Source of the DNA: Armatimonadota bacterium
Lineage (GTDB): Bacteria; Sysuimicrobiota; Sysuimicrobiia; Sysuimicrobiales; Humicultoraceae
Direction of reading: 5' to 3'
DNA length: 64,000 nucleotides
NCBI GenBank assembly: GCA_037443565.1
Contig: JBBIOB010000006.1
Span: forward strand, 4,300-68,299
Part shown: piece after piece, positions 1 through 64,000 of the stretch
Layout: each line of letters starts with the position of its first letter
Position numbering within the stretch: the first letter of the stretch is position 1
Notes under the pieces: generated by a model
Told to the model about the DNA's origin: nothing
What the model saw: only the letters and a program-made list of their open reading frames with translations
The model's database searches: none
Made by a program: the position numbers and the translations under genes

Positions 1-783
1 GATGGCATCCGCGCAGTGGGTCACCAGGACGGTGTACTCCTCGAAGCGCGGGGACTCGATCTCAGCGCCAACCGTCGCGATGCTCACCGCGGCGACGGCA
101 GCCCCGGTGTGGTCATAGACCGGCGCTGCGGCGCAGCGGATGAGTTCCTCGTGCTCTCCCGAGTCGACGGCATAGCCCCGCTGTCGCACGAGGGCCAGGT
201 GGTCCCGCAGGTCGTCCGCCGAGGTGATCGTTCTGGCCGTATACCGGCGCAGTCCTCGTCGCTGGAGGGCCTGATCCAGCAGGCCGTAGGGCAAGGCCGC
301 CAGCAGCGCCTTGCCGAGCCCGGTGCAGTGGGCGGGCGCGCGCCGGCCCACCTGGGAGTACATGCGGACCCTGCGGGTGCTCTCGATCTTGTCGATGTAG
401 ACGACCTCTCCCTCGTCGAGGATCGCCAGGTGCACCGTCTCCCCGCACGCCCGGTGCATCTCCTCCAGGTGGGGACGCGCGATCTGCCGCAGTTCCGCGC
501 TGTGGACGACAAGGCTCCCCAGCTCAAACAGGTGAAGCCCAAGGCGATATCGGCCGCTGATGGTGTCCTGGGTGACGAACCCCTCCCGCTCCAGCGTCAC
601 CAGCAGGCGGTGCACAGTGCTCTTGTGGAGCCCCAGGGTGCGCGCGAGGTCGGTAACCCCCAACTCGGGGGAGGACGCAGAGAATGCCTTGAGGATTCCG
701 ACGGCCCGCTCCACGGCACGGATACCGTGGGATCCGGCGGCCTGTCTGTCGTTGTCCCGTTGTATGAGACGCCGTCTCCGCAT
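1..783 (-). CDS. IclR-family transcriptional regulator; the C-terminus runs off the window start
   Basis: Minus-strand translation reads MRRRRLIQRDNDRQAAGSHGIRAVERAVGILKAFS...LGVTDLARTLGLHKSTVHRLL (HTH), then an effector-binding domain (VHLAILDEGEVVYIDKIES...). The listed plus-strand ORF 16..789 is its antisense shadow. Divergent from the sugar ABC operon. Confidence 0.7.
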   Translation of the reverse strand, partial: MRRRRLIQRDNDRQAAGSHGIRAVERAVGILKAFSASSPELGVTDLARTLGLHKSTVHRLLVTLEREGFVTQDTISGRYRLGLHLFELGSLVVHSAELRQIARPHLEEMHRACGETVHLAILDEGEVVYIDKIESTRRVRMYSQVGRRAPAHCTGLGKALLAALPYGLLDQALQRRGLRRYTARTITSADDLRDHLALVRQRGYAVDSGEHEELIRCAAAPVYDHTGAAVAAVSIATVGAEIESPRFEEYTVLVTHCADAI

Positions 784-959
784 TCTTGAAAGAGTCTTCT
801 CTGTGCGCCGCGGCGTCTCCTCCTATCCATGCCGCACCGGCGTGATCGCCGGGAAGACTTCGGCAGGGGATGCAGAAGGTCGTCGCGAAAGGTACACCGT
901 GGCGGTCTTCATAACCCTGTTCCACGGTACGAGACAACGAGCAGTGGGAGGGAGGAGGC

Positions 960-2531
960 ATGGGTACCGAGCTGGACGGCGTGAAGTGGACGCGTCGCGA
1001 GGTACTGAGGACAACCGTCGCTTTCAGCGGGGCGGCTCTGGCGTCGTCCGTACTGACGGGCTGCCGACGCGAAGCCGCGCAGGCGCCCACACCGGCACCG
1101 GTGACCGTCGCGAAGGTCGCCGGCGCCACCCCTGAGGAGCGCGCGCTCAACGGTATCAAGGCGCTCAAGGACGCCGGCAAGCTCAAGGCCGGCGAGACGT
1201 TCACCATCATGCACCACTCCGGTCAACGCAACAACATCGTTCCCGCCCTGGAGGAGTGGAACAAGCTCACCGGGCTGAAGTTCGTGAGCGCGGAGATCGG
1301 CGCCGAGCCGGACATCTACACCAAGTCGCTCCACGAGGCCGTGGCTCGCACCGGGAACTTCGACATCTTCTTGACGTTCGTGAACTGGATCGCGGACATG
1401 GCCGAGGCCGGTCTGATCGTGGACCTGACCGACTACTTCGCCAGGTATGACCCCGAAATCGACCATGGGCCGAATGCCTACGTCCCACCGCTGGACCGGT
1501 TCACAACCACCTACAAGGGGCGCCGGTTCGCGGTGGGTGCCGACGACGACGCCTTCAGTTGCTTCTACCGCAAGGACCTGATGGCAGACCCCAACGAGAA
1601 GAAGCGGTTTGAGGACAAGTACGGCCGGCCGCTGGAGGTCCCCAAGACCTGGAAGGAGTTCGACGAGTGGATCGCGTTTTTCGACCGGCCGGACAAAGGC
1701 CTGCGGGGCGCGCACATGTACGCCGAGCGCTACTTCGCCTACACGGCCTGGGCGGCGCGGTTCGTGTCCAGGGGGGGCGCATACTTCAACGACAACATGG
1801 ACCCGATGATCGCCTCGCCCGAAGGCGTCGGCGCGCTGGAGGAGCAGGTGAAGCTGGTTCGCAACCACATGCTCCCCGAAGCCGTCACCGGCGACTGGAC
1901 GGTGGCCTATTCCCGCTTCCCGGCGGGCGCGGTGTTCTTCGCGTGGGCCTGGCCGTCGCTGGGCAAATGGGCCGAGGACCCGAAGACCTCGAAGATCGTC
2001 GGCAAGGTGGGGGCCATGGAGGTCCCGGGCACCATGCACAACGGCGATCTCATCCGGGCGGTTCCCCATGTGGTGGGCTGGAGCTTCAGCGTCTCCCGTT
2101 ACGGCAAGAACCCAGAGGCCGCCTACTGCTTCATCCAGTGGTTCACCGGCCCGAAGACCGGCCTGGAGGCCATAGCCCGCGTGGGCACGCTGGACATCTT
2201 CCGGAAGCCGTGGTTCGAGGCCGAGGAGATGAAGAAGGCCTACGGCGCCGAGCTTCTGCCCATCCTGCTCAAGGGTACCCAGGATGCGTTCCCGGACCTC
2301 TCACTGCGAGGCGCCAACGAGTACCTGGACAAGCTCAACCTGAACCTGCAGCAGGCCTTCGCCGGGACCAAGGCCCCGGAGGCGGCCCTCAAGGACACGG
2401 AGGCCGAGTGGCAGAAGATCACCGACCGCCTCGGCCGCCTGGGACAGATCGAGGCCTGGCGCAGCGAGCGGCAGGGCTACCCGGCGCGGCTCCAGGACCT
2501 GTGGAAGAAGCTCGGGAAGTTCCCGCCCTAG
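960..2531 (+). CDS. Sugar ABC transporter substrate-binding protein (family 1, CUT1-type)
   Basis: 523 aa. RBS ggagggagga lies before the ATG. The N-terminus has a twin-arginine-like RREVLRTTVAFSGAALA signal with a Cys (possible lipoprotein). Overall composition is typical of extracellular solute-binding proteins. Confidence 0.8.
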   Translation: MGTELDGVKWTRREVLRTTVAFSGAALASSVLTGCRREAAQAPTPAPVTVAKVAGATPEERALNGIKALKDAGKLKAGETFTIMHHSGQRNNIVPALEEWNKLTGLKFVSAEIGAEPDIYTKSLHEAVARTGNFDIFLTFVNWIADMAEAGLIVDLTDYFARYDPEIDHGPNAYVPPLDRFTTTYKGRRFAVGADDDAFSCFYRKDLMADPNEKKRFEDKYGRPLEVPKTWKEFDEWIAFFDRPDKGLRGAHMYAERYFAYTAWAARFVSRGGAYFNDNMDPMIASPEGVGALEEQVKLVRNHMLPEAVTGDWTVAYSRFPAGAVFFAWAWPSLGKWAEDPKTSKIVGKVGAMEVPGTMHNGDLIRAVPHVVGWSFSVSRYGKNPEAAYCFIQWFTGPKTGLEAIARVGTLDIFRKPWFEAEEMKKAYGAELLPILLKGTQDAFPDLSLRGANEYLDKLNLNLQQAFAGTKAPEAALKDTEAEWQKITDRLGRLGQIEAWRSERQGYPARLQDLWKKLGKFPP

Positions 2532-2560
2532 GGCGTCGAGGCCGAGGCGAGCAGAACCGT

Positions 2561-3514
2561 ATGGTGTACTGGTGTAGGGAGCGCGTGGAGCGCATGGCGG
2601 GGCTGCTGGGAGGCCGGATCGCCGAAGTCGCCAACAGGGACAGCACTTTCAGGGTCATCCTGGTGGCCCCGCTGCAGCTCCTGCTGTGGTTCCTCCTCAT
2701 CGTTCCCACGCTGATCGTCCTCTACCTCAGCGTGGTGAACTGGCAGCCCATCATGGGTGTGGACTGGTGGCAGGCACCGCTGGCCTGGGTGGGCAACTAC
2801 GCCCGCGTTGTCCGCGATGTCCGGTTCTGGGAGGCCATGGCCCGCACGCTGGGCGTCGTGGTCGCCGCCGTCGGCCTGGAGTTCCTCCTGGGACTGGGAT
2901 TGGCGCTGCTGCTCAGGGGCGAGTTCCTGGGCAAGCGGTTCTTCACCTCGGTGATCCTGTATCCCATGATGCTGCCCTGGGTCGTCGTGGGGCTGGTGTT
3001 CTTCCTGCTCTTCCTTGACCGCGGGCCGGTCAACTACATCATCGGCCTGACCTTCGGCCCGGACGCGCCTTTCGACTGGTACGGGCACCCTCTCTCGGCG
3101 CTCGGGGTAATCGTGCTGGCCGACGTATGGCAGTGGACGCCGTTCATGTTCCTGATCCTGTACTCGGGGCTGGGGGCTCTCCCCAAGGAGCCCCAGGAAG
3201 CCGCCATGACCCTGGGGGCCAGCCCATGGCAGATCTTCCGGTACGTCATGCTTCCGATGCTGCGGCCCATCATCTACGTCGCGGTCGTGATCCGCGCGCT
3301 GGAAGCGTTCAAGATCTTCGATCTGGTGTTCATCATCACGCGCGGCGGCCCAGGAACCTCCACCGAGAGCATCTCGCTGTACATCTACCGGCTCAGCGCG
3401 ATCTACGGGCAGCTCTCCTACGCTGCGGCGATGGCGGTCCTGATCCTGGTCATGGTGGCAGTCCTGACCCGGTACGCCGTCAAGCCCATGGAGCAGCAGC
3501 AGGTGCCGCAGTGA
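2561..3514 (+). CDS. Sugar ABC transporter permease (MalF/UgpA-like)
   Basis: Multi-TM protein with EAA-type loop (EAAMTLGASPWQIFRYVMLPMLRP). The ATG at 2561 is the start in the correct frame; the longer listed ORF 1667..3514 is an upstream read-through. Confidence 0.8.
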   Translation: MVYWCRERVERMAGLLGGRIAEVANRDSTFRVILVAPLQLLLWFLLIVPTLIVLYLSVVNWQPIMGVDWWQAPLAWVGNYARVVRDVRFWEAMARTLGVVVAAVGLEFLLGLGLALLLRGEFLGKRFFTSVILYPMMLPWVVVGLVFFLLFLDRGPVNYIIGLTFGPDAPFDWYGHPLSALGVIVLADVWQWTPFMFLILYSGLGALPKEPQEAAMTLGASPWQIFRYVMLPMLRPIIYVAVVIRALEAFKIFDLVFIITRGGPGTSTESISLYIYRLSAIYGQLSYAAAMAVLILVMVAVLTRYAVKPMEQQQVPQ

Positions 3515-4368
3515 GGGGGCTGCTGCCGCTGGTGCGGTGGGTTGCCGCGGTTGCCGTGGCCGCCGTGGTCCTGATGCCGGTGGTCTGGGCCGTCTCGATC
3601 TCTTTCAAGCCGCCAGCCGAATGGGCCGCGCATCCGCCGCGGCTTGTTCCCGAAGAACCGACTCTGGCCAACTACCAGGTCCTGTTCCAGGTGGGCAACC
3701 CCGTCGGCGTAGTGGCAGAGATGACCCGGACCGCCGAGCCGGTGACCCGGGCGTTTATCACCAGCCTGATCGTGGCCCCCCTGGCTACTGCGGCCTCGGT
3801 GGCCATCGGCTTCTTCGCTGCGTACGCGGTCTCCCGCTACCAGGTGGGAGGGCCCATGCTGCCCTTCCTGGCGCTGACGACCCGCATGTTCCCGCCGGTG
3901 GCATTCGCGGTCCCGCTGCTCGTCTATTACCGCATGCTGGGGCTCATTGACACGCGGCTGGGCCTGGCCCTCATGTACACCGGGTTCACCGTGGCTTTCC
4001 CGCTGTGGATGATCAAGGGGTTCATTGACAGCGTGCCGCGCCACGTAGAGGAGGCGGCGATCCTGGACGGCGCCAGCCGCTGGCGGGTGCTGTTCACCAT
4101 CACCCTGCCGCTAGTCAAGGGCGGGGTGGCGGCCGCGCTGCTATTCGTGTTCATCCTGAACTGGACCGAGTTTTTGTTCGCCCTGATCTTCACCAGCCGC
4201 CACGCCATCACGCTCCCCGTCCAGGTCAGTTACTATGCCGGGGCGGTGGGACGCTTCTATGGGCCCCAGGCGGCCCTGGGCATCGTCGCCTCGCTGCCGG
4301 TCGTGATAGCTGGCTACGTGATTCAGCGGCACCTGGTGCGCGGGTTCACGTTCGGCCTGGTGAAGTAG
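3511..4368 (+). CDS. Sugar ABC transporter permease (MalG/UgpE-like)
   Basis: GTG start overlaps the previous stop (GTGA). Motif DGASRWRVLFTITLPLVKGG. About 285 aa. Confidence 0.8.
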   Translation: MRGLLPLVRWVAAVAVAAVVLMPVVWAVSISFKPPAEWAAHPPRLVPEEPTLANYQVLFQVGNPVGVVAEMTRTAEPVTRAFITSLIVAPLATAASVAIGFFAAYAVSRYQVGGPMLPFLALTTRMFPPVAFAVPLLVYYRMLGLIDTRLGLALMYTGFTVAFPLWMIKGFIDSVPRHVEEAAILDGASRWRVLFTITLPLVKGGVAAALLFVFILNWTEFLFALIFTSRHAITLPVQVSYYAGAVGRFYGPQAALGIVASLPVVIAGYVIQRHLVRGFTFGLVK

Positions 4369-4370
4369 TC

Positions 4371-5441
4371 GTGGCCACCATCGCGTTGCGGCGTCTCGTC
4401 AAGCGGTTCGGCAGCACTGTTGCCGTAGACGACGTATCACTGGACATCCCGCACGGGAAGCTGGTCTGCCTGCTGGGCCCCTCCGGGTGCGGTAAGACGA
4501 CGACGCTGCGGATGATCGCCGGCCTGGAGCAGCCGACCTCCGGGGAGATCCTGTTCGACGGCGCGCCGGTGAGCAACGTCCCCCCACAGCGCCGCGGAAT
4601 CGGGATGGTCTTCCAAAACTACGCCCTGTTCACGCACATGACGACGTACGACAACCTGGCGTTTGGGCTGCGCATCCGGGGCGAGCCTCGAGAGACCGTG
4701 GACGGGGAGGTCCGCCGCATGGCGGAGGTCCTGGAGCTGACGGCGGTGCTCGACCACCCGGCCGCGCGCCTCGACCTCAGCACCATGCAGCGCGTCGCAC
4801 TGGGCCGGACGTTGATCACCAGGCCTCGGGTGCTGCTGCTGGACGAGCCGCTCAACAACATCCGGCCCGGCCTGCGAGAGATGCTCCGAGCCGAGCTGCG
4901 CCGGCTTCAGCTGGACCTCAACCAGACCGCCGTCTACGTGACCCACGATCAGGAGGAGGCGCTCTCGCTGGCCGACCAGGTCATCATCATGGCCCGGGGG
5001 AAGGTGGAGCAGATCGGGTCGCCCGACGGAGTATATCGCCGTCCCCGCAACCGGTTCGTCGCGGCTTTCGTGGGTTCTCCGACCATGAACTTCCTCCCCT
5101 GCGAGGTGACCAGCCGGGACGGGGAGCCGCACCTGGCGGGCCCCGGGTTCGTCATCCCGGCCGGACGGCGCCCGGACCTGGGACCGCGCGGGCGGCTGAT
5201 CGTCCTGGGGATCAGGCCGGAGGGGGTCCGCCTGGGCGAAGGTCCGGTTTCCGCCGTCGTCATGCTCATCCAGCCGGCCGGCGCCGACCAGATCATCGAA
5301 TTGGCCGTGGGCGACCACCGGCTGCGTGCCCTGATCCGGCCCAGCCTCAGGCTAACCATCGGACAGCAGGTGGCACTGGACTTCCCGTCGGACGAACTGC
5401 ACCTCTTCGACGCCGCCACCGGTGAGGCGCTGGATGGCTGA
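4371..5441 (+). CDS. ABC transporter ATP-binding protein (MalK-like), degenerate signature and D-loop
   Basis: Walker A GPSGCGKTT; Q-loop MVFQ; Walker B LLLDEP; H-loop VTHDQ. The signature reads LSTMQ-RVA instead of LSGGQRQRVA, and the D-loop is NNIRP. A MalK-type C-terminal regulatory domain is present. Confidence 0.8.
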   Translation: MATIALRRLVKRFGSTVAVDDVSLDIPHGKLVCLLGPSGCGKTTTLRMIAGLEQPTSGEILFDGAPVSNVPPQRRGIGMVFQNYALFTHMTTYDNLAFGLRIRGEPRETVDGEVRRMAEVLELTAVLDHPAARLDLSTMQRVALGRTLITRPRVLLLDEPLNNIRPGLREMLRAELRRLQLDLNQTAVYVTHDQEEALSLADQVIIMARGKVEQIGSPDGVYRRPRNRFVAAFVGSPTMNFLPCEVTSRDGEPHLAGPGFVIPAGRRPDLGPRGRLIVLGIRPEGVRLGEGPVSAVVMLIQPAGADQIIELAVGDHRLRALIRPSLRLTIGQQVALDFPSDELHLFDAATGEALDG

Positions 5442-6510
5442 GATCGCGCTGCGCGACGTCGCCAAGCGCTACGGTCGGATCGAGGCGGTACGCGGCCTCT
5501 CGTTCGACGTCCGCTCGGGCGAGCTGGTCTGCCTGCTCGGTCCGCCTGGGATGGGCAAGACGACTACGCTGCGGCTGATCGCAGGGCTCGAGCGGCCCGA
5601 TCGCGGCGAGATCCTGATCGACGGGCAGTCCGTCGCCGGGCAGGAACCCGGCCAGCGGGACATCGCCATGGTCTTCGAGGACCTAGCCCTCTACCCGCAC
5701 ATGGAGGGCTTCGACAACATCGCGCACCCGCTGCGCCTGCGCCGTATGCCGATCGAGGAGATCCGGCGAAAGGTCGATCACGTGGCCGACCTCCTGGGAA
5801 TCCCACACCTGCTGGAGCGCCTGCCCCACACCTTCAGCGGCGGGGAGCAGCAGCGGGTCGCCATCGCCCGGGCGATCGTGCGCGAACCCAAGATCCTGCT
5901 GCTGGACCAGCCTCTGTCGAACCTGGACGCCAAGGTGCGCGAGGTCATGATCGGCGAGCTACGGCACCTCCAGCAGCGCACGCGCCAGACTACCATCTAT
6001 GCGACCCACGACTACGAGGAAGCCATGGCGTTGGGCGACCGCATCCTTGTGCTGCGGGAGGGGACGGCCGACCAGATCGGGACGCCGGAGGAGGTCTACG
6101 CCCGGCCGGCGACCACTCTGGCCGCCACCATCACGGGCAGCCCGCCCATGAACCTGATCCCCTGCCGCTTCAGCGGCGGCCTTGCCATGGCCGACGGGTT
6201 CACCATCTCGGCCCCCGGCGCCGAGGGAGAGGGGTTTCTGGGCATCCGCCCGGAGGAGGTGCGCTTGGGCGAGGGGATCCCCGCCGTCGTAGACCTGGTC
6301 CAGCCCCTGGGCCGCAAGAAGATCGTGGAGGTCACCGTCGGGCGCGTGCGGCTCAAGGTCACCGCCGGCCCCGAGTTCGCCGGCCAGCGCGGGGACACGA
6401 CGGCGGTGGCATTCGGCCCCTCCATCGTGCGCATCTACGGTGCGGACGGCCGCCTCTCGGCCACGAGGGCGACCGGACCGCCCTTCCAGCGAGGGGGAAC
6501 GATGGGCTGA
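5422..6510 (+). CDS. ABC transporter ATP-binding protein (MalK-like), Walker-B E-to-Q and Q-loop Q-to-E
   Basis: Walker A GPPGMGKTT; signature FSGGEQQRVAIARA; Walker B ILLLDQP, so the catalytic Glu is replaced by Gln; Q-loop MVFED; D-loop SNLDA; H-loop ATHDY. Overlaps the upstream ATPase gene by 20 nt. Confidence 0.8.
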   Translation: MRRWMAEIALRDVAKRYGRIEAVRGLSFDVRSGELVCLLGPPGMGKTTTLRLIAGLERPDRGEILIDGQSVAGQEPGQRDIAMVFEDLALYPHMEGFDNIAHPLRLRRMPIEEIRRKVDHVADLLGIPHLLERLPHTFSGGEQQRVAIARAIVREPKILLLDQPLSNLDAKVREVMIGELRHLQQRTRQTTIYATHDYEEAMALGDRILVLREGTADQIGTPEEVYARPATTLAATITGSPPMNLIPCRFSGGLAMADGFTISAPGAEGEGFLGIRPEEVRLGEGIPAVVDLVQPLGRKKIVEVTVGRVRLKVTAGPEFAGQRGDTTAVAFGPSIVRIYGADGRLSATRATGPPFQRGGTMG

Positions 6511-6553
6511 AGCCCATGCCCCTCTTCGTTTTCGCTGGGGTGCAGAGCCACCA

Positions 6554-7471
6554 TTACCTGAGCTTTGATACGTCCACCTGGAAGATGATCGGGAACAACG
6601 TCGACCATCGCAGCCAGCGCTTCGATCCGGCTTCAGACACGGACCAGAGGCGGCCTTCGTCGTCGAACGTGACGTCCTCGATGCCGATGACCACCTCATA
6701 GCGCGCGACGACAGCGCCAGACTTGGGGTCAACCTTCTGTAAGACACCACGCCTGCTGTTGCTGAAGGTCAACCAGAGGTTGCCCTGCCGGTCCACCGTC
6801 GCCCCCTGGCCGTTGACGCCGATGGCGAGAACAGACAGGGCCCGATCTTCCCTGACCGTCCCCCTCCCGTTGAACTCGTCAAACAACTTCAGGCTCACGC
6901 GGTGGAGCCTAGCCTTGCTCGCCTCGTCCTCCGACGAGCCGATCCAGAGATCCGTGCCGTCGAAGGCGGCAAAGGAACCCTTGAGATCACCGCCCAGGCG
7001 TATCGTGCTTTGCAGCGCGTTCTGAGTGTGGCCGTCGTGGAAGGCCCTCTGCACGTCGATCTTGTACAGCCGACGCGTGTCCGATACGACGAGTGAACCG
7101 TCCCTGAGGTACGCCAGTCCGCCGGCGTGCCCGCAGTCGGCCGGCATGTCGAACTGCGCGGTGTAGCGCCCGGAAGTTGGGTCCACCCTGAACACCCGGC
7201 ATGGGCCCGTTGACACATTGGGATCCGTGCTCCGGTACGCTGACATGACGATAGCGCCCTCCACGTACGTGAGACCCTGGGGCACGTAGCCCTCGTCGAG
7301 CCCCGGCGCCCAGATCCGCTTCACGATGGCCTGCTCGTTGGGCACTGACCCCGGACCGGATGCCAGGTAACCCGGTCTTGTGCCCAGGACCTCTGCGGCC
7401 AGGGCGACGAACACCGCAACGAACGTGAGCGACAGAGTGCCCGACAGCGGCAGCCGGGTTCTCGCGTTCAT
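6554..7471 (-). CDS. Secreted or membrane-anchored hypothetical protein, possibly a beta-propeller (glutaminyl-cyclase-like?)
   Basis: 305 aa. N-terminal signal/TM segment (LSLTFVAVFVALAA). GC3-rich. The family assignment is weak. Confidence 0.45.
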   Translation of the reverse strand: MNARTRLPLSGTLSLTFVAVFVALAAEVLGTRPGYLASGPGSVPNEQAIVKRIWAPGLDEGYVPQGLTYVEGAIVMSAYRSTDPNVSTGPCRVFRVDPTSGRYTAQFDMPADCGHAGGLAYLRDGSLVVSDTRRLYKIDVQRAFHDGHTQNALQSTIRLGGDLKGSFAAFDGTDLWIGSSEDEASKARLHRVSLKLFDEFNGRGTVREDRALSVLAIGVNGQGATVDRQGNLWLTFSNSRRGVLQKVDPKSGAVVARYEVVIGIEDVTFDDEGRLWSVSEAGSKRWLRWSTLFPIIFQVDVSKLR

Positions 7472-7657
7472 CGGGTCACCTCATCAGGCAGCCGCACCGG
7501 AATTCGCCCGAAGCCTACTGCCGCCCTCTCTCAGACCGCGTGGGCCTTGGGAGAGACTGTGCGAGCACTTCCGGGATTCCTGACCAACGCTCATCTGGGA
7601 GTACGCTCTGACTCTCGGGGTCCGTGTTCGCGATCGCGATCTGGCAGGGGACTGCAC

Positions 7658-7709
7658 TGGAGCGGGCGATGGGATTTGAACCCACGACCCTCGGCTTGGG
7701 AAGCCGATG
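7658..7709 (-). repeat. 52-nt perfect copy of the 3' part of tRNA-Gly(CCC), from the 3' end to the anticodon loop; an att-like direct repeat or pseudo-tRNA
   Basis: 7658-7709 is identical to 7747-7798. Identity stops exactly where the tRNA 5' half begins; the flanking sequence does not fold as a tRNA. Confidence 0.6.
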
Positions 7710-7746
7710 TTCACCCTGGCCGCTAGAACCCAGTCCTGATGCGGCC

Positions 7747-7823
7747 TGGAGCGGGCGATGGGATTTGAACCCACGACCCTCGGCTTGGGAAGCCGATGCT
7801 CTACCGCTGAGCTACACCCGCTC
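7747..7823 (-). tRNA. tRNA-Gly (anticodon CCC)
   Basis: Reverse complement GAGCGGGTGTAGCTCAGCGGTAGAGCATCGGCTTCCCAAGCCGAGGGTCGTGGGTTCAAATCCCATCGCCCGCTCCA has a 7-bp acceptor stem, D- and T-arms and anticodon loop TTCCCAA. Confidence 0.85.
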
Positions 7824-7870
7824 GCTACCCCCGATTATACCACGCCCCCGGGGGACGGCTCCTGCCTGGT

Positions 7871-8689
7871 TTAGCAGATTCCCACAACCTCCACCAGGTC
7901 GCCCTCGGCATCGGCGGCGAACCGGACAACCGACATCAGGCCCCAGCGGTCGGGCTTGCGGCCTTCCACTGAATAGGCGCCGCCCCACGCCGGGTGCACG
8001 CGACGGATGTGGCAAAGGCTGAACGCGACGTCGGCATCCGTGACCTCCGCGCGCTGTAGGGCCGGGCGAGCTCCGTCGGTGATGCGCACGCGACCAGCGG
8101 CTGCCAGCTCGCTGAGACGCTCGGTCGCTGCCGCGAGCGCGGCCGTATCGACGACAACCTCCTCCGCCCTGCCGCGCTCCGGATCAAACGGCGGGCACGC
8201 CGCGCACAGCGCCTGCGCGGTCAGGACGGCCTGGGCGGCCAGCTCGGCGCCCCGCCGGTAGACGGGGCCACAGGAGAAGTCGTCGCTCCACTGCGTGAAG
8301 GCCATCGGCCTGATGACGTTGCACTCCTCGCTGCCGAACTCCCGGACGAACTGCTCGTGGAGCCAGCGCACGAGCTGGCTGACCGCAGCGTTGTCTTCCT
8401 CGGGCTCCGTCCGTCCGTGGACGAACCCGGCGAGCATCGCCCCGGCTTCGAGCGCGCCACATCGATGCCCGTAGCCGCCCCCGCCCCCGCGAAATCCGCT
8501 GGAGACTCGCATCACCGAGGCGTCGAGGGTGATTCCCAGCGCGGCCGCGGCTCCGCGCAGCACGGCTTCGGAACAGTGGAATCCCTGCTTGCGGAGATCT
8601 TCGGCCCAGTCTCCGGCGTCTTTGATCCGTTGCGCCGCGGCCGGCTGCGAGGTGCCATTGGTGTCCATCGCGACACTCCCTGTGCCCAA
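7871..8689 (-). CDS. C_GCAxxG_C_C family (putative redox-active) protein
   Basis: Motifs FHCSEAVLRGAAAALG ... GYGHRCGALEAGAMLAG match the C-GCAxxG-C-C family pattern. Confidence 0.55.
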   Translation of the reverse strand: MGTGSVAMDTNGTSQPAAAQRIKDAGDWAEDLRKQGFHCSEAVLRGAAAALGITLDASVMRVSSGFRGGGGGYGHRCGALEAGAMLAGFVHGRTEPEEDNAAVSQLVRWLHEQFVREFGSEECNVIRPMAFTQWSDDFSCGPVYRRGAELAAQAVLTAQALCAACPPFDPERGRAEEVVVDTAALAAATERLSELAAAGRVRITDGARPALQRAEVTDADVAFSLCHIRRVHPAWGGAYSVEGRKPDRWGLMSVVRFAADAEGDLVEVVGIC

Positions 8690-8881
8690 GGACTCCCCCC
8701 AGATCCGCTTCCGGGCGAGCGGACCAGAGCCCTTCCGGTCCGGCCCGCGCAGCCCCTGAGGGCCGTCTGGCCCTGCGCCCGCATGGCCGGCGCGTGCGCG
8801 GCCAGGTAGCGCGCCGACGCAACCAGGACGTTAACCACCTCAGGCGCAACCGGCGCACGATCCGCACGGACCGGCTGTGGA

Positions 8882-9808
8882 TCACTCTCCGCGCAGGGGT
8901 CGGCCGCAGCGGCTGCAGAAGCGGTCGCCGGGCCGCGCGCGGTAGCCGCAGTGCGCGCAGAACTGTGCCTGGGATGCCGGCCGCCGGCGGTCCCTGCGCG
9001 TCGTCGCATCCGCGCGCGCAGCCGGCCGCAACGCGGGGCCGGCACCTTCGCGCCGCTGCGCCACCCAGAACGCTACCAGGGCTCCAACCCCCAGAACCGC
9101 CAGGACCAGCGCCACCCATCCCCAGGACGAGATCCGTATGGCCGACGATGCCGGCGTGGGTGGACCGGGAGGCGCGGCCGCCCGCGGCAGCGACGGCATC
9201 TCGTCGGCCTTCTCGTAGCTCGCCCTGACCGACCAGACCTGGCCGGCCGGCCAGGATCCCACGGTGTAGAGATGATGGGTGAAGCCCGCCGGGGTGACGG
9301 TCGTGCTCGCGGCCGGAGGATCCAGCACGAGCGCCGACGACCGGAACGGCTGCTCCACGGCGACGCGCATCGCGTTCACCGGGAGCGGGAAGACCAGGTC
9401 CGCGGTGAAGGTGCGCTGCGGGCGGCCCGTGATGAGGTCGGCGTAGTACTCGAACTGGAAGCCCCGCTCCGGCACCGTGAGCGTCACGAGCAGCCGGCCG
9501 CCCTCCTGCCGGTACTGGTAGTCGACCGAGTAGAGCTGCCCGTCGCCGGACCGATAGGCGGCGGCGTTGACCTGGGCGGCTGGGGGAACCGCGAACGTCA
9601 GCGTGTGGGGAACCGGCACCTCGCCGCTCAACTGCCCCCGGTAGATGATCAGCACGCGCGGGTCGTCGTGCTCGGGCCAGACATCGACGTTGAGGACCGC
9701 GATCGACGGGGCCGGTGCCGCCACAACCAGCTGTGCGGGCATCGCCGGATGGCCCACAAGCGCGAGGACCATGGCCGCGATGGGAACGAGCACACGACCG
9801 CTCCGCAT
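8882..9808 (-). CDS. Membrane-anchored protein with a C-terminal double zinc-ribbon
   Basis: N-terminal signal (VLVPIAAMVLALVG), extracytoplasmic domain, a single TM (WGWVALVLAVLGVGALVAFWV), then FCAHCGYRARPGDRFCSRCGRPL (CxxC...CxxC). Confidence 0.55.
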   Translation of the reverse strand: MRSGRVLVPIAAMVLALVGHPAMPAQLVVAAPAPSIAVLNVDVWPEHDDPRVLIIYRGQLSGEVPVPHTLTFAVPPAAQVNAAAYRSGDGQLYSVDYQYRQEGGRLLVTLTVPERGFQFEYYADLITGRPQRTFTADLVFPLPVNAMRVAVEQPFRSSALVLDPPAASTTVTPAGFTHHLYTVGSWPAGQVWSVRASYEKADEMPSLPRAAAPPGPPTPASSAIRISSWGWVALVLAVLGVGALVAFWVAQRREGAGPALRPAARADATTRRDRRRPASQAQFCAHCGYRARPGDRFCSRCGRPLRGE

Positions 9809-10063
9809 AAAGGAGGGATTTCGCGGAAGACCGCCGCATCTCCCACTCGTTGCGCGGGTGTATCCAGACGGGGGTGTGCGATGATGCGCAGGCGTCGTCT
9901 GTCAAACGGCCGGTGCGCCGCGTGGGGGAGGTCAGGGTGGGCACCTTCACGTACTTCTGCAACCGCCATCAGTCCATGCGCGGCGAGGTCGTGGTCAGGG
10001 AGTAGCCCGCCGCTGCTCGGCACCGCGCCGTCAGCGCCGTCTTGCATCGGGCGTGGCGGCGCG

Positions 10064-10090
10064 GTATGATTTTAGTTGAGACTAAATGTT
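10064..10090. promoter_or_regulatory. AT-rich island with an inverted repeat TTAGT-N4-ACTAA; candidate metal-box operator and promoter for the dtxR-like/feoB operon
   Basis: gtatgattttagttgagactaaatg is the only AT-rich stretch within a few hundred bp. It lies about 100 bp upstream of the regulator start and loosely resembles DtxR/IdeR iron boxes. Confidence 0.4.
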
Positions 10091-10177
10091 CGCCGGGGCG
10101 GGGGCCCGACGACGGAGCCTCCGCCTTGAACCATCGAAGACGCCCTCAAGCACGTCCACGATGCCAACCACCGCGGC

Positions 10178-11035
10178 GTGCCCGTGACGCTGGAGTCGCT
10201 CGCCGCACGGCTCGGGCGGCGCACCGGCGCGGTTCTGCGGCTGGTCGAGCGCATGCACGCCGACGGCCTGGTCGAGACCGGTCCTTCGGGCCTGCGGCTC
10301 ACGGCGACCGGCAACGACTGGGCGCTGCAGGTCGTCCGCGCCCACCGCCTGTGGGAGCGCTATCTCTCCGATCAGGCGGGCTGGCCTCTGGCCGACCTTC
10401 ACGCCGAGGCGGACCGCCGCGAGCACTCCCGTCCACCCGGCGAACTGGATGCCCTGGACGCCGGGCTGGGACACCCCCCGCACGACCCGCACGGCGATCC
10501 CATCCCGACGGCATCGGGCGATCTCGAGCGCAAGCCCAGCGTGTCGCTGACACGGTGGCCCGTCGGCGTGCCCGGTGAGATCGCGCACATCGAGGACGAA
10601 CCGGCCGCGGCCTACGAGCAGATCCTGGCGATGGGCCTGCGGCCCGGTGCGCAGATCCGCGTCATCGAATCTACACCCTCGCGGCTGCTGGCCGAGGTGG
10701 ACCTGGCGCAGCACAGCCTGGCGCCGATCGTGGCCGCAGGCGTAGCGGTCAGGCCGGCGGCACACATCCCCACACCCGTAGGCGTGCCCTTGACGGCGCT
10801 CCGCGTCGGCGATCGGGCCACGGTCAGCGCGCTGGACGCCTCCTGCCAGGGTCTGACGCGGCGACGCTTGCTCGACCTTGGGGTCACGCCGGGCGTGACG
10901 ATCGAGGCCGCCCTGCCAAACCCGTTCGGCGACCCGCTCGCCTACCGGGTACGCGGCACGCTGATCGCGCTCCGGAGCGAACAGGCGCAACACGTCATCG
11001 TCGACCCGACCACGATCACGCGCGGAGCGCACTGA
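10178..11035 (+). CDS. DtxR/IdeR-family metal-dependent regulator fused to two FeoA (SH3-like) domains
   Basis: The HTH (VTLESLAARLGRRTGAVLRLVERMHADGLVE) is followed by metal-site residues HAEADRREHS...HGDPIP, then two FeoA-like repeats (VGVPGEIAHIEDEP...IRVIE and LRVGDRATVSALDA...). The same frame is open back to 10130 and encodes helix-1-like IEDALKHVHDANHRG, but with no canonical start there. Confidence 0.7.
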   Translation: MPVTLESLAARLGRRTGAVLRLVERMHADGLVETGPSGLRLTATGNDWALQVVRAHRLWERYLSDQAGWPLADLHAEADRREHSRPPGELDALDAGLGHPPHDPHGDPIPTASGDLERKPSVSLTRWPVGVPGEIAHIEDEPAAAYEQILAMGLRPGAQIRVIESTPSRLLAEVDLAQHSLAPIVAAGVAVRPAAHIPTPVGVPLTALRVGDRATVSALDASCQGLTRRRLLDLGVTPGVTIEAALPNPFGDPLAYRVRGTLIALRSEQAQHVIVDPTTITRGAH

Positions 11036-12879
11036 TGGATCCCGGAGCCCCCCGGACGGCAGCACTGGGGATCCGAACGCCGAACCCGGACTACGTCGTG
11101 GCGCTGGCCGGCAACCCCAACACCGGCAAGAGCACGGTCTTCAACGCGTTGACCGGCCTGCGGCAGCACACCGGCAACTGGCCGGGCAAGACGGTGGCGC
11201 GCGCCGAAGGGGTCCTCGAGCACCGTGGCCGCAAGTACGCGCTGGTCGACCTGCCCGGGACCTACTCCCTGCTCTCGGCGTCGGTCGACGAAGAGATCGC
11301 CCGGGACTTCATCCTGTTCGGCCGGCCCGACTGCACGATCGTCACCCGTCCACGCCGTCTCGAGGTGGGCGCACCGCTGGCCCGGGCCGCGGACGAACTG
11401 GCTGTGATGCTTGACCGGGCGTACCCAGGCCTGCCAAGCGCCAGGTGGATCGGCATGCGGCTGCTCGACGGCGACCAACGCGTGCGTGAGGCGGTGCGCG
11501 GCGGCGCCGACATCCTGGCACGGGCCGACGCCCTGCGCCGCACCCTCGACGGCGCCTTCCGCGATCGGCTCGTCGAGGCAATCTACGCCGAGGCCCAGCG
11601 TATCGCGGCCCGCGCGGTGCGCCAGACTGGACGCGCTCGGGTCGACGCCGACCACTGGGTCGACCGGGTCCTGACCTCGCGCATCTTCGGCCTGCCGATC
11701 ATGCTGGCCACACTCGCGCTGGTCTTCTGGATCACCGTCAGCCTGGCCAACGTCCCCTCCGAGCTGCTGGCGGGGTTCCTCTTCTGGATCGAGGAACAGG
11801 GCGCGGCCGCGTTCGGCCGCCTGGGCGTACCGGCGTGGATTGCCGGCCTGATCTGGCACGGGACGTACCGCGGCCTGGCGTGGGTGGTGTCGGTCATGCT
11901 GCCGCCGATGGCCATCTTCTTCCCGCTGTTCACGATCCTCGAGGACCTGGGCTACCTGCCACGCGTGGCGTTCAACCTGGATCGGCTGTTCCGCCGCGCC
12001 GGCGCGCACGGGAAGCAGGCGCTCACGATGAGCATGGGGTTCGGATGCAACGCCGCGGGCGTGATCGCGACCCGCATCATCGACAGTCCGCGCGAGCGGC
12101 TGATCGCGATCCTCACCAACACGTTCGTGCCGTGCAACGGGCGCTTCCCGACGTTGATCCTGTTGGCCTCGGTCTTCGTCGCCGCCGCCCTGCCGGCACA
12201 CCTCGCCGCCCTCGCCGCCGCCGGGTCGGTCGTACTGGTCGTGCTCATCGGCGTGATCGTCACGCTGGTCGCGTCGTGGGGCATGTCGCGGACGGTCCTG
12301 CGCGGCGAGCCGTCGGCGTTCACGCTCGAGCTGCCGCCGTTCCGCCGGCCCGACGTCATCCGCATCCTCTACACATCGCTGATCGACCGCACGCTGTTCG
12401 TGCTGATGCGGGCGGTCAAGGTGGCCGTCCCGGCCGGGACGATCATCTGGATCCTCGGCAACGTGCCCCTCGGCGGCCGGAGTCTGAGCGCGCTGGCCGC
12501 GGGCCTGCTCGATCCGCTGGGGCGCGCGGTCGGGCTCGACGGCGTGATCATGGCCTTCGTGATCGCGATCCCGGCAAACGAGATCGTCCTGCCGACGGTC
12601 CTGATGGTCTACGCGGGCGCGGGCATGATGATCGGCCCGGAGGGATTCGACAACTTGAGAGATCTGCTCGTCGGCGACCACGGCTGGACGCTGCTGACCG
12701 CGGTGAACCTGATGCTGTTCAGCCTGCTGCACAACCCCTGCGGCACGACGATCTGGACGATCTGGGCCGAGACCCGCAGCCCGCGGTGGACGGCGCTCGG
12801 CGCGCTGGTGCCGCTCGGAGTCGCCTTCGCCGTCACCTTCGCCACGGCGACGCTTGCCCGGATCTTGGGCTGGATCTAG
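11035..12879 (+). CDS. feoB: Ferrous iron transporter FeoB
   Basis: G1 GNPNTGKST and G3 DLPGTYS, then a GDI-like linker and polytopic membrane domain (DRVLTSRIFGLPIMLATL...). The ATG overlaps the regulator's stop (ATGA). Confidence 0.85.
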   Translation: MDPGAPRTAALGIRTPNPDYVVALAGNPNTGKSTVFNALTGLRQHTGNWPGKTVARAEGVLEHRGRKYALVDLPGTYSLLSASVDEEIARDFILFGRPDCTIVTRPRRLEVGAPLARAADELAVMLDRAYPGLPSARWIGMRLLDGDQRVREAVRGGADILARADALRRTLDGAFRDRLVEAIYAEAQRIAARAVRQTGRARVDADHWVDRVLTSRIFGLPIMLATLALVFWITVSLANVPSELLAGFLFWIEEQGAAAFGRLGVPAWIAGLIWHGTYRGLAWVVSVMLPPMAIFFPLFTILEDLGYLPRVAFNLDRLFRRAGAHGKQALTMSMGFGCNAAGVIATRIIDSPRERLIAILTNTFVPCNGRFPTLILLASVFVAAALPAHLAALAAAGSVVLVVLIGVIVTLVASWGMSRTVLRGEPSAFTLELPPFRRPDVIRILYTSLIDRTLFVLMRAVKVAVPAGTIIWILGNVPLGGRSLSALAAGLLDPLGRAVGLDGVIMAFVIAIPANEIVLPTVLMVYAGAGMMIGPEGFDNLRDLLVGDHGWTLLTAVNLMLFSLLHNPCGTTIWTIWAETRSPRWTALGALVPLGVAFAVTFATATLARILGWI

Positions 12880-14013
12880 TCAGCGCGCGGCACGGAGCCG
12901 CGCGCTCCTGATCTCTTCAACCACAAGAGGGTCCCGCTCGGATTCGTATGCCTGGCGCAGCGCGGCCATCGCCGCCGCACCGCCGATCTTCCCCAGCGCC
13001 CAGGCCGCGTGCCCGCGGACCACAGGATCGACAGGATCGTGGAGCGCGACGATCAGCTCGGGGACGGCGCGCGCATCGCCCAAGTTGCCCAGCGCCACGG
13101 CCACGTTGCGGCGCAGGCCGCCGCGCCCGGCGCGCTTGACCGCGCTGCGACGGAACCGGCGGCGGTAGTCGGCCTCCGAGAGGTTCAACAGCGGCAGCAG
13201 GCGCGGCCGCGTCCCGGTCTCGGGCCGCGGATGGAACTCCGCGTGCGCCGTGAGCGTGACGCGGCGGTTGAACGGGCAGGCCTGCTGGCAGAGGTCGCAG
13301 CCGAAGATCATGTCCTCGAGCGTGGGCCGCACCTCGCGCGGGATCCATCCCCGGTGCTCGATGGTCCAGTACGAGATGCACCGGCGCGCGTCGACGACAC
13401 CGGGCTCCACGATCGCGCCGGTGGGACAGGCCTCGGTGCCGTGATAGCAGCTCTCGCACAGGCCGCAGTCGCCCCCCGCCGGCGGATCAGGCGCGAGCGC
13501 CAGGTCGGTCAGGATCTCGCCCAGCACCACCCAGGTGCCGAACGCCCTCGTGATCAGGCAGGTATGGCGGCCACACCAGCCCAGTCCGGCGCGCTGAGCA
13601 ATAGCGCGGTCAAGCAGCGGGCCGGTGTCCACGTAGCAGCGCGCCAGGTGCGCGCCCTGCGCGACCAGGAACGCACCGAGCGCGCGCAGGCGCTCCTCCA
13701 TGACCAGGTGGTAGTCGTCGCCCCACGCGTAGCGGCTGATCCGGCCCCGCAGCTCGCCGTCGGGGGGATCGGGCTCGCCCGCGCAGTAGTTCATGGCCAC
13801 GGCCACGATGGCGCGCGCGCCGGCGCGGACGCGCCGCGGGTCGCCGACGCGGTCACGGTGCGCTTCCATGTACGCCATGCCCGCGTGCATCCCGGCCTCC
13901 AGCCAGCGGTGGTACGCGGCCTCGGCTTCGGGCAACGGCTCGGCGGTGGTGATCCCCACCAAGTCGAAGCCGACCTCGCGCGCCTTCGACTTGACAGCTT
14001 CCTCGAGCGTCAC
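12880..14013 (-). CDS. queG: Epoxyqueuosine reductase
   Basis: 4Fe-4S Cys clusters (CGLCESC, CDLCQQACP), a cobalamin-binding region and C-terminal HEAT-like repeats (AAWALGKIG). GTG start. Confidence 0.8.
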   Translation of the reverse strand: MTLEEAVKSKAREVGFDLVGITTAEPLPEAEAAYHRWLEAGMHAGMAYMEAHRDRVGDPRRVRAGARAIVAVAMNYCAGEPDPPDGELRGRISRYAWGDDYHLVMEERLRALGAFLVAQGAHLARCYVDTGPLLDRAIAQRAGLGWCGRHTCLITRAFGTWVVLGEILTDLALAPDPPAGGDCGLCESCYHGTEACPTGAIVEPGVVDARRCISYWTIEHRGWIPREVRPTLEDMIFGCDLCQQACPFNRRVTLTAHAEFHPRPETGTRPRLLPLLNLSEADYRRRFRRSAVKRAGRGGLRRNVAVALGNLGDARAVPELIVALHDPVDPVVRGHAAWALGKIGGAAAMAALRQAYESERDPLVVEEIRSARLRAAR

Positions 14014-14026
14014 GACATCGCCACAG

Positions 14027-15160
14027 TCACGGTCGCCGGATGGGCCGGACCAACAGCCCCAGGACGATGAGGGCGCCGACGCCGACCGACATCAGCAGCG
14101 GATAGGCGGGATTGATCCTGTAGGCGAACCCGCCCGCAAACGCGCCAGCCGCCGCGAGCACCGCGGAGAGCATCCCGGCCAGCGCAAACGCCCGTCCCAG
14201 GACCGCGGGCGGGGTGGTGGCGCCGACCATCGCCTGGGCGAGCGTGTGCAGCGGTGCCCGGCACCGCAGCGCCGCGGCCGGAAAGAGCAGGCCGTAGGGA
14301 CCGTAGGAGGTCAGCAGGATCCCGGCTGAGTGCACCCCGATCTGCCAGTGCATGGTCTGCGTCAGGCCGACGCGGTCGCCGAGGCGGCCGGCGATCGGCG
14401 TGAGCAGGACCGCGCCGACCGCCTGGAGCGACCCGAGCAGCCCGATCTCGGACAGCGAGACGCCGCGCACCTCGCGCAGGAACGGGGGCACAAACGGCAC
14501 GGTGAGCAGCACCATGAAGTAGACGCCGACGTAGACCGCCAGCGCCGGCGCCGCGGGAACCAGGTCGGCCCACGTCATCCGGCCCGCGCCGTGCGCCGGC
14601 ATCGTGCCCGGGCCGCTCCGCTCGAGCCGGAGTACGAGCAGCGTGGAGGCCAGGAAGAGCGCGAAGGCGATGACGAGCACCGTTCGGATGTCCCAGCGGT
14701 CGGCGATGATGCCGCCCGCGGTGGGCGAGACGAGGAACGCCATGGACGTGATCGTGCCCATCGCACCGAAGGCGGAGGCGAGTTGTCCGGGCGGCACGCG
14801 CTCCGTCACGTAGGCGCTGATCGCCGGCAGCGCGAAGAACGTGAGCTCGTAGAGGAGCAGGCCCGGCAGCAGCCACAGGTAGCTCGGGGCCGCGGCGAGC
14901 ATCAGCGGCACCGGCAGCCCGCAGAACCACGAAGCGAGCATCAGCGTCCGGCGGCTGAACCGGTCGACGAACAGCCACCCGATGAGGAAGCCGCCGGCCA
15001 ACCCCAGGTTCCTCAGGGTGAAGAGCGTCCCAAGCTGGACCGGCGAGGCCCCGAGCTGACGGGCGTAGATAGGGAGCAGCCCCTCGTACAGGCCGACGCC
15101 CAGCAGCCACAGGAAGAGCGAGCCGAAGAGCAGGCGCAGGTTGTGGTCGGCCGTCAGCAT
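14027..15160 (-). CDS. MFS transporter
   Basis: 377 aa with 12 predicted TMs and typical MFS loop motifs. Confidence 0.75.
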   Translation of the reverse strand: MLTADHNLRLLFGSLFLWLLGVGLYEGLLPIYARQLGASPVQLGTLFTLRNLGLAGGFLIGWLFVDRFSRRTLMLASWFCGLPVPLMLAAAPSYLWLLPGLLLYELTFFALPAISAYVTERVPPGQLASAFGAMGTITSMAFLVSPTAGGIIADRWDIRTVLVIAFALFLASTLLVLRLERSGPGTMPAHGAGRMTWADLVPAAPALAVYVGVYFMVLLTVPFVPPFLREVRGVSLSEIGLLGSLQAVGAVLLTPIAGRLGDRVGLTQTMHWQIGVHSAGILLTSYGPYGLLFPAAALRCRAPLHTLAQAMVGATTPPAVLGRAFALAGMLSAVLAAAGAFAGGFAYRINPAYPLLMSVGVGALIVLGLLVRPIRRP

Positions 15161-15169
15161 CGCGCGGGC

Positions 15170-16180
15170 TCAGCGGCCCACCGCGCGCACGACGAGTCCG
15201 CGGCGGGCGACGCGTGCCGGCAGCACGCCGAACCCCGCGGCGCGCAGGGCGTCCTCACAGTAGCGCTTGGCCCCGGCGCGCACAAAGCACAGCACGCTCC
15301 CTCCGCCTCCCGCGCCGCAGACCTTGGCGGCGAGCGCGCCGTGTCGCCTCGCGACCGCCATCGCGCGCTCGACGACGGGCGTCGAGACCCCGGGCGCGAG
15401 CCGGCGCCGGTGCTCCCACTCCTCGGCGAGCAGCGATCCCACCGTGTCGAGGTCGCGGACACGCAGCGCCCGTCGCATCCGGCGGGCCACGTCCGCGATG
15501 CTGCGCAGATGGTTCACCGTCGCGGGCGTACCGTCCAGGTAGGCGCGGACCACGCCCCAGTTCGTCAGGCCTGAGGCGTGCGGCGCGCCGGTGTAGGCGA
15601 TGACCAGGCGCTCCTGAAGGCCCCTGCGCAGCGCCGTACTGCCGCCCAACGGCTCGACGAGGTCGGGCGCGGCGCCGAACCGGATCGCGTTCATGCCTCC
15701 CCACACCGCGGCCAGGTAGTCCTGCCGTCCGGTGAGCGTGCGCAGCGCCTGCGCTTCGAGTCGCCACGCGGTCAGGACCAGGTCGTCGCGCCCGCGCCGG
15801 CGCTTACCCAGCCGGTCGAGCGCGGCCAGCAGGGCGACCAGCAGCGCCGACGACGCGCCGAGTCCCGATCCCGGCGGCGCCGACGACCAGAGCGTCACCT
15901 TCAGGCCCGGCGGAGGCCCGGCGAATCGCAGCGCCCGGCAGGCCGGGCCCAGCGGTTCGTCGAGGGGCATCGCGTCCAGCGAGGGCGCGGTCACCCGCTG
16001 TCGCAGGTCCCTCGAGACAATGGTGTATCCGCCCGGCGCACGCTCCAGCCGGACGCGCACCGGGATGTCGACCGCAACGTTGACGGTCCAGACGTCGTCC
16101 TCGAGCAGATATAGAGGATGGATGTCGAGCGTCCCGCCGGCCAGATCCACACGGGTCGGCGCTCGCGCCTCGACGATCAT
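15170..16180 (-). CDS. GHMP-family kinase (sugar-kinase/HddA-like N-terminus)
   Basis: MIVEARAPTRVDLAGGTLD; GHMP motif SSAPPGSGLGASSALLVALL; C-terminal KVCGAGGGGSV. The ATG overlaps the upstream gene's stop (ATGA). Confidence 0.7.
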   Translation of the reverse strand: MIVEARAPTRVDLAGGTLDIHPLYLLEDDVWTVNVAVDIPVRVRLERAPGGYTIVSRDLRQRVTAPSLDAMPLDEPLGPACRALRFAGPPPGLKVTLWSSAPPGSGLGASSALLVALLAALDRLGKRRRGRDDLVLTAWRLEAQALRTLTGRQDYLAAVWGGMNAIRFGAAPDLVEPLGGSTALRRGLQERLVIAYTGAPHASGLTNWGVVRAYLDGTPATVNHLRSIADVARRMRRALRVRDLDTVGSLLAEEWEHRRRLAPGVSTPVVERAMAVARRHGALAAKVCGAGGGGSVLCFVRAGAKRYCEDALRAAGFGVLPARVARRGLVVRAVGR

Positions 16181-16854
16181 GGGAAGAGCGCGTCCAGCGA
16201 CCGGCGGAACGCCTCGGTGGCGCGCCCCACGCCCCGCGCCGTGCGGCCGGTGACGACCGCGCCGATCATGATCGCCCATACTTGAGGGATGGCGAAGTAG
16301 CGGGCGAGGTCGTCGGGGCAGATGCGGCGCTGGGTGGGCACGATCATGCGCCGCCGCGTCACCGCGCCCAGGTGCGCCAGCGCGACCAGGTCCTCGGCGA
16401 CCGGATCGCGGCCGTAGCCGTCAGGCTCGACGATCGCCGCCTCCAGCCACTCGCCCGGCAGGGCCGCGAGCGCTCCAAGGGCGCCCGGCTGATAGCCGTG
16501 AGGAACCGCCGGGATGACGGGCACGCCCACGTCGTAGAGGAACAGCGGTAGGCGGTGCACGTAGGCGTCGATGAACGCGAACCGCCGGAGCCGGGGAACC
16601 TCGGCGGGCGTGACCATGCGCTCCTCTCCGGGCACGATCCCGGTCGGCAGGCCCACCTCGAGGACCGCCCACAGCGCCGGCTCCTCGTCGTCGAGCGGGC
16701 CGAAGCGCGTGCCCGAAGCCCGGTGGTGGACGTTGATGTGCACCTTCAACAGGTCGGCGCCCGCCGATGCGGCGGCTCTGGCGAGCGCCGCGTCGTTGCG
16801 GGGCAGGCTGACGATCAGCAGGCCTCGGCGGCCCAGCGGGTCGGGTGTCGGCAC
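16177..16854 (-). CDS. TIM-barrel-like hypothetical protein (possibly DUF556/MfnB-like or CutC-like)
   Basis: LLIVSLPRNDAALARAAASAGADLLKVHINVHH matches the N-terminal pattern of DUF556-type aldolase-fold proteins. The assignment is tentative. Confidence 0.4.
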   Translation of the reverse strand: MPTPDPLGRRGLLIVSLPRNDAALARAAASAGADLLKVHINVHHRASGTRFGPLDDEEPALWAVLEVGLPTGIVPGEERMVTPAEVPRLRRFAFIDAYVHRLPLFLYDVGVPVIPAVPHGYQPGALGALAALPGEWLEAAIVEPDGYGRDPVAEDLVALAHLGAVTRRRMIVPTQRRICPDDLARYFAIPQVWAIMIGAVVTGRTARGVGRATEAFRRSLDALFP

Positions 16855-16901
16855 GGTGGATTCCGTGCCGGGGGATTTCGTCGGCGGGGCGCGCCCTCCC
16901 T

Positions 16902-16934
16902 ACGCCGCGCGCGTGTTTCACACGCGCGCGGCGT
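16902..16934. promoter_or_regulatory. Perfect inverted repeat (14-bp GC arms, 5-nt loop) in a divergent intergenic region
   Basis: acgccgcgcgcgtg-tttca-cacgcgcgcggcgt lies about 100 bp upstream of the korD start. No U-tract follows on either strand, so it is not a classic terminator. Confidence 0.5.
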
Positions 16935-17028
16935 CCATAGCGCGAAATACGGTCTCTAGCCGATACGGCGCCTCCTGGAAATTCCCTACAGTAGGCACGG
17001 GAGTCCTCCCTTCGACGGGGGCAGATGC

Positions 17029-17277
17029 ATGGGTAAACGAAGAGCCGGAGAGATCCGGGTCAACGAAGTCTGGTGCAAAGGGTGCGGCATCTGCGTGGCG
17101 TTCTGCGCCCCGCAGGTCTTGGAGACCGGAACCGACGGGGTGCCCCTGGTCGTCAACCTCGAGGCGTGTACGCTCTGCATGCTGTGCGAGCTGCGCTGCC
17201 CCGACTTTGCCATTGTCGTCGCCGCCGAGGAGGAGGTCGTCGAGCGGGATGTCGCAGCCCCGGCTCATGCAGGGTAA
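17029..17277 (+). CDS. 2-oxoacid:ferredoxin oxidoreductase delta subunit (2x[4Fe-4S] ferredoxin)
   Basis: CKGCGICVAFCAP ... CTLCMLCELRCP. Confidence 0.8.
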   Translation: MGKRRAGEIRVNEVWCKGCGICVAFCAPQVLETGTDGVPLVVNLEACTLCMLCELRCPDFAIVVAAEEEVVERDVAAPAHAG

Positions 17278-18343
17278 CGAAGCCTGCGTCGAGGGCGCGC
17301 TGGCCGCCGGGCTGCGCTTCTATGCCGGCTACCCGATCACGCCGTCCACCGAGATCGCTGAGATGCTGGCCGCCCGCCTGCCGCAGACCGGTGGGGTCTT
17401 CATCCAGATGGAGGATGAGATCGCCAGCATGGCGGCGGTGATCGGCGCGTCGCTCGCCGGGATGCGCGCGATGACCGCCACCTCCGGGCCGGGGTTCTCG
17501 CTGAAGCAGGAGAACCTGGGCTACGCGGCGATCACCGAGACCCCGTGTGTGATCGTCAACGTCCAGCGCGTGGGCCCGTCGACGGGCATGCCGACCTCGC
17601 CCGCGCAGGGGGATGTCATGCAGGCCCGGTGGGGTGCGCACGGCGACCATCCGGTTGTCGTCCTGTCGCCCTCGTCGGTGCTCGAGACGTACGTGCTCAC
17701 CGCGAAGGCCTTCGCCATCGCGGATGAGCTGCGCATCCCGGTCGTGGTGCTGACCGACGAGATCACCGGCCACATGCGCGAGCGTGTGGTGCTACCAGAC
17801 CCGGACACCCTGCCGCAGGCGCGGCGGCCGCGGGACGGCGATGCGCCGGACGTGCCGGCGATGGCGCACTTCGGCGAGGGCCGGCGGATGCTGGTCACCG
17901 GCCTCTACCACGACGAGACCGGATTCTGGACCGAGGATCAGGAGGTCGCCGATGGGCTCATCCGACGGCTCGTCGGCAAGGTGGAGCGCCGGCGCGAGCA
18001 GCTGGCCGCCACCGACCGCTGGTACCTCGACGACGCGCGGACCGTCGTCCTGGCTTATGGGTGCGTCGCGCGCTCGGCGCTGCGGGCCGTGCGGATGGCG
18101 CGGGAGCGAGGCCGACGCGTCGGGATGCTGCGGCCGGCGACCCTGTGGCCGTTTCCCGCCCACGAGGTCGAGGCAGTCGCCGGCCGCGTCGAGCGCATCG
18201 TAGTGCCCGAGATGAACCTTGGGCAACTCGTGGGAGAAGTCGAGCGCGCCGCCGCCGGCCGCTGCCGCGTGCTCGGGTATCATCGCGTAGACTCGGAGCT
18301 GATCCGGCCCGACGAGCTGCTGGGGGTCCTGGAGGGGGACTAG
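17267..18343 (+). CDS. 2-oxoacid:ferredoxin oxidoreductase alpha subunit (KorA/PorA-like)
   Basis: MQGNEACVEGALAAGLRFYAGYPITPSTEI is a typical alpha-subunit N-terminus. An alternative ATG lies at 17249. The gene overlaps the delta-subunit gene. Confidence 0.85.
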   Translation: MQGNEACVEGALAAGLRFYAGYPITPSTEIAEMLAARLPQTGGVFIQMEDEIASMAAVIGASLAGMRAMTATSGPGFSLKQENLGYAAITETPCVIVNVQRVGPSTGMPTSPAQGDVMQARWGAHGDHPVVVLSPSSVLETYVLTAKAFAIADELRIPVVVLTDEITGHMRERVVLPDPDTLPQARRPRDGDAPDVPAMAHFGEGRRMLVTGLYHDETGFWTEDQEVADGLIRRLVGKVERRREQLAATDRWYLDDARTVVLAYGCVARSALRAVRMARERGRRVGMLRPATLWPFPAHEVEAVAGRVERIVVPEMNLGQLVGEVERAAAGRCRVLGYHRVDSELIRPDELLGVLEGD

Positions 18344-18346
18344 GGC

Positions 18347-19177
18347 ATGAAGGAGCTGCACTACCTGCGCACCGAGCACCTGCCGCACCTCTGGTGCACC
18401 GGCTGCGGCCACGGGATCGTCCTGGGCGCGGTGGTCCGAGCGATGGAGCGCGCAGGGATCGACCGGGATAAGACCGTGGTGGTGTCGGGCATCGGCTGCT
18501 CCTCGCGCGCGGTGGGATACATGAACATGGACACCCTCCACACCACGCACGGGCGCGCGCTCGCGTTTGCCACGGGCATCAAGCTCGCCCGACCCGACCT
18601 GCGGGTGGTCGTGGTGGCCGGCGACGGCGACCTGGCGGCGATCGGCGGCAATCACCTGATCCACGCCGCCCGGCGCAACATCGGGATCACCACCATCTGC
18701 CTCAACAACGGGATCTACGGCATGACGAGCGGGCAGTACTCCCCGCTCACCCCGGCGGGCTACCGCACCACCACGTCGCCCCACGGCCACCTCGAGCGCG
18801 ACTTCGACCTCTGCCGTCTCGTGCAGGCTGCGGGGGCCACGTACGTGGCGAGGAGCACCGCGTATCACGTGCAGCAGACGATCCTCTACGCAACCCGGGC
18901 GCTGGGCCACGATGGGTTCTCGTTCCTCGAGGTCTTCTCGCCGTGCCCGACCTACTTCGGGCGGTTCAACCGCATGGGCGATCCCGTCAAGATGATGGAG
19001 TGGCTGCGCGACAGCACGGTGATGGCCGGACAGGCCGCGCGGATGACGTCTGAGCAACTGGCCGGCCGCGTGCTCCTGGGCGAGTTCCACAAGACGCAGG
19101 ATGTGCCCGAGTACGCGCGGTCGTACCGCGACCTGGTCGCGCGCCTGCGCGGAGGCGATGCGCGCGATGCCCACTGA
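18347..19177 (+). CDS. 2-oxoacid:ferredoxin oxidoreductase beta subunit (TPP-binding)
   Basis: CTGCGHG...GIGCSSR and the GDGD TPP motif. Confidence 0.85.
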   Translation: MKELHYLRTEHLPHLWCTGCGHGIVLGAVVRAMERAGIDRDKTVVVSGIGCSSRAVGYMNMDTLHTTHGRALAFATGIKLARPDLRVVVVAGDGDLAAIGGNHLIHAARRNIGITTICLNNGIYGMTSGQYSPLTPAGYRTTTSPHGHLERDFDLCRLVQAAGATYVARSTAYHVQQTILYATRALGHDGFSFLEVFSPCPTYFGRFNRMGDPVKMMEWLRDSTVMAGQAARMTSEQLAGRVLLGEFHKTQDVPEYARSYRDLVARLRGGDARDAH

Positions 19178-19766
19178 GCGCTGGGAGGCCACCCTGGCCG
19201 GATCGGGCGGCCAGGGGATCATCACCGCCGGCATCATCCTGGCCGAGGCCGCGGTGCAGGCCGGGCTGAACGCCGCGCAGACGCAGTCCTACGGCCCTGA
19301 GTCGCGCGGCGGCGCCAGCCGGGCCGAGGTCGTGATCGCCGACGGCGAGATCGACTTTCCCAAGGCGACGCGGCCCGACGTGCTGCTGGCCATGACGCGC
19401 GAGGCATACCGGAAGTACGTCGGGAAGCTCAAGGACGACGGGGTGCTGATCGTCGATGCCGACCTCGTCGGCGACGTCGCCCCAGGACCGTACCGCGTGG
19501 TCCGCATTCCCATCAGCCGGATCGCCGCCGAGGAACTGGGACGCGGCATCGTCGCCAACATCGTGGCGCTGGGCGTCGTGGTCGCCCTGACCGATGCCGT
19601 GCCCGCCGACGCGCTAGAACGGGCGGTGCTCGCGCGCGTCCCGAAAGGCACCGAGGACTTGAACCGCCGGGCGCTGCGGCGCGGGATCGAGGCCGGCCGC
19701 GACGCGGTACAGGGCGCCGAGCTGGCCCAGGCCGGTTCGGGCGCCACAGGCGGCGCCGTCGCTTAG
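19167..19766 (+). CDS. 2-oxoacid:ferredoxin oxidoreductase gamma subunit
   Basis: MPTERWEATLAGSGGQGIITAG. Overlaps the beta-subunit stop. An alternative ATG lies at 19158. Confidence 0.8.
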   Translation: MPTERWEATLAGSGGQGIITAGIILAEAAVQAGLNAAQTQSYGPESRGGASRAEVVIADGEIDFPKATRPDVLLAMTREAYRKYVGKLKDDGVLIVDADLVGDVAPGPYRVVRIPISRIAAEELGRGIVANIVALGVVVALTDAVPADALERAVLARVPKGTEDLNRRALRRGIEAGRDAVQGAELAQAGSGATGGAVA

Positions 19767-19825
19767 GAATCGGGTGCTCCGCGTGATTGTGAATCCGAAC
19801 GCCGTGCCAAGACGGGTGCTGGTGC

Positions 19826-21355
19826 TCATCCCCCGGCCCTGCCGCCCTCGAACGTCTGAGCCGCCTCCGGCAGGTGGATGTCCACCTCGAACAATCGGTC
19901 CCACGGGAAAGACAGGCCCACGAATCCCGACGGCCCGAGCGCGCGCTCGACCGGCGGGATCACCTGCTCGCGGAACACCTTGAGGGCCGCGGCCTGCACC
20001 GCCGCGCGCGCCTCACCCAGGTGCGCCCCGTTGACGCCGGGCCGCGGGACCACCTCGCTCGCAAGAACCGGCCGCACGACGGCCTGATAGCCCCAGTCGT
20101 CGAGAAGCCGCCGCGTGAGCATGCGGCGGCGCACCTGCCGCAGGCGCACCTCGCTCAACCGCGCCCGCGCGACATAGGTGAGCACGACCTGGGCCACCAC
20201 CGTACCCAGGCTGTTGCTGCACGTGTTCCATCCCGCGTAGCCCGCGAGACCAGAGAAGTCCTCGCGCGCCAGCAGCGACCGGATCAGGGCATCGTCGGCG
20301 CCGTTGGCGAACCGCACGTCGGCGCAGCCGCAGATGAGGCCCCGGCTTGAGGCCTCGACGAGCGCCGCGGCCACGGTGCGCACCGGGGCCGGCGGCGCGC
20401 CGCGCTGGTCGATGGCCTCGCGCTGCAGCACCCCGGCGAAGTTGTGCACCCACAGCAGGATGTCGCCCCCGTCCTCCACCCTCTCGCATCCCGCCGCCTC
20501 GAGGTGGCCGGCCACCGTCTCCTCCAGCGGGCTCGGCTCGTAGCGGGGCACGGTGCGCCGGGCCTCGGGGTAGGTATAGCGCACCGCGACCCGGGGCGGC
20601 CGGCCGGCCTCGTCGACGGCCAGCCGCGCGAGCAGCCGCGCGCCGAGCTCATCGGCGCCGACGGACACATGCGCGCGGCCGGCGGCGGAGCGCTCTCGAA
20701 ACCTCCGCAGCACCGCCAGGTCGGCGCGCGTCAGCCCGAGCGGCGCCGCGTCGTCCTGGCCGATGAGCAGCGCGGCCAGGCTCCCGCGCGCGGCCAGCGC
20801 GAGGAGCTCGAGGTTGACCAGCAGCTGCCGGTGCCGGCGGCGCAGCAGGTCGTCGACGACCGCGGCCGGCACGTCGCGCAGCGCGTCGAGGGCCCTGCGC
20901 AGGCGGGCATCGTCGCCGCTCTGTTCGCCGGCGTCGAGGTCACTCGAGTAGGCCCGCAGACTGTCGCCGTACGTCTCCCAGTAGCCGGGCTCCTCGCCGG
21001 CATCCCCGATGGGGACCCGCGGGTTCACCGCGCTCAGGTACGTGGGTACCCGCGCGGCCAGCCGGACGAGGCGGTCGAGGCGCCGCCAGAGGACTTCCAT
21101 GGGATCCACGCTGAGCCGCGACGCGACGAGTCCGCCGTGGACGAACACCTCGGCCGAGGCGATCAGCGCGTCGGCCGAGGGCGCCTCGCGCTCGGCCCAG
21201 CGGAACAGCGCGTCGAGGTCGGCCGGCCGGCGCCGGTGCCCGAGCAGGTCCCTGGGCGGCGTGTCCCAGGGGACGCCGAGCAGGGGCAGCAGGTCAAGCA
21301 CCACTTCGCGCGTCGCCGGGCGGTCGTCGAGCGGGATGAACAGGATCCGTCTCAC
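19826..21355 (-). CDS. DUF4127-family protein
   Basis: GTG start; VRRILFIPLDDRP matches the ILxxPLDERP N-terminus of DUF4127; about 510 aa. The first roughly 200 aa of the listed ORF 19826..21946 are an antisense read-through of the permease. Confidence 0.6.
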   Translation of the reverse strand: MRRILFIPLDDRPATREVVLDLLPLLGVPWDTPPRDLLGHRRRPADLDALFRWAEREAPSADALIASAEVFVHGGLVASRLSVDPMEVLWRRLDRLVRLAARVPTYLSAVNPRVPIGDAGEEPGYWETYGDSLRAYSSDLDAGEQSGDDARLRRALDALRDVPAAVVDDLLRRRHRQLLVNLELLALAARGSLAALLIGQDDAAPLGLTRADLAVLRRFRERSAAGRAHVSVGADELGARLLARLAVDEAGRPPRVAVRYTYPEARRTVPRYEPSPLEETVAGHLEAAGCERVEDGGDILLWVHNFAGVLQREAIDQRGAPPAPVRTVAAALVEASSRGLICGCADVRFANGADDALIRSLLAREDFSGLAGYAGWNTCSNSLGTVVAQVVLTYVARARLSEVRLRQVRRRMLTRRLLDDWGYQAVVRPVLASEVVPRPGVNGAHLGEARAAVQAAALKVFREQVIPPVERALGPSGFVGLSFPWDRLFEVDIHLPEAAQTFEGGRAGG

Positions 21356-22179
21356 CGGATGGCCCCCATCGTCAGGCCGCGCATGAAGAACCGCTGGGTG
21401 AACAGGAAGACGGCGATGATCGGCAGCGTCATCAGCACCGCGCCGGCGGCGACCGCCCTGGTGTTGTGCGCGAACAGCCCCGACAGGTAGAGGAGCCCGA
21501 CCGCCAGCGGGTACTTGTCGGGCGACTTGAGCACGATCAGCGGCCAGAGGAACGAGTTCCAGACCGCCACGAACTCGAAGAGCCCGAGCACCGCCAGCGC
21601 CGGCGCGATGACCGGGAGCATCACCCGCCACCAGATCGTCCACTCCGACGCGCCATCGATACGCGCGGCGTCCTCGAGCTCCGCCGGGACCGTCAGGAAC
21701 GCCTGCCGCAGCAGGAAGATACCGAAGACCGTCACCGCACCCGGCAGCAACACCCCGGCATAGGTGTCGACTAGACGCAGCCGCAGCAGCGTGACGAAGT
21801 TCACGATCATCCCCACGTGGCCCGGGAGCATCAGCGTGGACAGCAGCAGGGCGAAGATGATCCGGCGGCCCGGGAACTCCATGCGGGCGAGCGGATAGGC
21901 GGCCATCGAGCAGAAGAGCAGGTTGAGGGCCACGGCGATACTGCACAGCACGACGGTGTTGACGAAGAACCGCGGCAGCGGCATCGTCTCCCAGACGGTC
22001 ACGAAGTTGGCCAGCGATGGTGGCCAGGGGAGGACCTGCGGTGGAAAGCCGAAGACGCCGCCGGTGGTGCGCAGCGCGATCCCGAGCAGCCAGAGTAGCG
22101 GGAACGTGGTGAACAGCGCGAGTGCCAGCAGACCCGCGTAGCGGGCGACGAGCCCGGCGCGGCGGGCGGCGTCAGTAAT
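21352..22179 (-). CDS. Sugar ABC permease (MalG-like); N-terminus lacks a canonical start codon
   Basis: The first GTG/ATG is at 22002, yet the in-frame upstream translation ITDAARRAGLVARYAGLLALALFTTFPLLWLLGIALRTTGG is clearly TM1. The only start candidate is ATT at 22179, overlapping the upstream stop. Confidence 0.65.
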   Translation of the reverse strand: MTDAARRAGLVARYAGLLALALFTTFPLLWLLGIALRTTGGVFGFPPQVLPWPPSLANFVTVWETMPLPRFFVNTVVLCSIAVALNLLFCSMAAYPLARMEFPGRRIIFALLLSTLMLPGHVGMIVNFVTLLRLRLVDTYAGVLLPGAVTVFGIFLLRQAFLTVPAELEDAARIDGASEWTIWWRVMLPVIAPALAVLGLFEFVAVWNSFLWPLIVLKSPDKYPLAVGLLYLSGLFAHNTRAVAAGAVLMTLPIIAVFLFTQRFFMRGLTMGAIR

Positions 22180-23113
22180 AGGTCCACCCTCCCTGCCGGA
22201 AGATGCGGAAGTTCACCGCCGAGAGCACCATGACCGCGGCGGCGAGCACCACCGCCAGCGCCGCGGCATAGCCGAAGTCGAGCTGCTGGAATCCCCTGTC
22301 GAAGATATAGAAGAACATCGTGTACGTGCGGAACATCGGCCCGCCGCCGGTCATGACGTAGACTTCCTCGAACACCTTGAGGGCGGCGATCGCCGAGATC
22401 GTGGACGCGACGAGGATATACGGCCGCAGCAGCGGGAGCGTGACCCACCGGAAAACCTGCCAGCGCGACGCGCCGTCGGTCGTCGCCGCCTCCTCGTACT
22501 CGGGCGAGATCGACTGCAGCCCCGCCAGGTAGATCACCATGTAGTAGCCGAGGCCCTTCCACAGCGTGACGAACATGACGGCATACAGCGCGAGATCGGG
22601 ATGCCCGAGCCACGCGACAGGCCGCTGTAGAAGCCCGAGCCGCAGCAGCAGGTAGTTGAGCACCCCATCCTGCTCGAGCAGCCACCGCCACATCAGGCCC
22701 GCGGCGACCATCGAGGTCACGACCGGGATGTAGTAGGCGGCCCGGAGCCAGCGGATCCCCCGAAGCGGCCGGTTGGTGGCGACCGCCAGGCCGATCGACA
22801 GGATCTGGATCACCGGGACCACGAGCAGGAACTTGAACGAGTTGCCGATCGCCATCCAGAAGAACCGGTCGATCCACAGCGCGCGGAAGTGCTCGAGGCC
22901 CACCCACCGCGGGGGCGAGATGACGTCGTATTCAAAGAGGCTGAGGGCGGTGCCGAAGAGGACCGGGTAGAACGTGAATGCGCCGAGCAGTGTCAGCGCC
23001 GGCAGCAGGAACAGGTAGGCGGTCAGCGTCGTCCGCCTCTGCCGGCGGCCGAGGCCCAGAAGTCCGGCGGAGCGATCGGGCGCGCGGGCGGCGGCGCGGA
23101 AGTCAGCCTCCAT
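22172..23113 (-). CDS. Sugar ABC permease (MalF-like)
   Basis: MEADFRAAARAPDR... with six TMs and EAA loop (EEAATTDGASRWQVFRWVTLPLLRP). Confidence 0.75.
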   Translation of the reverse strand: MEADFRAAARAPDRSAGLLGLGRRQRRTTLTAYLFLLPALTLLGAFTFYPVLFGTALSLFEYDVISPPRWVGLEHFRALWIDRFFWMAIGNSFKFLLVVPVIQILSIGLAVATNRPLRGIRWLRAAYYIPVVTSMVAAGLMWRWLLEQDGVLNYLLLRLGLLQRPVAWLGHPDLALYAVMFVTLWKGLGYYMVIYLAGLQSISPEYEEAATTDGASRWQVFRWVTLPLLRPYILVASTISAIAALKVFEEVYVMTGGGPMFRTYTMFFYIFDRGFQQLDFGYAAALAVVLAAAVMVLSAVNFRIFRQGGWTYY

Positions 23114-24116
23114 CGGGGCCGGCGAGCGCCTCGCAGAGCCGGCGCAGCGATTCGACGTAGCGGTAGTTGATGGACGTGTGGTCGTCGTCGAACTCGGCGT
23201 GCTCGTGCCGGATACCGAGCGCCTCGAGCCGGCGGTGGAGCTGCCGGGCGCCGAGATGCAGGTGGTACTGGTCGCGGCTCCCGCACTCGATGTAGAGGAG
23301 CCGCAACCGACGCAGCGCACCGACATAGCCGGGCGCCATGCGCAGCGGGTCCCACGCCAGCCACCGCGCCCAGACCGCCTCGACGATCTCGCCGGTCTGC
23401 GGGTCGAACGGCAGGTCGAACCGGTAAGGCAGGCGAGAGGGATTCGGCGAGTACGCCATGGCCATCGCGGCGATATTCACCGCGGTGATCGCGTCGCCGC
23501 CCTTCTTGGGCATCTCGAGGAAGGCGCGGAGGAACGCGTCGACCCCGCCGTGCTTGGCGACGATCCCGCAAGACTTCCAGAAGTCGGGCATGTAGCAGGC
23601 TTCGAAGAACATGTCGCCCGAGTGCGACGCCGCGGCGCCAAACACGTCGGGGTGGCGCATGGCCAGGACCAGCGCGCCGTATCCGCCGCTCGACTTGCCG
23701 TCGATCCCCCGGTGGGCCGGCGAGGGCAGCGTCCGATAGCGGCGGTCGATGTGCGTGACGAGCTCGTCTGCCACGAAGTCCTCGTACCGGCCGGTGGCCT
23801 CGGAGTTCAGATACTGGCTGCCGCCGAACCGCGTGAAGCCATCGGCCATGACCAGGATCGCCGGCGGCGCGCCCGCGGCGATGACGCGGTCCATGCATTC
23901 AGGAAGGGACGGCACCCAGGGGTTGGCGTTGACCGCCGAGAGCCCGAACCCGGTGAACCCGTGCAGCCAGTAGATCACCGGATACCGGGTGGCGCCGTGA
24001 TCGTAACCCGCCGGGAGGTAGATGGGGATCCGGCGGACATGCGGGTCGTCGAGCGGATTACCGGCCAGGACCCGGCTCTCGATCTCGTCGATGACGACGC
24101 GGCCGGCCTTGCTCAT
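23103..24116 (-). CDS. Alpha/beta-hydrolase esterase (putative carbohydrate esterase)
   Basis: GKSSGGYGAL (GxSxG) and an esterase-D-like fold signature. Confidence 0.7.
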   Translation of the reverse strand: MSKAGRVVIDEIESRVLAGNPLDDPHVRRIPIYLPAGYDHGATRYPVIYWLHGFTGFGLSAVNANPWVPSLPECMDRVIAAGAPPAILVMADGFTRFGGSQYLNSEATGRYEDFVADELVTHIDRRYRTLPSPAHRGIDGKSSGGYGALVLAMRHPDVFGAAASHSGDMFFEACYMPDFWKSCGIVAKHGGVDAFLRAFLEMPKKGGDAITAVNIAAMAMAYSPNPSRLPYRFDLPFDPQTGEIVEAVWARWLAWDPLRMAPGYVGALRRLRLLYIECGSRDQYHLHLGARQLHRRLEALGIRHEHAEFDDDHTSINYRYVESLRRLCEALAGPDGG

Positions 24117-24595
24117 GGCGCAGGCGGTGTCGGGACGACGACCTCGATCCGGTCGCCTCGGCGGATCCGGCCGCCGCCGGTCGTCCCGACGACGCGGGCC
24201 AGGATGCCTCGCCGGCCCACCAGCGTCTGCCGCAGCGCCTCGGGGTCGGTCACCCTGTTGAGCTGCCCGATGACCTCGCAGGGTTCACAGGGCCCGCTCA
24301 CTTCGAGATCGACATCGCCGACGCGCAGCCTGGTCCCCGCGGGCGCGGCGTCGAGATCTGGCAGGTCCACGGTCAACTGCTCGCGGAGCGCCCCGTGGGC
24401 GAACCCCAGCGCATCTAGGACCCGACGATCCACGAGCAGGACCTGCCGGCTTGTGTTGGGCTTCACCTTGCCGTGGAAGTCCCCCTCGAGGCCGTGCGCG
24501 ATCAGGGCGCGGGCTTCCTCAACGAGCCGCGGGAGTGCGTCGCGCGCCGGCTGCAGGTGGATCGAGAGCACGGTTCCGATCTGTGCCACCGTCAT
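24113..24595 (-). CDS. MOSC domain-containing protein
   Basis: 160 aa; GDFHGKVKPNTSRQVLLVD ... GPCEPC is MOSC-like. Confidence 0.6.
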   Translation of the reverse strand: MTVAQIGTVLSIHLQPARDALPRLVEEARALIAHGLEGDFHGKVKPNTSRQVLLVDRRVLDALGFAHGALREQLTVDLPDLDAAPAGTRLRVGDVDLEVSGPCEPCEVIGQLNRVTDPEALRQTLVGRRGILARVVGTTGGGRIRRGDRIEVVVPTPPAP

Positions 24596-24616
24596 TCCTC
24601 CGACCCGGAGTCTACC

Positions 24617-25930
24617 CTAGAGACGTCCATTCCACTGGCCGACGGCCCAGTCCAGCGCGTCCTTCGGACTCCGCTTGCCGTAGAAGGCGCTCTCTATCGC
24701 CTCGCGGAAGATGCGAAACAGGTCGCCCGAGTGCGGGACCACCACGCTCAGGTCGCGCGCCAGCGGCAGGTCGGCGGCGGCTACCTTGCGCGCCACGTCC
24801 TCGGGCGCGGCCCCTCCGCGACGGAAGAACGGATCGGCGGCCGCCTGCTTCGTCGATGGGAAGACCACGACCAGGCGGCTGAAGGCGAGCTGGTTCTCGT
24901 CGCTAGTCACAAACAGGGCGAAGTCGACCGCGGCCTGTGCGTTTCGGCTGGCCCGCGGCACGGCCACGGTCATGGTGGCCAGGTGGAGCGTGTTGCCCCT
25001 GCCCCTGGGATAGCCGGCGACGAAGGTCTGCGCGTAGACGTCCGGATTGTCCTGCTTGACCCGCAGCAGGAACTGCGGCCCGGTGGTCAGCATCCCGAGC
25101 TGCCCGGCGCTGTAGCGCTCGGTCGCGCCCAGGTAGCCGCGCCTCAGCGTGTCCTCGGGAAAGTAGTCGGCCCGAAACAGGTCGACGTATCGCGCCAGGT
25201 ACTGCACGTGCTCGGGCGAGTTGAAGACCGCCCGCTTTCCGTCGCGGCTGAGAACCGGCAGCCCGTTCTCCTGGAAGCGGTGCAGCAGCCGCAGCCCGTC
25301 CACATTGGGCATGAACCCGTAGATCCCCGTGCGGTCCTTGATGACCCGCGCGTGCCGGATCATCTCGTCCTCGGTCGTGGGTGGCTCGCTCGGGTTCAGA
25401 CCGGCGCGGCGATAGATCGCGACGTTATACGCGACTACGCTGGGCGCGACGTACCACGGCACCGCGTAGGTCCGCCCGCGCACCTGACCGGATCGCCAGA
25501 GCCCGTCGAAGTAGCGCGCGCGGACGTCGGGGGAGACGGCGCCGTCCATGTCCACCAGGGCGTTGCGCTCGGCCAGGCGCACCGTCATCTCGACGTTGAG
25601 GTTGACGACGTCGGGCGCCACCCGACCGGCGATCGCGGCCAGCAGACGCTGCTCGATGGCTTGGGACTGCACATCCACCCAACGGACCTGGACGCCCGCG
25701 TTGGCCCGCTGGTAGGCGGTGATCAGGCCGTTGATGTAGTCGTTGAAGAACGGCTGCAGCGAGATGGTCCAGAATTCGAGGGTGACTGCAGGTGTTGCAG
25801 CGGCTGGCACGACCGCTGCAACCGCGACGGCCAGGGCGAAGATACATACGAGGCCGCCCCATAGCCTCGACGGTGAGGCGACACCCGGGCGGCGCGTGAT
25901 GGGTGGAGCGGCTGACATTACTCGGCGCAT
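24617..25930 (-). CDS. Sugar ABC transporter substrate-binding protein
   Basis: Signal/TM segment (LWGGLVCIFALAVAVAAVV), family-1 SBP length and composition. First gene of the minus-strand operon. Confidence 0.75.
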   Translation of the reverse strand: MRRVMSAAPPITRRPGVASPSRLWGGLVCIFALAVAVAAVVPAAATPAVTLEFWTISLQPFFNDYINGLITAYQRANAGVQVRWVDVQSQAIEQRLLAAIAGRVAPDVVNLNVEMTVRLAERNALVDMDGAVSPDVRARYFDGLWRSGQVRGRTYAVPWYVAPSVVAYNVAIYRRAGLNPSEPPTTEDEMIRHARVIKDRTGIYGFMPNVDGLRLLHRFQENGLPVLSRDGKRAVFNSPEHVQYLARYVDLFRADYFPEDTLRRGYLGATERYSAGQLGMLTTGPQFLLRVKQDNPDVYAQTFVAGYPRGRGNTLHLATMTVAVPRASRNAQAAVDFALFVTSDENQLAFSRLVVVFPSTKQAAADPFFRRGGAAPEDVARKVAAADLPLARDLSVVVPHSGDLFRIFREAIESAFYGKRSPKDALDWAVGQWNGRL

Positions 25931-25971
25931 CGCCTCGCAGGTTCTGGCGGCGGCCGGAAGACTCCTTCCTA

Positions 25972-26946
25972 CTATAGCGGCCGTGCCTCGACGACGTGGA
26001 AGGTGCGCAGCCTCCCGTCCGGGCTCGGCCGCCACTCCACCTCGATCGGATGCGCGAAGTCCGGAGCAAGCCGCCCATGCTCGATCCAGTGGCGGCCGTG
26101 CGGATCCCCGGCGAGTGCCGGCCCCGCCTTGACGACCAGGCGCTGTGGCCGGTCGACCATGCACACCTCCTCAAGGGCGGACAGCGCGCCCAGGGCCTCG
26201 ACGATGGCGGCGCGCAGCGCTGTGGGCGGATCAGGCCGCACATTGACCAACCCGACGTTCTGCCGCAGCGGGCCGATGATCTTGACGTTGGCCAAGTCCG
26301 CCTCGAACCCGGCGTCGGCGAGCACCCGCAGTAGCGTCTCGTTGGCCTCGGCGACCGCTCGACCGTGGTAGTTGGGGTTGATCAGCGGCTTCAGCAGGTG
26401 CTTGAGCTTACACCCCTCGCGGCCGGTGTGCTCGCCGATGCGCGGGACGCGCAGCCCCAGCTCATCGGCCAGTGCACGGATCTGCGGCTTGTCCAAATCG
26501 AGCAGCGGCGAATAGTACCCGCCGTGCAGCTTGAGGCCCATCTGTCCCCAGGTGTCGCTGCGGTTCGAGCCGGTCAGCACCAGCCGACCGCGCGCCGCGG
26601 CCCGGACCATGCCCAGCTTGATTTCCCGGGTACAGCGGTTGCAGGCCGGACCGCCGCGCTGGACGACGTGCTGCATCCCCTGTCCCAGCAGGCAGCGCTG
26701 CTGCAGCCCGAGCTGCTCGGCCATCTCCAGCACGATGGCGTTGCCTCGGCGGTAGGCGTACTGGCCCATGTTGACGGTGACCAGAAGGACGCTGGCCGCA
26801 CCGATGGCGTCGCGCGCGAGCGCGGCCACGGTCGAGGAGTCGAGCCCGCCGCTGAACGCCACCGCGACCGGCGCTCCACCGGTGACCTCGCGGATCTCAT
26901 CGATGAGCGCCTGCGCTCGGACCGGAAGTGTCGCCGCCAAAGCCAT
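25972..26946 (-). CDS. PP-loop ATP pyrophosphatase (LarE/TIGR00268-like) with a C-terminal extension
   Basis: VAVAFSGGLDSSTVAALA (SGGxDS PP-loop). Confidence 0.65.
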   Translation of the reverse strand: MALAATLPVRAQALIDEIREVTGGAPVAVAFSGGLDSSTVAALARDAIGAASVLLVTVNMGQYAYRRGNAIVLEMAEQLGLQQRCLLGQGMQHVVQRGGPACNRCTREIKLGMVRAAARGRLVLTGSNRSDTWGQMGLKLHGGYYSPLLDLDKPQIRALADELGLRVPRIGEHTGREGCKLKHLLKPLINPNYHGRAVAEANETLLRVLADAGFEADLANVKIIGPLRQNVGLVNVRPDPPTALRAAIVEALGALSALEEVCMVDRPQRLVVKAGPALAGDPHGRHWIEHGRLAPDFAHPIEVEWRPSPDGRLRTFHVVEARPL

Positions 26947-27055
26947 GGTGCCTCAATTATACCCGTAGACTGAGCGGTGACACCGATGGAGGAACTTGCC
27001 GGATGCATGAGAACAAATGGCAGGAGTCCATGTGGGCTTTACCAGGAGGTGACAG

Positions 27056-27409
27056 ATGAGCACTCAGCCTGGCTCCGCCGAGCAGTCCAACAAGCTGCTC
27101 GCCGCGCTCGCGTACCCTATCTGGATCATCGCCCTCATCATCGTCCTGACCGACATGAAGAACGATCCGTTCATGCGGCGCCACGGGTGGACTGCGCTGT
27201 TCTGGGGCATCGCGTGGCTTGTCATCTGGGTCGCCGTGATGATCCTCTCCGCCATCCCCTTCCTGGGATTCCTGGTCGCGATCCTGAGCTTCCCAATCAT
27301 CTGGCTGGCCTGGTTCATTCTATCGATCTACTATGCGCTCCAGACGTATAATGGTAGGGAATTTACCATCCCGGTCGTGAGCGACTACGCCAAGCGCTAC
27401 GGAGGGTAG
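27056..27409 (+). CDS. DUF4870-family small membrane protein
   Basis: RBS aggaggtg; KLLAALAYPIWIIALIIVLTD...FMRRHGW; three or four TMs. Confidence 0.6.
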   Translation: MSTQPGSAEQSNKLLAALAYPIWIIALIIVLTDMKNDPFMRRHGWTALFWGIAWLVIWVAVMILSAIPFLGFLVAILSFPIIWLAWFILSIYYALQTYNGREFTIPVVSDYAKRYGG

Positions 27410-27638
27410 AACACCTCCGCCGAGGGAGCAGTTCGGATGTTGCCCCAACCCTTTGGTTGACGCTGACCGCTACGATCTAGCCGGTTCCGCCTCCGGTCCC
27501 CCCGGAGGGTCTGTCGGTCTTTTCCCGCACAACCACGGCACGTCCGCGCGGGAGCCGCCGCGCCTGCGCATTCCCTGCGACCTCGCGCTCCTCCTGACCA
27601 CCCTGCAGTGTCTACCAGCCTGCAGGGAGGTGCGCGAG

Positions 27639-28127
27639 ATGAGCATGGAGCAGGCAGCTGCCATCTGTCTGGTTCGAGGAAGACAGATCGAGGTGGTGCC
27701 CGGAGCAGAATTCACAAAGGATGCCAAACGCCACCGCAGAGTGGTCGTCGATGTGGGCGCCGGTGACGGCCGGTATGCGCGCCGGCTGGCACGAGAGCAT
27801 CCAGACACGATGGTCCTCGCCGTCGACGCCAACGCCGACGGCCTGCGCGAAGCCTCATTCCGTTCAGATCGGAAGCCGTCGCGGGGTGGCCTGGCCAACG
27901 TACGGTTCGTCCAGGCGGCAGTTGAGCACCTCCCCGCGGCTCTTCATGGAGTCGCGGATGAGATCCACGTCATGTACGGGTGGCGGGAGACCGGAGCACC
28001 AACATCATGGGGGCGCAGGTTGGGTCGGGGGCAGGCTGTCCGCGCCCTGGTGATCGTCGGGGAGATCAAGCCGCGCCCTGATGGCGGAGAGGGTGGGATT
28101 CGAACCCACGAGGGCTTGACACCCTAA
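27639..28127 (+). CDS. Class I SAM-dependent methyltransferase (small); its 3' end overlaps tRNA-Ser antisense
   Basis: RBS gggaggtg; motif I VVVDVGAGDGRYARRLA. The C-terminal residues GGEGGIRTHEGLTP are encoded by the tRNA complement. Confidence 0.5.
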   Translation: MSMEQAAAICLVRGRQIEVVPGAEFTKDAKRHRRVVVDVGAGDGRYARRLAREHPDTMVLAVDANADGLREASFRSDRKPSRGGLANVRFVQAAVEHLPAALHGVADEIHVMYGWRETGAPTSWGRRLGRGQAVRALVIVGEIKPRPDGGEGGIRTHEGLTP

Positions 28128-28172
28128 CGGATTTCAAGTCCGCCGCCTTCAGCCGGGCTCAGCCACCTCTCC
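28082..28172 (-). tRNA. tRNA-Ser (anticodon TGA)
   Basis: Reverse complement GGAGAGGTGGCTGAGCCCGGCTGAAGGCGGCGGACTTGAAATCCGTTAGGGTGTCAAGCCCTCGTGGGTTCGAATCCCACCCTCTCCGCCA has a long variable arm, anticodon loop CTTGAAA and an encoded CCA. Confidence 0.85.
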
Positions 28173-28210
28173 GGCGCCCATTATACCAGGAGGCACACGA
28201 CCGCTCGGGC

Positions 28211-29152
28211 TCACCCACGAGGTGTCGGCGTGGGCGACGGTGGAGCGGGGGGTGACGGCGGTGTGCCGGGCGCGGCCGGTTCGCGGGCCGGCGGTGACGG
28301 CTGCACCACTCCCGGCCGGATCTCGACGCGGGGGTCGGCCCACACGACCGTCAGGTCCCGTGTGTGCAATGGGTCTATGCCGCGCACGATCAGCTCGAGC
28401 TGGAGGACTCCGGTGATGTCGACGTCGATGGTGTCGGGCACGTCGCCGACGCGCTTCGGCTGGCTCGAGAACAGGACACCGCCGTCGGCGCGGATCTCGA
28501 AGACCGCCGTGAACTCAGGCGGCGAGCCGTCTTCCACGCCGGCGACCGCCCTGAACCGCGTGTACCGGCGCTGCAGGTTGTAAACCACCCTCCACTCGCG
28601 CTCGGTCTCGGATCGGCCCCGCCACCAGTTCCGCCGCTCCACGATCGCTCGTCGGTACAGCTCACCGAACAACTGCACCTGGCGGACGCGGTTGTCTTGA
28701 GTCACCCCTGCGGCGGCCGGTAGTGTGCTCAGGTACACCGGACCTGCCTGCGGCGTGGGCGAGGGCCCAGGGCTGCCGCGGGGGGAGGGCGGCGCGGCCC
28801 GTTGCAGCCTGCCCAGCCACGAGCGCGCGGTTCGGGCGTCCTCGCTGTTGGGCGCCAGCGCGATGACCCTGCTGAACGCCTCGATCGCCTCGTTCGTCCG
28901 CCCCATCCTCTCGTAGCACACTCCCAGCCATGAGTACGCGCGCACGTATCGCGAATCGATGGCAATGGCTCGCTTGAGGAGTTCGACCGCCCGCGTGCAG
29001 TTGTACTTGTTGTAGGCGTCGATGGCCTGCTCGACCAGGGCCTGGGCCGACGGCCCCGCCAGGGCGACGCCGGGATTGCCGGCCGGGAGCGCCGTCACGA
29101 CGCCGAGCGCCACGACGGCGCAGATCCATGTCGCCCGCGCAGCGATCAGCAT
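28211..29152 (-). CDS. Secreted TPR-repeat protein with a C-terminal NPCBM/NEW2-like carbohydrate-binding domain
   Basis: RBS ggaggtg; signal peptide; TPR repeats (AYSWLGVCYERMGRTNEAIEAF); C-terminal ...VVYNLQRRYTRFRAVAGVEDG...AVFEIRADGGVLFSS...VDITGVLQLELIV; Pro-rich tail. Confidence 0.55.
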   Translation of the reverse strand: MLIAARATWICAVVALGVVTALPAGNPGVALAGPSAQALVEQAIDAYNKYNCTRAVELLKRAIAIDSRYVRAYSWLGVCYERMGRTNEAIEAFSRVIALAPNSEDARTARSWLGRLQRAAPPSPRGSPGPSPTPQAGPVYLSTLPAAAGVTQDNRVRQVQLFGELYRRAIVERRNWWRGRSETEREWRVVYNLQRRYTRFRAVAGVEDGSPPEFTAVFEIRADGGVLFSSQPKRVGDVPDTIDVDITGVLQLELIVRGIDPLHTRDLTVVWADPRVEIRPGVVQPSPPAREPAAPGTPPSPPAPPSPTPTPRG

Positions 29153-29254
29153 GCTGTCGTCACCTCCGCTTGGCAAGTTCGCGCGATGTCGTCGAACTTC
29201 GACTCTCTCCGCCGCATCGACAAGGCACTGCTGCACTCCACATACTGCGCGGCG

Positions 29255-30208
29255 CTAAGGCGGCCGTGGCGGTGGCGGTGGCGGCGGCGGTGGCGGCGTA
29301 CGCCGCGGGGCCGCTGGCGCCGCGGAGAGCGTGAGATCCAGCACGACCGTTTCACCAGCACCGATCTCGATCTGGCGGGTGATCGCCCTGTAGCCAGACC
29401 TGCTCACCCGGATCGTGTGCCGTCCGGGCTGCACCTCGGCGCGGGCAAGAGGCGTGGTCCCGGCAGGTGTCCCGTTCACCTCCACCTGCGCGCCCGGCGG
29501 AACGGTCGTGATCCTCAGGATCCCGACGGTCGGCAGGGGCGGCTGGTCGGTTACCGCCGGAGCAGGGGCGGCGGGGGCCGGCGCACCCGTGGGTGCGGGC
29601 GCGGCCGCACTGTCCCGCGCGACGGCCGGAGACGGTCGAGGCTGCACAGTTGCCTGCTGCCGCCGGCTTCCCACGACGGCTGCGACGACCGCGATGATCA
29701 CCACGGCCAGCACGACCGCCGCGGTGGACGGTCCGCCGCTCGACCTGAGTACGGGACGCGGTTGCACCACTGCGTCATCGCGTTCTTCCATCAAGGGTGG
29801 CACCGCCGGCGAGTCGACAGGCGGCTCAATGACTGGAGGCGCCTCTAGCACCGGGGCCTCCACTGGCGGTTCGGCCTCGACCGCTGCAGTCGCTGATGGC
29901 TCCACCGCAGGCTGCTCGATTTCGGGCGAGGCCTCAGGGGGCAAGTCCGATGGGATCTGCGCCATGAGAGGCTCAACGGCCGGCGGCGCGAGGGGGACTT
30001 CATCTTGGGCCGCCTCACAGGCCGGACTGTCTCGGAGGTCGCCGCCGCAGTGCTCGCAGAACCAGACGCCGGCACGGGTTGACGGCCTTCCGCAGTGCGG
30101 GCACGTCGGCCCGCGGAGCAGGGCCCAACAGCGCGCGCAGAACTTCGCGGTGATCGGGTTCTCTGTCCCGCACCGCGGGCATGGGGTGGAGGCGACGCCC
30201 GTCTCCAA
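29255..30208 (-). CDS. Zinc-ribbon / TM / PEGA-domain protein with a poly-proline tail
   Basis: N-terminal CPRCG...CARC...CPHCG...CEHCG; acidic/Pro-rich linker; one TM (AAVVLAVVIIAVVAAVVG); PEGA-like VTTVPPGAQVEVNG...GRHTIRVSRSGYR; C-terminal PPPPPPPPPPPRPP. TTG start with RBS agagga (alternative upstream starts are possible). Confidence 0.55.
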   Translation of the reverse strand: METGVASTPCPRCGTENPITAKFCARCWALLRGPTCPHCGRPSTRAGVWFCEHCGGDLRDSPACEAAQDEVPLAPPAVEPLMAQIPSDLPPEASPEIEQPAVEPSATAAVEAEPPVEAPVLEAPPVIEPPVDSPAVPPLMEERDDAVVQPRPVLRSSGGPSTAAVVLAVVIIAVVAAVVGSRRQQATVQPRPSPAVARDSAAAPAPTGAPAPAAPAPAVTDQPPLPTVGILRITTVPPGAQVEVNGTPAGTTPLARAEVQPGRHTIRVSRSGYRAITRQIEIGAGETVVLDLTLSAAPAAPRRTPPPPPPPPPPRPP

Positions 30209-30387
30209 GAGCAATCCTCTAGAATCTTCTGGGGAAGTTCCCTCTCTGTTCTTTGCATGCCCTGAGAAGGGTCTCCCAAGACACCTGATACGACCTGCAC
30301 GCCGGGTCTCCCTGGGACGCAGGAGATCATCGGTTCCCGGCCAAGGAGATCGTCGGCTCCGACAGCGTGCTCGGCGAGGAGGCATCC

Positions 30388-31770
30388 ATGCACGACCTAC
30401 ACCTGACCGGCGGGCACGTGCTCGATCCTGCCAACAACCTCGACGGCCCCGCCGACCTGGCGATCCGCGACGGCAGGATCAGCGAGGTCGGCCGCGTCAC
30501 GTCGGGCGCCAGGCACACCATCGACGTATCGGGGCAGTTCGTCCTGCCCGGCGTGATCGACACGCATGCCCACCTCTCCCGCCACTTCGGCGGCGCAGAG
30601 GGCCACCGTATGGTGGCCGCGACCGGCGTGGTGACCGTGCTTGACTTGGCCGGCTCGTTCGATGATCTGACGGGCGCACTCACCGGCGGCGGTGCGGGCT
30701 TGAATGTGGCGTTCCTCCACCCGCTGATCCCCGGCGAGACCGTCGCCTCTTCAGATCCGACCGAGGCTGAGGTCGCCGCCGCGGTTGATCAAGCGCTGGA
30801 GGGTGGGGCGATCGGCGTCAAGCTGCTGGGCGGCCACTACCCGCTCGCGCCCGAGGCCACGGGCCGGGCGATGGACGCGGCCGCGGCGCGGCGCTGCTAT
30901 CTCGCGTTCCACGTGGGAACGACGCGGACCGGCTCCGACATCCGGGGCCTGGCCGAGGCTTTGGAGCTATCCGCGGGCCGGCGCATCCACGTCGCGCACA
31001 TCAACTCGTACTGCCGCGGCCAGGAGACCGGCAATCCGGTCGCCGAGGCGCAGCACGCGCTGCAGCTACTTGCCGCGCATCCGGCGGCGGTCAGCGAATC
31101 GTATCTCTCGGTCTACAACGGGACGTCGGCGCGGTGCCGCGACGGCGAGCCGACCAGCCACGTCACCCGTACTTGCCTGCGCCTGGGCGGATACGAGCAG
31201 ACCGAGGCCGGTCTCGAAGCCGCCATCAAGGGCGGGTACGCGCGCATCCATGCAATCCTCGGTGGTGAGGTGATCCTGGCCTCTCCGGCGGACGGCCTCG
31301 CGGCCTGGCGAGAGCGGAACACCGACGCCGGGGTGTCGTTCCCGGTCAACCACATTCCCTCGGCCATTTTGCTGGCGACCGCCAGGCGAAACGGCAGGTT
31401 TGTGATTGACGGTCTGAGCACCGACGGCGGCGCGATCCCGCGCAACTTCCTCGTGCGCCACGGCCTCATGCTCGTCCAGATGGGCGCCTGGTCGCTGCGC
31501 GACTTCGTGGTGAAGGCCAGCTTGAACCCGGCGCGGATGCTCGGCATCCCGACCAAGGGCCATCTCGCGCTTGGGGCCGATGCCGACGTGACGGTGATCG
31601 ACCCGGCCGCCGGTCGCGCGACCTTGTCTATCGCTGCCGGTGAGGTGGTCCTGTCCAAAGGACAGGTGGTCGGACGAGGCGGCGCATTCCTGACAACGCC
31701 GCGGGGCGCACCGGCCGTGCGCACGAGGATCCAGCGCTACACCGTGGTGCACGAAGACGGGTGGCAGTGA
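30388..31770 (+). CDS. Amidohydrolase-family metal-dependent hydrolase
   Basis: RBS gaggagg; GVIDTHAH (HxH) and downstream metal ligands. Confidence 0.75.
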   Translation: MHDLHLTGGHVLDPANNLDGPADLAIRDGRISEVGRVTSGARHTIDVSGQFVLPGVIDTHAHLSRHFGGAEGHRMVAATGVVTVLDLAGSFDDLTGALTGGGAGLNVAFLHPLIPGETVASSDPTEAEVAAAVDQALEGGAIGVKLLGGHYPLAPEATGRAMDAAAARRCYLAFHVGTTRTGSDIRGLAEALELSAGRRIHVAHINSYCRGQETGNPVAEAQHALQLLAAHPAAVSESYLSVYNGTSARCRDGEPTSHVTRTCLRLGGYEQTEAGLEAAIKGGYARIHAILGGEVILASPADGLAAWRERNTDAGVSFPVNHIPSAILLATARRNGRFVIDGLSTDGGAIPRNFLVRHGLMLVQMGAWSLRDFVVKASLNPARMLGIPTKGHLALGADADVTVIDPAAGRATLSIAAGEVVLSKGQVVGRGGAFLTTPRGAPAVRTRIQRYTVVHEDGWQ

Positions 31771-31788
31771 GGACAGACGAGAGTACAC

Positions 31789-32304
31789 ATGTCCACAACC
31801 CTCAACCGCTTTCCCCTCCTGGGCCTATGGGCGAGAGAAGCGGCGCGCCGCATGGGTTACCGCGAGGACGAGGCCAGCGCCCTGGGCCACGCCTACGCCG
31901 TCCTCTATGCGATCCGCCTGCGCCGGCTGACCCGGCTGGCGGAGGTGGAAGAGAGGGCCGAGCGGGCGCAGCGGAAGGTGCCGCGTGACACCCGCCAGAT
32001 CCGCCTGGGGGGAGACGACCTGACGGTCGTGCAGACCGGCGGGAGGGTGCGCGGGCTGGTCGGGGGCGAGACGCCTCAGACCGCCGAGACGTACCGCAGG
32101 AGCGTGGCCGACAAGTTCCCCGACGGGTACTACGACAGGCTTCAGGAGTGCTTCCGCGTCTACTTCCAGTCCTACACTCCGGAGGAGCTCCGCGAAGGTA
32201 TCGTCTACGATCACTACGATCAGTGGAAGCGCGCGTGCGGCGTCGGCCGGCTCGTCGACCTCGACCGGCTCCTCCGGTGGTGCCAGCGGCGAATCGGGGG
32301 CTAG
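31789..32304 (+). CDS. Hypothetical protein
   Basis: 171 aa, GC3-rich, begins 18 bp after the amidohydrolase gene. No family recognised. Confidence 0.45.
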   Translation: MSTTLNRFPLLGLWAREAARRMGYREDEASALGHAYAVLYAIRLRRLTRLAEVEERAERAQRKVPRDTRQIRLGGDDLTVVQTGGRVRGLVGGETPQTAETYRRSVADKFPDGYYDRLQECFRVYFQSYTPEELREGIVYDHYDQWKRACGVGRLVDLDRLLRWCQRRIGG

Positions 32305-32396
32305 AGACCTCACGGCACACTACGTAGCTCGTCACGTACCACGGGCCCTGTCGCTCCGCCTTGCGGGATAGCAGCACGAAGAGCCTGGGACTCACG

Positions 32397-33575
32397 CTAT
32401 TCGGCACCATCCAGTCGCCGGAGCAGTTCCAGGACGAACTCCTCCGTCCCTTCGATGGGCGCCGGATCGACGCGCTCAAAGGTGTCGGTGGCCTGGTGCC
32501 ACTCGGGGATGATACCGTCGGGCGTCAGGCCGACGAATGAGAGCGACGGCACGCCGTTGACCATCAGGCACGTGGCATCGGTGTGCAGGGTCGTGAAGGG
32601 CTTCGCGTAGGCGTTGAGGTCGGGCCGGTCCATCCTGATGCTCTCAGCGAGGGCGACCAGCTCCGGGGACGGCCGGTACGGGATGACCATGCCCTCGACG
32701 CTGACGTAGCACACGCCGGCACCCCTGCCACCGACGTTGTCGATGTTGATGGCCACCAGCCCGGCCAGCTCCGACCGGTGCCGCTCGACGAACGCCCGCG
32801 CGCCATGCGACCCCACCTCCTCGCAGCCGGTGCACAGGACCCACACCTCGACGTGCTCGAGCGGCGAGCGCGCCAGATGCTCCGCCAGGCTGAGGACAAT
32901 GCCTGCGCCGCTGCCGTTGTCGTTGGCGCCGTGCGTGTATGGCGTGACATCGGGCTGCCACGTCATCGCCAGCGCGACGAGATAGATCGGAGCCAGGACG
33001 ATCACGGGCCAGCGGGCTGCCTCGAGATCGAGGAGGAACACCAGCAGATAGAACAGCGCCCCAAGCAGGAACGCCGCAACGGCCAGCGTTGTCATCAGGC
33101 GGAAGAACGCCAGCCGCCGCGGCGAGCCGAACACCCAGGGCGTCCGGTGGGTGTCGATGTGGCCGACGACGAGCACCCGCCGGGCGACTTCCCCCGCGGC
33201 GGGGATCCGCGCCCAGACGTTCTGGCTGCGGCCTTTCGGCATGACGGCGCGGAGGACGTTGGGCCAGAAGTACATCTCCAGAAAGATCGAGGCGCTGGTG
33301 ATCACCATGACGACGCCCGCGAGCAGTGCGCCGGTCCGCCCTCCGAGCCAGAACAGCAGCACACAGGCGAGCCCGATGATTGCCGCAACAGAGAAGGGGC
33401 GCCAGCCGGTCTTTGGAGCCACGAACTCTTCCCAGTGCGTTTCCAGGTGGAGCGCCTCGAAGTGCTGCCGAACGTATTCGGCGGCCTGCCGCTCCTGTGG
33501 AGTCGTCGATCCGCGCGGGCCGATCGTGACGGCCAGGTGTCTCAGATGAGCCATGGCGGTGCTGAACATCGTCAC
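32397..33575 (-). CDS. M28-family peptidase with a membrane-spanning insert
   Basis: Zn-ligand context HTDATC...GANDNGSGAGIVLSLAEH...CTGCEEVGSHGA, plus several TMs. Confidence 0.7.
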   Translation of the reverse strand: MTMFSTAMAHLRHLAVTIGPRGSTTPQERQAAEYVRQHFEALHLETHWEEFVAPKTGWRPFSVAAIIGLACVLLFWLGGRTGALLAGVVMVITSASIFLEMYFWPNVLRAVMPKGRSQNVWARIPAAGEVARRVLVVGHIDTHRTPWVFGSPRRLAFFRLMTTLAVAAFLLGALFYLLVFLLDLEAARWPVIVLAPIYLVALAMTWQPDVTPYTHGANDNGSGAGIVLSLAEHLARSPLEHVEVWVLCTGCEEVGSHGARAFVERHRSELAGLVAINIDNVGGRGAGVCYVSVEGMVIPYRPSPELVALAESIRMDRPDLNAYAKPFTTLHTDATCLMVNGVPSLSFVGLTPDGIIPEWHQATDTFERVDPAPIEGTEEFVLELLRRLDGAE

Positions 33576-34069
33576 AGATCAGGCCGCGAACACGCGCCCG
33601 CTCTTGGATGGGGCTCCCTGTCATTGAGGAGCGCCAGCGGCACGCGCGCGAGCCGGGCGTAGGGGGGCGGCTCAAGCGGGACCTCATAGATGGTGCAGAG
33701 CAGCGTCCGCGCGGCCACCGCGGCGACGGCCTGGGCCACGGCCTGGTATTGGTGCCCGAAGTCGTCGGCAATAGCCAGCAGCTCTCCCAAGACGTCGGCC
33801 GCTGTTGCAGCCCGCCTGTCCAACAGTTCGATGTGCTCGATGGCGTCGTTGCCACCGATGCTGAGAACGGCAACGCTGGGGCGTTCCCGCAGCTTGGAAA
33901 GCTGCCCGTGGACATCGCTCATCCTGGCACCGTCCTGGGCAAGGCGGCGGACCGCCCACCGTGGTTCCAGCAGGGATTGCAGGTGTGCGGCTGTGTCCGG
34001 CTCTGGTGCCGTGTACGGGGCATTGTCCAGGATTGAGTCGCCGAGCAGGACCACGCTCTGGCCGTTCAT
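33572..34069 (-). CDS. SGNH/GDSL-family hydrolase
   Basis: VVLLGDSILDN ... GGNDA. Confidence 0.6.
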   Translation of the reverse strand: MNGQSVVLLGDSILDNAPYTAPEPDTAAHLQSLLEPRWAVRRLAQDGARMSDVHGQLSKLRERPSVAVLSIGGNDAIEHIELLDRRAATAADVLGELLAIADDFGHQYQAVAQAVAAVAARTLLCTIYEVPLEPPPYARLARVPLALLNDREPHPRAGACSRPDL

Positions 34070-34204
34070 CGCCTTCTCTCCGCAAGGGGTGTCCCTGGCC
34101 CCTTATCCGCACACCGGCAGTGCCCCTGCAATGCCCGGGGCCTTGACCGGATCTCCCTCTCCCGGCACTGTAGGTGATGGCGGTAGTCCTCACCGAGGTG
34201 ACCC

Positions 34205-35755
34205 ATGGCGCTCCCCGAGTTCCGCAACGAGCCCTTTACCGACTTCACGCAGGAGACCAACCGCAAGGCGATCACCGAAGCCCTCGACAGCGTCGGCCGC
34301 GAGCTGGGCAAGGAGTTTCCACTGGTCATTGGTGACGACCGCCTGCGGACCGACGGCAAGTTCACATCGTGGAACCCGTCCCTGAGGACGCAGGCGGTGG
34401 CCCTCTGCCAGAAGGCGACACCGCAGCACGTGCTGCGGGCCGTCGAGGTGGCCGAGCAGGCCTTTCGGGCGTGGAGCCGCGTGCCGGCCGAGGAGCGCGC
34501 GGCCATCCTCCTGCGGGCGGCCGACGCCTTGAGGAAGCGCAAGTTCTGGGCCGCGGCCTGGCAGGTCTACGAGGTCGGCAAGAACTGGACTGAAGCCGAT
34601 GCCGACGTGGCCGAGACCATCGACTTCATGGAGTACTACGCCCGAGAGGCCCTGCGCTGGGGCCGTGGATACGAGACGGCACCGCACCCGCAGGAGTGGA
34701 GCCATCTCACCTACATCCCGATCGGCGTCATCGCGGTGATCCCGCCCTGGAACTTCCCGCTGGCGATCCCGGCGGGCATGGCGACCGCCGCGATCGCCGC
34801 CGGAAACACGGTCGTGATGAAGCCCAGCAGCGACTCGCCGGCCAACGCCTTCGTCCTCCACGAGGCCCTCGAGGCCGCCGGCCTGCCCCAGGGGGTCTTC
34901 AACATCGTCACCGGCTCGGGCGGCGAGGTGGGCGATCCGCTGGTCCTGCACCCGCGGGTCCGCATGATCGCGTTCACCGGCTCGAAGGAGGTCGGCATCC
35001 GGATCTACGAGCAGGCTGCGAAGGTCCAGCACGGGCAGATCTGGCTCAAACGGGCGATCGCCGAGATGGGCGGCAAGAACGCCATCATCGTGGACGAGAG
35101 CGCCGACCTGGACGACGCGGTGGCCGCCGCGGTCTACTCGGGCTACGGGTTCCAGGGACAGAAGTGCTCGGCCGGCTCGCGGCTGGTCGTCCACGAGCGG
35201 CGCTACCGCGAGGTGGTCGAGGCCTTCGGCGGCCGGGTCCGTGAGCTTGCGGTCGGCCCGGCGAAGGACAACTTCCCGGTCGGGCCGGTGATCAACGGGC
35301 GCGCCCAGCAGGGGATCATGGAGTACATCTCGGTCGGCAAGCGGGAGGGCCGCCTCATTGCGGGCGGCGAGCCCGGCGACGGCGAGGGGTTCTTCATCCA
35401 GCCGACCGCCTTCGCCGACGTCGACCCGCGGGCCCGGATCGCGCAGGAGGAGATCTTCGGCCCGGTCGTCGCGGTCATCAAGGCCCGCGACTTCGACCAC
35501 GCGCTGGAGATCGCCAACGGGACCGAGTTCGGCCTCACCGGCTCGGTGTTCTCGAGAAACCCCGAGCACATGGCGCGCGCCCGGGCGGAGTTCCTGTGCG
35601 GCAACCTGTACATCAACCGCAAGTCCACCGGGGCGCTCGTGGGGGTGCATCCCTTCGGCGGGTTCAACATGAGCGGCACCGACGCCAAGGCCGGCGGGCC
35701 GGACTACCTGGGCTACTTCCTGCAGCCGAAGGTGGTGGCGATCAAGCACCGGTAG
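34205..35755 (+). CDS. rocA: L-glutamate gamma-semialdehyde (1-pyrroline-5-carboxylate) dehydrogenase
   Basis: N-terminus EFRNEPFTDFT; aldehyde dehydrogenase catalytic motifs (EMGGKNAIIV, FQGQKCSAGSRL). Confidence 0.85.
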   Translation: MALPEFRNEPFTDFTQETNRKAITEALDSVGRELGKEFPLVIGDDRLRTDGKFTSWNPSLRTQAVALCQKATPQHVLRAVEVAEQAFRAWSRVPAEERAAILLRAADALRKRKFWAAAWQVYEVGKNWTEADADVAETIDFMEYYAREALRWGRGYETAPHPQEWSHLTYIPIGVIAVIPPWNFPLAIPAGMATAAIAAGNTVVMKPSSDSPANAFVLHEALEAAGLPQGVFNIVTGSGGEVGDPLVLHPRVRMIAFTGSKEVGIRIYEQAAKVQHGQIWLKRAIAEMGGKNAIIVDESADLDDAVAAAVYSGYGFQGQKCSAGSRLVVHERRYREVVEAFGGRVRELAVGPAKDNFPVGPVINGRAQQGIMEYISVGKREGRLIAGGEPGDGEGFFIQPTAFADVDPRARIAQEEIFGPVVAVIKARDFDHALEIANGTEFGLTGSVFSRNPEHMARARAEFLCGNLYINRKSTGALVGVHPFGGFNMSGTDAKAGGPDYLGYFLQPKVVAIKHR

Positions 35756-35770
35756 CGGTATACTTTCGAT

Positions 35771-36628
35771 ATGGACCAACCCCTGGGGGCCGCGCAGGAC
35801 GAGCAGGCTCCGACGATTCCTGACGTCGAGGACGACCGGTTTTCCTTCTCGAAATTCGCCTCCCACCCGTTCTTCCGCGAGGTCAACGCCTGGCTCGTCT
35901 CACACGCCGGCATTCGGCCGGGCAGCGAGGTCGTCGATCTGGGCTGCGGCCCCGGCGCCGTCACCGAGCTGATCCTCCAGCGGATGGGGATTCCGCCGCT
36001 GGGCCGCGTCTTCGCCATCGACCCGTCGGCGTCGGCGCTGATGCAGGCCGCGCAGCGCATCCGCTCGGCGATCGTCCAGTTCATCCAGGGGACGGCCGAG
36101 CGCGTCGCCCTGCTCGTGCCTCCGGTGGACGCGGTGGTGTTCTGCAACGCGATCCACCTGGTGCAGGATAAGGCGCAGGTCATCGCGGGCGTCGGCAAGA
36201 TCGTGCGGCCGGGCGGGACCTTCGCCTTCAACACGACGTTCTTCGAGGGCGCCTACGCCCACGACACGCCCCGCTTCTACAAGCTCTGGGTATTGCGGGC
36301 CGTGCGGTGGCTGCGCGAGCGCGGGTACGACGTTGCCAAAGGGGTCAAAGCCACGGCGATGCAGTGGGTCTCGCCCGAGGACTATCACGCCATGCTGCAT
36401 GCGCATGGGTTCGATGAGACGCACGTCGAGTACCAGGAGAAGCTGCTGGACTGCCAGGCGTGGGAGGACATCAGCGAGTTCTCCATGTTCATCGAGGGCG
36501 CGCTGCCCGGCGTGCCCCTGGAGATCGGGATGGAAGCCCTCAAGGCCGGCGTGCGGCAGGCCTTCGACGAGCTGAAGCTCCAGGCCGTGCCGCGCATCTG
36601 GCTGCAGGTCGTCGCCCGCCGCACGTGA
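35771..36628 (+). CDS. Class I SAM-dependent methyltransferase
   Basis: VVDLGCGPGAVTELI. Confidence 0.7.
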   Translation: MDQPLGAAQDEQAPTIPDVEDDRFSFSKFASHPFFREVNAWLVSHAGIRPGSEVVDLGCGPGAVTELILQRMGIPPLGRVFAIDPSASALMQAAQRIRSAIVQFIQGTAERVALLVPPVDAVVFCNAIHLVQDKAQVIAGVGKIVRPGGTFAFNTTFFEGAYAHDTPRFYKLWVLRAVRWLRERGYDVAKGVKATAMQWVSPEDYHAMLHAHGFDETHVEYQEKLLDCQAWEDISEFSMFIEGALPGVPLEIGMEALKAGVRQAFDELKLQAVPRIWLQVVARRT

Positions 36629-37395
36629 CGCCCTCGGGCCGCGTTGCCCTGGTGACCGGCGGATCGTCGGGCCTCGGCCGAGGCATGGTCGCCGCCCTCT
36701 CACGATCCGGTGTCCGGGTCGCCTTCACGTACCGGTCCAACGCCGCGGGCGCGCAGGCCCTCGCCGCCGAACTATCGGGCAGCGCTGAGGTCGTGGCGAT
36801 CCAGGGCGATGTCGGCAGCGAGACCGACGTCGCGCGCATCATCGGCGAGACCGTCGCCCGGTTCGGCGGCCTCGACATCCTGGTCAACAACGCGGGCATC
36901 ACACGCGACACGCTGGTGATGCGCATGTCCCAGGAAGACTGGCACGCGGTCATCGACACCAACCTGACCGGGGCCGTGCGCTGCTGCCGGCATGCGTTGC
37001 CCTACCTGCTGCGGAGCTCGGCCGGCCGCATCATCAACATGGCTTCGATCGCCGGGATTGCCGGCAGCGCCGGACAGGCCAACTACTCCGCGGCCAAGGC
37101 GGCGCTCATCGGACTGACGGGCGTGCTGGCCCGCGAGCTGGCGCCCAAAGGCATCACGGTCAACACCGTGGCGCCCGGCGCCATCGATGCCGGCATCGTC
37201 GCGGGGCTTCCGGAGGACCTGCGCCGGAAGCTGATCGAGGTCATCCCGATGGGCCGGATGGGGACGACCGACGACGTGGCAGCGCTGGTGGTCTTCCTCG
37301 CCGGACCCGACGCCGGCTACATCACCGGCCAGACCATCGCGGTCGACGGCGGCACGACCGCCGGGGGCATCGAGACCGTTCAGTCCACGGGATAG
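36625..37395 (+). CDS. SDR-family oxidoreductase (3-oxoacyl-ACP reductase-like)
   Basis: TGGSSGLGRG; NNAG; Y..AAK. GTG start overlaps the methyltransferase stop (GTGA). Confidence 0.8.
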   Translation: MTPSGRVALVTGGSSGLGRGMVAALSRSGVRVAFTYRSNAAGAQALAAELSGSAEVVAIQGDVGSETDVARIIGETVARFGGLDILVNNAGITRDTLVMRMSQEDWHAVIDTNLTGAVRCCRHALPYLLRSSAGRIINMASIAGIAGSAGQANYSAAKAALIGLTGVLARELAPKGITVNTVAPGAIDAGIVAGLPEDLRRKLIEVIPMGRMGTTDDVAALVVFLAGPDAGYITGQTIAVDGGTTAGGIETVQSTG

Positions 37396-38162
37396 ACCGC
37401 GCCGTCCTCCGGCATGTCCACAGGCCCGGCGAACGTCGCCCGCGCCTCCATGACCCAGTGCTCGGGATCCGCGTAGTCGGCCAGGTGCACGAGCACCAGG
37501 CGCTTCGCGTTCGCCTGCGAGGCCAGCCGGCCGGCCTGCGCGGCGGTGGTGTGCCCGCCCGCCTGCGCGGCGTCGGCTTCGATCTCCGCGTAGGTGGCCT
37601 CGTGCACGTACAGGTCGGCGCCGCGGCCGAACTCCGCCAGCGCGTCCAGCGGCCGGGTGTCGGTCGAGTACAGCACCCGGTGCCCCTGCGGCGTGTCCCA
37701 GCGGATCGCGAACGCCGGTGGCCCGTGGTCCACGGCGTGCGCGTAGAACCGGTGTCCCGTGTGCTCGAAGAACGGCGCCGTCGGATCGGCCGGCAGGACG
37801 CGAAGCTCCACGAACGCGGCCCGTTCGTCGAGGTTGAACAACGTCAGCAGTGTCCGCAGGGTGCCGTGATCGTCCGCCGGCGCATAGACGGGCAGGTGCG
37901 GCGCAGGCACGTCCCGGTCCATCATCCACATGTTGTGAATCAGCGACGGGAAGCCGTACACATGATCCGGGTGTGTGTGCGTGATGACCACAGCGGCCAG
38001 ACGCATGGGATCGATCCCCGCCCGCAGGAGCTTGAGATAGGGGCTGCCGGGACAGTCCACGAGCACCGCCCGGTCGTCCATCTGGCAGGCGAGCGAGGTG
38101 TTGTCGCGGCGCGCCGTCTGCATGGCACCGCCCGTCCCCAGGACCACGAGCGCCGCGCTCAC
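37380..38162 (-). CDS. MBL-fold metallo-hydrolase
   Basis: ITHTHPDH motif. Confidence 0.7.
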   Translation of the reverse strand: MSAALVVLGTGGAMQTARRDNTSLACQMDDRAVLVDCPGSPYLKLLRAGIDPMRLAAVVITHTHPDHVYGFPSLIHNMWMMDRDVPAPHLPVYAPADDHGTLRTLLTLFNLDERAAFVELRVLPADPTAPFFEHTGHRFYAHAVDHGPPAFAIRWDTPQGHRVLYSTDTRPLDALAEFGRGADLYVHEATYAEIEADAAQAGGHTTAAQAGRLASQANAKRLVLVHLADYADPEHWVMEARATFAGPVDMPEDGAVYPVD

Positions 38163-38764
38163 TGGTGTACCACCTCCAGGAGTCTGGCCAGATCGGCATC
38201 CCCGCCCACGCGGTAGAATGGAACACTGTGGGCGGTCGCCACCGACTCGTCGTACGGAGTATCTCCGACAAAGAGGACCACGGCCCGACCCTGACCGCGC
38301 AGACGGCCGAGCGTCCGGTCCTTGTCACCGCCCTCGATCTCGACGAAGAACCCCGCCAAACCCCGGCGCTCGGCATCGGCCAGCAGGCTGTCATGGGGCA
38401 GGCCGCTGGTCAGGACGAGATCGTAGCGGCCGCCGAGACTCTCCAGCACGCGGCGCGTCGAGGGGAACTCCGGCATCACATCCGCGGTCTCGGCACTGTA
38501 CGCTGAGAAGCGCTCGGAGAGCATCTTGCTCTCGGCGTCACCGATAAGTCGGCCGAGGTCTTCCGCAGTCTGGGCAAACTGGACAAACCGGCTGGCACCG
38601 CTCGTGCGCGTGAAGGACGCCTCAACCAGCGCCCGGTGCGCCTCACCCAACCGGAACACGTCGGCCACTGCCCGCCAGTACGCTGTCCGCTTCGCGGCAA
38701 ACGTATCCACTAGTGTGCCGTCATAGTCGAAGACGACGGTGGGCCGGCTCACCGCAGCATCCAC
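38159..38764 (-). CDS. HAD-family hydrolase
   Basis: VVFDYDGTLVDT (HAD motif I); GDTPYD. Confidence 0.7.
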   Translation of the reverse strand: MDAAVSRPTVVFDYDGTLVDTFAAKRTAYWRAVADVFRLGEAHRALVEASFTRTSGASRFVQFAQTAEDLGRLIGDAESKMLSERFSAYSAETADVMPEFPSTRRVLESLGGRYDLVLTSGLPHDSLLADAERRGLAGFFVEIEGGDKDRTLGRLRGQGRAVVLFVGDTPYDESVATAHSVPFYRVGGDADLARLLEVVHQ

Positions 38765-39579
38765 GCGTGCGCGGGATCGTCGTTCCAGGCGCCGTAGTCC
38801 ACCCGGTCGCCCGAGATCGCCCAGAGATACGTAAGCTCGTAGCCGCCGCCGGCCACTACGGGATGATACCCGCGGGGGATGACGACGGTGTCGCCGTCGC
38901 GCACGCGGTAGATGCGCTCGAACGGCTGTGGCGCCTCGGGCGGTGTGTAGACCATCTGCAGCCCGAACCCGCCGGACGGCCGGACGAAGTAGTGGTACAC
39001 CTCTTCCATGGGGACCTCGCGGCCCGGCACCTCGGCGTCGTGTTTGTGCGGCGGGTAGCTCGACCAGTACCCCGGCCGGTTGATCGTCTCGCCGATGAGC
39101 AGCCGGCTGGCGACCGTCTGGTCCACGACGCTGAAGACCCGGCGTGACCAGGCGTCTCTCCCCACGCTGCGCATGCTGACCTCGGCGGCGTCGATGCGCC
39201 GGAGCCGGCGGGCGTCCGCAGGGGGTGCTGCGAAGAGCGCCAGGCGGGAACCCCCGCGGGGGCTCGCCAGCCCCAGCCGCGCTCCCGGCGGCAGATACAG
39301 CGCGGACGGCGGACCGTCGAAGATCGCCGGCCGCGAATCCAGCAGGCCTTCCAGCGTCCCGGCGCCGCCTGCGACCGTGAACTCGCAGACACCGCCGATC
39401 AGATAGAGCACCGCCTCGCGGTCGCGCGACTCCCAGACGAGCGGCGCGCCGCCGGCGTCAAGCGAGACAAGCGCGAACTCGAGGTGCCGGAGCGGGCTTG
39501 CGGGCGCGCGCGCGATGGGCTGGATTCCCGCCGCCCGCGGACCCGCGGGGATGTGCTGGCTCTCGAACAGTCCGGTCAT
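38749..39579 (-). CDS. iolB: 5-deoxy-glucuronate isomerase (IolB family, cupin)
   Basis: GYWSSYPPHKHD and WNDDPAHAWMLR match the IolB hallmark motifs (GNWSSYPPHKHD, HNDPAHEWI). Confidence 0.75.
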   Translation of the reverse strand: MTGLFESQHIPAGPRAAGIQPIARAPASPLRHLEFALVSLDAGGAPLVWESRDREAVLYLIGGVCEFTVAGGAGTLEGLLDSRPAIFDGPPSALYLPPGARLGLASPRGGSRLALFAAPPADARRLRRIDAAEVSMRSVGRDAWSRRVFSVVDQTVASRLLIGETINRPGYWSSYPPHKHDAEVPGREVPMEEVYHYFVRPSGGFGLQMVYTPPEAPQPFERIYRVRDGDTVVIPRGYHPVVAGGGYELTYLWAISGDRVDYGAWNDDPAHAWMLR

Positions 39580-41066
39580 GCTGCCCCTCCGGTGGTGGCC
39601 CTGCGGCGCTGCGCCGCGACCTGCCGGACCAGCGAGATGGCGCCCGCGGCCAGGAGGAGCGCGGCCAGCGGCCGGGTGACAAACACGGTCAGATCGCCTC
39701 CAGTGATGATCATCGCGCGGCGGAACTCCGACTCCATCATACCGCCGAGCACCAAACCCAGAATCAGCGGGATCAGCGGGTAGCCCGCGCGCTTCAGGAC
39801 GAATCCGGCCAGGCCTGCGGCCACCGCGACCACGGCGTCGAACATCCAGCCGTTGAGCGCGTAGGCGCCCAGCACCGACAACATGACAACGATCGGCGTC
39901 ATCATCGCGGGGGGAACACTGAGCGCCTTGATGAACAGCCGAATCCCACCGAGCTGAAAGACGCAGGTCGTGAGGTTGGCCGCGATCATGGCGAATACCA
40001 CCGCGTAGATGAAGTGCGGCTGAAAGGAGAACAGCAGCGGGCCCGGTGTCACACCGTGGATGACCAGTGCGGCCAGGATCGGCACAGCCGCCGATTCGCC
40101 CGGGAGGGCCAGGGTGAGCGTAGGGATCAGCCCGCCGCCGATGCAGGCATTGTTGGCCACCTCGGGCGCGACCACGCCTTCGAGCCGACCGGTCCCGAAC
40201 TCCTCGGGCCGATCCGAAAGCTGCTTGGCGCGCTCATACGCGAGCACCACGGCCACGCTGGCGCCGGCGCCCGGCAGGAGCCCGACCAGTGTCCCGATCC
40301 AGCTCGACTCGAGGATCAGCCGCGCCATGCGCCGCAGGTGCTCCAGGCTCGGGAACAGACGCCCGATCTGCTGGGTCACCATCCGGCCGAACCCGGCGAG
40401 CCGCCCCGCGTCGTCCAGGGCCTGGGTGATTCCGAACATGCCGATGAGCACCGGCACCAGCCCGATACCGTTGGCGAGGAAGGGGTTCTCGAACGTGAAC
40501 CGCCTGGCGCCGGTCATGGTGTCGATACCGACAGTGGACAGCAGGACGCCCGCGGCGCCCATCACCAGGCCTTTCAGCAGCGAAGGGCCAGACACGCTCG
40601 CAATGATGGTGAGGCTGGCCACCGCCAGGGCGAAGTACTCTGCCGGCCCGAACAACAGCGAGAATCGCGCCAGCGCCGGGGACGCTGCTAGCAGCGCGGC
40701 GGTGCTGATGACGCCGCCGATGAACGAGCCGATGACCGCGCCACCCAGCGCGACGCCCGCCTGTCCCCTGCGGGCCAGAGGGAACCCGTCGAACACCGTG
40801 GCGATCGCGTTGGGATTCCCCGGGATGCCGAAGAGGATCGCCGGGATCGACGCGCCCGTCACCGCCCCGAAGTAGAGGCCGAGCATCAAGCTGATGGCGG
40901 TCAGGCTGTCCAGGTGAATGGTAATCGGCAGGAAGAGCGCCAGTCCCATGGTAGCGGTCAGGCCCGGGAGGGCGCCCATGAAGATGCCCACGATGTCGCC
41001 GACGATGATCCACAGCAGCGTGGTCGGCTGCAGGACGAACTCCAAACCCTGGATGAGCGGGGCCAT
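39576..41066 (-). CDS. tctA: Tripartite tricarboxylate transporter permease
   Basis: 496 aa polytopic protein with typical TctA repeats. Confidence 0.85.
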   Translation of the reverse strand: MAPLIQGLEFVLQPTTLLWIIVGDIVGIFMGALPGLTATMGLALFLPITIHLDSLTAISLMLGLYFGAVTGASIPAILFGIPGNPNAIATVFDGFPLARRGQAGVALGGAVIGSFIGGVISTAALLAASPALARFSLLFGPAEYFALAVASLTIIASVSGPSLLKGLVMGAAGVLLSTVGIDTMTGARRFTFENPFLANGIGLVPVLIGMFGITQALDDAGRLAGFGRMVTQQIGRLFPSLEHLRRMARLILESSWIGTLVGLLPGAGASVAVVLAYERAKQLSDRPEEFGTGRLEGVVAPEVANNACIGGGLIPTLTLALPGESAAVPILAALVIHGVTPGPLLFSFQPHFIYAVVFAMIAANLTTCVFQLGGIRLFIKALSVPPAMMTPIVVMLSVLGAYALNGWMFDAVVAVAAGLAGFVLKRAGYPLIPLILGLVLGGMMESEFRRAMIITGGDLTVFVTRPLAALLLAAGAISLVRQVAAQRRRATTGGAA

Positions 41067-41067
41067 C

Positions 41068-41526
41068 TCAGATCCCGAACGGACCGGTTGGCAGCACGAC
41101 GTCGAAGAGGCGGCCGAAGATGTACCAGGCGGCCAGCGCCACGCCCGCCGCCACCAGGATGTGGGTCAGCGTCGCGAGTCTGCGGGGGCGGTCCAGGTAC
41201 CTCGACATGGCGCCGAGGAAGAGCGCCGTGGGCACGACAAATCCCGCGACGGTCAGCAGCGCCAGGTACCCCACCGTCGCCGCTGCAAGGACTCCGGAAG
41301 CTGGTGACGATCCTGCGGGCTCCGCCGCTGCCGCGCGTCCCCTGGCCTCGGCGGCCGCCACCAGGCCCGCGCCAAGCGCCACGACAATCGCGGAGGCCAC
41401 GGGAAACGCCTGCGGCCCCGGGTCGCCGCGGACGTGACGGCTCGCGATCCCCTGCGCCAGAATGATGGCGGCGACCGCCAAGGCGGCTGCCGCCGCGCTC
41501 GTGGCCAGCCGCGCGCGAAGGCTCAC
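41068..41526 (-). CDS. tctB: Tripartite tricarboxylate transporter small membrane subunit
   Basis: About 150 aa with four TMs. GTG overlaps the tctC stop (GTGA). Lies between tctC and tctA. Confidence 0.6.
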   Translation of the reverse strand: MSLRARLATSAAAAALAVAAIILAQGIASRHVRGDPGPQAFPVASAIVVALGAGLVAAAEARGRAAAAEPAGSSPASGVLAAATVGYLALLTVAGFVVPTALFLGAMSRYLDRPRRLATLTHILVAAGVALAAWYIFGRLFDVVLPTGPFGI

Positions 41527-42509
41527 TTCATCAGGCCGACCTGGCGGAGCAGCTTCGAGAGGTCGAGCGTCAGGACCGCCATGTAGCGCTCGAGTTCCTC
41601 GTTCACCATGTAGGTCTTCACCAGGCCGTTCTGGCGGGAGAACGCGATCCAGTCGGGATCGTTCATCGCCCGGCCGACCGCTGCCGCGATGGCGCGCCTG
41701 GCCTCCATCGAAATCCCCTTCGGGCCGCTGATCGCCCGGAAGCTGCCCTGTGGAATGCCCTTGAATCCAAGCTCCTCCATGGTCGGCGTCTGTGGAAAGA
41801 GCGGCGTCCGGCGCGTGCTGGTGACGGCGATCGGCCGGATGCGCCCCGCCTGAGCGGCCACCTCCGACTGCGAGAACACACCCGAGGTCACGACGTTGCC
41901 CAATAGCCCTGCGATCAGACGCGCGCCGCCGTCGAACGGCACTACGGTCCATGGATTGCCTGTGGCCTTGTTGAGCGCCTCCGCGGTCAGGTGGGTCAAG
42001 GCCCCCACGCCGGCGTGGCCGATTGTGATCTTGCCGGGGCTCTGCTTGCCGGCGTCGATCAGGTCCTTGAGCGTCTGATACGGCGACCCGTCGAGCACGC
42101 CGATCACGAAGGCGTCCCAGTTGAGGCTCGCGATGTGATCGAACTGCACGATCGAGCCGGAGGCCAGACCCTGCAGCGTTGCGGTCACGGTGTGCGTGCC
42201 CGACAGCAGCAGCGTGTGGCCGTCGGGGCGGGCGCGCTGCACCTCGTTGGTCCCGATGCCGCTGCCGGCACCCGGCATGTTGCGGATCGTGATGGGAGGC
42301 TCGATGAACCGCTGCATTGCCCGCTGGAGCTGCCGGGCGATGATATCGGTTCCACCGCCGGCACCGAACGGCACCACGAGGGTCACCGGGCGGCCCTCGG
42401 GCCACGCCGCGGGCGCCGCGCCTACGCCCTGCGCGGCGACCGCTGCGGTGAGCGTCCACACCATTAGTGCACACAGCACCCCACGGCTCACTTCAGACAC
42501 CTCCAGCAC
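41523..42509 (-). CDS. tctC: Tripartite tricarboxylate transporter substrate-binding protein (Bug family)
   Basis: Signal peptide; ...PFGAGGGTDIIAR... Confidence 0.8.
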   Translation of the reverse strand: MLEVSEVSRGVLCALMVWTLTAAVAAQGVGAAPAAWPEGRPVTLVVPFGAGGGTDIIARQLQRAMQRFIEPPITIRNMPGAGSGIGTNEVQRARPDGHTLLLSGTHTVTATLQGLASGSIVQFDHIASLNWDAFVIGVLDGSPYQTLKDLIDAGKQSPGKITIGHAGVGALTHLTAEALNKATGNPWTVVPFDGGARLIAGLLGNVVTSGVFSQSEVAAQAGRIRPIAVTSTRRTPLFPQTPTMEELGFKGIPQGSFRAISGPKGISMEARRAIAAAVGRAMNDPDWIAFSRQNGLVKTYMVNEELERYMAVLTLDLSKLLRQVGLMK

Positions 42510-42562
42510 AACGCCCCGTTCGATGACCTACTTCTGGGATCTCCGACGGCCGTCCTGCAGGC

Positions 42563-45500
42563 TCAGCGGCCAAGCGGCACCGGCTCGCCCGCGTGATCGG
42601 ACGCGAACGCCTCGACCAGCGCACGGGCGGAATCGAGTGATGTCACCGCCGGCACGTTGAGCTCGAAGGCGACCCGCCGCAGGGCGAACCCGAGCCGGTC
42701 GGGACTGTGCCCCTGGGTAGGCGTGTTCACCACCACGCCGACAGCGCCGTCGTGCACCAGCGCGACCGCGCTGTCGTTGTCCACCGCCCTGACCTGTAGG
42801 CCCCTCGCCCTCAAAGCTGCCGCGGTACCCGATGTCGCGACCAGCGCGAAGCCTGCGGCGTGCGCGGCAGCCGCCAGGTCGGCCGCCTCCGCCTTGTCGC
42901 GATCGGAAACCGAGAGCAGCAGCGTTCGCCGTGGACGCAGCGGGACGCCTGCCGCGACCAGCGCCTTGCGCAGCGCCGCCGCCGGCGTGGGGCCGATCCC
43001 CATGACCTCGCCGGTGGACCGCATCTCGGGCCCCAGCAGCGGGTCGGCGCCGAACAGCTTCCCGCTGGAGAAGACCGGCGCCTTCGCCGCCCAGCGTGGC
43101 GGCGCCGGGAGCAGCGTCACGCCGGCATAGCCGAACTCGGCCAGCGACCGGCCCAGCATCACCTCTGTGGCCAGCCGCACCAGAGGGACGCCGGTGGCCT
43201 TGCTCACGAAGGGCACCGTTCGGCTCGCCCGCAGGTTGACCTCGAGGACGTAAGGCCGCCCCTGCCAGATCACGCACTGAATGTTGAGGAAGCCCCGCAC
43301 CTGCAGCGCCCAGGAGAGACGCGCCGCGTAGTCCACGATGACGCGGGCCGCGTCGGGATGGACCGAGCGCGCCGGCAGGAGTGTCAGGCTGTCGCCGGAG
43401 TGCACGCCGGCGCGCTCGATCTGCTCCATGAGCGCCGGGATCAGGAGGTTCGTGCCGTCGGCGACCGCGTCGAGCTCGACCTCCAGCCCCTCGAGATACC
43501 GGTCGAGCAGCACCGGCCCGGACTCCGTCGCCAGCGCCAGACGCGCGGCATCTGTGATCTCACCTACCGTCCGCGCGATCACCATGCCGCGGCCGCCGAG
43601 CACGTACGAAGGACGGACCAGCAGCGGCGGCCCCTCGCACTCGGCGACCATCGCCGCCTCGGCCACGGTGGCCGCGGTCCAGCCCGAGGGCTGGGGGATG
43701 CTCAGCTCGCGCAGCAGCGCGGCAAACTTGCGGCGGTCTTCGGAGACGTCGAGGGCCTCGGGCGAGGTGCCCAGGATCCGCACGCCCGCGCGCGCGAGCG
43801 GCACAGCGGCGGCCAGCGGCGTCTGCCCCCCAAACTGCACCAGCACGCCAGGTGCACCCTCGCGCTCCACGACCGACTGGACATCTTCCGGCGAGAGCGG
43901 CTCCATGTAGAGGCGGTTGGAGATGTCGAAGTCGGTGGACAGGGTCTCGGGGTTGTTGTTGATGACCACCGCCTCCCACCCGGCCTGCTTGATCGCCTGG
44001 ATGCCGTGCACGGTACAGTAGTCGAACTCGATCCCCTGGCCGATGCGGATCGGACCGGAGCCCAGGATCACGACCGCGCGCGTTCGCGCCGGCGGCACCT
44101 CGTCCTCGTCTTCGAAGGTGCTGTAGTAGTAAGGAGTCTGCGACGGGAACTCAGCCGCGCACGTGTCCACGCACTTGTAGGTCGGCCGCAGGCCGAGGCG
44201 GATCCGCTGTGCCCGGACGTCGCGGGGAACGCGGCCGGAGAACTGCGCGATCGTCCGGTCGTCGAACCCCATGCGCAGCAACCGAACCATCTGCTCCTGA
44301 TCAGCGTCGGGGCCCAGCCGGCGCGCTTCATCCTCGGCCGCCACGACGCGTCCGATGGCCCCGAGGAAGTAGCGATCGATCCGGCTCGCCGCCTCCAACG
44401 TGTCGACGGACGCTCCGCGCCGCAGGGCCTCGGCCAGCGCAAAGAGGCGGTGCTCGTGAGGGGAGCGGATGCGCTCCCAGAGATCCTCTTCGCTCCACTG
44501 CTCTGTCATACGGTGCCACAGCCCCAGCGCTCCGACATCGAGCGAGCGCACACCTTTCATCAACGCCTCTTCGAAGGTGCGCCCAAGCGCCATCGCCTCG
44601 CCGGTGGACTTCATCTGCGTGCCGAGGACGCGGCTCACACCCGGGAACTTGTCGAACGGCCAGCGCGGGATCTTGATGACGACGTAGTCGAGCGCCGGCT
44701 CGAAGCAGGCGGTGCCGCCGGTGATGGCGTTGGCGATCTCATCCAGCCGCCGGCCCAATGCGAGTTGCGCGGCGACCCGGGCAATTGGATAGCCGGTCGC
44801 CTTGCTGGCCAGGGCGCTGGACCGGCTCACGCGGGGGTTGACCTCGATGACGTAGTAGTCCGGGGCACCCGCGCGGTCCCGCGGCACGCCGTCGGCGTGA
44901 GGCCCGGCGCACGCCGGTGCGAACGCGAACTGCACGTTGCACGCGCCCACGATGTTCAGCGCCCGGACGATCCGCAGGGCCGCGCTGCGCAGCAGATGGT
45001 ACTCGCCGTCGGTCAGCGTCTGGCTCGGCGCCACCACAATGGAGTCGCCCGTATGCACACCCATCGGGTCGATGTTCTCCATGTTGCAGACGACGATGGC
45101 GTTGTCGGCGGCGTCGCGGAGGACCTCATACTCGACCTCCTTCCACCCGGCGATCGACTTCTCCACGAGCACCTGGCCGATGCGGCTCAGCGCCAGACCC
45201 CGGCCTGCGACCGCGCGCACCTCGTCCAGGTCGGCGGCAATCCCGCCGCCGCTGCCGCCCAGGGTGAATGCCGGCCGCACGACCACGGGCAGGCCGAGGC
45301 GCGCGGCGGCCTCGACCGCCTCATCCACCGAGTGCGCCGTGGCCGACGGCGGGAGCGGCTCGCCGAGTGATGCCATCGCGGCCTTGAACAGCGCGCGGTC
45401 TTCGGCCCGGGCAATCGCCTCGAGCGGCGTCCCGAGGACGCGCACGCCGTAGCGGTCGAGCACCCCCCGCTCCGCCAGCGCGGTAGTGAGATTCAAGCCG

Positions 45501-45784
45501 GTCTGACCGCCCATGGTGCCCACGAGCCCATGGGGCCGTTCGACCGCGATGATCTCTTCGACGATCTCGGGCACCAGCGGTTCGATGTAGACGCGGTCGG
45601 CGACCTCTGGGTCGGTCATGATCGTCGCGGGATTGCTATTGATCAGCACCACCTCAAGACCCGCCTCGCGCAGCGCGCGGCACGCCTGCGTGCCCGCGTA
45701 GTCGAACTCGGCGGCCTGGCCGATGATGATCGGCCCGGAGCCGATGATGAGGACCTTGCGCAGACCAGTCCCCGACTCAGGCAT
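42563..45784 (-). CDS. carB: Carbamoyl-phosphate synthase large subunit
   Basis: 1073 aa; KVLIIGSGPIIIGQAAEFDYAGTQA; duplicated ATP-grasp halves; MGS-like C-terminus. Confidence 0.95.
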   Translation of the reverse strand: MPESGTGLRKVLIIGSGPIIIGQAAEFDYAGTQACRALREAGLEVVLINSNPATIMTDPEVADRVYIEPLVPEIVEEIIAVERPHGLVGTMGGQTGLNLTTALAERGVLDRYGVRVLGTPLEAIARAEDRALFKAAMASLGEPLPPSATAHSVDEAVEAAARLGLPVVVRPAFTLGGSGGGIAADLDEVRAVAGRGLALSRIGQVLVEKSIAGWKEVEYEVLRDAADNAIVVCNMENIDPMGVHTGDSIVVAPSQTLTDGEYHLLRSAALRIVRALNIVGACNVQFAFAPACAGPHADGVPRDRAGAPDYYVIEVNPRVSRSSALASKATGYPIARVAAQLALGRRLDEIANAITGGTACFEPALDYVVIKIPRWPFDKFPGVSRVLGTQMKSTGEAMALGRTFEEALMKGVRSLDVGALGLWHRMTEQWSEEDLWERIRSPHEHRLFALAEALRRGASVDTLEAASRIDRYFLGAIGRVVAAEDEARRLGPDADQEQMVRLLRMGFDDRTIAQFSGRVPRDVRAQRIRLGLRPTYKCVDTCAAEFPSQTPYYYSTFEDEDEVPPARTRAVVILGSGPIRIGQGIEFDYCTVHGIQAIKQAGWEAVVINNNPETLSTDFDISNRLYMEPLSPEDVQSVVEREGAPGVLVQFGGQTPLAAAVPLARAGVRILGTSPEALDVSEDRRKFAALLRELSIPQPSGWTAATVAEAAMVAECEGPPLLVRPSYVLGGRGMVIARTVGEITDAARLALATESGPVLLDRYLEGLEVELDAVADGTNLLIPALMEQIERAGVHSGDSLTLLPARSVHPDAARVIVDYAARLSWALQVRGFLNIQCVIWQGRPYVLEVNLRASRTVPFVSKATGVPLVRLATEVMLGRSLAEFGYAGVTLLPAPPRWAAKAPVFSSGKLFGADPLLGPEMRSTGEVMGIGPTPAAALRKALVAAGVPLRPRRTLLLSVSDRDKAEAADLAAAAHAAGFALVATSGTAAALRARGLQVRAVDNDSAVALVHDGAVGVVVNTPTQGHSPDRLGFALRRVAFELNVPAVTSLDSARALVEAFASDHAGEPVPLGR

Positions 45785-46853
45785 GCATCCTCACCATCTG
45801 GAGGAAGCGGTCGAACAGCCCGGCTGAGTCCCGGGGCCCCGGCCGGCCCTCGGGGTGATACTGCACCGACATGATGGGCAGACGTCGGTGGCGCATCCCC
45901 TCGACGGTGCCGTCGTGGAGGTTGCGGTGCGTCACGCGAAACCCGGTCCCCGCAAGCGACGCCTCGTCGACCGCGTAGCCGTGGTTCTGCGTGGTGATCG
46001 CGACCCGACCGGTCGTCTCGTCGCGCACAGGATGGTTGGAGCCGCGGTGGCCGAACGGCATCTTGTACGTCTTCGCGCCCGCGGCGATCGCCAGGATCTG
46101 GTGGCCCAGGCAGATCCCCATCACCGGCATCTCGTCCCACAGCGCGCGCACTTCGGCCGCGACCCCGCGCAGCCGCGCGGGGTCGCCTGGCCCGTTGGTG
46201 ATGATGAGGCCTGCCGGCCGCGCGTCACGGATCGCGGGCGCTGGCGTGGTGTGCGGAACCAGCACCACCTCGCAGTCGCGCGCGCGGAGCTGCCTGATGA
46301 TGCCCTGTTTGGCGCCGCAGTCGAGCACCGCGATGCACAGACCGCCTCCCGGCCAGTGTACGACCTCCCGGGTGGACACCTGCTCAACGAGGTCGAGCTC
46401 ACCCAGATCGGGGAGCGCACGGGCGCGAGCGACCAGGCTTCCCGGCGGACCCTCGTCGGTGGTGATCAGGCCCCGCCGCACACCGCCGGTTCGCAGGTGG
46501 CGGACCAGCCGCCGGGTGTCGACACCCGCGATGCCAACCACCCCCCACGCCCGGAGGTACGCGTCGAGACCGCGGTCGTCACCGTCCCGTCCCGCCCCCG
46601 GCGCCGCCCAGCGCACGACGAACCCCGCGGCCTGGGGCCGGTGCGACTCCAGGTGCGCCTCGTCGAAGCCGTAGTTGCCGATCAGGGGATAGGCCATGAC
46701 GACGATCTGCCCGCGGTACGACGGATCGCTGAGGACTTCCTGGTAGCCGGTCGGACCGGTCGTGAATACGGCCTCGCCGCCGGCGGAGCCGGCGGCGCCG
46801 ATCGCCTCCCCGGCCAGGACCAGGCCGTCATCGAGTGCCAGCGTTGCGCGCAC
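45777..46853 (-). CDS. carA: Carbamoyl-phosphate synthase small subunit (glutamine amidotransferase)
   Basis: TGYQEVLSDPSYRGQIV; GICLGHQ catalytic triad region. Confidence 0.9.
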   Translation of the reverse strand: MRATLALDDGLVLAGEAIGAAGSAGGEAVFTTGPTGYQEVLSDPSYRGQIVVMAYPLIGNYGFDEAHLESHRPQAAGFVVRWAAPGAGRDGDDRGLDAYLRAWGVVGIAGVDTRRLVRHLRTGGVRRGLITTDEGPPGSLVARARALPDLGELDLVEQVSTREVVHWPGGGLCIAVLDCGAKQGIIRQLRARDCEVVLVPHTTPAPAIRDARPAGLIITNGPGDPARLRGVAAEVRALWDEMPVMGICLGHQILAIAAGAKTYKMPFGHRGSNHPVRDETTGRVAITTQNHGYAVDEASLAGTGFRVTHRNLHDGTVEGMRHRRLPIMSVQYHPEGRPGPRDSAGLFDRFLQMVRMHA

Positions 46854-46875
46854 GGGAAACCTCCAGACTGCAGTT

Positions 46876-46910
46876 GTGCATGATCATACGCCTCTGTGCA
46901 TGAACATGCA
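46876..46910. promoter_or_regulatory. Two tandem imperfect palindromes upstream of carA (TGTGCATGATCAT and TGTGCATGAACATGCA); ARG-box-like operator candidate
   Basis: ATGATCAT and TGCATG-AA-CATGCA are inverted repeats 6 nt apart in the only AT-rich part of the carA/ABC divergent region. Confidence 0.4.
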
Positions 46911-46985
46911 AGCCCGTGCTGTTCGATCCGCACCCCGAGGGATACCGAGGACTCCCATCCGGCGGCGCAGAAGTTTACTTGACCG

Positions 46986-47780
46986 GTGTCGGCGATGACA
47001 TCAACCAGGATCATCCTGAGCGCGGTCACCAAGGTTTTCCAGACGCGCGCCCGACCGGTCGTCGCCCTCGAGAACGTCTCGCTGGAGGTGGCCGGGGGTG
47101 AGTTCGTCTGCGTGGTCGGTCCGTCGGGTTGCGGCAAGTCCACGCTACTGCGGATCCTCGCGGGGCTCGTGCCGCCGACCTCGGGACAGGTCGCCTTCAA
47201 TGGAGGCACCCGCGACAAGCCGCTGCACAGCCTGGTCTTTCAGGAGTACGCGATCTTCCCCTGGAAGACCGTCTTCGAGAACGTCGCTTTCGGCCTCGAG
47301 ATGCGCGGAGTCCCGCGGCCGGACTGCGCGGCCGTCGCGCGCGCCTGGATCGAGCGGGTCGGGCTGCGCGACTTCGCCGACGCCTATCCGCGACAACTCT
47401 CGGGCGGCATGCGCCAGCGCGTGGGGATCGCCCGTGCGTTTGCCAACGACCCCGAGGTCCTCCTCATGGACGAACCGATGGGGGCGCTCGACGCGCAGAC
47501 GCGCCTGCTCCTGATGGACGAACTGCTGCGCCTGTGGGAAACCGACCGCAAGACCGTGGTCTACATCACACATGATATCGACGAAGCGCTGCTGCTCGGC
47601 GACCGCGTGGTCCTGATGACCGCGCGGCCGGGCCGGCCCAAAGCGACCTACAAGGTCCCATTTCCGCGGCCGCGGGGCATCGAGGTCATGGCCGCCCCCG
47701 AGTTCGCCAGGCTGTCGTACGCGATCTGGGAAGCGCTGAGGGATGAGGCGATCGCCGCGATGGGGACGCGGGCGTCATGA
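46986..47780 (+). CDS. ABC transporter ATP-binding protein (NitT/TauT family)
   Basis: VVGPSGCGKSTLLRILAGL; LSGGMRQRVGIARA; LLMDEP. Confidence 0.8.
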   Translation: MSAMTSTRIILSAVTKVFQTRARPVVALENVSLEVAGGEFVCVVGPSGCGKSTLLRILAGLVPPTSGQVAFNGGTRDKPLHSLVFQEYAIFPWKTVFENVAFGLEMRGVPRPDCAAVARAWIERVGLRDFADAYPRQLSGGMRQRVGIARAFANDPEVLLMDEPMGALDAQTRLLLMDELLRLWETDRKTVVYITHDIDEALLLGDRVVLMTARPGRPKATYKVPFPRPRGIEVMAAPEFARLSYAIWEALRDEAIAAMGTRAS

Positions 47781-48574
47781 CGGCGAACGCCGACCGCCGC
47801 GATGCCTGGCTGGCCGTCGGCGCGCCGCTCCTGCTCGTCGCGCTGTGGGAAAGCGCGGTGCACGTGGGGATTCTGGACGCCCGGTTCTTCCCGCCCCCGT
47901 CACTCGTGCTGGTCACGCTCACCCGTCTGGTTGCCGATGGCACGATCGCTCATCACGTGCTCGTGACCATCGCGCGCGTGATCGCCGGATTCGCAATCGG
48001 CGCCGGAGTTGGGCTGGCCGCCGGCCTGCTCCTGGGCACGATCCCGACGCTGCGGGCGGCGCTCGAGCCGACGATCTCGGCGCTCTACGTCATCCCGAAG
48101 GTCGCGATCCTCCCCCTGGTGATGCTGATCTTCGGCCTGGGCGAGGCGTCGAAGGTGGCGATCGTCGCCATCAGCACCTTCTTCATTGCGGTGATCAACA
48201 CGACCGCGGCCGTGGTGGGCATCGAGCCCACGTACCTCGAGGCGGGCCGGGCGTTCGGGGCCCGCCGGCTGCGGATGTTCAGACACGTCATCCTGCCCGG
48301 CGCGCTTCCGGTCATCGTCACCGGCCTGCGGCTGGCGCTGGGGACGGCGCTCATCGTCGTCATCGCCGCGGAATTCGTGGCGACGCAGGAGGGCATCGGC
48401 TTCTTCATCTGGCACGCCTGGAACACGCTGCGGCCCGAGGAGATGTTTGCCGGCTTCATTGTGATCGCGCTGTTAGGTATGCTGTCGTATGCGGCCATTC
48501 GGTGGGCCGGCCGCCGGATGATGCCGTGGCTCGAGGACGACCGTCCGCGCGGGGGGAGAATCGACCATGGGTAG
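47777..48574 (+). CDS. ABC transporter permease (NitT/TauT family)
   Basis: Six TMs and an EAA-like loop; overlaps neighbours. Confidence 0.8.
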   Translation: MTANADRRDAWLAVGAPLLLVALWESAVHVGILDARFFPPPSLVLVTLTRLVADGTIAHHVLVTIARVIAGFAIGAGVGLAAGLLLGTIPTLRAALEPTISALYVIPKVAILPLVMLIFGLGEASKVAIVAISTFFIAVINTTAAVVGIEPTYLEAGRAFGARRLRMFRHVILPGALPVIVTGLRLALGTALIVVIAAEFVATQEGIGFFIWHAWNTLRPEEMFAGFIVIALLGMLSYAAIRWAGRRMMPWLEDDRPRGGRIDHG

Positions 48575-49583
48575 ACGCGTTCGCCTCTGGACTCTGCTGC
48601 CGATCGCCGCCGTGGCGCTCGCATCGCTGGTGGTCTCGACGCCGGCTGAGGGGCAGCGCGCCGAGCGCGTCGTGGTCGCGCATGTCCCGCTCATCAACTT
48701 CGCCACGCTCTATGTGGCGATGGAGCGCGGGTACTTCCGCGAACAGGGCATCGACATCGAGCTCCAGCGGGTGGCCTCGGGCACCGAGGCCCTGGTCTTC
48801 CTGGCCCAGGACCGGTTGGATGTGGGCGCGGTCGGCATCTCGGCGTCGACCTTTAACGCGTTCAACCGGAAGCTCGACCTGCGCATCGTCGCGTCGACCT
48901 CGGTCTGGGGCCAGCGCCACGGCACCCGCATCCTCACCCGGCTCGACCTGTTCGACTCCGGCGAAGTCCGCTCGGTCCGGGACCTGCGCGGCCGCCGGGT
49001 CGCGGTCGCCGGCGGAGCCGGATCCACCGGCCACTACCTGTTCTTGATTGGGGCCAGACGCGGGGGCATCGGCCCGCGCGACTTCGAGCTGGTCAGCCTG
49101 CCGAACCCCGACCACGGACCGGCGCTGCGGGCCGGCCGGGTGGATGCCTCCCTCACGGGGTCGCCGTTCTCGTCCGCGGCGCTGGCGCAGTTCATGGCGC
49201 GGCCGCTGCTCGAGAACTTCGCGCCGGGCAACGCCTCCACGGTATTTGCGTACTCCGGCGGCTTCATGCGTACGCGGCCCGAGGTCGCCACGCGGTTTCT
49301 CATGGCGCTCATGCAGGCCGCCCGGGCGATGCAGGGGCCACAGTTCCTCGCGCCGGACAACGTCGCGGCCTACAAGAAGTACACTGGCGTACGCGACGAG
49401 GTGCTGCTCAACGAGCCGCCGCTGCTCTACGACCGTGACATGCGGATCGTCACAGGCACGATCGTCGACATGGAGAAGACCTTCCGCGAGGCCGGGCTGG
49501 CGGACTACGCGACGCCCGTTCCGCTGGAGGCGATGGTCAACCGACGGTTCCAGCAGGAGGCACTGAAGCGGTTGGGACCGTAA
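48567..49583 (+). CDS. ABC transporter substrate-binding protein (NMT1/SsuA-like)
   Basis: Signal peptide; NMT1/THI5-like composition. Confidence 0.65.
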   Translation: MGRRVRLWTLLPIAAVALASLVVSTPAEGQRAERVVVAHVPLINFATLYVAMERGYFREQGIDIELQRVASGTEALVFLAQDRLDVGAVGISASTFNAFNRKLDLRIVASTSVWGQRHGTRILTRLDLFDSGEVRSVRDLRGRRVAVAGGAGSTGHYLFLIGARRGGIGPRDFELVSLPNPDHGPALRAGRVDASLTGSPFSSAALAQFMARPLLENFAPGNASTVFAYSGGFMRTRPEVATRFLMALMQAARAMQGPQFLAPDNVAAYKKYTGVRDEVLLNEPPLLYDRDMRIVTGTIVDMEKTFREAGLADYATPVPLEAMVNRRFQQEALKRLGP

Positions 49584-49606
49584 GACTGAGTCGAGGAGGG
49601 AGATTT

Positions 49607-50914
49607 ATGCAGCACCTTCGGATCGCCGCCGCAGTCCTGATCTGCGTGCTGTCCGTGAGTGTCCCGGCGGGCCTCTCTGCTCCCGCCCAGGAGATGGTGT
49701 TCACCTCCAACCAGTTCACGCCCATCGAAGAGCAGGAATGGGCCAGGAGCACCCTGCTGGCCGGATTCACCCGGGAGTCCGGGGTGACCGTCCGGTTCAT
49801 CACCGAAGCCGAGGGGCCGTACGTCGACCGCCTGCTGGCCGAGGCCCGCGCCGGTCGCGGCACCATTGATGTCACGGGCACGCTGCACGGAATTTTCCCC
49901 GTGTTCATCGCCAACAACGCCATCCGCGACGTGAGCGATGTGCAGCGGCAACTCGACGCCAGGAGAGACCGCACCTTCTACAGAGACCTGCTGGCGGTCT
50001 CCAGGATGGAAGGGATTCAGGCCTTCATTCCCTGGATGCAGGCCACCTACCTGATCGCCGCCCGGAGGGAGGCCCTGCAGCACTTCCCGAGAGACCGGAA
50101 CCCGATGCGAATGACCTACGACGACCTCCTGCAGTGGGGTGAGAACATCCGGCAGGCCACCGGCCAGCGCCGGCTCGGCTTCCCCGCAGGACCGCTCGGG
50201 CTGTACGGCCGGTTTCTGCACGGATACATCTACCCCTCGTATACCGGAGCACAGGTGAAGGCGTTCAAGTCCGCAGAAGCCGTGGAGATGTGGCGGTACC
50301 TCCGGCGGCTGTGGGGCGTCACCCATCCCTCCTCGTTCACCTACGCGTTCATGCATGAGCCGCTCCTGCTGGGCGAGGTCTGGGTGGCCTGGGACCACAC
50401 CGCCCGGTTGATTCCCGCCCTGCGACAGCGACCCGGAGACTTCGTCGTCCTCCCCTCTCCTGCCGGGCCGAAGGGGCGGTCGTTCCTCTCGGTGGCCGTA
50501 GGGCTGAGCATTCCGCGCACCGCGCCGAACCCCGAGTTGGGCGTGCGCTTGATCGAGTACCTGACCCGCCCGACCACGCAGGTGGCGACCCTGCAGGGCG
50601 TGGCGTTCTTCCCCGTCTCGCCCGAGGCGGCCAGGGAGGTTCCCTCTGGGGGATTGAAGGTGGTCGCCGACGGCGTATCGGCACAGGCAGGGGCGCCTGA
50701 TGCGCGCACCGCGCTGCTGCCCGTGGGCCTGGGCGCGCGCACCGGCGAGTTCGTGCCGCTCTACGTGGACACGTTCCGGCTGATCGCCATCGAGGGCCGC
50801 AACATCGAGGATGTGCTGGCGGCGCAAGCGCGCAGGCTGGAAGAGCTCTACCGGGCCACCAACGCGCCGTGTCCGCCGCCGGATCCGGCAATCAGGCCGT
50901 GCAGGCCGGATTGA
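49607..50914 (+). CDS. Sugar ABC transporter substrate-binding protein
   Basis: Signal peptide (AAVLICVLSVSVPAGLSA); family-1 SBP. Confidence 0.7.
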   Translation: MQHLRIAAAVLICVLSVSVPAGLSAPAQEMVFTSNQFTPIEEQEWARSTLLAGFTRESGVTVRFITEAEGPYVDRLLAEARAGRGTIDVTGTLHGIFPVFIANNAIRDVSDVQRQLDARRDRTFYRDLLAVSRMEGIQAFIPWMQATYLIAARREALQHFPRDRNPMRMTYDDLLQWGENIRQATGQRRLGFPAGPLGLYGRFLHGYIYPSYTGAQVKAFKSAEAVEMWRYLRRLWGVTHPSSFTYAFMHEPLLLGEVWVAWDHTARLIPALRQRPGDFVVLPSPAGPKGRSFLSVAVGLSIPRTAPNPELGVRLIEYLTRPTTQVATLQGVAFFPVSPEAAREVPSGGLKVVADGVSAQAGAPDARTALLPVGLGARTGEFVPLYVDTFRLIAIEGRNIEDVLAAQARRLEELYRATNAPCPPPDPAIRPCRPD

Positions 50915-51807
50915 CGCCGAAAGCGGAACTGCCAGGAACCGCCCGGGGGGTCCGAATCGAGTGGACCCCCTACCTGCTCGTGTTGCCCACGCTGGTGTTC
51001 CTCGGCGTGTTCTTCGTCTACCCCATGGCGCAGGCGCTCTGGCTCGCCGTCACGGTACCGGAAACCGGCGGGCTGACGCTGGGGCACTTCCAGCGGATGA
51101 GCGACGACCTGTACTTCAGGTCGGCGATCCGCTACACGATCATCATCACGGCCATTGCGGTTCCGCTCCAGGTGGCCCTGGGGCTGGCGATCGCGCTGCT
51201 GGTCAACTCTCGGTTTTCGGGCCACTCGTACTTCCTGTACCTGTGCGCTGTCCCGCTGGGGATCTCGGACCTCGCCGCTGGGCTCATCTGGCTGTCCATC
51301 TTCACCGAGCGGGGCTACCTCAATGCGTTTCTCCAGGCGGCGGGGCTGGTGGCGCAGCCCATCACCTTTCTGACCTTCGAGCGTCCCGAGTGGCTGGTGG
51401 GCGCGATCATCCTGACCGAGGTCTGGCGCGCCACGGCCATCGTGATGATCATCCTCCTGGCCGGATTGCAGTTGATCCCCAGGGACTACCTGGAAACCGC
51501 CAGCGTGTTCGGCGCCAACCGGTGGCAGACGCTCCGGCACGTGCTCCTGCCGCTCCTGCGGCCGAGCCTCCAGACCGCGCTCATTATCCGCACGATCCTG
51601 GCGTTTCAGGTCTTCGCCACGGTCATCACGCTCGCGGGACGCCAGGTGCCTGTCCTGGCTGGAGAGGCCTACTTCTGGTACTCGCTCTACCGCAGCCCGA
51701 ACGTCGCCAGCGCATACGCGGTGCTGATCCTATTCCTCTCCGGTGCCATCACGTGGATCTACCTGCGGGTGCTCCGCCAGCGGGAGGCCGAGGTGGCGCC
51801 CACATGA
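50869..51807 (+). CDS. Sugar ABC permease (MalF/UgpA-like)
   Basis: Six TMs; EAA-type loop (ETASVFGANRWQTLRHVLLPLLRP). Confidence 0.8.
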   Translation: MSAAGSGNQAVQAGLTPKAELPGTARGVRIEWTPYLLVLPTLVFLGVFFVYPMAQALWLAVTVPETGGLTLGHFQRMSDDLYFRSAIRYTIIITAIAVPLQVALGLAIALLVNSRFSGHSYFLYLCAVPLGISDLAAGLIWLSIFTERGYLNAFLQAAGLVAQPITFLTFERPEWLVGAIILTEVWRATAIVMIILLAGLQLIPRDYLETASVFGANRWQTLRHVLLPLLRPSLQTALIIRTILAFQVFATVITLAGRQVPVLAGEAYFWYSLYRSPNVASAYAVLILFLSGAITWIYLRVLRQREAEVAPT

Positions 51808-51831
51808 GAAAGCCGTGCGGGGGACGCTGAC

Positions 51832-52641
51832 ATGACGCTGCGGCGCCTCGGCCTCTACAGCGCAGCGCTCGTTGTTGGCGCGTGGGTGGCGCTGCCGCTG
51901 GTGCTGATCACGCTAGCGGCCTTCACGCCGCGCGACCTGCTCTACCAGTGGCCCAGGCGTCTGTGGCCGGAGGCGTTCACGCTGGACACGCTGCTGTTCT
52001 TCACCCGGTCCGCGGGCGTGCTGCGGGCCACCTGGAACAGCGTGTTCGTCGCCTCGATGACCATCGGCCTGTCGTTCCTGATCGCGGCGCCCACGGGCTA
52101 CGCGCTGGCCCGATATCGCTTCCGCGGTCGGGACGCGCTGCAGCTGGCGATCCTGGCCACCAAGATGTTTCCCGCAACCGTGTTGTCCATTCCCCTTGCC
52201 GTCGCGTTCATCCGGTGGGGCCTGTATGACACGCTCGTCGGCGTCGCGATCGTGCACACCGCGCTGTCGATCCCGTTTGTGACCGTGATCGTCGTGAGCG
52301 TGTTCCTCGGCATCTCCTTCGAGCTCGAGGAGGCCGCCATGACCCTGGGGAGCAGCCGGGCGCAGGCCTTCCTACGGGTCACGCTGCCGATGGCGCTGCC
52401 CGGACTGGCCGCGGCGGGCATCTTTACGTTCGTCCTGTCGTGGAACGAGGTGTTCGCCGCCACCATCCTGACCCTGGACAACCGCACGCTGCCCGCGCTC
52501 ATCATCAACTCGGTGGTTGCCGCGGGAGCGCCGCTGCACTACCGCTTCGCGGGGGGCTTCTTCATGGTGGTGCCGGCGCTGGTGATCATCTTCCTGATCC
52601 GCCGCTACCTCCTCACGCTGTGGGGCGTGACGGTGCGGTAG
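51832..52641 (+). CDS. Sugar ABC permease (MalG/UgpE-like)
   Basis: EEAAMTLGSSRAQAFLRVTLPMALPG. Confidence 0.8.
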   Translation: MTLRRLGLYSAALVVGAWVALPLVLITLAAFTPRDLLYQWPRRLWPEAFTLDTLLFFTRSAGVLRATWNSVFVASMTIGLSFLIAAPTGYALARYRFRGRDALQLAILATKMFPATVLSIPLAVAFIRWGLYDTLVGVAIVHTALSIPFVTVIVVSVFLGISFELEEAAMTLGSSRAQAFLRVTLPMALPGLAAAGIFTFVLSWNEVFAATILTLDNRTLPALIINSVVAAGAPLHYRFAGGFFMVVPALVIIFLIRRYLLTLWGVTVR

Positions 52642-52657
52642 GCCTTCGGAGGCGCGA

Positions 52658-53755
52658 ATGGCCGAAATCGATCTGCAGGGGTTGCGCAAGACCTACGGCC
52701 GCGTCGTGGCCATCCGGGAGCTGTCGCTGCAGATCCGCGACGGCGAGTTCCTGGTGCTGCTCGGCCCGTCGGGCTGCGGGAAGACCACCACCCTGCGCGC
52801 GATCGCCGGTCTGGAGGCCCTCGACCGCGGGCGTATCATGATCGGCGGGCGCGACGTGACGGCCCTACCGCCGGGCAAGCGCGGCATCGCCATGGTGTTC
52901 CAGTCCTACGCCGTGTTCCCGCACATGCGGGTCTATGACAACGTCGTGTTCGGGCTCCGCATGCGCGGGGTGCCGGAGGCCGAACAGCGGCGACGGGCGG
53001 CGGAGACCGCGGACCTGCTCGGGATCGCCGACCTGCTCGACCGGTACCCGGCGCAGCTCTCCGGCGGGCAGCGCCAGCGCGTGGCGGTGGCGAGGGCGAT
53101 CGTCATGCGGCCCGATGTCCTGCTGATGGACGAGCCGCTCTCCAACCTGGATGCTCTGCTGCGACTGCACATGCGGGCGGAGCTCAAGCGGCTCCACCGC
53201 GAGGTCGGCTCCACCACCGTCTACGTGACACACGACCAGCTCGAAGCCCTCAGCCTGGGCGACCGGATCGCGGTGATGAAGGACGGCGCGATCGTGCAGT
53301 GCGGGACCGCGACCGAGATCTACGACACGCCCGCCAATCGGTTCGTCGGTAGCTTCATCGGGGCTCCGCCCATGAACTTCGTCAGCGGGACCCTCCGCGC
53401 CGCCGACGGCCGCCTCGTGGTGGACACCGCGGGGGGCAGCGTCGCGCTGCCCGACGCGCTCCGCACATCCCTCGGCGAGCGGGCCGGCCGCGAGATCGTG
53501 GTCGGCATTCGCCCTGAGCACATCGAGGTGGCGGCGGCGCAGGCGACCGAGGCGATCGCGGCCGAGGTCATCGTCGTGGAGCCGGTGGGCGCGTACCAGC
53601 TGATGACGGTGCGCGCCGGCAGGGAGCTTCTCAAAGTGACGGTCCCCACCGATCTCGACGTACAGCCGGCGCAGCGGGTCTGGTTGCGCATGAATCCGGG
53701 CCGCATCAGGCTCATGGACGCCCAGACCGGCCAGGCCGTTGGCGCCGCGCCATGA
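52658..53755 (+). CDS. Sugar ABC ATP-binding protein (MalK/UgpC-like, canonical motifs)
   Basis: GPSGCGKTT; LSGGQRQRVAVARA; LLMDEPLSNLDA; THDQ. Confidence 0.85.
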   Translation: MAEIDLQGLRKTYGRVVAIRELSLQIRDGEFLVLLGPSGCGKTTTLRAIAGLEALDRGRIMIGGRDVTALPPGKRGIAMVFQSYAVFPHMRVYDNVVFGLRMRGVPEAEQRRRAAETADLLGIADLLDRYPAQLSGGQRQRVAVARAIVMRPDVLLMDEPLSNLDALLRLHMRAELKRLHREVGSTTVYVTHDQLEALSLGDRIAVMKDGAIVQCGTATEIYDTPANRFVGSFIGAPPMNFVSGTLRAADGRLVVDTAGGSVALPDALRTSLGERAGREIVVGIRPEHIEVAAAQATEAIAAEVIVVEPVGAYQLMTVRAGRELLKVTVPTDLDVQPAQRVWLRMNPGRIRLMDAQTGQAVGAAP

Positions 53756-55032
53756 CGGAGGCGGAGCTGCTCGCGCAGGCCGAAGCGGTTCTGCGCGGCA
53801 ACGACCTCGGCGACTACACCAAGCCCAGCCCGCGACTCTATCCGCACCAGTGGCTGTGGGACAGCGCGTTCGTGGCCATCGGGTGGGCCCACATCGACTG
53901 GCCGCGTGCCGTGCGCGAGGTCGACGCGCTGCTGGCCGGCCAGTGGCAGGACGGCATGCTCCCGCACATCATCTACACCCCCACGGTCACGGACTATCAC
54001 CCGGGGCCGGAGTGGTGGCCCCAGACGCCGACCCGGCGTCCCGAGATGCGCACGAGCGGCATCTCCCAGCCGCCGGTCTTGCCCACGGCGGTCCACGTCG
54101 TCGGGATGATCCAACCGGACGAGCGCGTCCGGATCGAGTGGTGGGGACGTATCTATGAGCCGCTGCTCGATTCGATGCGCTACTTCTCGCGGCACCGCGT
54201 GTTCACTGACTCGCCGCTTATCGCTATCATCCACCCGTGGGAGGCGGGGCTCGACAACAGCCCCCGATGGGATTTCGCCGTGCGCCTGGGGCTCCGCCCG
54301 TCGCAGGCCTACCGGCGCGTCGACAACACCGTGGTGTCTCCGGCCCTGCGGCCCGTGCAGGCCGACTACGACCTCTACATGCACCTGGTCGAGCGGATCG
54401 CGGCGAGCGGATACGATATGGCCGCCTACCTGCCCGCGGCGCCGTTTGCCATCTACGACGCCCTTTTCAACGCGGTGTGGTACCGCGGCATGCGCGATCT
54501 CAACCGGATCGCCTCGGCCCTCGGCAGGCCTCCGGCGGCGGGCACCGGCGAGCTCGACGCCTTTCGGGAAGCCTACCAGACCACGCTCTGGAACGAATCA
54601 GCGGCACTGTTCCGTGACGTCGACGTGAGAACCGGCGCGCAGATCCCCGTGGACACCGCGGCCGGGCTTGCGGCCATCTACGGCGGCCTGGTGGATGGTG
54701 CGCGGGCCGCGACGATGCTGGCGCGCTATCAGGACCGGGCCCCCAGCTGCCGGATGATTCCCTCGGTCCCGCCCGATGAGGCGACGTTCGATCCCATGCG
54801 CTACTGGCGCGGGCCGGTCTGGATCAACATCAACTGGTTGATCATCCGGGGGTTGGAGGACCTGGGTCTTGGCGCCGAGGCGCGCGCGCTCGCCGACAGT
54901 ACGATCAACCTGGTCGGCGCCTCGGGCCTGCACGAGTACTACCAGCCGCTCACAGCGGAGGGCATCGGCGGACCGGCGTTCTCGTGGACGGCCGCGCTGG
55001 CAATCGACCTCCTGCGCCGCCCTGTGGCGTAG
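53752..55032 (+). CDS. (alpha/alpha)6-barrel glycoside hydrolase, GH63-like (mannosylglycerate/glucosylglycerate hydrolase-like)
   Basis: 426 aa; LWDSAF, HPWEAGLDNSPRWD and WRGPVWININWLI resemble GH63/GH37 clan motifs. The start overlaps the ATPase stop. Confidence 0.55.
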   Translation: MTEAELLAQAEAVLRGNDLGDYTKPSPRLYPHQWLWDSAFVAIGWAHIDWPRAVREVDALLAGQWQDGMLPHIIYTPTVTDYHPGPEWWPQTPTRRPEMRTSGISQPPVLPTAVHVVGMIQPDERVRIEWWGRIYEPLLDSMRYFSRHRVFTDSPLIAIIHPWEAGLDNSPRWDFAVRLGLRPSQAYRRVDNTVVSPALRPVQADYDLYMHLVERIAASGYDMAAYLPAAPFAIYDALFNAVWYRGMRDLNRIASALGRPPAAGTGELDAFREAYQTTLWNESAALFRDVDVRTGAQIPVDTAAGLAAIYGGLVDGARAATMLARYQDRAPSCRMIPSVPPDEATFDPMRYWRGPVWININWLIIRGLEDLGLGAEARALADSTINLVGASGLHEYYQPLTAEGIGGPAFSWTAALAIDLLRRPVA

Positions 55033-55046
55033 TCGGCCTTGAGCCG

Positions 55047-55427
55047 CTACCGGCCCGATCCTCCCGGCTGCTCGTGGAGCGTCAGGAACAGGTGGATGAT
55101 GTCGGTGGCGCTGATGATGCCGACGACGCGCCCGGCCCGCACGATGGGAATCCTGCGCACCATCTGATCGAGCATCATCCGCGCGACCTCCTCGACGGGC
55201 GTGTCCTCCTGCGCGACGACCGGGTCGGCGGTCATGACCTCGGCCACGGTATCGCCGACGCGGCCGACCAGGTCGACGAGGCTCACCATCCCGATCAGCG
55301 TCTGTGTGCCGTCCACGACCGGGGCCCCGTGAATGCGATACCGCAGCAGCACGTCAGACGCTTCGGCCACGTTCATATCCGGCATGAGGGTCACAACGTC
55401 CTTGACCATGATCTCCCTGGCTTCCAC
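55047..55427 (-). CDS. CBS domain pair protein
   Basis: Two CBS motifs (VAEASDVLLRYRIHGAPVVD; RIPIVRAGRVVGIISATDI). Confidence 0.7.
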   Translation of the reverse strand: MEAREIMVKDVVTLMPDMNVAEASDVLLRYRIHGAPVVDGTQTLIGMVSLVDLVGRVGDTVAEVMTADPVVAQEDTPVEEVARMMLDQMVRRIPIVRAGRVVGIISATDIIHLFLTLHEQPGGSGR

Positions 55428-55492
55428 AGATTGACACCTCCCATGGACGGCCGGGCAAGACCCCGGCCGCTCGCCCAGCGTGCCACCGCCCG

Positions 55493-56043
55493 CTATCGCG
55501 CCTTCCGAGACCCGGCCGCCCTCCGGGCCGCCGTCCGCCTACCCCGCCGCCGCGGCGTGGCCGGCCGGGACTCCGCACCCCTGACTGTGAACACCGGGAT
55601 CGGGCTCATCCGGACCACGTGCTCGGCGACGCTCCCGAAGAGCACCCGCGCCAGGCCGGTTCGGCCGTGCGTGCCCATCACGATGAGGTCGGCCCCTTCG
55701 GCCTCGGCCACATCCAGGATGGCCGCGCGCGGCGAGCCTTCGCGGATAAGGGTCCGAACGTGCGGGTGCGCCGCCTTCACCCGTGCCATCTGCGCTTTGG
55801 CTTCGTCGCGCATGTGCGTGAACATCTCGCTGGTGGCCGGGGATAGCGTCATCTCCGGAGAGTACCCCGCCAGCGACAGCGTCGCCAGATCGACGACGTG
55901 GAGCACGAGGATCTCGGCCCCAACGCCTCGCCCATCATGGTGGCCCACCGGAGCGCGGCATCGGCGCCGGGTGAAAAATCTGTGGGCACGAGAATGCGGT
56001 TGACGGTCTGTCCGCGGCGCGCCGGGGTCGTCTGCCGTGTCAT
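55493..56043 (-). pseudogene. Universal stress protein (UspA family) with a 1-nt frameshift in a G-run
   Basis: The N-terminus MTRQTTP...ILVPTDFSPGADAALRWATMMGEALG is in one frame, and AEILVLHVVDLATLS...LIVMGTHGRTGLARVLFGSVAEHVVRMSPIPVFTV in the adjacent frame. The junction is ttggggccgag, which would be ttgggggccgag if intact. Confidence 0.6.
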
Positions 56044-56328
56044 CCTCCATCACCTCGCTGTCGACATGCCGATGCTGATGCTATCATCAAGGGCGTTGAT
56101 CGGGCAGCCCGACTGGCCGCGTGATCCCCGAAGCGCTACATGCCGATGACCGACCCGCGCCCACCCGACCCCCCCTCCTCCCGCGACCGCGGCGAGCGCA
56201 TCCAGTGGGCCGGGAGATTCATCGGTCCTCTGCTGGCGTTCGTCGCGTACCTGCTGTTGTCCCTCTCGGCAATTGAGCCCGCGGCGCGCGCCACCCGGCG
56301 ATCGGCATCCTGATGGGCCATCCTGTGG

Positions 56329-57681
56329 ATGACCCAGGCGCTGCCGCTACTGGCGACGTCGCTCTTGCCGGTCGTGCTGTTTCCGGCCGCGGGCATCATG
56401 CCCATCCACGACGCCGCGGCGCCGTACGCCCACGAGTTCATCTTCCTGTTCATGGGCGGCTTCATGGTCGCCCAGGCGATGGAGCGCTGGAACCTGCACC
56501 GGCGGGTGGCGCTGCGCGTGATGCTGGTCGTTGGCACCTCGCCCGTCCGGCTGGTCGGCGGCGCGATGCTGGCGTCGGCGTTGCTGAGCATGTGGATCAG
56601 CAACACGGCCACGGCCGTGATGATGCTGCCCGTGGCGGTCAGCATCATCCGGCTGGTCGAGCAGCGCGTCGAGGGCGCCGGCGGTCACCATCGGGACGTG
56701 GAGCATTTCAGCGCCGGCCTGCTGCTCGGCGTCGCCTACGGGTGCAGCATCGGCGGCCTTGCCACCCTGATCGGCACGCCGCCGAACCTCTTCCTGGCCG
56801 GGTTCCTGAAGACATCGTACGGTGTCGACCTGGGCTTCGGCCGGTGGATGCTGATCGGCCTGCCGCTGACGATGCTCCTCTTGCCGATCACCTGGCTCAC
56901 GCTCACCGGGGTGACCTTTCCGGTGCGTCTTCGCGAGGTCCCGGGCGGACAAGAGTTGGTCCGGAACGAAGCGGGAGGGCTCGGCCCGCTCTCGCGCGGC
57001 GAACGCATCGTGCTCGCGGTGTTCCTGGCCATGGCTCTGGCGTGGATGGCACGTGAGCCTCTGGCGGGGTGGGCCTGGCTCGTGATCCGCCTCCCCCTGG
57101 TCACACGGGTGAGCGATGCCAGCATCGCGATCGCCGCGGCGCTGCTGCTCTTTGCGACGCCCGTGGATCGCAGGCAGGGCATCTTCGCGCTGCACTGGGA
57201 GACGGCGGTCCGCCTGCCCTGGGGCGTCCTGCTCCTCTTCGGTGGCGGATTGAGCCTGGCGGCGGCCGTGCGCGGCACCGGGCTCGACACCTGGATCAGC
57301 GGCCAGGTGACCGCGGCGGCCGGGCTGCCGATTGCGGGACTGGTCGCGGTCGTGGTGGCGATGATCGTGTTCCTCACCGAACTCACCAGCAACACGGCCA
57401 CGGCAGCGACGTTCCTGCCCGTACTCTCCGGCGTAGCCTCGGGCGTCAGCGTGGATCCCGTCGTGCTCGTCGTGCCGGCGGCGATCGCGGCGAGCTGCGC
57501 CTTCATGATGCCGGTGGCCACGCCGCCCAACGCGATCGTCTTCGGCTCGGGCCGCGTGACGATCGGCCAGATGGTGCGGGCGGGGATCCTGCTCAACCTG
57601 ATCAGCATTGCCCTGATCAGCCTCTTTGCCTTTGCGGTGGTCGTGCCCGTCATGGCGCCGATCTGGCCCGGGGGAAGGTAA
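56329..57681 (+). CDS. DASS/SLC13-family anion:Na+ symporter; upstream in-frame N-terminal segment interrupted by TGA
   Basis: Typical DASS TMs. The ORF 56140..56313 in the same frame encodes a hydrophobic N-terminal-like segment and ends at TGA 56311-56313, 15 nt before the ATG. Confidence 0.7.
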   Translation: MTQALPLLATSLLPVVLFPAAGIMPIHDAAAPYAHEFIFLFMGGFMVAQAMERWNLHRRVALRVMLVVGTSPVRLVGGAMLASALLSMWISNTATAVMMLPVAVSIIRLVEQRVEGAGGHHRDVEHFSAGLLLGVAYGCSIGGLATLIGTPPNLFLAGFLKTSYGVDLGFGRWMLIGLPLTMLLLPITWLTLTGVTFPVRLREVPGGQELVRNEAGGLGPLSRGERIVLAVFLAMALAWMAREPLAGWAWLVIRLPLVTRVSDASIAIAAALLLFATPVDRRQGIFALHWETAVRLPWGVLLLFGGGLSLAAAVRGTGLDTWISGQVTAAAGLPIAGLVAVVVAMIVFLTELTSNTATAATFLPVLSGVASGVSVDPVVLVVPAAIAASCAFMMPVATPPNAIVFGSGRVTIGQMVRAGILLNLISIALISLFAFAVVVPVMAPIWPGGR

Positions 57682-57685
57682 CATG

Positions 57686-57712
57686 TTCGCAGCCGTGTGG
57701 GCGTGGTAGAAT
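57686..57712 (+). promoter_or_regulatory. Sigma-70-like promoter candidate (TTCGCA-N15-TGgTAGAAT)
   Basis: This is the AT-rich patch in a 267-bp intergenic region. An extended -10 TGnTAGAAT is present, about 235 nt upstream of the SBP start. Confidence 0.35.
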
Positions 57713-57947
57713 GAAGAAAAACGCATACTCACGCCGCCAAATCCCCGCAACCGCGGGGAACGGGGGAACCAGGATAGAGGGGGCGCATCTCGCGATCGCG
57801 CGAGTAGGGTATCTCTCGACCCGAGCCCGTCAGCTAACTCCGTAGGCGCCGAGAGAGGGTGTCGGGATGATCTGCGGCCCGGAGGCCTTCTCCGGGCCGA
57901 TCTGTTTGACAGCGGGACCGAGGCGATCCGAAAAGGAGGGAGTCGGC

Positions 57948-59300
57948 ATGAAGCGTGACGGCGACACGCTCAGAGAGATCGGCCGTGGGATCATCACCTG
58001 GCTGGTGATCGCGGCGCTGGTCGTGGTGGCCGCAGGCGGCGCGCTCTACCTCACGCGCCGGCCGGCGGCGGTGCAGCCTGAACCGGCGCCGCAGCAGATC
58101 GGCGGTGCGGTCTCGGTTCTCGGCGTCTGGGGCGGCGGCGAGCTCGAGAGCTTCAACGCCATGGTCCAGCCATTCGAGGAACGGACCGGGACTCAGGTGC
58201 AATTCGAAGGCACACGAGACCTGAACGCCGTCCTCACCGCGCGCGTCGAAGGCGGCAACCCGCCCGACGTCGCGATCCTCCCGGGCCCCGGCCAGATGGC
58301 CGAGCTCGCGCGCGCGGGCCGGCTGGTCCCACTCGACGACGTGCTCGACCTGACCGCGATGCATGAGCAGTACGCCCAGAGCTGGATCGAGCTCGCTACG
58401 GTCGACGGTAGGGTCTACGGGGTCTTCGTGAAGGCGGCGCTCAAGGGCCTGATCTGGTACAATCCCAGGGCGTTCCAGGCCGCCGGATACACCGTCCCGG
58501 CCACCTGGGATGAGCTGATGGCCCTGACCGAGCGGATTGCCGCCGCCGGCAAGACGCCGTGGTGCATCGGGCTGGAGAGCGGCGCGGCCAGCGGCTGGCC
58601 GGCCACGGACTGGATCGAGAACATCCTGCTGCGCGATGCCGGCGCAGAAGTCTACGACCGGTGGTACCGGCACGAAATCCCCTGGACTGATCCTGCAGTC
58701 CGTAGAGCCTGGGGGCTGTTCGGAAGCATCGCGACCAACCCCAGGTTCGTCTACGGCGGCGTGCAGGGCGTGCTCGCGACGAACTTCGGCGAGTCGCCGT
58801 TCCCGCTCTTCACGGACCCGCCGGGATGCTACCTGCACCACCAGGCGACGTTCATCCAGGACTTCATCCAGCGCCAGTACCCCACCGTGAGGCCGGGCGA
58901 GGACTTCGACTTCTTCGCGTTTCCGCCGATCAATCCGGCACTACCCCCGTCTGTCGAAATCGCGGGCGACCTGATCGGGATGTTCCGTGATACCCCGCAG
59001 GCGCGGGCACTGATGGCGTACCTGACGACGCCCGAGGCGCAGGCGATCTGGGTACGCCGCGGTGGGGCGCTGTCGCCAAACCGGCGCGTGAGCCTGGACG
59101 AGTATCCCGATCCGCTGAGCCGGCGGGGCGCCGAGATCCTCACGATGGCCGAGATCGCGCGGTTCGACGCCTCGGACCTCATGCCCGAGGCGGCCAACGC
59201 GGCCTTCTGGAGAGGCACGCTAGACTACGTCCAGAACCCGGCGCGACTCGACGCCATTCTCGAAAACATCGAGCGCGTCGCACGAGAGACCCGGAGGTAG
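57948..59300 (+). CDS. Sugar ABC transporter substrate-binding protein
   Basis: RBS aaaggaggg; signal-anchor (ITWLVIAALVVVAAGG); family-1 SBP. Confidence 0.75.
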   Translation: MKRDGDTLREIGRGIITWLVIAALVVVAAGGALYLTRRPAAVQPEPAPQQIGGAVSVLGVWGGGELESFNAMVQPFEERTGTQVQFEGTRDLNAVLTARVEGGNPPDVAILPGPGQMAELARAGRLVPLDDVLDLTAMHEQYAQSWIELATVDGRVYGVFVKAALKGLIWYNPRAFQAAGYTVPATWDELMALTERIAAAGKTPWCIGLESGAASGWPATDWIENILLRDAGAEVYDRWYRHEIPWTDPAVRRAWGLFGSIATNPRFVYGGVQGVLATNFGESPFPLFTDPPGCYLHHQATFIQDFIQRQYPTVRPGEDFDFFAFPPINPALPPSVEIAGDLIGMFRDTPQARALMAYLTTPEAQAIWVRRGGALSPNRRVSLDEYPDPLSRRGAEILTMAEIARFDASDLMPEAANAAFWRGTLDYVQNPARLDAILENIERVARETRR

Positions 59301-59307
59301 CTCAGCC

Positions 59308-59481
59308 ATGAGAGACCCGAAGATCTTCATCGTCAACCTCAGCCTGACGCAGACGCCGCCCGTGCTTCCTGACGACGACTGCTCCGAAGAAGCGATCCGA
59401 AGACTCATCGAGTCGCGGCTCGCGGGTTCGGACGTGCAGGTGGGCCGCATCAGCGTGTTTCGTGGTGTGGACGCCGAGTAG
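59308..59481 (+). CDS. Small hypothetical protein (57 aa)
   Basis: RBS ggagg 10 nt upstream; MRDPKIFIVNLSLTQTPPVLPDDDCSEEAIRRLIESRLAGSDVQVGRISVFRGVDAE; GC3-rich. Not in the ORF track, presumably because it is under 60 aa. Confidence 0.3.
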   Translation: MRDPKIFIVNLSLTQTPPVLPDDDCSEEAIRRLIESRLAGSDVQVGRISVFRGVDAE

Positions 59482-59488
59482 GACGGGG

Positions 59489-60379
59489 TCAGCCTTTGAC
59501 CGCCCCGGCCAGGATCCCGCGGACGAAGTACTGCTGCAGCGCCACGAAGACCGCCAGCGGCAGCAGCATCGAGACGAGCGCGGCCGCGGTGAGCAACTGC
59601 CAGTTGCCGCCCAGCGAGTTCACCAGGTTGCTCACCGTGACGGTCAGCGGTGCCACGCTGGGCGTCCCGCCGACGAAGACGAGCGCGACCAGCAAGTCGT
59701 TCCACACCCACAGGAACTGGAAGATCGCCAGCGACGCCACGGCCGGAATCGAGAGTGGCAGGATCAGCCGGAAGAACACGGTGAGCGGGCCCGCGCCGTC
59801 CAGGTGGGCGGATTCGAGGAGATCCCGCGGCAGCGATCCGATGAAGTTGCGCAGCAGGTAGATGGCCAGCGGCAGCCCGTACGCGGTGTGCGCGAGCCAG
59901 GCGGCGGGAAACGTGCCGACCAGGCCTGCCGATGCAAAGAGCCGCAGCACTGGGATCAGGGTCATCTGCAGCGGGATCACCAGCGCGCCTACCACCAGGG
60001 CAAACAGCGCGTCCCGGCCGGGAAACCGCATCCACGCGAACGCGTACGCGGCATACGCGCCGAGGAGCACCGGGATGACCGTGGCCGGGACGGTGATGGC
60101 CAAGCTGTTGAGGAAGCTGCGGCCCAGGTTGTAGGTGGTCAATACTTGATGGAAGTTCTCGAGGGTGAGCGCGAACGGTGGCATCGCCGCATTCCACCAC
60201 CCGGAGATCGTCACGAGACGCGACGGCCGGAAGGCGCTGACGATCAGGCCCAGCGCGGGCGTCAGCCAGAGCGCGGTGACCGCGAGCACCACCGCATGCA
60301 GTGGGATCCGGCCTGCCGTCGTGATCAGGCGGTCCCAGGCGGTCCAGGACCGCGCGGCCGCGGGGCGCGACGTGCTCAT
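59489..60379 (-). CDS. Sugar ABC permease (MalG-like)
   Basis: MSTSRPAAARSWTAWDR...; EAA loop (ESAHLDGAGPLTVFFRLILPL). Confidence 0.8.
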   Translation of the reverse strand: MSTSRPAAARSWTAWDRLITTAGRIPLHAVVLAVTALWLTPALGLIVSAFRPSRLVTISGWWNAAMPPFALTLENFHQVLTTYNLGRSFLNSLAITVPATVIPVLLGAYAAYAFAWMRFPGRDALFALVVGALVIPLQMTLIPVLRLFASAGLVGTFPAAWLAHTAYGLPLAIYLLRNFIGSLPRDLLESAHLDGAGPLTVFFRLILPLSIPAVASLAIFQFLWVWNDLLVALVFVGGTPSVAPLTVTVSNLVNSLGGNWQLLTAAALVSMLLPLAVFVALQQYFVRGILAGAVKG

Positions 60380-61269
60380 CGGAGCGCCTCCTGCCGCCGG
60401 AACCATCGGATGTTCGCCGCCATGACCGGGATCGTCGCGGCGAACAGGATCACCGCGATGGCGCCCGCGCGGCCGAAGTCACGGAAGGTGAACATCTCCT
60501 TGTACATGCGGTTGGCGATGACCTCGGTGTTGAAGTTGCCGTTGGTCATCACGTACACGATGTCGAACGCCTTGAGGGAGAAGATGACCATGGTCGTGGC
60601 GACGACGGTGATGGTCGGCCCCAGCATCGGCACGATGACCGTCCAGAAGAGACGCCACTCGCTTGCGCCGTCTACCCGGGCCGCCTCCAGGATCTCGGAG
60701 GGGATGGCCTTGAGCGCCGCGGACAGGATGACCAGGCAGAACCCCACCCACACCCAAACGGCGACCATGATGAGCGCCAGGTTGTTGGCCACCGGATGAA
60801 CAAGCCACGCGACGGGTTCGAAGCCCGGAATCACCCGTACCAGCAGCGCGTTGGCGAGGCCGATCTGCGGCGCGCCCGCCGGCCGGAACTCATAGACGAA
60901 CTTCCAGATGACACCGGCCGCCACGAACGAGACTGCCATCGGCAGGAACATGACGGTCTTGACCACCGACTCGTAGCGGACGCGGTCGGCCAGGACGGCC
61001 ATCGCCAGGCCGAGGCCGACGGTGACGGTCGTGAACGCGGTCAGCCAGAGCAGGTTGTTGCGGAAGGCGATCCGCATGTCGGTGTTGGTCAGCGCGAACA
61101 GATAGTTCTCCAGCCCGACGAATCTGTCGGAGCGCGGCCCCAGGACGCTCAACCAGATCGTGCCCGCCGCGGGATAGATCAAGAAGGCGCCCAGGAAAAG
61201 CAGCGCGGGCGCCAGCCAGAGCCACGGCCGGAGGACCCGCTGCGGCACCGGGCCCAGGCGTCCGAGCAT
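60376..61269 (-). CDS. Sugar ABC permease (MalF-like)
   Basis: EAARVDGASEWRLFWTVIVPMLGP; ATG at 61269. An upstream GTG at 61350 would add an extra N-terminal TM. Confidence 0.7.
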   Translation of the reverse strand: MLGRLGPVPQRVLRPWLWLAPALLFLGAFLIYPAAGTIWLSVLGPRSDRFVGLENYLFALTNTDMRIAFRNNLLWLTAFTTVTVGLGLAMAVLADRVRYESVVKTVMFLPMAVSFVAAGVIWKFVYEFRPAGAPQIGLANALLVRVIPGFEPVAWLVHPVANNLALIMVAVWVWVGFCLVILSAALKAIPSEILEAARVDGASEWRLFWTVIVPMLGPTITVVATTMVIFSLKAFDIVYVMTNGNFNTEVIANRMYKEMFTFRDFGRAGAIAVILFAATIPVMAANIRWFRRQEALR

Positions 61270-61357
61270 CGCCTCAACAAGCACCACGTAGCCGACCTGA
61301 ACCGCCGGCACGCCGACGACCGCGACCAGCAGCAGCGCGAACGCGCCCACGGGCTGC

Positions 61358-61867
61358 CTACCGCACGCGCCAGTAGACGATGAACGCGGCCAGGCCCGCA
61401 AAGAAGATGAAGAACGGACGCCGCTCCAGCAGCACCAGCAGCTCCCGCCAGTCCAGAGGGACGCCGGCAAACGCCGCCGCGAGCACCTGCGGGGCCAGCA
61501 GGATGGCGCCGATGCCGAACGACGCGGCGGCGGCGAGGGCCAGCGTCTGGCCTCGCTTCCCGCCCGCGGCGCGGCTCGCGGCCTCGGCGGCGAGCGCGCC
61601 GGCCACCGGCGCCAGGAGGACGAGCAGCAGGCCGAAGCGGATCGCCAGCGCGAGGGCGCCGGTGGCGGCGCCCGCGACCACGCTGACCGTCATCGCCAGC
61701 GCCAGCCGCTCCGGGGACACCCGGAAGACCGCGGGAACCGGCGAGCGGGCACAGTCCGGGCACTTCATCCCCACCGGTGTCTCGACCATGCAGTCAGGAC
61801 AGATGGGCGTGCCGCATGTGACGCAGGTGAGGAGCGTGTCGACTCTGGGATGGCGCGCGCACTTCAT
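61358..61867 (-). CDS. Zinc-ribbon membrane protein
   Basis: MKCARHPRVDTLLTCVTCGTPICPDCMVETPVGMKCPDCARSP followed by three or four TMs. Sits immediately upstream of the permease genes on the same strand. Confidence 0.5.
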   Translation of the reverse strand: MKCARHPRVDTLLTCVTCGTPICPDCMVETPVGMKCPDCARSPVPAVFRVSPERLALAMTVSVVAGAATGALALAIRFGLLLVLLAPVAGALAAEAASRAAGGKRGQTLALAAAASFGIGAILLAPQVLAAAFAGVPLDWRELLVLLERRPFFIFFAGLAAFIVYWRVR

Positions 61868-61995
61868 CCTCTCCCTCCCCGCACGGCGTGGTAGCTCCAG
61901 AATGACAACCGGCGGCGCGTGGCGCAAGCGATCACGCCGTAGGAGAAATTCGACTGGCGTGCGAAGATACAACCTCCGGTCCAGCGGGGACATCC

Positions 61996-64000
61996 ATGAA
62001 TACAGGTGATGCGGTGATCCGGGAAGAGCGCGAGACGAGACCCAAGACCGACCTGCTGACGCCCGGGCGACGGCGCGTCGTCATCGAGCAGATGACGCCC
62101 CAGGTGGATTGCGGACGGTTCCCCATCAAGCGCACCGCCGGAGAGACGGTCGTCGTGGAGGCGGACGTCTTCGCCGACGGGCACGACATGCTGTCGGCCG
62201 TGCTCCTCTACCGCCGGGAGGACGCCGACGGCTGGATGGAAACCGACATGGCGCAACTCGCCAACGACCGATGGCGCGGGGCGTTCACGGTGCCGGAGGC
62301 CGGTCGGTACGCGTACACGGTGCGGGCGTGGGTCGATCCATTCAAGACATGGGCCCGAGATCTGGGCCGGCGCGTGGAGGCCGGTCAGGAGGTGTCGGTG
62401 GATCTGCAGATCGGCGCCGACCTGGTGCAGGCGGCGGCAGAACGCGCGGCATCGGCCGCCGACCCGGCGGATGCCGACGAGACGCAGGACCCCCGGGTGT
62501 CCCGTGACGCCGGATCGGATGCCGCCGCGCTGCGCGCGGCGGCGACACGCATCCGTCAGGGCGGCCCGGATGGCATTGCACAGGCCAGGTCGCCACACCT
62601 GGCGGCGCTGATGCACCGCTACGCCGAGCGCGGGCACGCCTCCACACACCGGCCCGACCTGTGGGTGGTGGTCGACCGGGAACGGGCGCGCTTTGGCGCC
62701 TGGTACGAGCTGTTTCCGAGGTCGTGCGCGCCCGAACCCGGACGGTACGGCACCCTGCGCGACTGCGCGGCCCGGCTGTCCTATATCGCTTCGATGGGCT
62801 TCGACGTCGTGTATCTGCCGCCGATCCACCCGATCGGCCGCGTCCACCGCAAGGGCCGCAACAACAACCCGGCCGGCGGATCCGAGGACCCGGGAAGCCC
62901 CTGGGGCATCGGCGCCGAGGAGGGCGGACACAAGGCGATCCATCCGGCGCTGGGCACACTCGACGACTTCCGACAGCTCGTGTCCTCCACCCGCGAGCAC
63001 GGCATGGAGATCGCGCTCGATCTCGCCTATCAGTGCGCTCCTGACCACCCCTACGTGCGGGAGCACCCTGAGTGGTTTCGACGGCGGCCCGATGGCCGCG
63101 TCCAGTACGCCGAGAACCCGCCGAAGAAATACGAGGACATCTACCCCTTCGACTTCGAAACTGAGCGGTGGCAGGAGCTCTGGCGAGAACTGAAGAGTGT
63201 GGTCGACTTCTGGGTCGAGCAGGGGGTCCGGATCTTCAGGGTAGACAACCCGCACACGAAGCCATTTGCCTTCTGGGAGTGGCTCATCGCTGAGGTCAAG
63301 CGCGAACATCCCGATGTGCTGTTCCTGTCGGAGGCGTTCACGCGTCCGAAGGTCATGTACCGGCTGGCCAAGCTCGGCTTCACCCAGTCGTACACGTACT
63401 TCGCCTGGCGCAACACGAAGTGGGAGCTTACCCAGTATCTCACCGAGATCACCCGGCCCCCGATCTCCGACTTCTTCCGACCAAACCTGTGGCCGAACAC
63501 GCCCGACATTTTGACGGAGTACCTGCAGACAGGCGGGCGGCCCGCGTTTGCGGCGCGCCTGGTCCTGGCCGCCACGCTGGGAGCCAGCTACGGGATCTAC
63601 GGGCCGGCGTTCGAACTGTGCGAGCGCATGCCACGCGAGCCCGGCAGCGAGGAGTACCTGGACTCCGAGAAATACGAAGTCCGGCACTGGGACCTCGAAC
63701 GGCCCGACAGCCTGCGGCCGCTCATCACGCTGGTCAACCGGATCCGCCGCGAGCACCCGGCGCTCCAGAGCGACCGCAATCTGCTGTTCCACCCCACCGA
63801 CAACGAGTACCTCATCGCCTACAGCAAACACACCGACGATCTCTCCAGCGTCGTGTTGGTCGTGGTGAACCTCGACCCCCACCACACGCAGTTCGGGTGG
63901 GTGGACGTGCAGCTCGAGCCGCTGAGCCTGGACGCCCAGGAGCCGTACCAGGTCCATGACCTGCTCGGCGACGCGCGCTATCTCTGGCATGGATCGCGCA
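61996..64000 (+). CDS. glgE: Alpha-1,4-glucan:maltose-1-phosphate maltosyltransferase, 5' portion (runs off the window)
   Basis: MNTGDAVIREERETRPKTDLLTPGRRRVVIEQMTPQVDCGRFPIKRTAGE is the characteristic GlgE N-terminus. GH13 catalytic region (FRVDNPHTKP; LFLSEAFT). The frame has no stop inside the window. Confidence 0.85.
   Translation, partial: MNTGDAVIREERETRPKTDLLTPGRRRVVIEQMTPQVDCGRFPIKRTAGETVVVEADVFADGHDMLSAVLLYRREDADGWMETDMAQLANDRWRGAFTVPEAGRYAYTVRAWVDPFKTWARDLGRRVEAGQEVSVDLQIGADLVQAAAERAASAADPADADETQDPRVSRDAGSDAAALRAAATRIRQGGPDGIAQARSPHLAALMHRYAERGHASTHRPDLWVVVDRERARFGAWYELFPRSCAPEPGRYGTLRDCAARLSYIASMGFDVVYLPPIHPIGRVHRKGRNNNPAGGSEDPGSPWGIGAEEGGHKAIHPALGTLDDFRQLVSSTREHGMEIALDLAYQCAPDHPYVREHPEWFRRRPDGRVQYAENPPKKYEDIYPFDFETERWQELWRELKSVVDFWVEQGVRIFRVDNPHTKPFAFWEWLIAEVKREHPDVLFLSEAFTRPKVMYRLAKLGFTQSYTYFAWRNTKWELTQYLTEITRPPISDFFRPNLWPNTPDILTEYLQTGGRPAFAARLVLAATLGASYGIYGPAFELCERMPREPGSEEYLDSEKYEVRHWDLERPDSLRPLITLVNRIRREHPALQSDRNLLFHPTDNEYLIAYSKHTDDLSSVVLVVVNLDPHHTQFGWVDVQLEPLSLDAQEPYQVHDLLGDARYLWHGSR

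Follow-up and report, generated by a model that had tools for sequence, protein, structure and literature searches.

Carbohydrate importers of the CUT1 class such as MalFGK2, LpqY-SugABC and AlgM1M2SS are type I ABC systems that combine a family-1 solute-binding protein, two EAA-loop permeases of the MalF/MalG type and a MalK-type nucleotide-binding domain (NBD) with an OB/TOBE region, the NBD being present as a homodimer. MalK-type importers are textbook symmetric two-site motors. Each ATP site of an ABC transporter draws on both NBDs: one contributes its Walker A and Walker B motifs and its A-, Q- and H-loops, the other its signature motif, and the Walker B glutamate is essential (PMC7756269). 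Reviews treat the asymmetry between a consensus and a degenerate site as a feature of exporters (PMC3971661), in which the Walker B glutamate of the degenerate site is replaced, often together with changes in the H-loop, and the signature of the partner NBD deviates (PMC7756269, PMC3971661). Among importers, sequence analysis has assigned one degenerate ATP site to RbsA and NupO (CUT2 and nucleoside uptake), which are classed as type II (PMC11466899), and in the glycerol ABC system GlpSTPQV the two ATPases are encoded by different genes, glpS and glpT (PMC11223650). No description of a MalK-type heterodimer with a degenerate site was found in the literature searched, which covered few subscription journals, and asymmetric ATP sites in type I importers are apparently undescribed so far.

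Results

The 64,000-nucleotide stretch of DNA analysed here (the window) contains a CUT1-type importer operon on the plus strand that ends in two collinear MalK-type ATPase genes, A1 followed by A2. The genes of this locus are as follows.

1..783, minus strand: IclR-family regulator, divergent and cut by the window edge; identified by sequence reading (MRRRRLIQ, an HTH and an IclR_C-like region) and by synteny
960..2531, plus strand: solute-binding protein, family 1 (CUT1 type), 523 aa; Pfam SBP_bac_1 and SBP_bac_8
2561..3514, plus strand: permease 1, MalF-type role, with the EAA loop QEAAMTLGAS; Pfam BPD_transp_1
3511..4368, plus strand: permease 2, MalG/SugB-type, with the EAA loop EEAAILDGAS; Pfam BPD_transp_1
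4371..5441, plus strand: ATPase A1, MalK-type NBD with OB/TOBE regulatory domain (ABC_tran, OB_MalK and TOBE_2); catalytic motifs intact, signature and D-loop degenerate
5434..6510, plus strand: ATPase A2, MalK-type NBD with diverged OB/TOBE domain (ABC_tran, OB_MalK and TOBE_2); signature and D-loop intact, changes in Walker B and Q-loop

Orthologous operons in relatives are likewise flanked by IclR genes. The solute-binding protein matched SBP_bac_1 at 5.9e-20 in Pfam and no NCBIfam model, and its nearest solved relatives are the sugar-binding proteins 5iai, MalE3 and GacH. The best solved relatives of permease 2 are SugB and MalG, and the EAA-x3-G coupling loop is readable in the translations of both permeases. 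In relatives, the operon adjoins genes for KDPG aldolase, a PfkB kinase and an SDR, which together with a syntenic FAA-hydrolase gene point to a carbohydrate of the sugar acid or deoxy-sugar type as the putative substrate. The locus thus has the family-1 solute-binding protein, the two MalF/MalG-type permeases and the MalK-type NBD with OB/TOBE region of a CUT1 system, but it departs from the CUT1 norm of one ATPase gene giving a homodimer with two consensus sites, having instead two genes with complementary non-consensus motifs. A sequence-only reading of this DNA had held that paired ATPases are not the norm for CUT1 importers, and this agrees with most of the MalK-like loci that were fetched, which contain a single canonical ATPase, and with the CUT1 operon at 49607-53755, which is canonical in having a single ATPase and provides a control within the same window. 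A scan of genome contigs with A1, taken as a baseline and dominated by unspecific matches to Walker and Q-loop patterns, returned mainly ordinary single-ATPase MalK/PotA loci (36-52% identity) and also pairs from Mesorhizobium.

A1 and A2 are separate open reading frames with a stop codon between them; they share 43% identity, and the Walker A motif ends in GKTT in both. The MalK-type C-terminal domains that the sequence-only reading had attributed to both proteins were recovered with Pfam, at 36.9 bits (OB_MalK) and 37.5 bits (TOBE_2) in A1 and at 28.5 bits (OB_MalK) and 21 bits (TOBE_2) in A2, the last score lying at the cut-off. The best curated NCBIfam model is NF008653 (UgpC subfamily), with 348.7 bits for A1 and 338.4 bits for A2; both scores lie below the curated cut-off of 432 bits, and neither protein falls within any curated NCBIfam model. 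Orthologues of A2 start with MAEI and the gene caller concurs with a start at ATG 5434. With this likely start the two genes overlap by 8 nt (ATGGCTGA), and not by the 20 nt proposed earlier. The window copies of both genes are free of frameshifts and stop codons. Sequencing error was rejected because the same sequence recurs in an independent Logan assembly, and pseudogene decay and misalignment of the signature were rejected as well.

Motifs were placed by HMMER alignment to the solved MalK-type ATPases 1g29, 2d62 and 4tqu. The alignments with 1g29 and 2d62 run the whole length of both proteins, there are no local gaps at any motif, and motif residue numbers are identical in A1 and A2 when A2 is numbered from ATG 5434; these numbers match those of E. 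coli MalK (K42, Q82, S135, E159 and H192). A1 has an intact Walker A (GPSGCGKTT, aa 36-44), Q-loop (VFQN, Gln82) and H-loop (THD, His192), and A2 has the Walker A motif GPPGMGKTT, the H-loop THD and the D-loop SNLDA. The remaining motifs are given below by position.

4770..4784, plus strand: A1 signature position, LDLST (aa 134-138) instead of LSGGQ, from the ungapped HMMER alignment to 1g29 and 2d62; part of site II
4833..4850, plus strand: A1 Walker B, LLLDEP, with the catalytic Glu159; site I
4854..4868, plus strand: A1 D-loop, NNIRP (aa 162-166) instead of SNLDA, Asp165 replaced by Arg, from the HMMER alignment
5677..5679, plus strand: A2 Q-loop residue 82, Glu for Gln (VFED), from the HMMER alignment; site II
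5833..5847, plus strand: A2 signature, FSGGE, from the HMMER alignment; part of the consensus site I
5908..5910, plus strand: A2 Walker B residue 159, Gln for the catalytic Glu (LLLDQP; the position of MalK E159); site II

The alignment bears out most of what had been proposed for these motifs, namely the intact Walker A, Q-loop, Walker B (LLLDEP) and H-loop of A1, its D-loop NNIRP for SNLDA, and the near-canonical signature and D-loop of A2 with its Walker B LLLDQP and Q-loop Glu. The A1 signature had been described as LSTMQ-RVA with a deletion; its degeneracy stands, but the deletion does not, the alignment giving an ungapped replacement of LSGGQ by LDLST. Re-examined in this way, the substitutions were confirmed, and a canonical LSGGQ in A1 and a DE in A2 are both absent. 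The proposed division into one complete site I and one degenerate site II also holds under the standard composite-site definition (PMC7756269), since all of the non-consensus residues map to a single composite site formed by the A1 signature with the Walker B and Q-loop of A2. The D-loop sits in the middle of the dimer interface and is not strictly part of one site. Gln159 of A2 corresponds in nature to the E159Q exchange that was engineered into MalK to give a trapping mutant.

The replacement motifs are conserved. Among the 119 full-length proteins within A1's best 120 database matches, none has LSGGQ, and the signature position reads LDLS[ATS], LSLSA or LSVND except in four proteins with the single-residue variants VDLST, LDLGT, IDLSA and LGLSA. 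All 119 keep DEP, and GPSGCGKT, the Q-loop Gln and THD are likewise kept throughout. The D-loop is NN[IFM]RP in 89 of the 92 clade-A proteins (defined below) among A1's best matches, and its Arg and its Pro are each found in 88 of 90 proteins with an overall identity of ~49%, which argues for selection on the replacement motifs rather than decay. In A2, all 21 orthologues keep the signature residues S, G, G and E and have Glu or Asp at the Q-loop position, and the Walker B Gln is present in 19 of them.

Alignment of 384 MalK-like proteins revealed that the two kinds of change avoid each other. A non-canonical signature occurs in 150 proteins, all of which keep DEP and THD and 149 of which keep the Q-loop Gln, and a non-Glu Walker B occurs in 19 proteins, all of which keep xSGGE. 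The two were never combined in one protein (0/384), and judged by these counts the exclusivity is more than chance. A1-type proteins (signature lost, catalytic motifs intact) and A2-type proteins (the reverse pattern) each constitute a conserved clade that spans phyla; in a neighbour-joining tree, rough in that it uses BLOSUM distances of the NBD only and has no support values, all A1-types form one clade and all A2-types another, with matching subclades. The damage to site II differs between lineages yet stays on the site II side: Walker B E to Q in the window clade, Walker B E to D in Mesorhizobium (L001 and L006), H-loop H to P in L088 and L089, H-loop H to G in P0133, and replacement of the first Walker A Gly by Ala in 5 of the 21 A2 orthologues. 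The asymmetric MalK-type importers predicted from these motifs are a large conserved family, of which the window case is one member and not a singular event.

We consider it likely that the operon specifies a carbohydrate importer of the CUT1 type that depends on a binding protein and has as its motor an obligate A1-A2 heterodimer with a hydrolytic site I and a non-hydrolytic site II. This heterodimer of MalK-like subunits, which we infer from the motif pattern, would replace the MalK homodimer; an A1 homodimer would lack the signature, and an A2 homodimer the catalytic base, in both sites, so that only the A1-A2 pairing would yield one full site. Site I, consisting of the Walker A, Q-loop, Glu159 and His192 of A1 and the FSGGE of A2, would be complete and would hydrolyse ATP. 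Site II, consisting of the Walker A, Glu82, Gln159 and His192 of A2 and the LDLST of A1, with the Arg-bearing A1 D-loop close by, would not. The case for this putatively dead site rests mainly on A2 Gln159 and the lost A1 signature, and the exchange of the Q-loop Gln for Glu is probably not inactivating alone, since both subunits of a further tandem pair, L003, carry it (one of them with MSSGQ). Because A2 retains the Lys of Walker A, the aromatic residue of the A-loop, the Asp of Walker B and the His of the H-loop, site II is expected to keep Mg-ATP bound and would serve as a stable hinge or latch that joins the NBDs. In each transport cycle, site I would open and close once, and one ATP would thus be spent.

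An unlikely alternative is that site II holds no nucleotide, leaving a heterodimer with a single ATP site in which A1 Asp135 and Arg165 and A2 Glu82 and Gln159 would form a permanent protein-protein latch that replaces the ATP sandwich. The Ser and the two Gly residues through which a signature contacts ATP are missing from that of A1, and an Asp has appeared; being so far from consensus, with Asp where the Ser that contacts the γ-phosphate sits, LDLST may leave ATP unclamped at site II. The first Gly of Walker A is also altered, to Ala, in 5 of the 21 A2 orthologues. In clade A, moreover, the change of the A1 D-loop Asp to Arg co-occurs with the change of the A2 Q-loop Gln to Glu or Asp, and clade B has SNLDA together with the Q-loop Gln; this co-occurrence, however, would amount to approximately one evolutionary event and is weak as covariation. 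In A2, strong conservation extends to the Lys and Thr of Walker A, the Tyr of the A-loop, the Asp of Walker B and, in most cases, the His of the H-loop, which would be hard to explain without a bound nucleotide.

A broader and quite unlikely reading is that site II is a re-engineered interface of this importer family, in which A1 Asp135/Arg165 and A2 Glu82/Gln159 would act as a nucleotide-independent latch or as an ATP-locked, non-exchanging site. If true, a motor that is two-stroke in MalK would spend a single ATP per cycle here. Taken to its extreme, this reading would make the Q-loop Glu and the trans Arg an alternative catalytic arrangement, one not known among ABC ATPases. That site II is catalytic through altered chemistry, with Glu82 and Gln159 swapped, the Q-loop Glu as general base and A1 Arg165 in place of the signature contacts, is very unlikely. 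A2 does show the E/Q exchange, the A1 D-loop Arg is conserved, and Glu82 occurs together with DEP in L082, P0135 and P0140, showing that within the family the Q-loop Glu is older than the Gln of Walker B. Other lineages, however, break site II without any such swap (H-loop H to P, Walker B E to D), and their differing changes fit a loss of hydrolysis and not re-engineering. In addition, signature mutations abolish the ATPase activity of MalK, HisP and CFTR.

The predicted heterodimer agrees with the arrangement of the genes. The same paired degenerate ATPases, sought in relatives as the sequence-only reading had suggested, were present at all 12 A1-type loci examined (the window locus, L081; L082, L083, L084, L085, L086, L087, L088, L089, L001 and L006; and the P0012 locus), which are not a random sample. 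In each of the 12, the A2-type gene lies directly downstream of the A1-type gene, overlapping or abutting it, and the two are translationally coupled. For ten A1/A2 match pairs the longest contig is equal in size for both members, which suggests that the members of each pair lie on the same contig. A tblastn search against plasmids identified an annotated cultured example of the pair on a plasmid of Jannaschia sp. M317, the remaining matches being generic UgpC. That A1 and A2 are not partners, with each homodimerising or serving another transporter in the manner of the shared, unlinked MalK-like ATPases of some bacteria (MsiK-type), or with one of them a decaying duplicate, is most improbable: both do have complete domain sets, but either homodimer would contain two defective sites, the genes are adjacent and coupled in 12/12 loci, both lineages are conserved across phyla together with their replacement motifs, and the window copies carry no frameshift or stop codon.

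Discussion

In its binding protein, permeases and NBD architecture the locus resembles MalFGK2, LpqY-SugABC and AlgM1M2SS, and it differs from their MalK-type homodimer in having two NBD genes, one without the signature and one without the catalytic Glu. The combination of one active and one degenerate site had been called well known in heterodimeric exporters, as indeed it is (PMC7756269, PMC3971661). TM287/288, TmrAB, TAP1/2, CFTR and MRP1 resemble the A1/A2 pair in that a consensus and a degenerate site result from complementary changes in two NBDs. These exporters, however, have the type IV fold with fused TMD-NBD half-transporters, whereas here the NBDs are separate and belong to a type I importer with BPD_transp_1 permeases and a solute-binding protein. 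They also differ in the D-loop, the Asp of which is replaced by Arg in A1, and the LDLST of A1 is presumably more radical than the signature variants of exporter degenerate sites. In TAP and MRP1, restoring a second active site impairs transport. RbsA and NupO are, like this locus, importers with one degenerate ATP site; unlike it, their NBDs are fused and the second Walker A has no Lys, whereas the MalK-type subunits are separate here and both keep the Walker A Lys.

If the proposed motor is correct, a single hydrolytic site can suffice for type I import, which bears on the question of one versus two ATP per substrate. Importers and exporters would then have reached the same asymmetry independently, hinting at a general advantage, for which cheaper cycles, a permanently tethered NBD dimer and better coupling are candidates. 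For mechanistic and structural work, the family would also supply naturally occurring equivalents of the E159Q trapping mutant. In annotation, such pairs are now labelled merely 'ABC transporter ATP-binding protein' or UgpC/MalK-like, and neither A1 nor A2 should be presumed functional when found alone.

The GlpSTPQV system, to which a KEGG module is assigned, resembles the locus by its description as a carbohydrate-type ABC system with two ATPase genes. It differs in that no glycerol genes (glpK, glpD) lie near the window operon, and no statement on an asymmetric pairing of GlpS and GlpT was found in the literature searched. When L003 was used as an approximate GlpS/GlpT anchor, tblastn against plasmids gave generic UgpC matches only. 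The L003 pair is possibly related to GlpS/GlpT, and its motif pattern differs from that of A1 and A2 in that both subunits have the Q-loop Glu and one has MSSGQ.

Operon organization and motif states of the tandem ATPases

A compact operon on the + strand of the window encodes a solute-binding protein, two permeases and two ABC ATPases (A1 and A2), in that order.

1–783 (−), IclR-type regulator, upstream of the operon and cut by the window edge
960–2531 (+), family-1 solute-binding protein
2561–3514 (+), permease 1, BPD_transp_1, EAA loop QEAAMTLGAS
3511–4368 (+), permease 2, BPD_transp_1, EAA loop EEAAILDGAS
4371–5441 (+), ATPase A1
5434–6510 (+), ATPase A2

Because permease 2 most closely resembles SugB and MalG and the binding protein is closest to sugar-binding proteins, the system belongs to the CUT1-type (type I) importers. 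Of the curated models, that of the UgpC subfamily fits both ATPases best, with scores of 349 bits (A1) and 338 bits (A2) against a cut-off of 432, and neither protein is claimed by a curated NCBIfam family. Convergent with the operon is an ORF of 305 aa (6554–7471, −) that has a hydrophobic stretch at its N-terminus and no Pfam match.

HMMER alignment to the solved MalK-type proteins T. litoralis MalK (1g29), P. horikoshii 2d62 and AlgS (4tqu) placed A1 and A2 end to end, without gaps in the motif regions, and bore out the motif states described in the sequence-only reading. A1 has intact GPSGCGKTT, Q-loop Gln82, Walker B LLLDEP (Glu159) and His192, whereas its signature position reads LDLST and its D-loop NNIRP, compared with LSGGQ and SNLDA in MalK. 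A2, which is 43% identical to A1, has an intact signature (FSGGE) and D-loop (SNLDA) and carries an altered Walker B, LLLDQP (Gln159), and Q-loop Glu82. The A1 signature, previously read as a deletion (LSTMQ-RVA), is an ungapped replacement of LSGGQ by LDLST. The A2 start is most likely ATG 5434, in agreement with the gene caller and with the N-terminal MAEI.. of the orthologues; the overlap with A1 is thus 8 nt (ATGGCTGA, preceded by GGTGAGG) and not 20 nt as first proposed. With this start, all motifs fall at equal residue numbers in A1 and A2, and these agree with E. coli MalK numbering.

A family of paired degenerate ATPases

Among the best 120 database matches to A1, the 119 full-length relatives range in identity from 67% to about 46%; none has LSGGQ, and GPSGCGKT, DEP, the Q-loop Gln and THD are kept in all. 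Clade A combines the signatures LDLS[ATS] or LSLSA with the D-loop NN[IF]RP, clade B combines LSVND with SNLDA, and the four remaining proteins are single-residue variants. When representatives clustered at 50% identity were searched exhaustively, 145 of the best 150 were new; 29 of these have further non-canonical signatures, among them LSLSE, LNAGQ, LTVDQ and LRLDE, again all with DEP. The nearest 21 relatives of A2 (87–48% identity) all carry Q-loop Glu or Asp and an invariant xSGGE, 19 of them with Gln where Walker B normally has its catalytic residue; below 48% identity the matches change abruptly to fully canonical MalK-like proteins. Judged by these sequences, the A1/A2 case is a family and not an accident. 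Cultured bacteria with RefSeq genomes (Jannaschia, Mesorhizobium) also have members, which bear generic names.

A search of related genomes for paired degenerate ATPases found an A2-type gene directly downstream of the A1-type gene, overlapping it or at most a few bases away, at every A1-type locus examined. These comprised clade A loci (the window and its Logan twin L081; L082, L084, L085, L086 and the P0012 locus), clade B and relatives (L083; L087, a Jannaschia sp. M317 plasmid; L001 and L006 of Mesorhizobium) and the more distant L088 and L089. Equal longest-contig sizes suggest that each of ten further A1/A2 match pairs also shares a contig. In a rough NJ tree of the NBDs, the signature-less proteins form one clade and the A2-type partners another, with matching subclades, and this topology suggests an old duplication followed by co-diversification of the two types.

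Two irregular members were observed. P0002, a single predicted protein of 617 aa on a 33980-bp ENA metagenome contig, contains an A1-type NBD of clade B and an A2-type NBD, and the Arg/Pro-rich segment that links them resembles out-of-frame translation. Either a frameshift has produced it artificially or the two subunits are naturally fused. At L083 (8011–9157, 3.4-Mb MAG contig), a frameshift splits the A2-type gene, with the NBD in one frame and the TOBE domain, predicted as a separate gene of 119 aa, in another. Either the assembly is in error here or the gene is a true pseudogene.

Comparison with ordinary importers

In a genome scan of 80 generic MalK/PotA-like loci, most had one canonical ATPase and only 6 had adjacent tandem ATPase genes, both canonical in some. 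The window itself provides a useful internal control in a second CUT1-type operon, whose single MalK-like ATPase is fully canonical (LSGGQ, DEP, Q-loop Gln); the organism therefore uses both designs side by side. The earlier view that paired degenerate ATPases are not the CUT1 norm agrees with both results.

49607–53755 (+), second CUT1-type operon: 435-aa solute-binding protein, two permeases, single MalK-like ATPase
53752–55032, 426-aa ORF overlapping the end of that operon by 4 nt
46986–49583 (+), third ABC importer: ATPase (LSGGM, DEP), permease, solute-binding protein

By gene order and sequence reading, the third importer looks like a nitrate/sulfonate/taurine type. A different tandem MalK-like pair, possibly of GlpS/GlpT type, was seen in a Leptolinea MAG (L003, 4845–7095), with Q-loop Glu in both subunits (MVFENYALY, MAFETYALY), D-loops SHLDA or SHLDT and an MSSGQ signature in one subunit.

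Complementarity of the degenerate elements and predicted mechanism

Among 384 aligned MalK-like proteins, a non-canonical signature was found in 150, all of which have DEP and THD and 149 the Q-loop Gln, while all 19 proteins with a non-Glu Walker B keep their signature. No protein of the 384 is damaged both in the elements of its own site and in the element given to its partner's site, so the claim that the degenerate elements fall on one composite site holds across the set. Conservation extends to the replacement motifs: in a set of 90 clade-A proteins chosen without regard to the D-loop, with an overall identity of only about 49%, 88 have the D-loop Arg and 88 the D-loop Pro. Such a pattern is the opposite of neutral decay.

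An ABC ATP site is formed by Walker A, Walker B and the A-, Q- and H-loops of one NBD together with the partner's signature; D-loops lie at the centre of the NBD dimer interface, and hydrolysis requires the Walker B Glu, a Gln mutant locking the ATP-bound state (PMC7756269). An A1 homodimer would lack the signature in both sites, and an A2 homodimer the catalytic base in both. Because only A1–A2 pairing would yield a complete site (site I, A1 catalytic motifs with A2 FSGGE), we conclude that the motor is probably an obligate heterodimer with one hydrolytic site, the second site (site II) combining A2 Gln159 with A1 LDLST. Because A2 retains the Walker A Lys, A-loop Tyr, Walker B Asp and, in most cases, the H-loop His, we favour a site II that would bind ATP without hydrolysing it and would serve, like that of TM287/288 or TmrAB, as a stable hinge. 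The strong departure of the A1 signature from consensus, with its added Asp, makes a latch free of nucleotide a serious alternative.

The A1 D-loop Asp-to-Arg change co-occurs with the A2 Q-loop Gln-to-Glu change in clade A and not in clade B, which amounts to about one evolutionary event; speculatively, the two may form a new inter-subunit contact. Q-loop Glu alone is probably not inactivating, because both L003 subunits carry it.

Every lineage-specific change affects an element that A2 contributes to site II. Walker B Glu is replaced by Gln in the window clade (DQA in the Thermoflexus type) and by Asp (LMDDP) in Mesorhizobium (L001, 7031–8146; L006, 6974–8152), the latter being the change typical of exporter degenerate sites; these proteins have Walker A GPPTSGKT/GPPLSGKS and A1-type partners with LSVNI. 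DEP is still present in the clade B partners and L082. L088 (1578–2393) and L089 (6108–7202) retain Walker B Glu with H-loop His changed to Pro (ATPD), and P0133, a database match, has His changed to Gly, which appear to be independent routes to disabling site II. The first Gly of Walker A is Ala in 5 of 21 A2 orthologues.

Degenerate sites are described as an exporter feature (PMC3971661; PMC7756269) and are also recorded for RbsA and NupO, whose NBDs are fused (PMC11466899); two-ATPase carbohydrate systems such as GlpS/GlpT are known (PMC11223650). A full-text search of incomplete coverage found no description of a MalK-type heterodimer with a degenerate site; an earlier description is possible. 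The A1–A2 system would be the importer counterpart of asymmetric exporters, and the initial observation is confirmed with minor corrections, its interpretation supported and generalised. For questions of ATP stoichiometry, and of what degenerate sites do in importers, the family provides a natural test bed.

Genomic neighbourhood and predicted substrate

Orthologous operons neighbour genes for IclR, RraA-like and M24/creatinase-like proteins, KDPG aldolase, PfkB kinase, SDR and sometimes an FAA-family hydrolase. At L082, L084, L085, L086 and the P0012 locus, the RraA-like gene lies between IclR and the binding protein, and the M24/creatinase-like gene directly follows A2, then KDPG aldolase, PfkB and SDR. 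These neighbours suggest a substrate of sugar acid or deoxy-sugar type feeding a KDG-like route; the M24 and RraA-like neighbours have no evident place in a sugar-acid route. None of these neighbours lies downstream of the operon in the window; they may be located to the left of the window, on the far side of the divergent IclR gene, which is the arrangement at the P0012 locus. Elsewhere in the window we noted tRNA-Gly(CCC) and, from translation alone, three further ORFs.

7747–7821 (−), tRNA-Gly(CCC)
10178–12879 (+), 285-aa DtxR/FeoA-type-like regulator ORF followed directly by a FeoB-like 614-aa ORF
12880–14013 (−), QueG-like ORF after the FeoB-like ORF, on the opposite strand

Follow-up and report, generated by a model that had tools for sequence, protein, structure and literature searches.

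A close partial copy of a tRNA-Gly(CCC) gene in an Armatimonadota bacterium, probably the remnant of an integrase island that lost its interior

Introduction

Pairs of a tRNA gene and a displaced tRNA gene fragment are the basis of genomic island mapping; most islands leave a 3' fragment, an anticodon-centred site is used by about half of them, and the Islander procedure discards candidates that lack an integrase or are shorter than 2 kb (PMC4383910). Among integrative conjugative and mobilizable elements (ICE/IME systems), decayed elements (CIMEs) keep attL and attR, and accretion of another element can follow (PMC5704250). Partial tRNA genes made by integration can be mis-called by tRNA finders, and in the published examples the element separates them from the full gene by about 9-23 kb (PMC9897764).

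Here we describe a locus of an Armatimonadota bacterium (assembly GCA_037443565.1, contig JBBIOB010000006.1) in which an intact tRNA-Gly(CCC) gene is accompanied by a partial copy of its own 3' part. The whole stretch analysed, 64,000 nt in length, is called the window, and positions refer to its own numbering. As in islands of the Islander type, an intact tRNA gene has a displaced, directly oriented 3' fragment on its 3' side, the block of identity reaches from the anticodon arm to the 3' end, and relatives carry islands at the same tRNA gene. In contrast to such islands, gene and fragment are separated by only 36-37 bp and no integrase is present, and because the locus lacks both the integrase and the length of at least 2 kb that the Islander filters demand, it is considered a remnant and not an island. 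The CIMEs described in streptococci retain kilobases of DNA and arm sequences. Like these, the window locus keeps both att cores, attL and attR, has no genes for integration, recombination or transfer, and occupies a site where further elements can land; unlike them, it has almost no arm DNA, and because the arm sites are almost entirely missing, excision or mobilisation of the remnant in cis would be doubtful. By analogy, the structure can be viewed as an extreme form of a CIME-like decayed element. Finally, similar to integration-made partial tRNA genes, the fragment scores above the threshold of the Rfam tRNA model (34.3 versus 29 bits) yet is no tRNA gene, and it differs from the published cases in lying only 37 bp from the full gene.

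Results

A perfect direct repeat formed by the 3' part of tRNA-Gly(CCC)

A repeat search of the window revealed one strong direct-repeat family with units at 7657-7712 and 7746-7801, which are 56 nt long, 98% identical and spaced by 89 nt. Their sole mismatch is at 7710/7799, leaving 53 nt of perfect identity (7657-7709 and 7746-7798). An earlier note on this DNA had reported a perfect direct repeat of 52 nt; the repeat is indeed direct and perfect, and its length has to be corrected by one base on the tRNA 3' side. When up to three mismatches were allowed, a 32-mer from the repeat occurred at exactly two sites in the window and at none in 100 shuffles. On the minus strand, ARAGORN called one tRNA, an intact tRNA-Gly(CCC) gene with encoded CCA at 7747..7821, which reaches 72.8 bits with the Rfam tRNA model and shares 100% identity with its counterpart in L052, the closest relative. 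Copy 1 of the repeat (7746..7798, minus strand), delimited by repeat and pattern search, would be the att core inside the functional gene, on the attL side. In tRNA sense, the repeat comprises positions ~25-76 and 1 further nt; it starts 2 bases ahead of the anticodon stem and covers the whole anticodon arm, variable loop, T arm, 3' acceptor strand, CCA and one G. An extent from the tRNA 3' end through the anticodon loop, as proposed before, is therefore right at the 3' end and too short at the other, where the repeat also takes in the complete anticodon stem-loop and a further two bases. Copy 2 (7657..7709, minus strand), delimited in the same way, is a detached, attR-like tRNA 3' fragment. 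It is located on the downstream side of the minus-strand gene in the same strand and orientation as the gene, in line with the orientation that had been claimed, and past the 53 identical nt it resembles copy 1 over three more nt (7710-7712) with one mismatch. The gap from the partial copy to the gene amounts to 37 nt (7710-7746), as noted earlier, and that between the two perfect repeats to 36 nt. The whole structure of core, spacer and core measures ~142 nt.

At copy 2 no tRNA was called by ARAGORN. The Rfam score of 34.3 bits, above the gathering threshold of 29, was obtained for 7661-7723, that is, for the fragment with 14 upstream bases, and the model shows no D arm and 5 of the 7 acceptor pairs. 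For this copy, neither a complete cloverleaf nor conservation with covariation, by which a functional tRNA or tRNA-like RNA would be recognised, was found. Besides tRNA matches, an Rfam scan of 6500-9000 yielded nothing. A TATAAT box read from the sequence at 7834..7839 (minus strand), 12 nt upstream of the tRNA 5' end, is the probable -10 element of the tRNA promoter, and a TATAAT-like hexamer is present at about the same distance in most of the related loci with enough upstream sequence. A consensus-based promoter and terminator scan of 7300-8000 was empty and thus gave no full -35/-10 promoter. At 7628-7639, 18 nt past the partial copy, a perfect 12-nt palindrome (TCGCGATCGCGA) is found.

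The tandem arrangement among related loci

With a 50-nt core as query, one scan each of genome and metagenome collections gave 7 and 32 loci, respectively; two closer relatives, L052 and L053, were found via homologues of the upstream gene, which makes 41 loci in all. Where core matches carry a source name, they are mostly metagenome-assembled genomes (MAGs) of Armatimonadota. The 50-nt core is present as a single copy in all 41 related loci, and a close tandem arrangement of tRNA and fragment occurs in none of them (0/41), the two closest relatives included; the nearest case is L035, where a 15-nt fragment lies ~325 nt from its tRNA. Because no related locus carries the close tandem, the arrangement is, judged from these comparisons, not a conserved structured element. 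The same tandem in all relatives, which the earlier note had named as the pattern that would speak against its reading, is thus not what we encountered.

The note had also predicted that an empty site would have one tRNA and no repeat. This is the situation in L052, where a single tRNA is found and no fragment within 6 kb. The window shares ~80% DNA identity with L052 through the upstream gene and the tRNA, and this identity ends exactly at the tRNA 3' end, at 7747. For L053, synteny at ~80% DNA identity is observed as well, and its contig stops inside the tRNA. The empty sites seen differ from the window in their downstream flank, and none of those among the loci found is from the same species. 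Between QueG and the C_GCAxxG gene, the window (8882-12879) contains a zinc-ribbon protein gene and FeoA/FeoB, in L052 and L053 the C_GCAxxG gene follows QueG directly, and more distant relatives have a homologue of the zinc-ribbon protein gene (8882-9808) between QueG and the tRNA.

A scan of genome contigs with the upstream C_GCAxxG protein found no relative, and scans of viral contigs with the 52-nt core and with both core-spacer junctions gave 0 matches. A 28-nt T-arm/acceptor pattern matched eight viral contigs, seven with a full tRNA-Gly gene and one (L004) with a bare 3' fragment. In this low-GC contig, the fragment (GAGGGTCGTGGGTTCAAATCCCATCGCCCGCTCCA, 1265-1292) adjoins an uncharacterised 275-aa ORF; it may belong to an unrelated phage with the same tRNA end as its target and serve there as attP. 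Only generic tRNA matches were returned by BLAST against phage records.

tRNA-Gly(CCC) as an integration hot spot in the relatives

Three loci (L019, L048 and L037) are 97.5-99% identical over 0.9-1.5 kb upstream of the tRNA, yet directly past the CCA they continue with unrelated DNA, a terminator hairpin, an integrase island and another element, one each. In L051 a tRNA with its flank and in L042 a bare 3' fragment with its flank are found, and the two flanks are 100% identical over 1500 nt, so that these loci form a pair of empty site and right junction. Similarly, in L036 a bare fragment is joined to a left arm that in L037 follows an intact tRNA (95% identity over 633 nt), so that L036 represents an attP form or a tandem junction. 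In L017/L029/L042 and in L036, the detached fragments set in with the first anticodon-stem base, and that of L026 reaches into the D arm; identity of the window repeat starts 2 nt before the boundary of the fragments in L017/L029/L042 and L036.

Eight loci have a conserved arm behind the tRNA and an integrase ORF next to this arm. The two of these ORFs that were tested with Pfam (L031 and L048) encode a Phage_integrase with an N-terminal SAM-like domain (E ~1e-30), and downstream of the integrase, cas3 (L031) or a PLD-SNF2 helicase (L048) is encoded. The occupied sites that the earlier note had expected in related genomes are therefore present at the same tRNA. The integrase family has 311 members at E<=1e-40, few of which have a source name, most of these being called Armatimonadota. 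P'-type trailers without an adjacent integrase are found in L015, L018 and L050, and in L035 15 nt that exactly repeat the 3' acceptor end of the tRNA (2946-2960; tRNA-Gly at 3285-3359) within a degenerate, T-arm-like stretch look like a second small scar. These comparisons show that the tRNA-Gly(CCC) gene is an integration hot spot in the relatives and, because of the trailers without integrase and the L035 fragment, that decayed remnants are common at this gene in the clade. The cargo of the inserted DNA has a defence-type or plasmid-like character, with cas3 in L031, the PLD-SNF2 helicase and the next ORF in L048, and AbiEi/AbiEii in L052; an inserted ORF in L036 has the look of a primase-polymerase, judged by appearance only.

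Integrase start and left arms in the relatives

In all eight integrase-bearing loci (L031, L048, L013, L021, L023, L038, L047 and L049), the integrase frame (proteins P0140-P0198) is open from a GTG inside the T stem of the tRNA (VGSNPIARS...). Across the seven loci compared codon by codon, the 24 codons past the CCA are free of indels, and no other in-frame ATG, GTG or TTG precedes the SAM-like domain, except that two loci have a TTG inside EAFLL. The same pattern is exhibited by family members that are apparently located at other tRNAs (MGSSPAGRAN..., GGSIPSGPAK...). Substitutions in the 24 codons (131/134/142) have no third-position bias, and invariant blocks such as GTTTCAGCCGTT are evident at the DNA level. 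Either the integrase would start inside the att core, or the region would be a DNA-level site with a non-canonical start downstream. Were the open frame from the T stem to the integrase coding, the window spacer would represent the remains of integrase codons. About +54 to +66 past the CCA, the left arms of L031, L021 and relatives contain AAGCCGATGCTC, an inverted copy of tRNA positions 22-33 (GAGCATCGGCTT) at the left boundary of the att core, which may be a putative integrase binding site. Weak nhmmer matches to sequence of the AAGCCGATGCTC type are located at 7700-7718 and 7789-7808 of the window.

The spacer between the copies

In the loci compared, the trailers past the CCA fall into two classes, native trailers and element left arms. 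Native trailers consist of a complete hairpin (GGGACGCGGG-TTTCAG-CCCGCGTCCC) that starts 18-22 nt past the CCA and is followed by a T-rich stretch, whereas element left arms have the first hairpin half only, always from +16, and run on towards the integrase. The window spacer belongs to the second class. Its GGGTT..AGC motif starts at +16 past the CCA, as in all P'-type loci, while native trailers have it at +18 to +22. When the first 27 nt (7720..7746, minus strand; GGCCGCATCAGGACTGGGTTCTAGCGG in tRNA sense) were compared base by base from the CCA, 19/27 identities were obtained with L031, 18/27 with L050 and 17/27 with L021, as opposed to 6-10/27 with native terminator-type trailers. Only 1 of 200,000 random 27-mers of the window reaches 19 identities with L031, and correction for ~20 distinct comparisons leaves roughly p = 1e-4 for this match. 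The homology rests on this register-fixed pairwise test; an nhmmer profile of seven left arms run over the whole window did not recover the spacer and gave no match on the tRNA strand at E<=100. Across the integrase family, no integrase N-terminal region closer to the spacer than L031/P0140 was found. These identities show that the start of the spacer resembles the left arm of an element and not a native terminator, and the first 27 nt would be the left (P') arm remnant of an integrase-bearing element. The last 10 nt (7710..7719, minus strand; CCAGGGTGAA in tRNA sense), presumed to be the end of the right (P) arm, have a weak likeness to tRNA positions 15-24; comparison with the P-arm ends of L042, L036 and L026 and with the tRNA 5' part gave p values of 0.18-0.72, which are not significant.

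Surroundings of the locus in the window

The G+C content of the window is ~69%, with 66-68% in 1-8000, on the tRNA 3' side, versus 71-73% in 8001-22000, on the 5' side, and the step sits at about the tRNA. On the 5' side, genes for a C_GCAxxG_C_C family protein (7871..8668, minus strand; Pfam), the zinc-ribbon protein, FeoA/FeoB and QueG are encountered, the first of these being immediately upstream of the tRNA on the conserved, native side. On the 3' side, the gene that comes first past the partial copy (6554..7471, minus strand) has a 305-aa product that Pfam does not match and that is called a (sugar lactone) lactonase in some sources; a sugar-type ABC transporter follows. The 305-aa protein gene is a marker of non-syntenic DNA, which starts at the tRNA 3' end. 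Its product has 646 homologues, and the named ones (53-59% identity) include proteins of a deltaproteobacterium, Sulfuritalea and Rhodoferax; a homologue with 84% identity (L011) adjoins what appears, from translation by eye only, to be a C-terminal transposase fragment. The downstream flank of the window is common to none of the related loci. Past copy 2 it matches no native trailer, no terminator-type trailer is found there, and it may itself be foreign.

No integrase was detected by Pfam on the genes between 960 and 38162, nor by tblastn with two integrases from relatives on the whole window and on an 11-kb overlapping contig (L001), which bears out the earlier statement that none is nearby. 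The search for a third copy, suggested as a way to find a displaced element, came out negative: no further copy of any tRNA part is present in the whole window or in the 3.4 kb by which L001 extends it, a search that covers 11 kb downstream.

Discussion

We consider it probable, at about 75%, that the two copies are the attL/attR pair of a tyrosine-integrase element whose interior was deleted. Integration and loss had been the first option of the earlier note, and in position, orientation and left boundary the fragment agrees with the genuine detached fragments of L042, L036 and L026. Integrase islands at the same tRNA, a spacer of the left-arm type and the lack of close tandem copies in 41 related loci further support it. 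An element of the tyrosine-integrase family seen in the relatives would have inserted into tRNA-Gly(CCC), recombining in or near the anticodon arm. The insertion would have rebuilt the tRNA from the element's own copy of the 3' two-thirds and displaced the original fragment downstream. Without catalysis at the cores, a deletion would later have removed nearly the whole element including its integrase and left between the cores ~27 nt of the left arm and at most ~10 nt of the right arm. Such a deletion would have been illegitimate or driven by short homology, because site-specific excision would restore a single core. We infer the former presence of the element, its loss in a single step and the origin of the last 10 nt, the first of these because, apart from the 37 nt, the window contains neither element DNA nor an integrase. 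A deletion that ends ~27 and ~10 nt from the cores is a priori unlikely and counts against this explanation, and junction homology for it could not be demonstrated. A deletion via a TTTCRGCC-like motif of both arms was thought of and set aside as conjecture, the similarity on the right-arm side not being significant.

The att-pair features seen in the window are a direct repeat of the tRNA end, a boundary at the anticodon arm and a P'-type spacer, whereas an integrase between the repeats is missing. As only 36-37 nt separate the copies and no integrase homologue was found in the window, the locus is filed as a remnant and not as a resident element. Today it is most likely an inert scar, with an intact tRNA gene and a fragment that has neither a D arm nor a matching 5' acceptor strand. 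Direct repeats of 53 nt spaced 89 bp apart are expected to be unstable. This expected instability and the perfect identity of the cores suggest that the duplication event is recent.

The partial copy could also form the left boundary of a second, integrase-less island with its far end beyond the window; the lactonase-like gene for the 305-aa protein and the sugar ABC transporter would be among its contents. Such tandem accretion, for which the decayed elements of ICE/IME systems offer the precedent, is compatible with a deleted first element and would be additional to it. The lower G+C content on the tRNA 3' side, a downstream flank shared with no related locus and devoid of a terminator-type trailer behind copy 2, and the patchy distribution of the 305-aa protein, with its 84% homologue beside the apparent transposase fragment seen by eye, fit this proposal. 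However, the 7.6 kb up to the start of the window and 3.4 kb more of L001 contain no third tRNA fragment, and that side encodes no integrase or other mobility gene, its genes being ordinary metabolic ones. We regard a second island as rather unlikely. Slippage or unequal exchange could also have duplicated part of the tRNA gene locally, leaving a pseudo-tRNA and involving no mobile element; this would be in keeping with copies 89 bp apart, with a second copy above the Rfam gathering threshold, and with the 24 nt before copy 2, which by hand count match the tRNA 5' part in register at 14/24 positions. This last likeness is not significant under shuffling (p = 0.21), and 53 nt without a single difference next to 24 nt with ~40-50% mismatch are unlike uniform decay. 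Local duplication further predicts that the spacer is repeated after copy 2 or before copy 1, and neither repeat is present; the start of the spacer matches the left arms of elements instead. With no full-length copy, no even decay and no duplicated flanks, as expected for a tandem tRNA duplicate or pseudogene, we judge this origin unlikely.

A mis-join, or a collapsed or duplicated repeat, also deserves attention, as the window is apparently a MAG contig and tRNA genes common to co-occurring relatives break assemblies; indeed, Logan contigs of SRR11582161 assembled at k=31 end inside this tRNA and inside the fragment. Yet the 36-nt spacer is unique and flanked by cores, so that any read with the spacer supports both junctions, and the ~142-nt structure fits one read. 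Artefacts of k-mer overlap yield adjacent copies without a spacer. The largest k of common assemblers exceeds 53 nt, the length of the perfect repeat. An assembly error is very unlikely. The Logan breaks are neutral here, being explained by a tRNA variant in the D loop and by branching after the CCA. Contig ends of this kind (L001 starts 31 nt inside the fragment and L002 ends inside the tRNA) had been considered as independent evidence for the repeat and were withdrawn because at k=31 such breaks follow from the tRNA variants (AGCGG/AGTGG, D loop) and from branching past the CCA. A maintained function, either as a D-arm-less tRNA-like RNA co-transcribed with the tRNA or as a second landing site for integrases, is the most improbable of the readings considered. 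For it one may cite the fold of the 107-nt stretch from the tRNA end through copy 2, which beats shuffles (z = -2.6), the GGCCGC/GCGGCC stem formed by the spacer, the Rfam score with 5/7 acceptor pairs, and the perfect identity of an unstable 53-nt repeat, which could hint at selection. On the other hand, the arrangement is absent from 41 of 41 related loci, the two closest included, so that neither conservation nor covariation is seen; the fold signal comes mostly from the tRNA arms, the ARAGORN result was negative, and a recent origin explains perfect identity equally well. It is likewise very improbable that the 89-bp unit of core and 36-nt spacer is anything but inert, be it a minimal att cassette or a D-arm-less tRNA-like RNA with a role of its own. 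If it were such a cassette, it would be a duplicated landing pad, or the smallest element mobilizable in cis, still recombined by integrases of the local island family, and if the unit were maintained, the perfect identity of an unstable close repeat would reflect selection and not youth.

On the reading of a deleted-interior element, the feature is most likely an ordinary type of genomic scar in an unusually small form. By itself it matters little, as the footprint of an integrase island once carried and then lost at tRNA-Gly(CCC), and its fragment is a trap for tRNA annotation. It would have more value as a pointer to tRNA-Gly(CCC) as a busy integration site in a poorly known, uncultured lineage, used by a large tyrosine-integrase family with defence-type islands (cas3, PLD-SNF2 helicase) as well as by two or more other elements. 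The scar would also show that islands can be pared down far below the size limits of island finders while both att cores persist intact.

Follow-up and report, generated by a model that had tools for sequence, protein, structure and literature searches.

A DtxR-like/twin-FeoA gene without a start codon at the front of a feo operon: most likely a deletion-damaged copy from a predicted membrane-anchored family

In the window (the whole 64-kb stretch of DNA analysed here, whose numbering is used throughout and on whose forward (+) strand all stranded features lie), positions 10042–12879 would represent the front of a feo operon for ferrous iron/manganese uptake. The first gene of this operon raises a simple question: how does a reading frame that encodes a DtxR-like domain from its first helix onwards come to lack a start codon for that helix? 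An earlier note on this DNA had described the frame as open from 10130 to 11035, and so we find it; a TGA stop lies immediately before (10127–10129), a second stop closes the frame at 11033–11035, and the translation from 10130 reads T-IEDALKHVHDANHRG-V.... Also as noted there, the only in-frame candidate start ahead of helix 1 is the ATC at 10133, and the first canonical one, the GTG at 10178–10180, falls after helix 1—the helix that carries a metal-ligand aspartate, encoded at 10139–10141. The answer we arrive at is that the gene is most likely a recently damaged copy of a membrane-anchored metal-sensor/FeoA family gene, as judged from sequence comparison. The whole of our best explanation, namely a damaged membrane-anchored DtxR-FeoA gene, a DtxR-type operator read by a classical repressor, and a sensor-FeoA role for the intact protein, we hold at a probability of about 0.68.

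The missing start and the shortened feoB

The architecture proposed previously for this frame, a DtxR-like domain followed by two FeoA domains, is borne out by Pfam: Fe_dep_repr_C (PF02742) matches with an E-value of 2.3e-19 and FeoA (PF04023) matches in two stretches (E 2.8e-26). The match to the N-terminal helix-turn-helix (HTH) profile PF01325 is weak, at 18.9 bits against a 26-bit cut-off (E 1.8e-3, profile positions 5–56 of 60).

The explanation for the missing start comes from a syntenic relative, L002, which is 89% identical and carries an intact orthologue of 337 amino acids (P0002). The surviving gene body of the window, 10133–11035, corresponds to residues 38–337 of this protein, with 88.7% identity over 300 amino acids, and the ligand-bearing part of helix 1 lies within it. 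In both MAFFT and blastn alignments, positions 6007–6110 of L002 are absent from the window, leaving the junction of a 104-nt deletion at 10131–10132, where we see no microhomology by eye in the alignment with L002. Just ahead of the junction, a TTG at 10126–10128 aligns with the called start of P0002, and a Shine-Dalgarno sequence (GGAG, 10114–10117; kept in L002) is found 8 nt before it. By comparison with L002, the lost segment amounts to about 35 N-terminal codons: a transmembrane (TM) helix and a basic linker. As 104 is not divisible by three, the native start is frameshifted relative to the gene body, and the Shine-Dalgarno and TTG being out of frame is why no start codon is left for helix 1. 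Translation from the TTG now runs into a 150-amino acid Arg/Pro-rich nonsense product that ends at 10578. The frame hinges on a single base: one fewer at the CC of 10131–10132 would give an in-frame TTG-AAC-ATC-GAA, (M)NIEDALKH, and hence a hypothetical product resembling natural TM-less members of the family (e.g. L057, L062 and L071).

Initiation at an exotic ATC, as the earlier note had entertained, is not supported, since the frameshifting deletion explains the missing start; the Shine-Dalgarno is placed for TTG 10126, and all homologues reach some 35–45 residues further towards the N-terminus. The 15 nt that separate the GGAG from ATC 10133 are, in our judgement, too long a spacing for good initiation, and ATC is itself a very poor initiator codon. 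A programmed frameshift from the TTG frame into the gene body was also considered and set aside, as there is no feature to support it and the relatives have a plain, continuous ORF. Initiation at GTG 10178 would yield a product without the TM helix, helix 1 or the helix-1 metal ligand; it is here that the Logan gene call begins (P0121, 285 amino acids), while the NCBI product (P0001, 283 amino acids, MTLESL...) begins two codons later, at 10184. We suggest that this truncated 283–285-amino acid call should be flagged as a pseudogene.

Moving downstream, the tight coupling of the regulator frame to feoB described previously is confirmed, but the proposed ATGA overlap is not; the actual arrangement is TGATG, with 1 nt in common, feoB starting with the ATG at 11035 and having its own Shine-Dalgarno (GGAG, 11024–11027) 7 nt before. 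The gene (11035–12879) carries an in-frame deletion of 81 codons in its G domain, a loss that had escaped the earlier note. G1 (GNPNTGKS), the switch regions and G3 (DLPG) are all retained, and the missing residues include the NxxD motif of G4 (NLMD) together with G5 (TSA); FeoB_N accordingly matches at profile positions 2–83 of 156 only. FeoB_Cyto, Gate (in two stretches) and FeoB_C are each found by Pfam, and the membrane part is ~90% identical to that of L002, the overall lengths being 614 amino acids in the window versus 720 in L002. The junction region can be placed at 11327–11342, as two blastn HSPs share these 16 nt with an offset of 243 nt in L002, where the deleted segment is flanked by an imperfect short direct repeat. 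We observe this deletion in the window only; all other relatives that can be aligned across the gap retain the 81-residue segment. A further 24-amino acid (72-nt) gap in FeoB, considered as a possible third lesion, was rejected as such, the loop concerned being of variable length across the family. With a frameshifted regulator and a feoB lacking G4 and G5, the feo operon has most likely been inactivated recently, leaving one pseudogene and one crippled transporter.

Anatomy of the intact family

The damaged gene belongs to a large and uncharacterised family, with 3874 homologues at E ≤ 0.001, typically of 335–345 amino acids, found in at least 600 species and more than eight phyla, among them Chloroflexota, Acidobacteriota, Gemmatimonadota, Ignavibacteriota, Bacteroidota, Verrucomicrobiota, Calditrichota and Actinomycetota. 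The source names attached to the nearest named homologues are Armatimonadetes, Anaerolineales, Chloroflexota and similar; one carrier, Maribacter polysiphoniae DSM 23514 (L035), is in culture. Read from their sequences, intact members have the layout TM helix, degenerate winged helix-turn-helix, DtxR metal site, SH3-like domain and, as the second of the twin FeoA domains, a bona fide one.

Working from the N-terminus, the family alignment has a hydrophobic segment in front of an invariant EDALKH motif, with a median of 42–44 residues preceding this motif in intact members. A TM-like segment (Kyte-Doolittle 19-residue average ≥ 1.6) is present in 50 of 57 genomic members and in 94 of the 117 top hits, and some members are naturally TM-less. 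The median uncharged run is 22 amino acids, with a net charge of −0.4 before it and +4.5 after; a pattern from which we predict a single TM helix, N-out and C-in, followed by a basic linker that leads into helix 1. In the AF2 model (pLDDT 91.4; a monomer prediction) residues 4–50 form one continuous helix. The HTH is modelled with three helices plus wing and superposes on MntR, IdeR and SloR; two beta-barrel domains follow at about 184–245 and 264–327. Foldseek searches with the model return MntR (5zr6) and IdeR-DNA (1u8r) at E-values of about 1e-15, with target-normalised TM-scores of 0.87–0.90 to 5zr6 and 8pvt, and 0.69–0.74 to IdeR.

The metal site is preserved throughout. H108, E112, H127, E134 and H135 are invariant, at a spacing identical to that of H79/E83/H98/E105/H106 in DtxR (the DtxR ligands H79, E83, H98, C102, E105 and H106 being taken from PMC4805248). 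Among the sequences inspected, position 131 is occupied by D, E or H (by E in 74% of 57 members), and D40, which aligns with D8 of BsMntR, is conserved at 95%. At the other end of the protein, residues 256–328 of P0002 match the FeoA structures 2k5f (8.7e-8), 7r7b, 2k4y, 2k5l and 3e19. Linkage to the transporter is absolute, with feoB directly downstream in 57 of 57 parsed loci; no separate feoA is present in the gene calls of the four operons L002, L203, L205 and L207. In L203, NFeoB is a protein of its own, 280 amino acids long.

Sequence conservation within the family is thus strong at the metal site and in the C-terminal FeoA domain, but not on the DNA-reading surface. PF01325 is missing from the precomputed domain lists of all of the best 120 homologues (of 3874), and scores 62.9 bits in a classical regulator encoded in the same operon (L203) versus the 18.9 bits of the window fusion. 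Across the same 14 loci, the entropy of the recognition helix (helix 3) is 2.14 bits in the fusions versus 1.17 in the classical regulators, and that of the wing 2.68 versus 1.71; in helix 1 and the dimer helix it is, conversely, the fusions that are better conserved. Helix 3 sequences are dissimilar even among 16 fusions that lie behind the same type of operator box. Positions equivalent to the DNA-contacting arginines of DtxR are variable or acidic, and the tyrosine of the EDYLK motif, which in DR2539 is conserved and contacts a DNA phosphate (10.1101/2024.02.12.579695), has become alanine in 86% of fusion members. The elements conserved among DtxR-type DNA readers (the P/A-S-V-T helix, the Lys/Tyr of the wing and the EDYLK tyrosine) are therefore not maintained in the fusion family. 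Of the 57 loci, 16 have a classical DtxR/MntR gene immediately ahead of the fusion, as do at least five others (L004, L038, L039, L074 and L201) and each of the three members of the clade that comes next in closeness after L002; in L203 the classical gene spans 2297–2959. No second DtxR paralogue is found within the 64-kb window, and none is adjacent to the fusion in either the window or L002.

Promoter, operator and candidate DNA binders

Upstream of the native start we propose a sigma-70-like promoter, made up of a putative −35 hexamer (TTGCAT, 10042–10047; kept in L002) placed 17 nt before a putative −10 hexamer (TATGAT, 10065–10070; TACGAT in L002). The proposal draws on comparison with L203, L205 and L207, which have the same layout with stronger hexamers (TTGACT/TTGACA-N17-TATAAT/TAAGAT) and a TTAG box directly after the −10. 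A generic promoter/terminator scan of 9700–11200 called nothing, the putative promoter being passed over because only 8 of 12 positions match the consensus.

The operator-like palindrome TTTAGT-TGAG-ACTAAA occupies 10071–10086, across the predicted transcription start; its core, TTAG-N6-CTAA (TTAGTTGAGACTAA, 10072–10085), begins 2 nt after the putative −10, and the whole is identical in L002. It sits, as had been observed before, in an AT-rich patch (44% GC within a window of 69% GC). The distance given for it, about 100 bp upstream, is right with respect to GTG 10178 (106 nt), but just 54 nt separate it from the native TTG at 10126. Allowing up to one mismatch, TTAGT-N4-ACTAA has this as its sole match in 64 kb, where chance alone would give 0.03, and a motif search found no second TTAG-N6-CTAA box in the window.

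For 57 orthologous genes, the density of TTAG-N6-CTAA is 2.10 per kb within 150 nt upstream of the gene versus 0.039 per kb in the remainder of the loci (~54-fold); in the shuffle control the mean is 0.165 and the highest value 3. Of 55 operon fronts, 23 have the box, and loci from Acidobacteriota show another palindrome. Two overlapping TTAG-N6-CTAA units can be read in the DtxR consensus from the literature, TTAGGTTAGCCTAACCTAA (PMC7762939). The same 17-mer is found upstream of classical DtxR-type genes in two unrelated contigs, L201 and L133; these are the only ones to adjoin such genes among at least 120 exact matches listed from a metagenome collection, the remaining listed matches probably being due to chance and none of them a further copy of this species' locus. 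Enrichment and position thus support the earlier suggestion of a DtxR-family metal box at the promoter, making the palindrome a genuine candidate for a DtxR-type operator at which metal-dependent repression would take place.

The second half of that suggestion, autoregulation by the fusion itself, looks doubtful, given the membrane anchor, the unconserved DNA-reading elements, and the separate classical repressor that many orthologous operons encode behind the same promoter-operator module. As the recognition helix of the fusion is not conserved, the box is probably read by a classical repressor, different from the fusion. Some room for self-regulation is left in the window and L002, where no classical regulator is adjacent and, in the window, none lies within 64 kb.

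One could alternatively imagine that intact members are membrane-tethered repressors, that it is they which bind TTAG-N6-CTAA and keep the feo promoter close to the membrane, and that the twin FeoA domains serve as ancillary metal-binding modules only, as in DtxR and PgMntR. Such proteins would have the complete DtxR fold, winged helix included, and membrane-tethered DNA-binding regulators, ToxR and CadC, do exist; moreover, 17 of the 41 loci without an adjacent classical regulator have the box immediately ahead of the fusion gene, and PgMntR loses DNA binding when its second FeoA domain is removed (PMC4805248). We nevertheless consider this unlikely. Per position, the conservation of helix 3 and the wing falls about 1 bit short of that in the classical proteins from the same loci, and both elements differ behind one and the same box; the EDYLK tyrosine and the arginine contacts have not been kept, a classical repressor shares the operon at 20 loci or more, and feoB is never absent. 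Additionally, helix 1 is predicted to extend N-terminally as a helix, and a helical N-terminus is the conformation that in DtxR clashes with DNA (PMC7762939).

Between the operator and the gene body, the leader is predicted to fold into a hairpin (10094–10128) that encloses both the Shine-Dalgarno and the native start, at −29 kcal/mol (z = −3.7; 0 of 200 shuffles fold as well), and a perfect 8-bp stem is also seen at the corresponding site in L002. No riboswitch or other known RNA was matched in the leader (Rfam, E ≤ 1, 9800–10400).

Standing of the lesions, proposed role and known systems

Between the window and L002, the regulator body has a dN/dS of 0.164 and feoB one of 0.191, against 0.16–0.29 in four neighbouring genes (dS about 0.33–0.37). 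Long-term decay of the operon can be dismissed on this basis, as both feo genes have values equal to those of their neighbours; normal ratios point to lesions that are recent (or else to an artefact or minority allele). Saying this, an unrelaxed dN/dS that fits a recent lesion equally fits a gene that is still functioning.

Whether the deletions are real at all deserves consideration. The true genome could be like L002, with the gaps representing assembly or consensus artefacts or else minority alleles, or it could hold an in-frame TM-less variant masked by a 1-nt error at 10131–10132. The contig is apparently metagenome-assembled, the relatives are MAGs, selection looks normally purifying, and three length differences fall within 1.4 kb when 4.7 kb of adjoining DNA has small gaps only. 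A separately assembled Logan contig (L001, from SRR11582161) has the identical 104-nt junction and flanks, although the two assemblies may stem from a single sequencing run. One of the three gaps, that of 72 nt, is the naturally variable loop already described; clean internal deletions of 104 and 243 nt in unique sequence are, in our judgement, not what short-read assemblers would be expected to produce; and the imperfect direct repeat at the feoB junction is as expected for real slippage or recombination. We therefore regard an artefact as improbable. Lower still stands the model of the earlier note, a functional, soluble DtxR-FeoA-FeoA repressor made from ATC 10133 or GTG 10178 that regulates itself at the palindrome in an Fe2+/Mn2+-dependent manner: the frame is open across helix 1 with all metal ligands intact, dN/dS is low, TM-less members occur naturally, the window has no other DtxR paralogue and the twin-FeoA PgMntR binds its own promoter (PMC4805248), but the Shine-Dalgarno serves an out-of-frame TTG, a GTG start removes helix 1 and its aspartate, the 104-nt gap is derived when set against every homologue, the box is conserved but the recognition helix and wing are not, and feoB is damaged too.

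Returning to the damaged membrane-anchored gene as the preferred reading, we propose that the intact protein would be the transporter's FeoA subunit, kept at the membrane by its anchor and bearing a cytoplasmic Fe2+/Mn2+ sensor that would tie the activity or assembly of FeoB to metal status. Control of the operon via the TTAG box would fall to a soluble, classical DtxR/MntR protein, whose gene heads the operon in many relatives and presumably lies outside it in this genome. A more specific proposal, to which we give somewhat less than even odds, is that the intact family does not act in transcription: the membrane-tethered dimeric sensor may present FeoA to NFeoB and shut transport or assembly off under metal-replete conditions; this would be a post-translational feedback gate, exapted from a DtxR repressor, with a classical DtxR alongside it in charge of transcription.

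For this genome our findings are mainly corrective, in that the startless gene appears deletion-damaged and feoB is left without half of its GTPase domain. The role of FeoA for FeoB is a long-standing open question; the intact family joins FeoA to a complete DtxR-type sensor, predicted to be anchored in the membrane beside the transporter, in hundreds of species, and so offers the testable hypothesis that FeoA mediates metal-dependent feedback on FeoB. Were this true, a repressor scaffold would have been re-used as an allosteric transporter subunit. The module of a −10 hexamer followed by TTAG-N6-CTAA should also be usable as a motif with which to predict DtxR/MntR regulons in phyla that have received little study.

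A winged helix combined with one TM helix is likewise found in ToxR and CadC, where the cytoplasmic OmpR-type winged HTH is N-terminal and the sensor periplasmic; in the family described here it is the predicted TM helix that is N-terminal, with all other parts cytoplasmic, and the two groups are not homologous. FeoC of Gammaproteobacteria, a small winged-helix Feo protein that binds NFeoB and whose role is believed to be in regulating transport and not in DNA binding (PMC8749426), provides an analogy only; its gene lies downstream of feoB, and the protein is monomeric, of about 80 amino acids, and often bears a Cys-rich cluster site. Closer in design are FeoA itself and the FeoA-FeoB fusion of Bacteroides fragilis (PMC8980893), in which an SH3-like FeoA domain is similarly tethered near the transporter. 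In our family FeoA is encoded directly before feoB and the predicted tether is a membrane anchor instead of a covalent fusion to FeoB; unlike the B. fragilis protein, FeoA is joined to a DtxR-like metal-sensing dimer.

With the classical DtxR/IdeR/MntR proteins (DR2539, 8pvt/8pw0; MntR, 5zr6; IdeR-DNA, 1u8r), the family shares its fold, the spacing of its metal ligands, the DPHGDPIP motif, an SH3-like ancillary domain and the TTAG...CTAA type of operator. The classical proteins differ in having no TM anchor, a single SH3/FeoA domain, and a conserved PASVT-type recognition helix and wing.

The closest characterised relative, set beside the family here by its published description, is PgMntR (PG1044) of Porphyromonas gingivalis; a DtxR domain with twin FeoA beside feoB is thus not new as an architecture, having been characterised in 2016 (PMC4805248). 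Like the family, PgMntR has an HTH, a dimerisation/metal domain and two C-terminal FeoA domains, and shares an operon with a FeoB-type transporter, feoB2; an aspartate occupies the DtxR Met10 position of its primary site, and it binds both Mn2+ and Fe2+ (PMC4805248). It differs in being a soluble protein, with a DNA-binding domain at amino acids 13–65, that binds promoter DNA in EMSA (PMC4805248). Intact members of the family are predicted not to be soluble proteins of this type, and the window copy is without a TM segment only through its deletion. They have about 35–45 extra N-terminal residues, forming the predicted TM helix and basic linker, together with an unconserved recognition helix, alanine in place of tyrosine and, often, a separate classical repressor.

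The missing start codon and a second lesion in feoB

On the forward strand, the frame that contains the GTG at 10178 is open from 10130, directly after a TGA (10127–10129), to the stop at 11033–11035, and begins T-IEDALKHVHDANHRG-VPVTLESL... Pfam recognises the DtxR dimerisation/metal-binding domain (PF02742, E 2.3e-19) and two stretches of FeoA (E 2.8e-26), in agreement with the earlier note; the N-terminal HTH (PF01325) reaches 18.9 bits against a cut-off of 26, its alignment opening at profile position 5, the first residue past the stop codon. Equally, no canonical start precedes helix 1: the ATC at 10133 is the sole in-frame start-like codon ahead of it, and GTG 10178 the first canonical one. 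As described, feoB follows directly (start at 11035), although the junction is TGATG, with one base in common, rather than an ATGA overlap.

Homologues with the same architecture (3874 in a protein search, nearly all of 335–345 aa) have N-termini some 35–45 residues longer than anything the window can encode; this extension consists of a hydrophobic segment followed by a linker rich in Arg and Trp, which runs into an invariant EDALKH motif in helix 1. The nearest relative, P0002 (337 aa, 89% identical), is encoded on a 160-kb JGI contig (L002) that shares the window's gene order: Zn-ribbon gene (−), this gene (+), feoB (+), queG (−), MFS (−) and GHMP kinase (−). DNA alignment of the two finds the promoter, palindrome, leader, Shine–Dalgarno sequence (GGAG, 10114–10117, +) and TTG start (10126, +) all kept, but five bases past the TTG 104 nt of L002 (6007–6110) are absent from the window, with the junction at 10131/10132. 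Since this length is not divisible by three, the frame served by the native Shine–Dalgarno sequence and TTG is nonsense (150 Arg/Pro-rich residues, ending at 10578), and the DtxR-like body lacks an initiator. A separately assembled Logan contig (L001, SRR11582161) carries the identical junction. Judged by these alignments, the missing start is an ordinary lesion, explained by the 104-nt deletion; the earlier observation is borne out, its interpretation only in part. Initiation at GTG 10178 or 10184 (P0001, the 283-aa NCBI product) would give a protein without the anchor, helix 1 or the helix-1 Asp (codon 10139–10141, +); the latter position corresponds to the primary-site ligand Asp8 of Bacillus subtilis MntR and to Met10 of DtxR (PMC4805248).

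A loss within feoB went unmentioned in the earlier note. FeoB measures 614 aa in the window versus 720 aa in L002, and Pfam FeoB_N covers only profile positions 2–83 of 156; 81 codons (243 nt) are missing in frame, and with them the latter half of the G domain and its motifs NLMD (G4) and TSA (G5), a segment kept by every other relative that can be aligned across the region. At the junction (11327–11342) L002 has an imperfect short direct repeat. The remainder of feoB (11035–12879, +) is intact and ~90% identical to the 720-aa orthologue; a further 24-aa difference was rejected as a lesion, the loop concerned being variable in length. In pairwise comparison with L002, dN/dS comes to 0.164 for the body of the DtxR-like gene and to 0.191 for feoB, inside the range of four neighbouring genes (0.16–0.29; dS ~0.33–0.37), indicating normal purifying selection over most of the divergence. 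Both lesions are either recent or absent from the real genome, the most likely reading being that the operon was recently inactivated by two deletions. The main doubt is whether reads bear out both deletions and the precise number of bases at 10131–10132, where one base fewer would give an in-frame product without a transmembrane (TM) helix, (M)NIEDALKH..., resembling natural TM-less members (L057, L062, L071). We put at roughly two in three the joint probability that the missing start stems from a deletion, the operator is real and the operon is probably non-functional.

Two further features were observed in the window. A short ORF just upstream of the feo promoter (9850–10005, +) ends ...VGTFTYFCNRHQSMRGEVVVRE, a stretch similar to the Cys-x2-His-x2-Met strand that carries the copper site at the C-terminus of cupredoxins (Pfam Cupredoxin_1 and Copper-bind, E ~0.1, last 25 profile positions only). 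The 3' part of this ORF is common to the window and L002 (~5862–5900); the ORF could be the relic of a gene or encode a small protein. Part of tRNA-Gly CCC (7747–7821, −) is duplicated 89 nt from the intact gene (7657–7712 versus 7746–7801; 56 nt, 98% identical), a pattern that mobile elements integrating at or excising from a tRNA sometimes leave behind.

The upstream palindrome and its reader

The inverted repeat was correctly placed in an AT-rich patch: its core, TTAGTTGAGACTAA (10072–10085), lies in 44% GC within a 69% GC window, and is the sole such site in 64 kb, against 0.03 expected by chance. Within 150 nt upstream of 57 genes for fusion proteins of this family, TTAG-N6-CTAA occurs 18 times, at 17 loci (2.10 per kb, versus 0.039 per kb over the 357 kb that make up the rest of these loci; after shuffling of the upstream regions the count averaged 0.165 and never exceeded 3), and most matches elsewhere in these loci fall 700–800 nt upstream of the fusion gene. 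A gene for a classical, soluble DtxR/MntR (217–244 aa, N-terminus EDYLKxIY) precedes the fusion gene in 16 of the 57 loci and in at least five more (L004, L038, L039, L074, L201); where it is present, the box stands before it. The next-closest clade after L002 (P0005, P0013, P0012) has a four-gene operon—classical dtxR (220 aa), fusion, NFeoB, FeoB membrane part—behind TTGACT/TTGACA-N17-TATAAT/TAAGAT and then directly TTAGxxxxxxCTAA, a layout matched in the window by TTGCAT (10042)-N17-TATGAT (10065)-T-TTAGTTGAGACTAA. Two overlapping TTAG-N6-CTAA units are contained in the DtxR consensus from the literature, TTAGGTTAGCCTAACCTAA (PMC7762939). Uniqueness, enrichment, layout and consensus together argue that the palindrome is a real, conserved DtxR-family operator, in a position typical of repressors with respect to the promoter we infer here.

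Several observations surround this site. The exact 17-mer of the window operator lies upstream of genes for classical soluble DtxR/MntR-type proteins on two unrelated metagenome contigs, L201 (reverse complement, ~7043–7080) and L133 (reverse complement, ~1952); the former has tandem boxes (TTAGTCTCAACTAA ... TTAGCCAAGACTAA), then the classical gene, a TM-type fusion gene and feoB. In three Acidobacteriota loci, L010 (−69), L034 (−47) and L059 (−71 from the gene start), TTAG-N6-CTAA is absent and a long palindrome, TAATTTTGATTAATCAAAATTA or ATTTTGAnTAATCAAAAT, holds the equivalent position, which suggests that this clade is under another type of regulator. A leader hairpin predicted at 10094–10128 (−29 kcal/mol, z = −3.7) encloses the Shine–Dalgarno sequence and native TTG, L002 having a perfect 8-bp stem there (TCGTCGGG...CCCGACGA); it could act on translation or make the mRNA more stable.

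Whilst the operator is strengthened by these data, the autoregulation proposed for it probably names the wrong reader. Across 14 loci encoding both proteins, mean column entropy is higher for the fusion than for the classical regulator in the recognition helix (2.14 versus 1.17 bits) and wing (2.68 versus 1.71), and lower in helix 1 (1.05 versus 1.46) and the dimerisation helix (0.85 versus 1.17); the fusion is thus less conserved at its DNA-reading parts and more so in the latter two. In sixteen fusions downstream of one and the same kind of box, the sequences of helix 3 are unrelated; among the classical regulators, (V/I)xPASVTGM or xxAAxSDM is shared. The Tyr of EDYLK, the classical counterpart of EDALK, hydrogen-bonds a DNA phosphate in the DR2539 complex (10.1101/2024.02.12.579695), a position occupied by Ala in 86% of fusion members. 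The first six residues of DtxR must pass from helix to coil, or else clash with DNA (PMC7762939); in the fusion, AlphaFold2 predicts that the same region continues as helix on to the membrane. PF01325 scores 62.9 bits for the classical co-operonic regulator versus 18.9 for the fusion. The TTAG box is probably read by the classical repressor, and the fusion would then have another task. No classical regulator gene adjoins the operon in the window or L002, or lies within the 64-kb window, so in this lineage such a reader would be encoded elsewhere; alternatively, the fusion may regulate itself there.

The intact family: membrane anchor, fold and link to FeoB

A one-genome-per-species scan gave at least 600 matched stretches, 599 of the 600 listed being confirmed as relatives; 80 loci among the matches listed span Chloroflexota, Acidobacteriota, Gemmatimonadota, Ignavibacteriota, Bacteroidota (including cultivated Maribacter), Verrucomicrobiota, Calditrichota and Actinomycetota. 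In 57 parsed loci, typically 44 residues precede EDALK, with a 19-residue Kyte–Doolittle average of at least 1.6 in 50 and a median uncharged run of 22 residues. Net charge changes from −0.4 ahead of this run to +4.5 over the next 20 residues, which by the positive-inside rule indicates an N-out, C-in topology with the DtxR-like body in the cytoplasm. Among 117 top database matches carrying the motif, 94 are TM-like, and most of the others have a 19-residue amphipathic, W/R-rich N-terminus. Members without the TM helix (P0027, P0050, P0079, P0094, P0096, P0101, P0103 and others; L057, L062, L071) are a minority in the family and mostly retain that N-terminus (MGLLTWWKKxRxxRRR), a few having 7–16 residues ahead of EDALK; membrane-peripheral or soluble variants thus exist naturally.

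In the AlphaFold2 model of P0002 (36-sequence alignment, pLDDT 91.4) residues 4 to 50 are one unbroken helix, so that TM segment, linker and DtxR helix 1 are predicted to be continuous. Foldseek matches the model to MntR (5zr6), IdeR–DNA (1u8r), SloR, ScaR and DR2539 (E ~1e-15), the last also being the best solved relative by sequence (E 3.8e-22); residues 256–328 match solved FeoA proteins, both stand-alone ones and the FeoA part of the FeoAB fusion from B. fragilis. Of the metal ligands, H108, E112, H127, E134 and H135 are invariant and spaced as in DtxR; at position 131 the sequences inspected have D, E or H.

Downstream, feoB follows directly on the same strand in 57 of 57 loci, frequently with overlap. 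No separate feoA was found among the gene calls of L002, L203, L205 and L207, and a survey reports at least one FeoA gene or domain in every feo operon (PMC8749426); most simply, then, the fusion is its operon's FeoA. FeoB is fused in the window and L002 and split in many related operons (L203 4026–6271; L205 4020–6229; L207 4032–6158; also L003, L009, L016, L021, L023 and L050) into a soluble NFeoB (G and helical domains, 262–310 aa) and a membrane part (Gate, FeoB_C, Gate; 442–468 aa), whose stop and start codons often overlap.

Proposed mechanism and relation to known systems

We tentatively propose, at somewhat short of even odds, that the intact fusion acts as a membrane-tethered, dimeric sensor of cytoplasmic Fe2+/Mn2+, whose C-terminal FeoA domain would engage NFeoB (a predicted interaction), such that transporter activity or assembly tracks metal status, with transcription of the operon handled separately via the TTAG box. 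The window copy is a damaged member of the family, and the lasting interest lies in the intact proteins. No NCBIfam model attains its cut-off for them, and the literature searched, of limited scope, contains no account of the anchor at the N-terminus, the drift of the DNA-reading surface or the frequent presence of a classical DtxR in the operon; the Feo survey cited above mentions that FeoA sometimes comes with "an additional domain" or as two FeoA domains, and nothing more (PMC8749426). The headline architecture itself is not new, since DtxR with twin FeoA, in one operon with feoB as in the fusion family, has already been characterised for PgMntR (PMC4805248).
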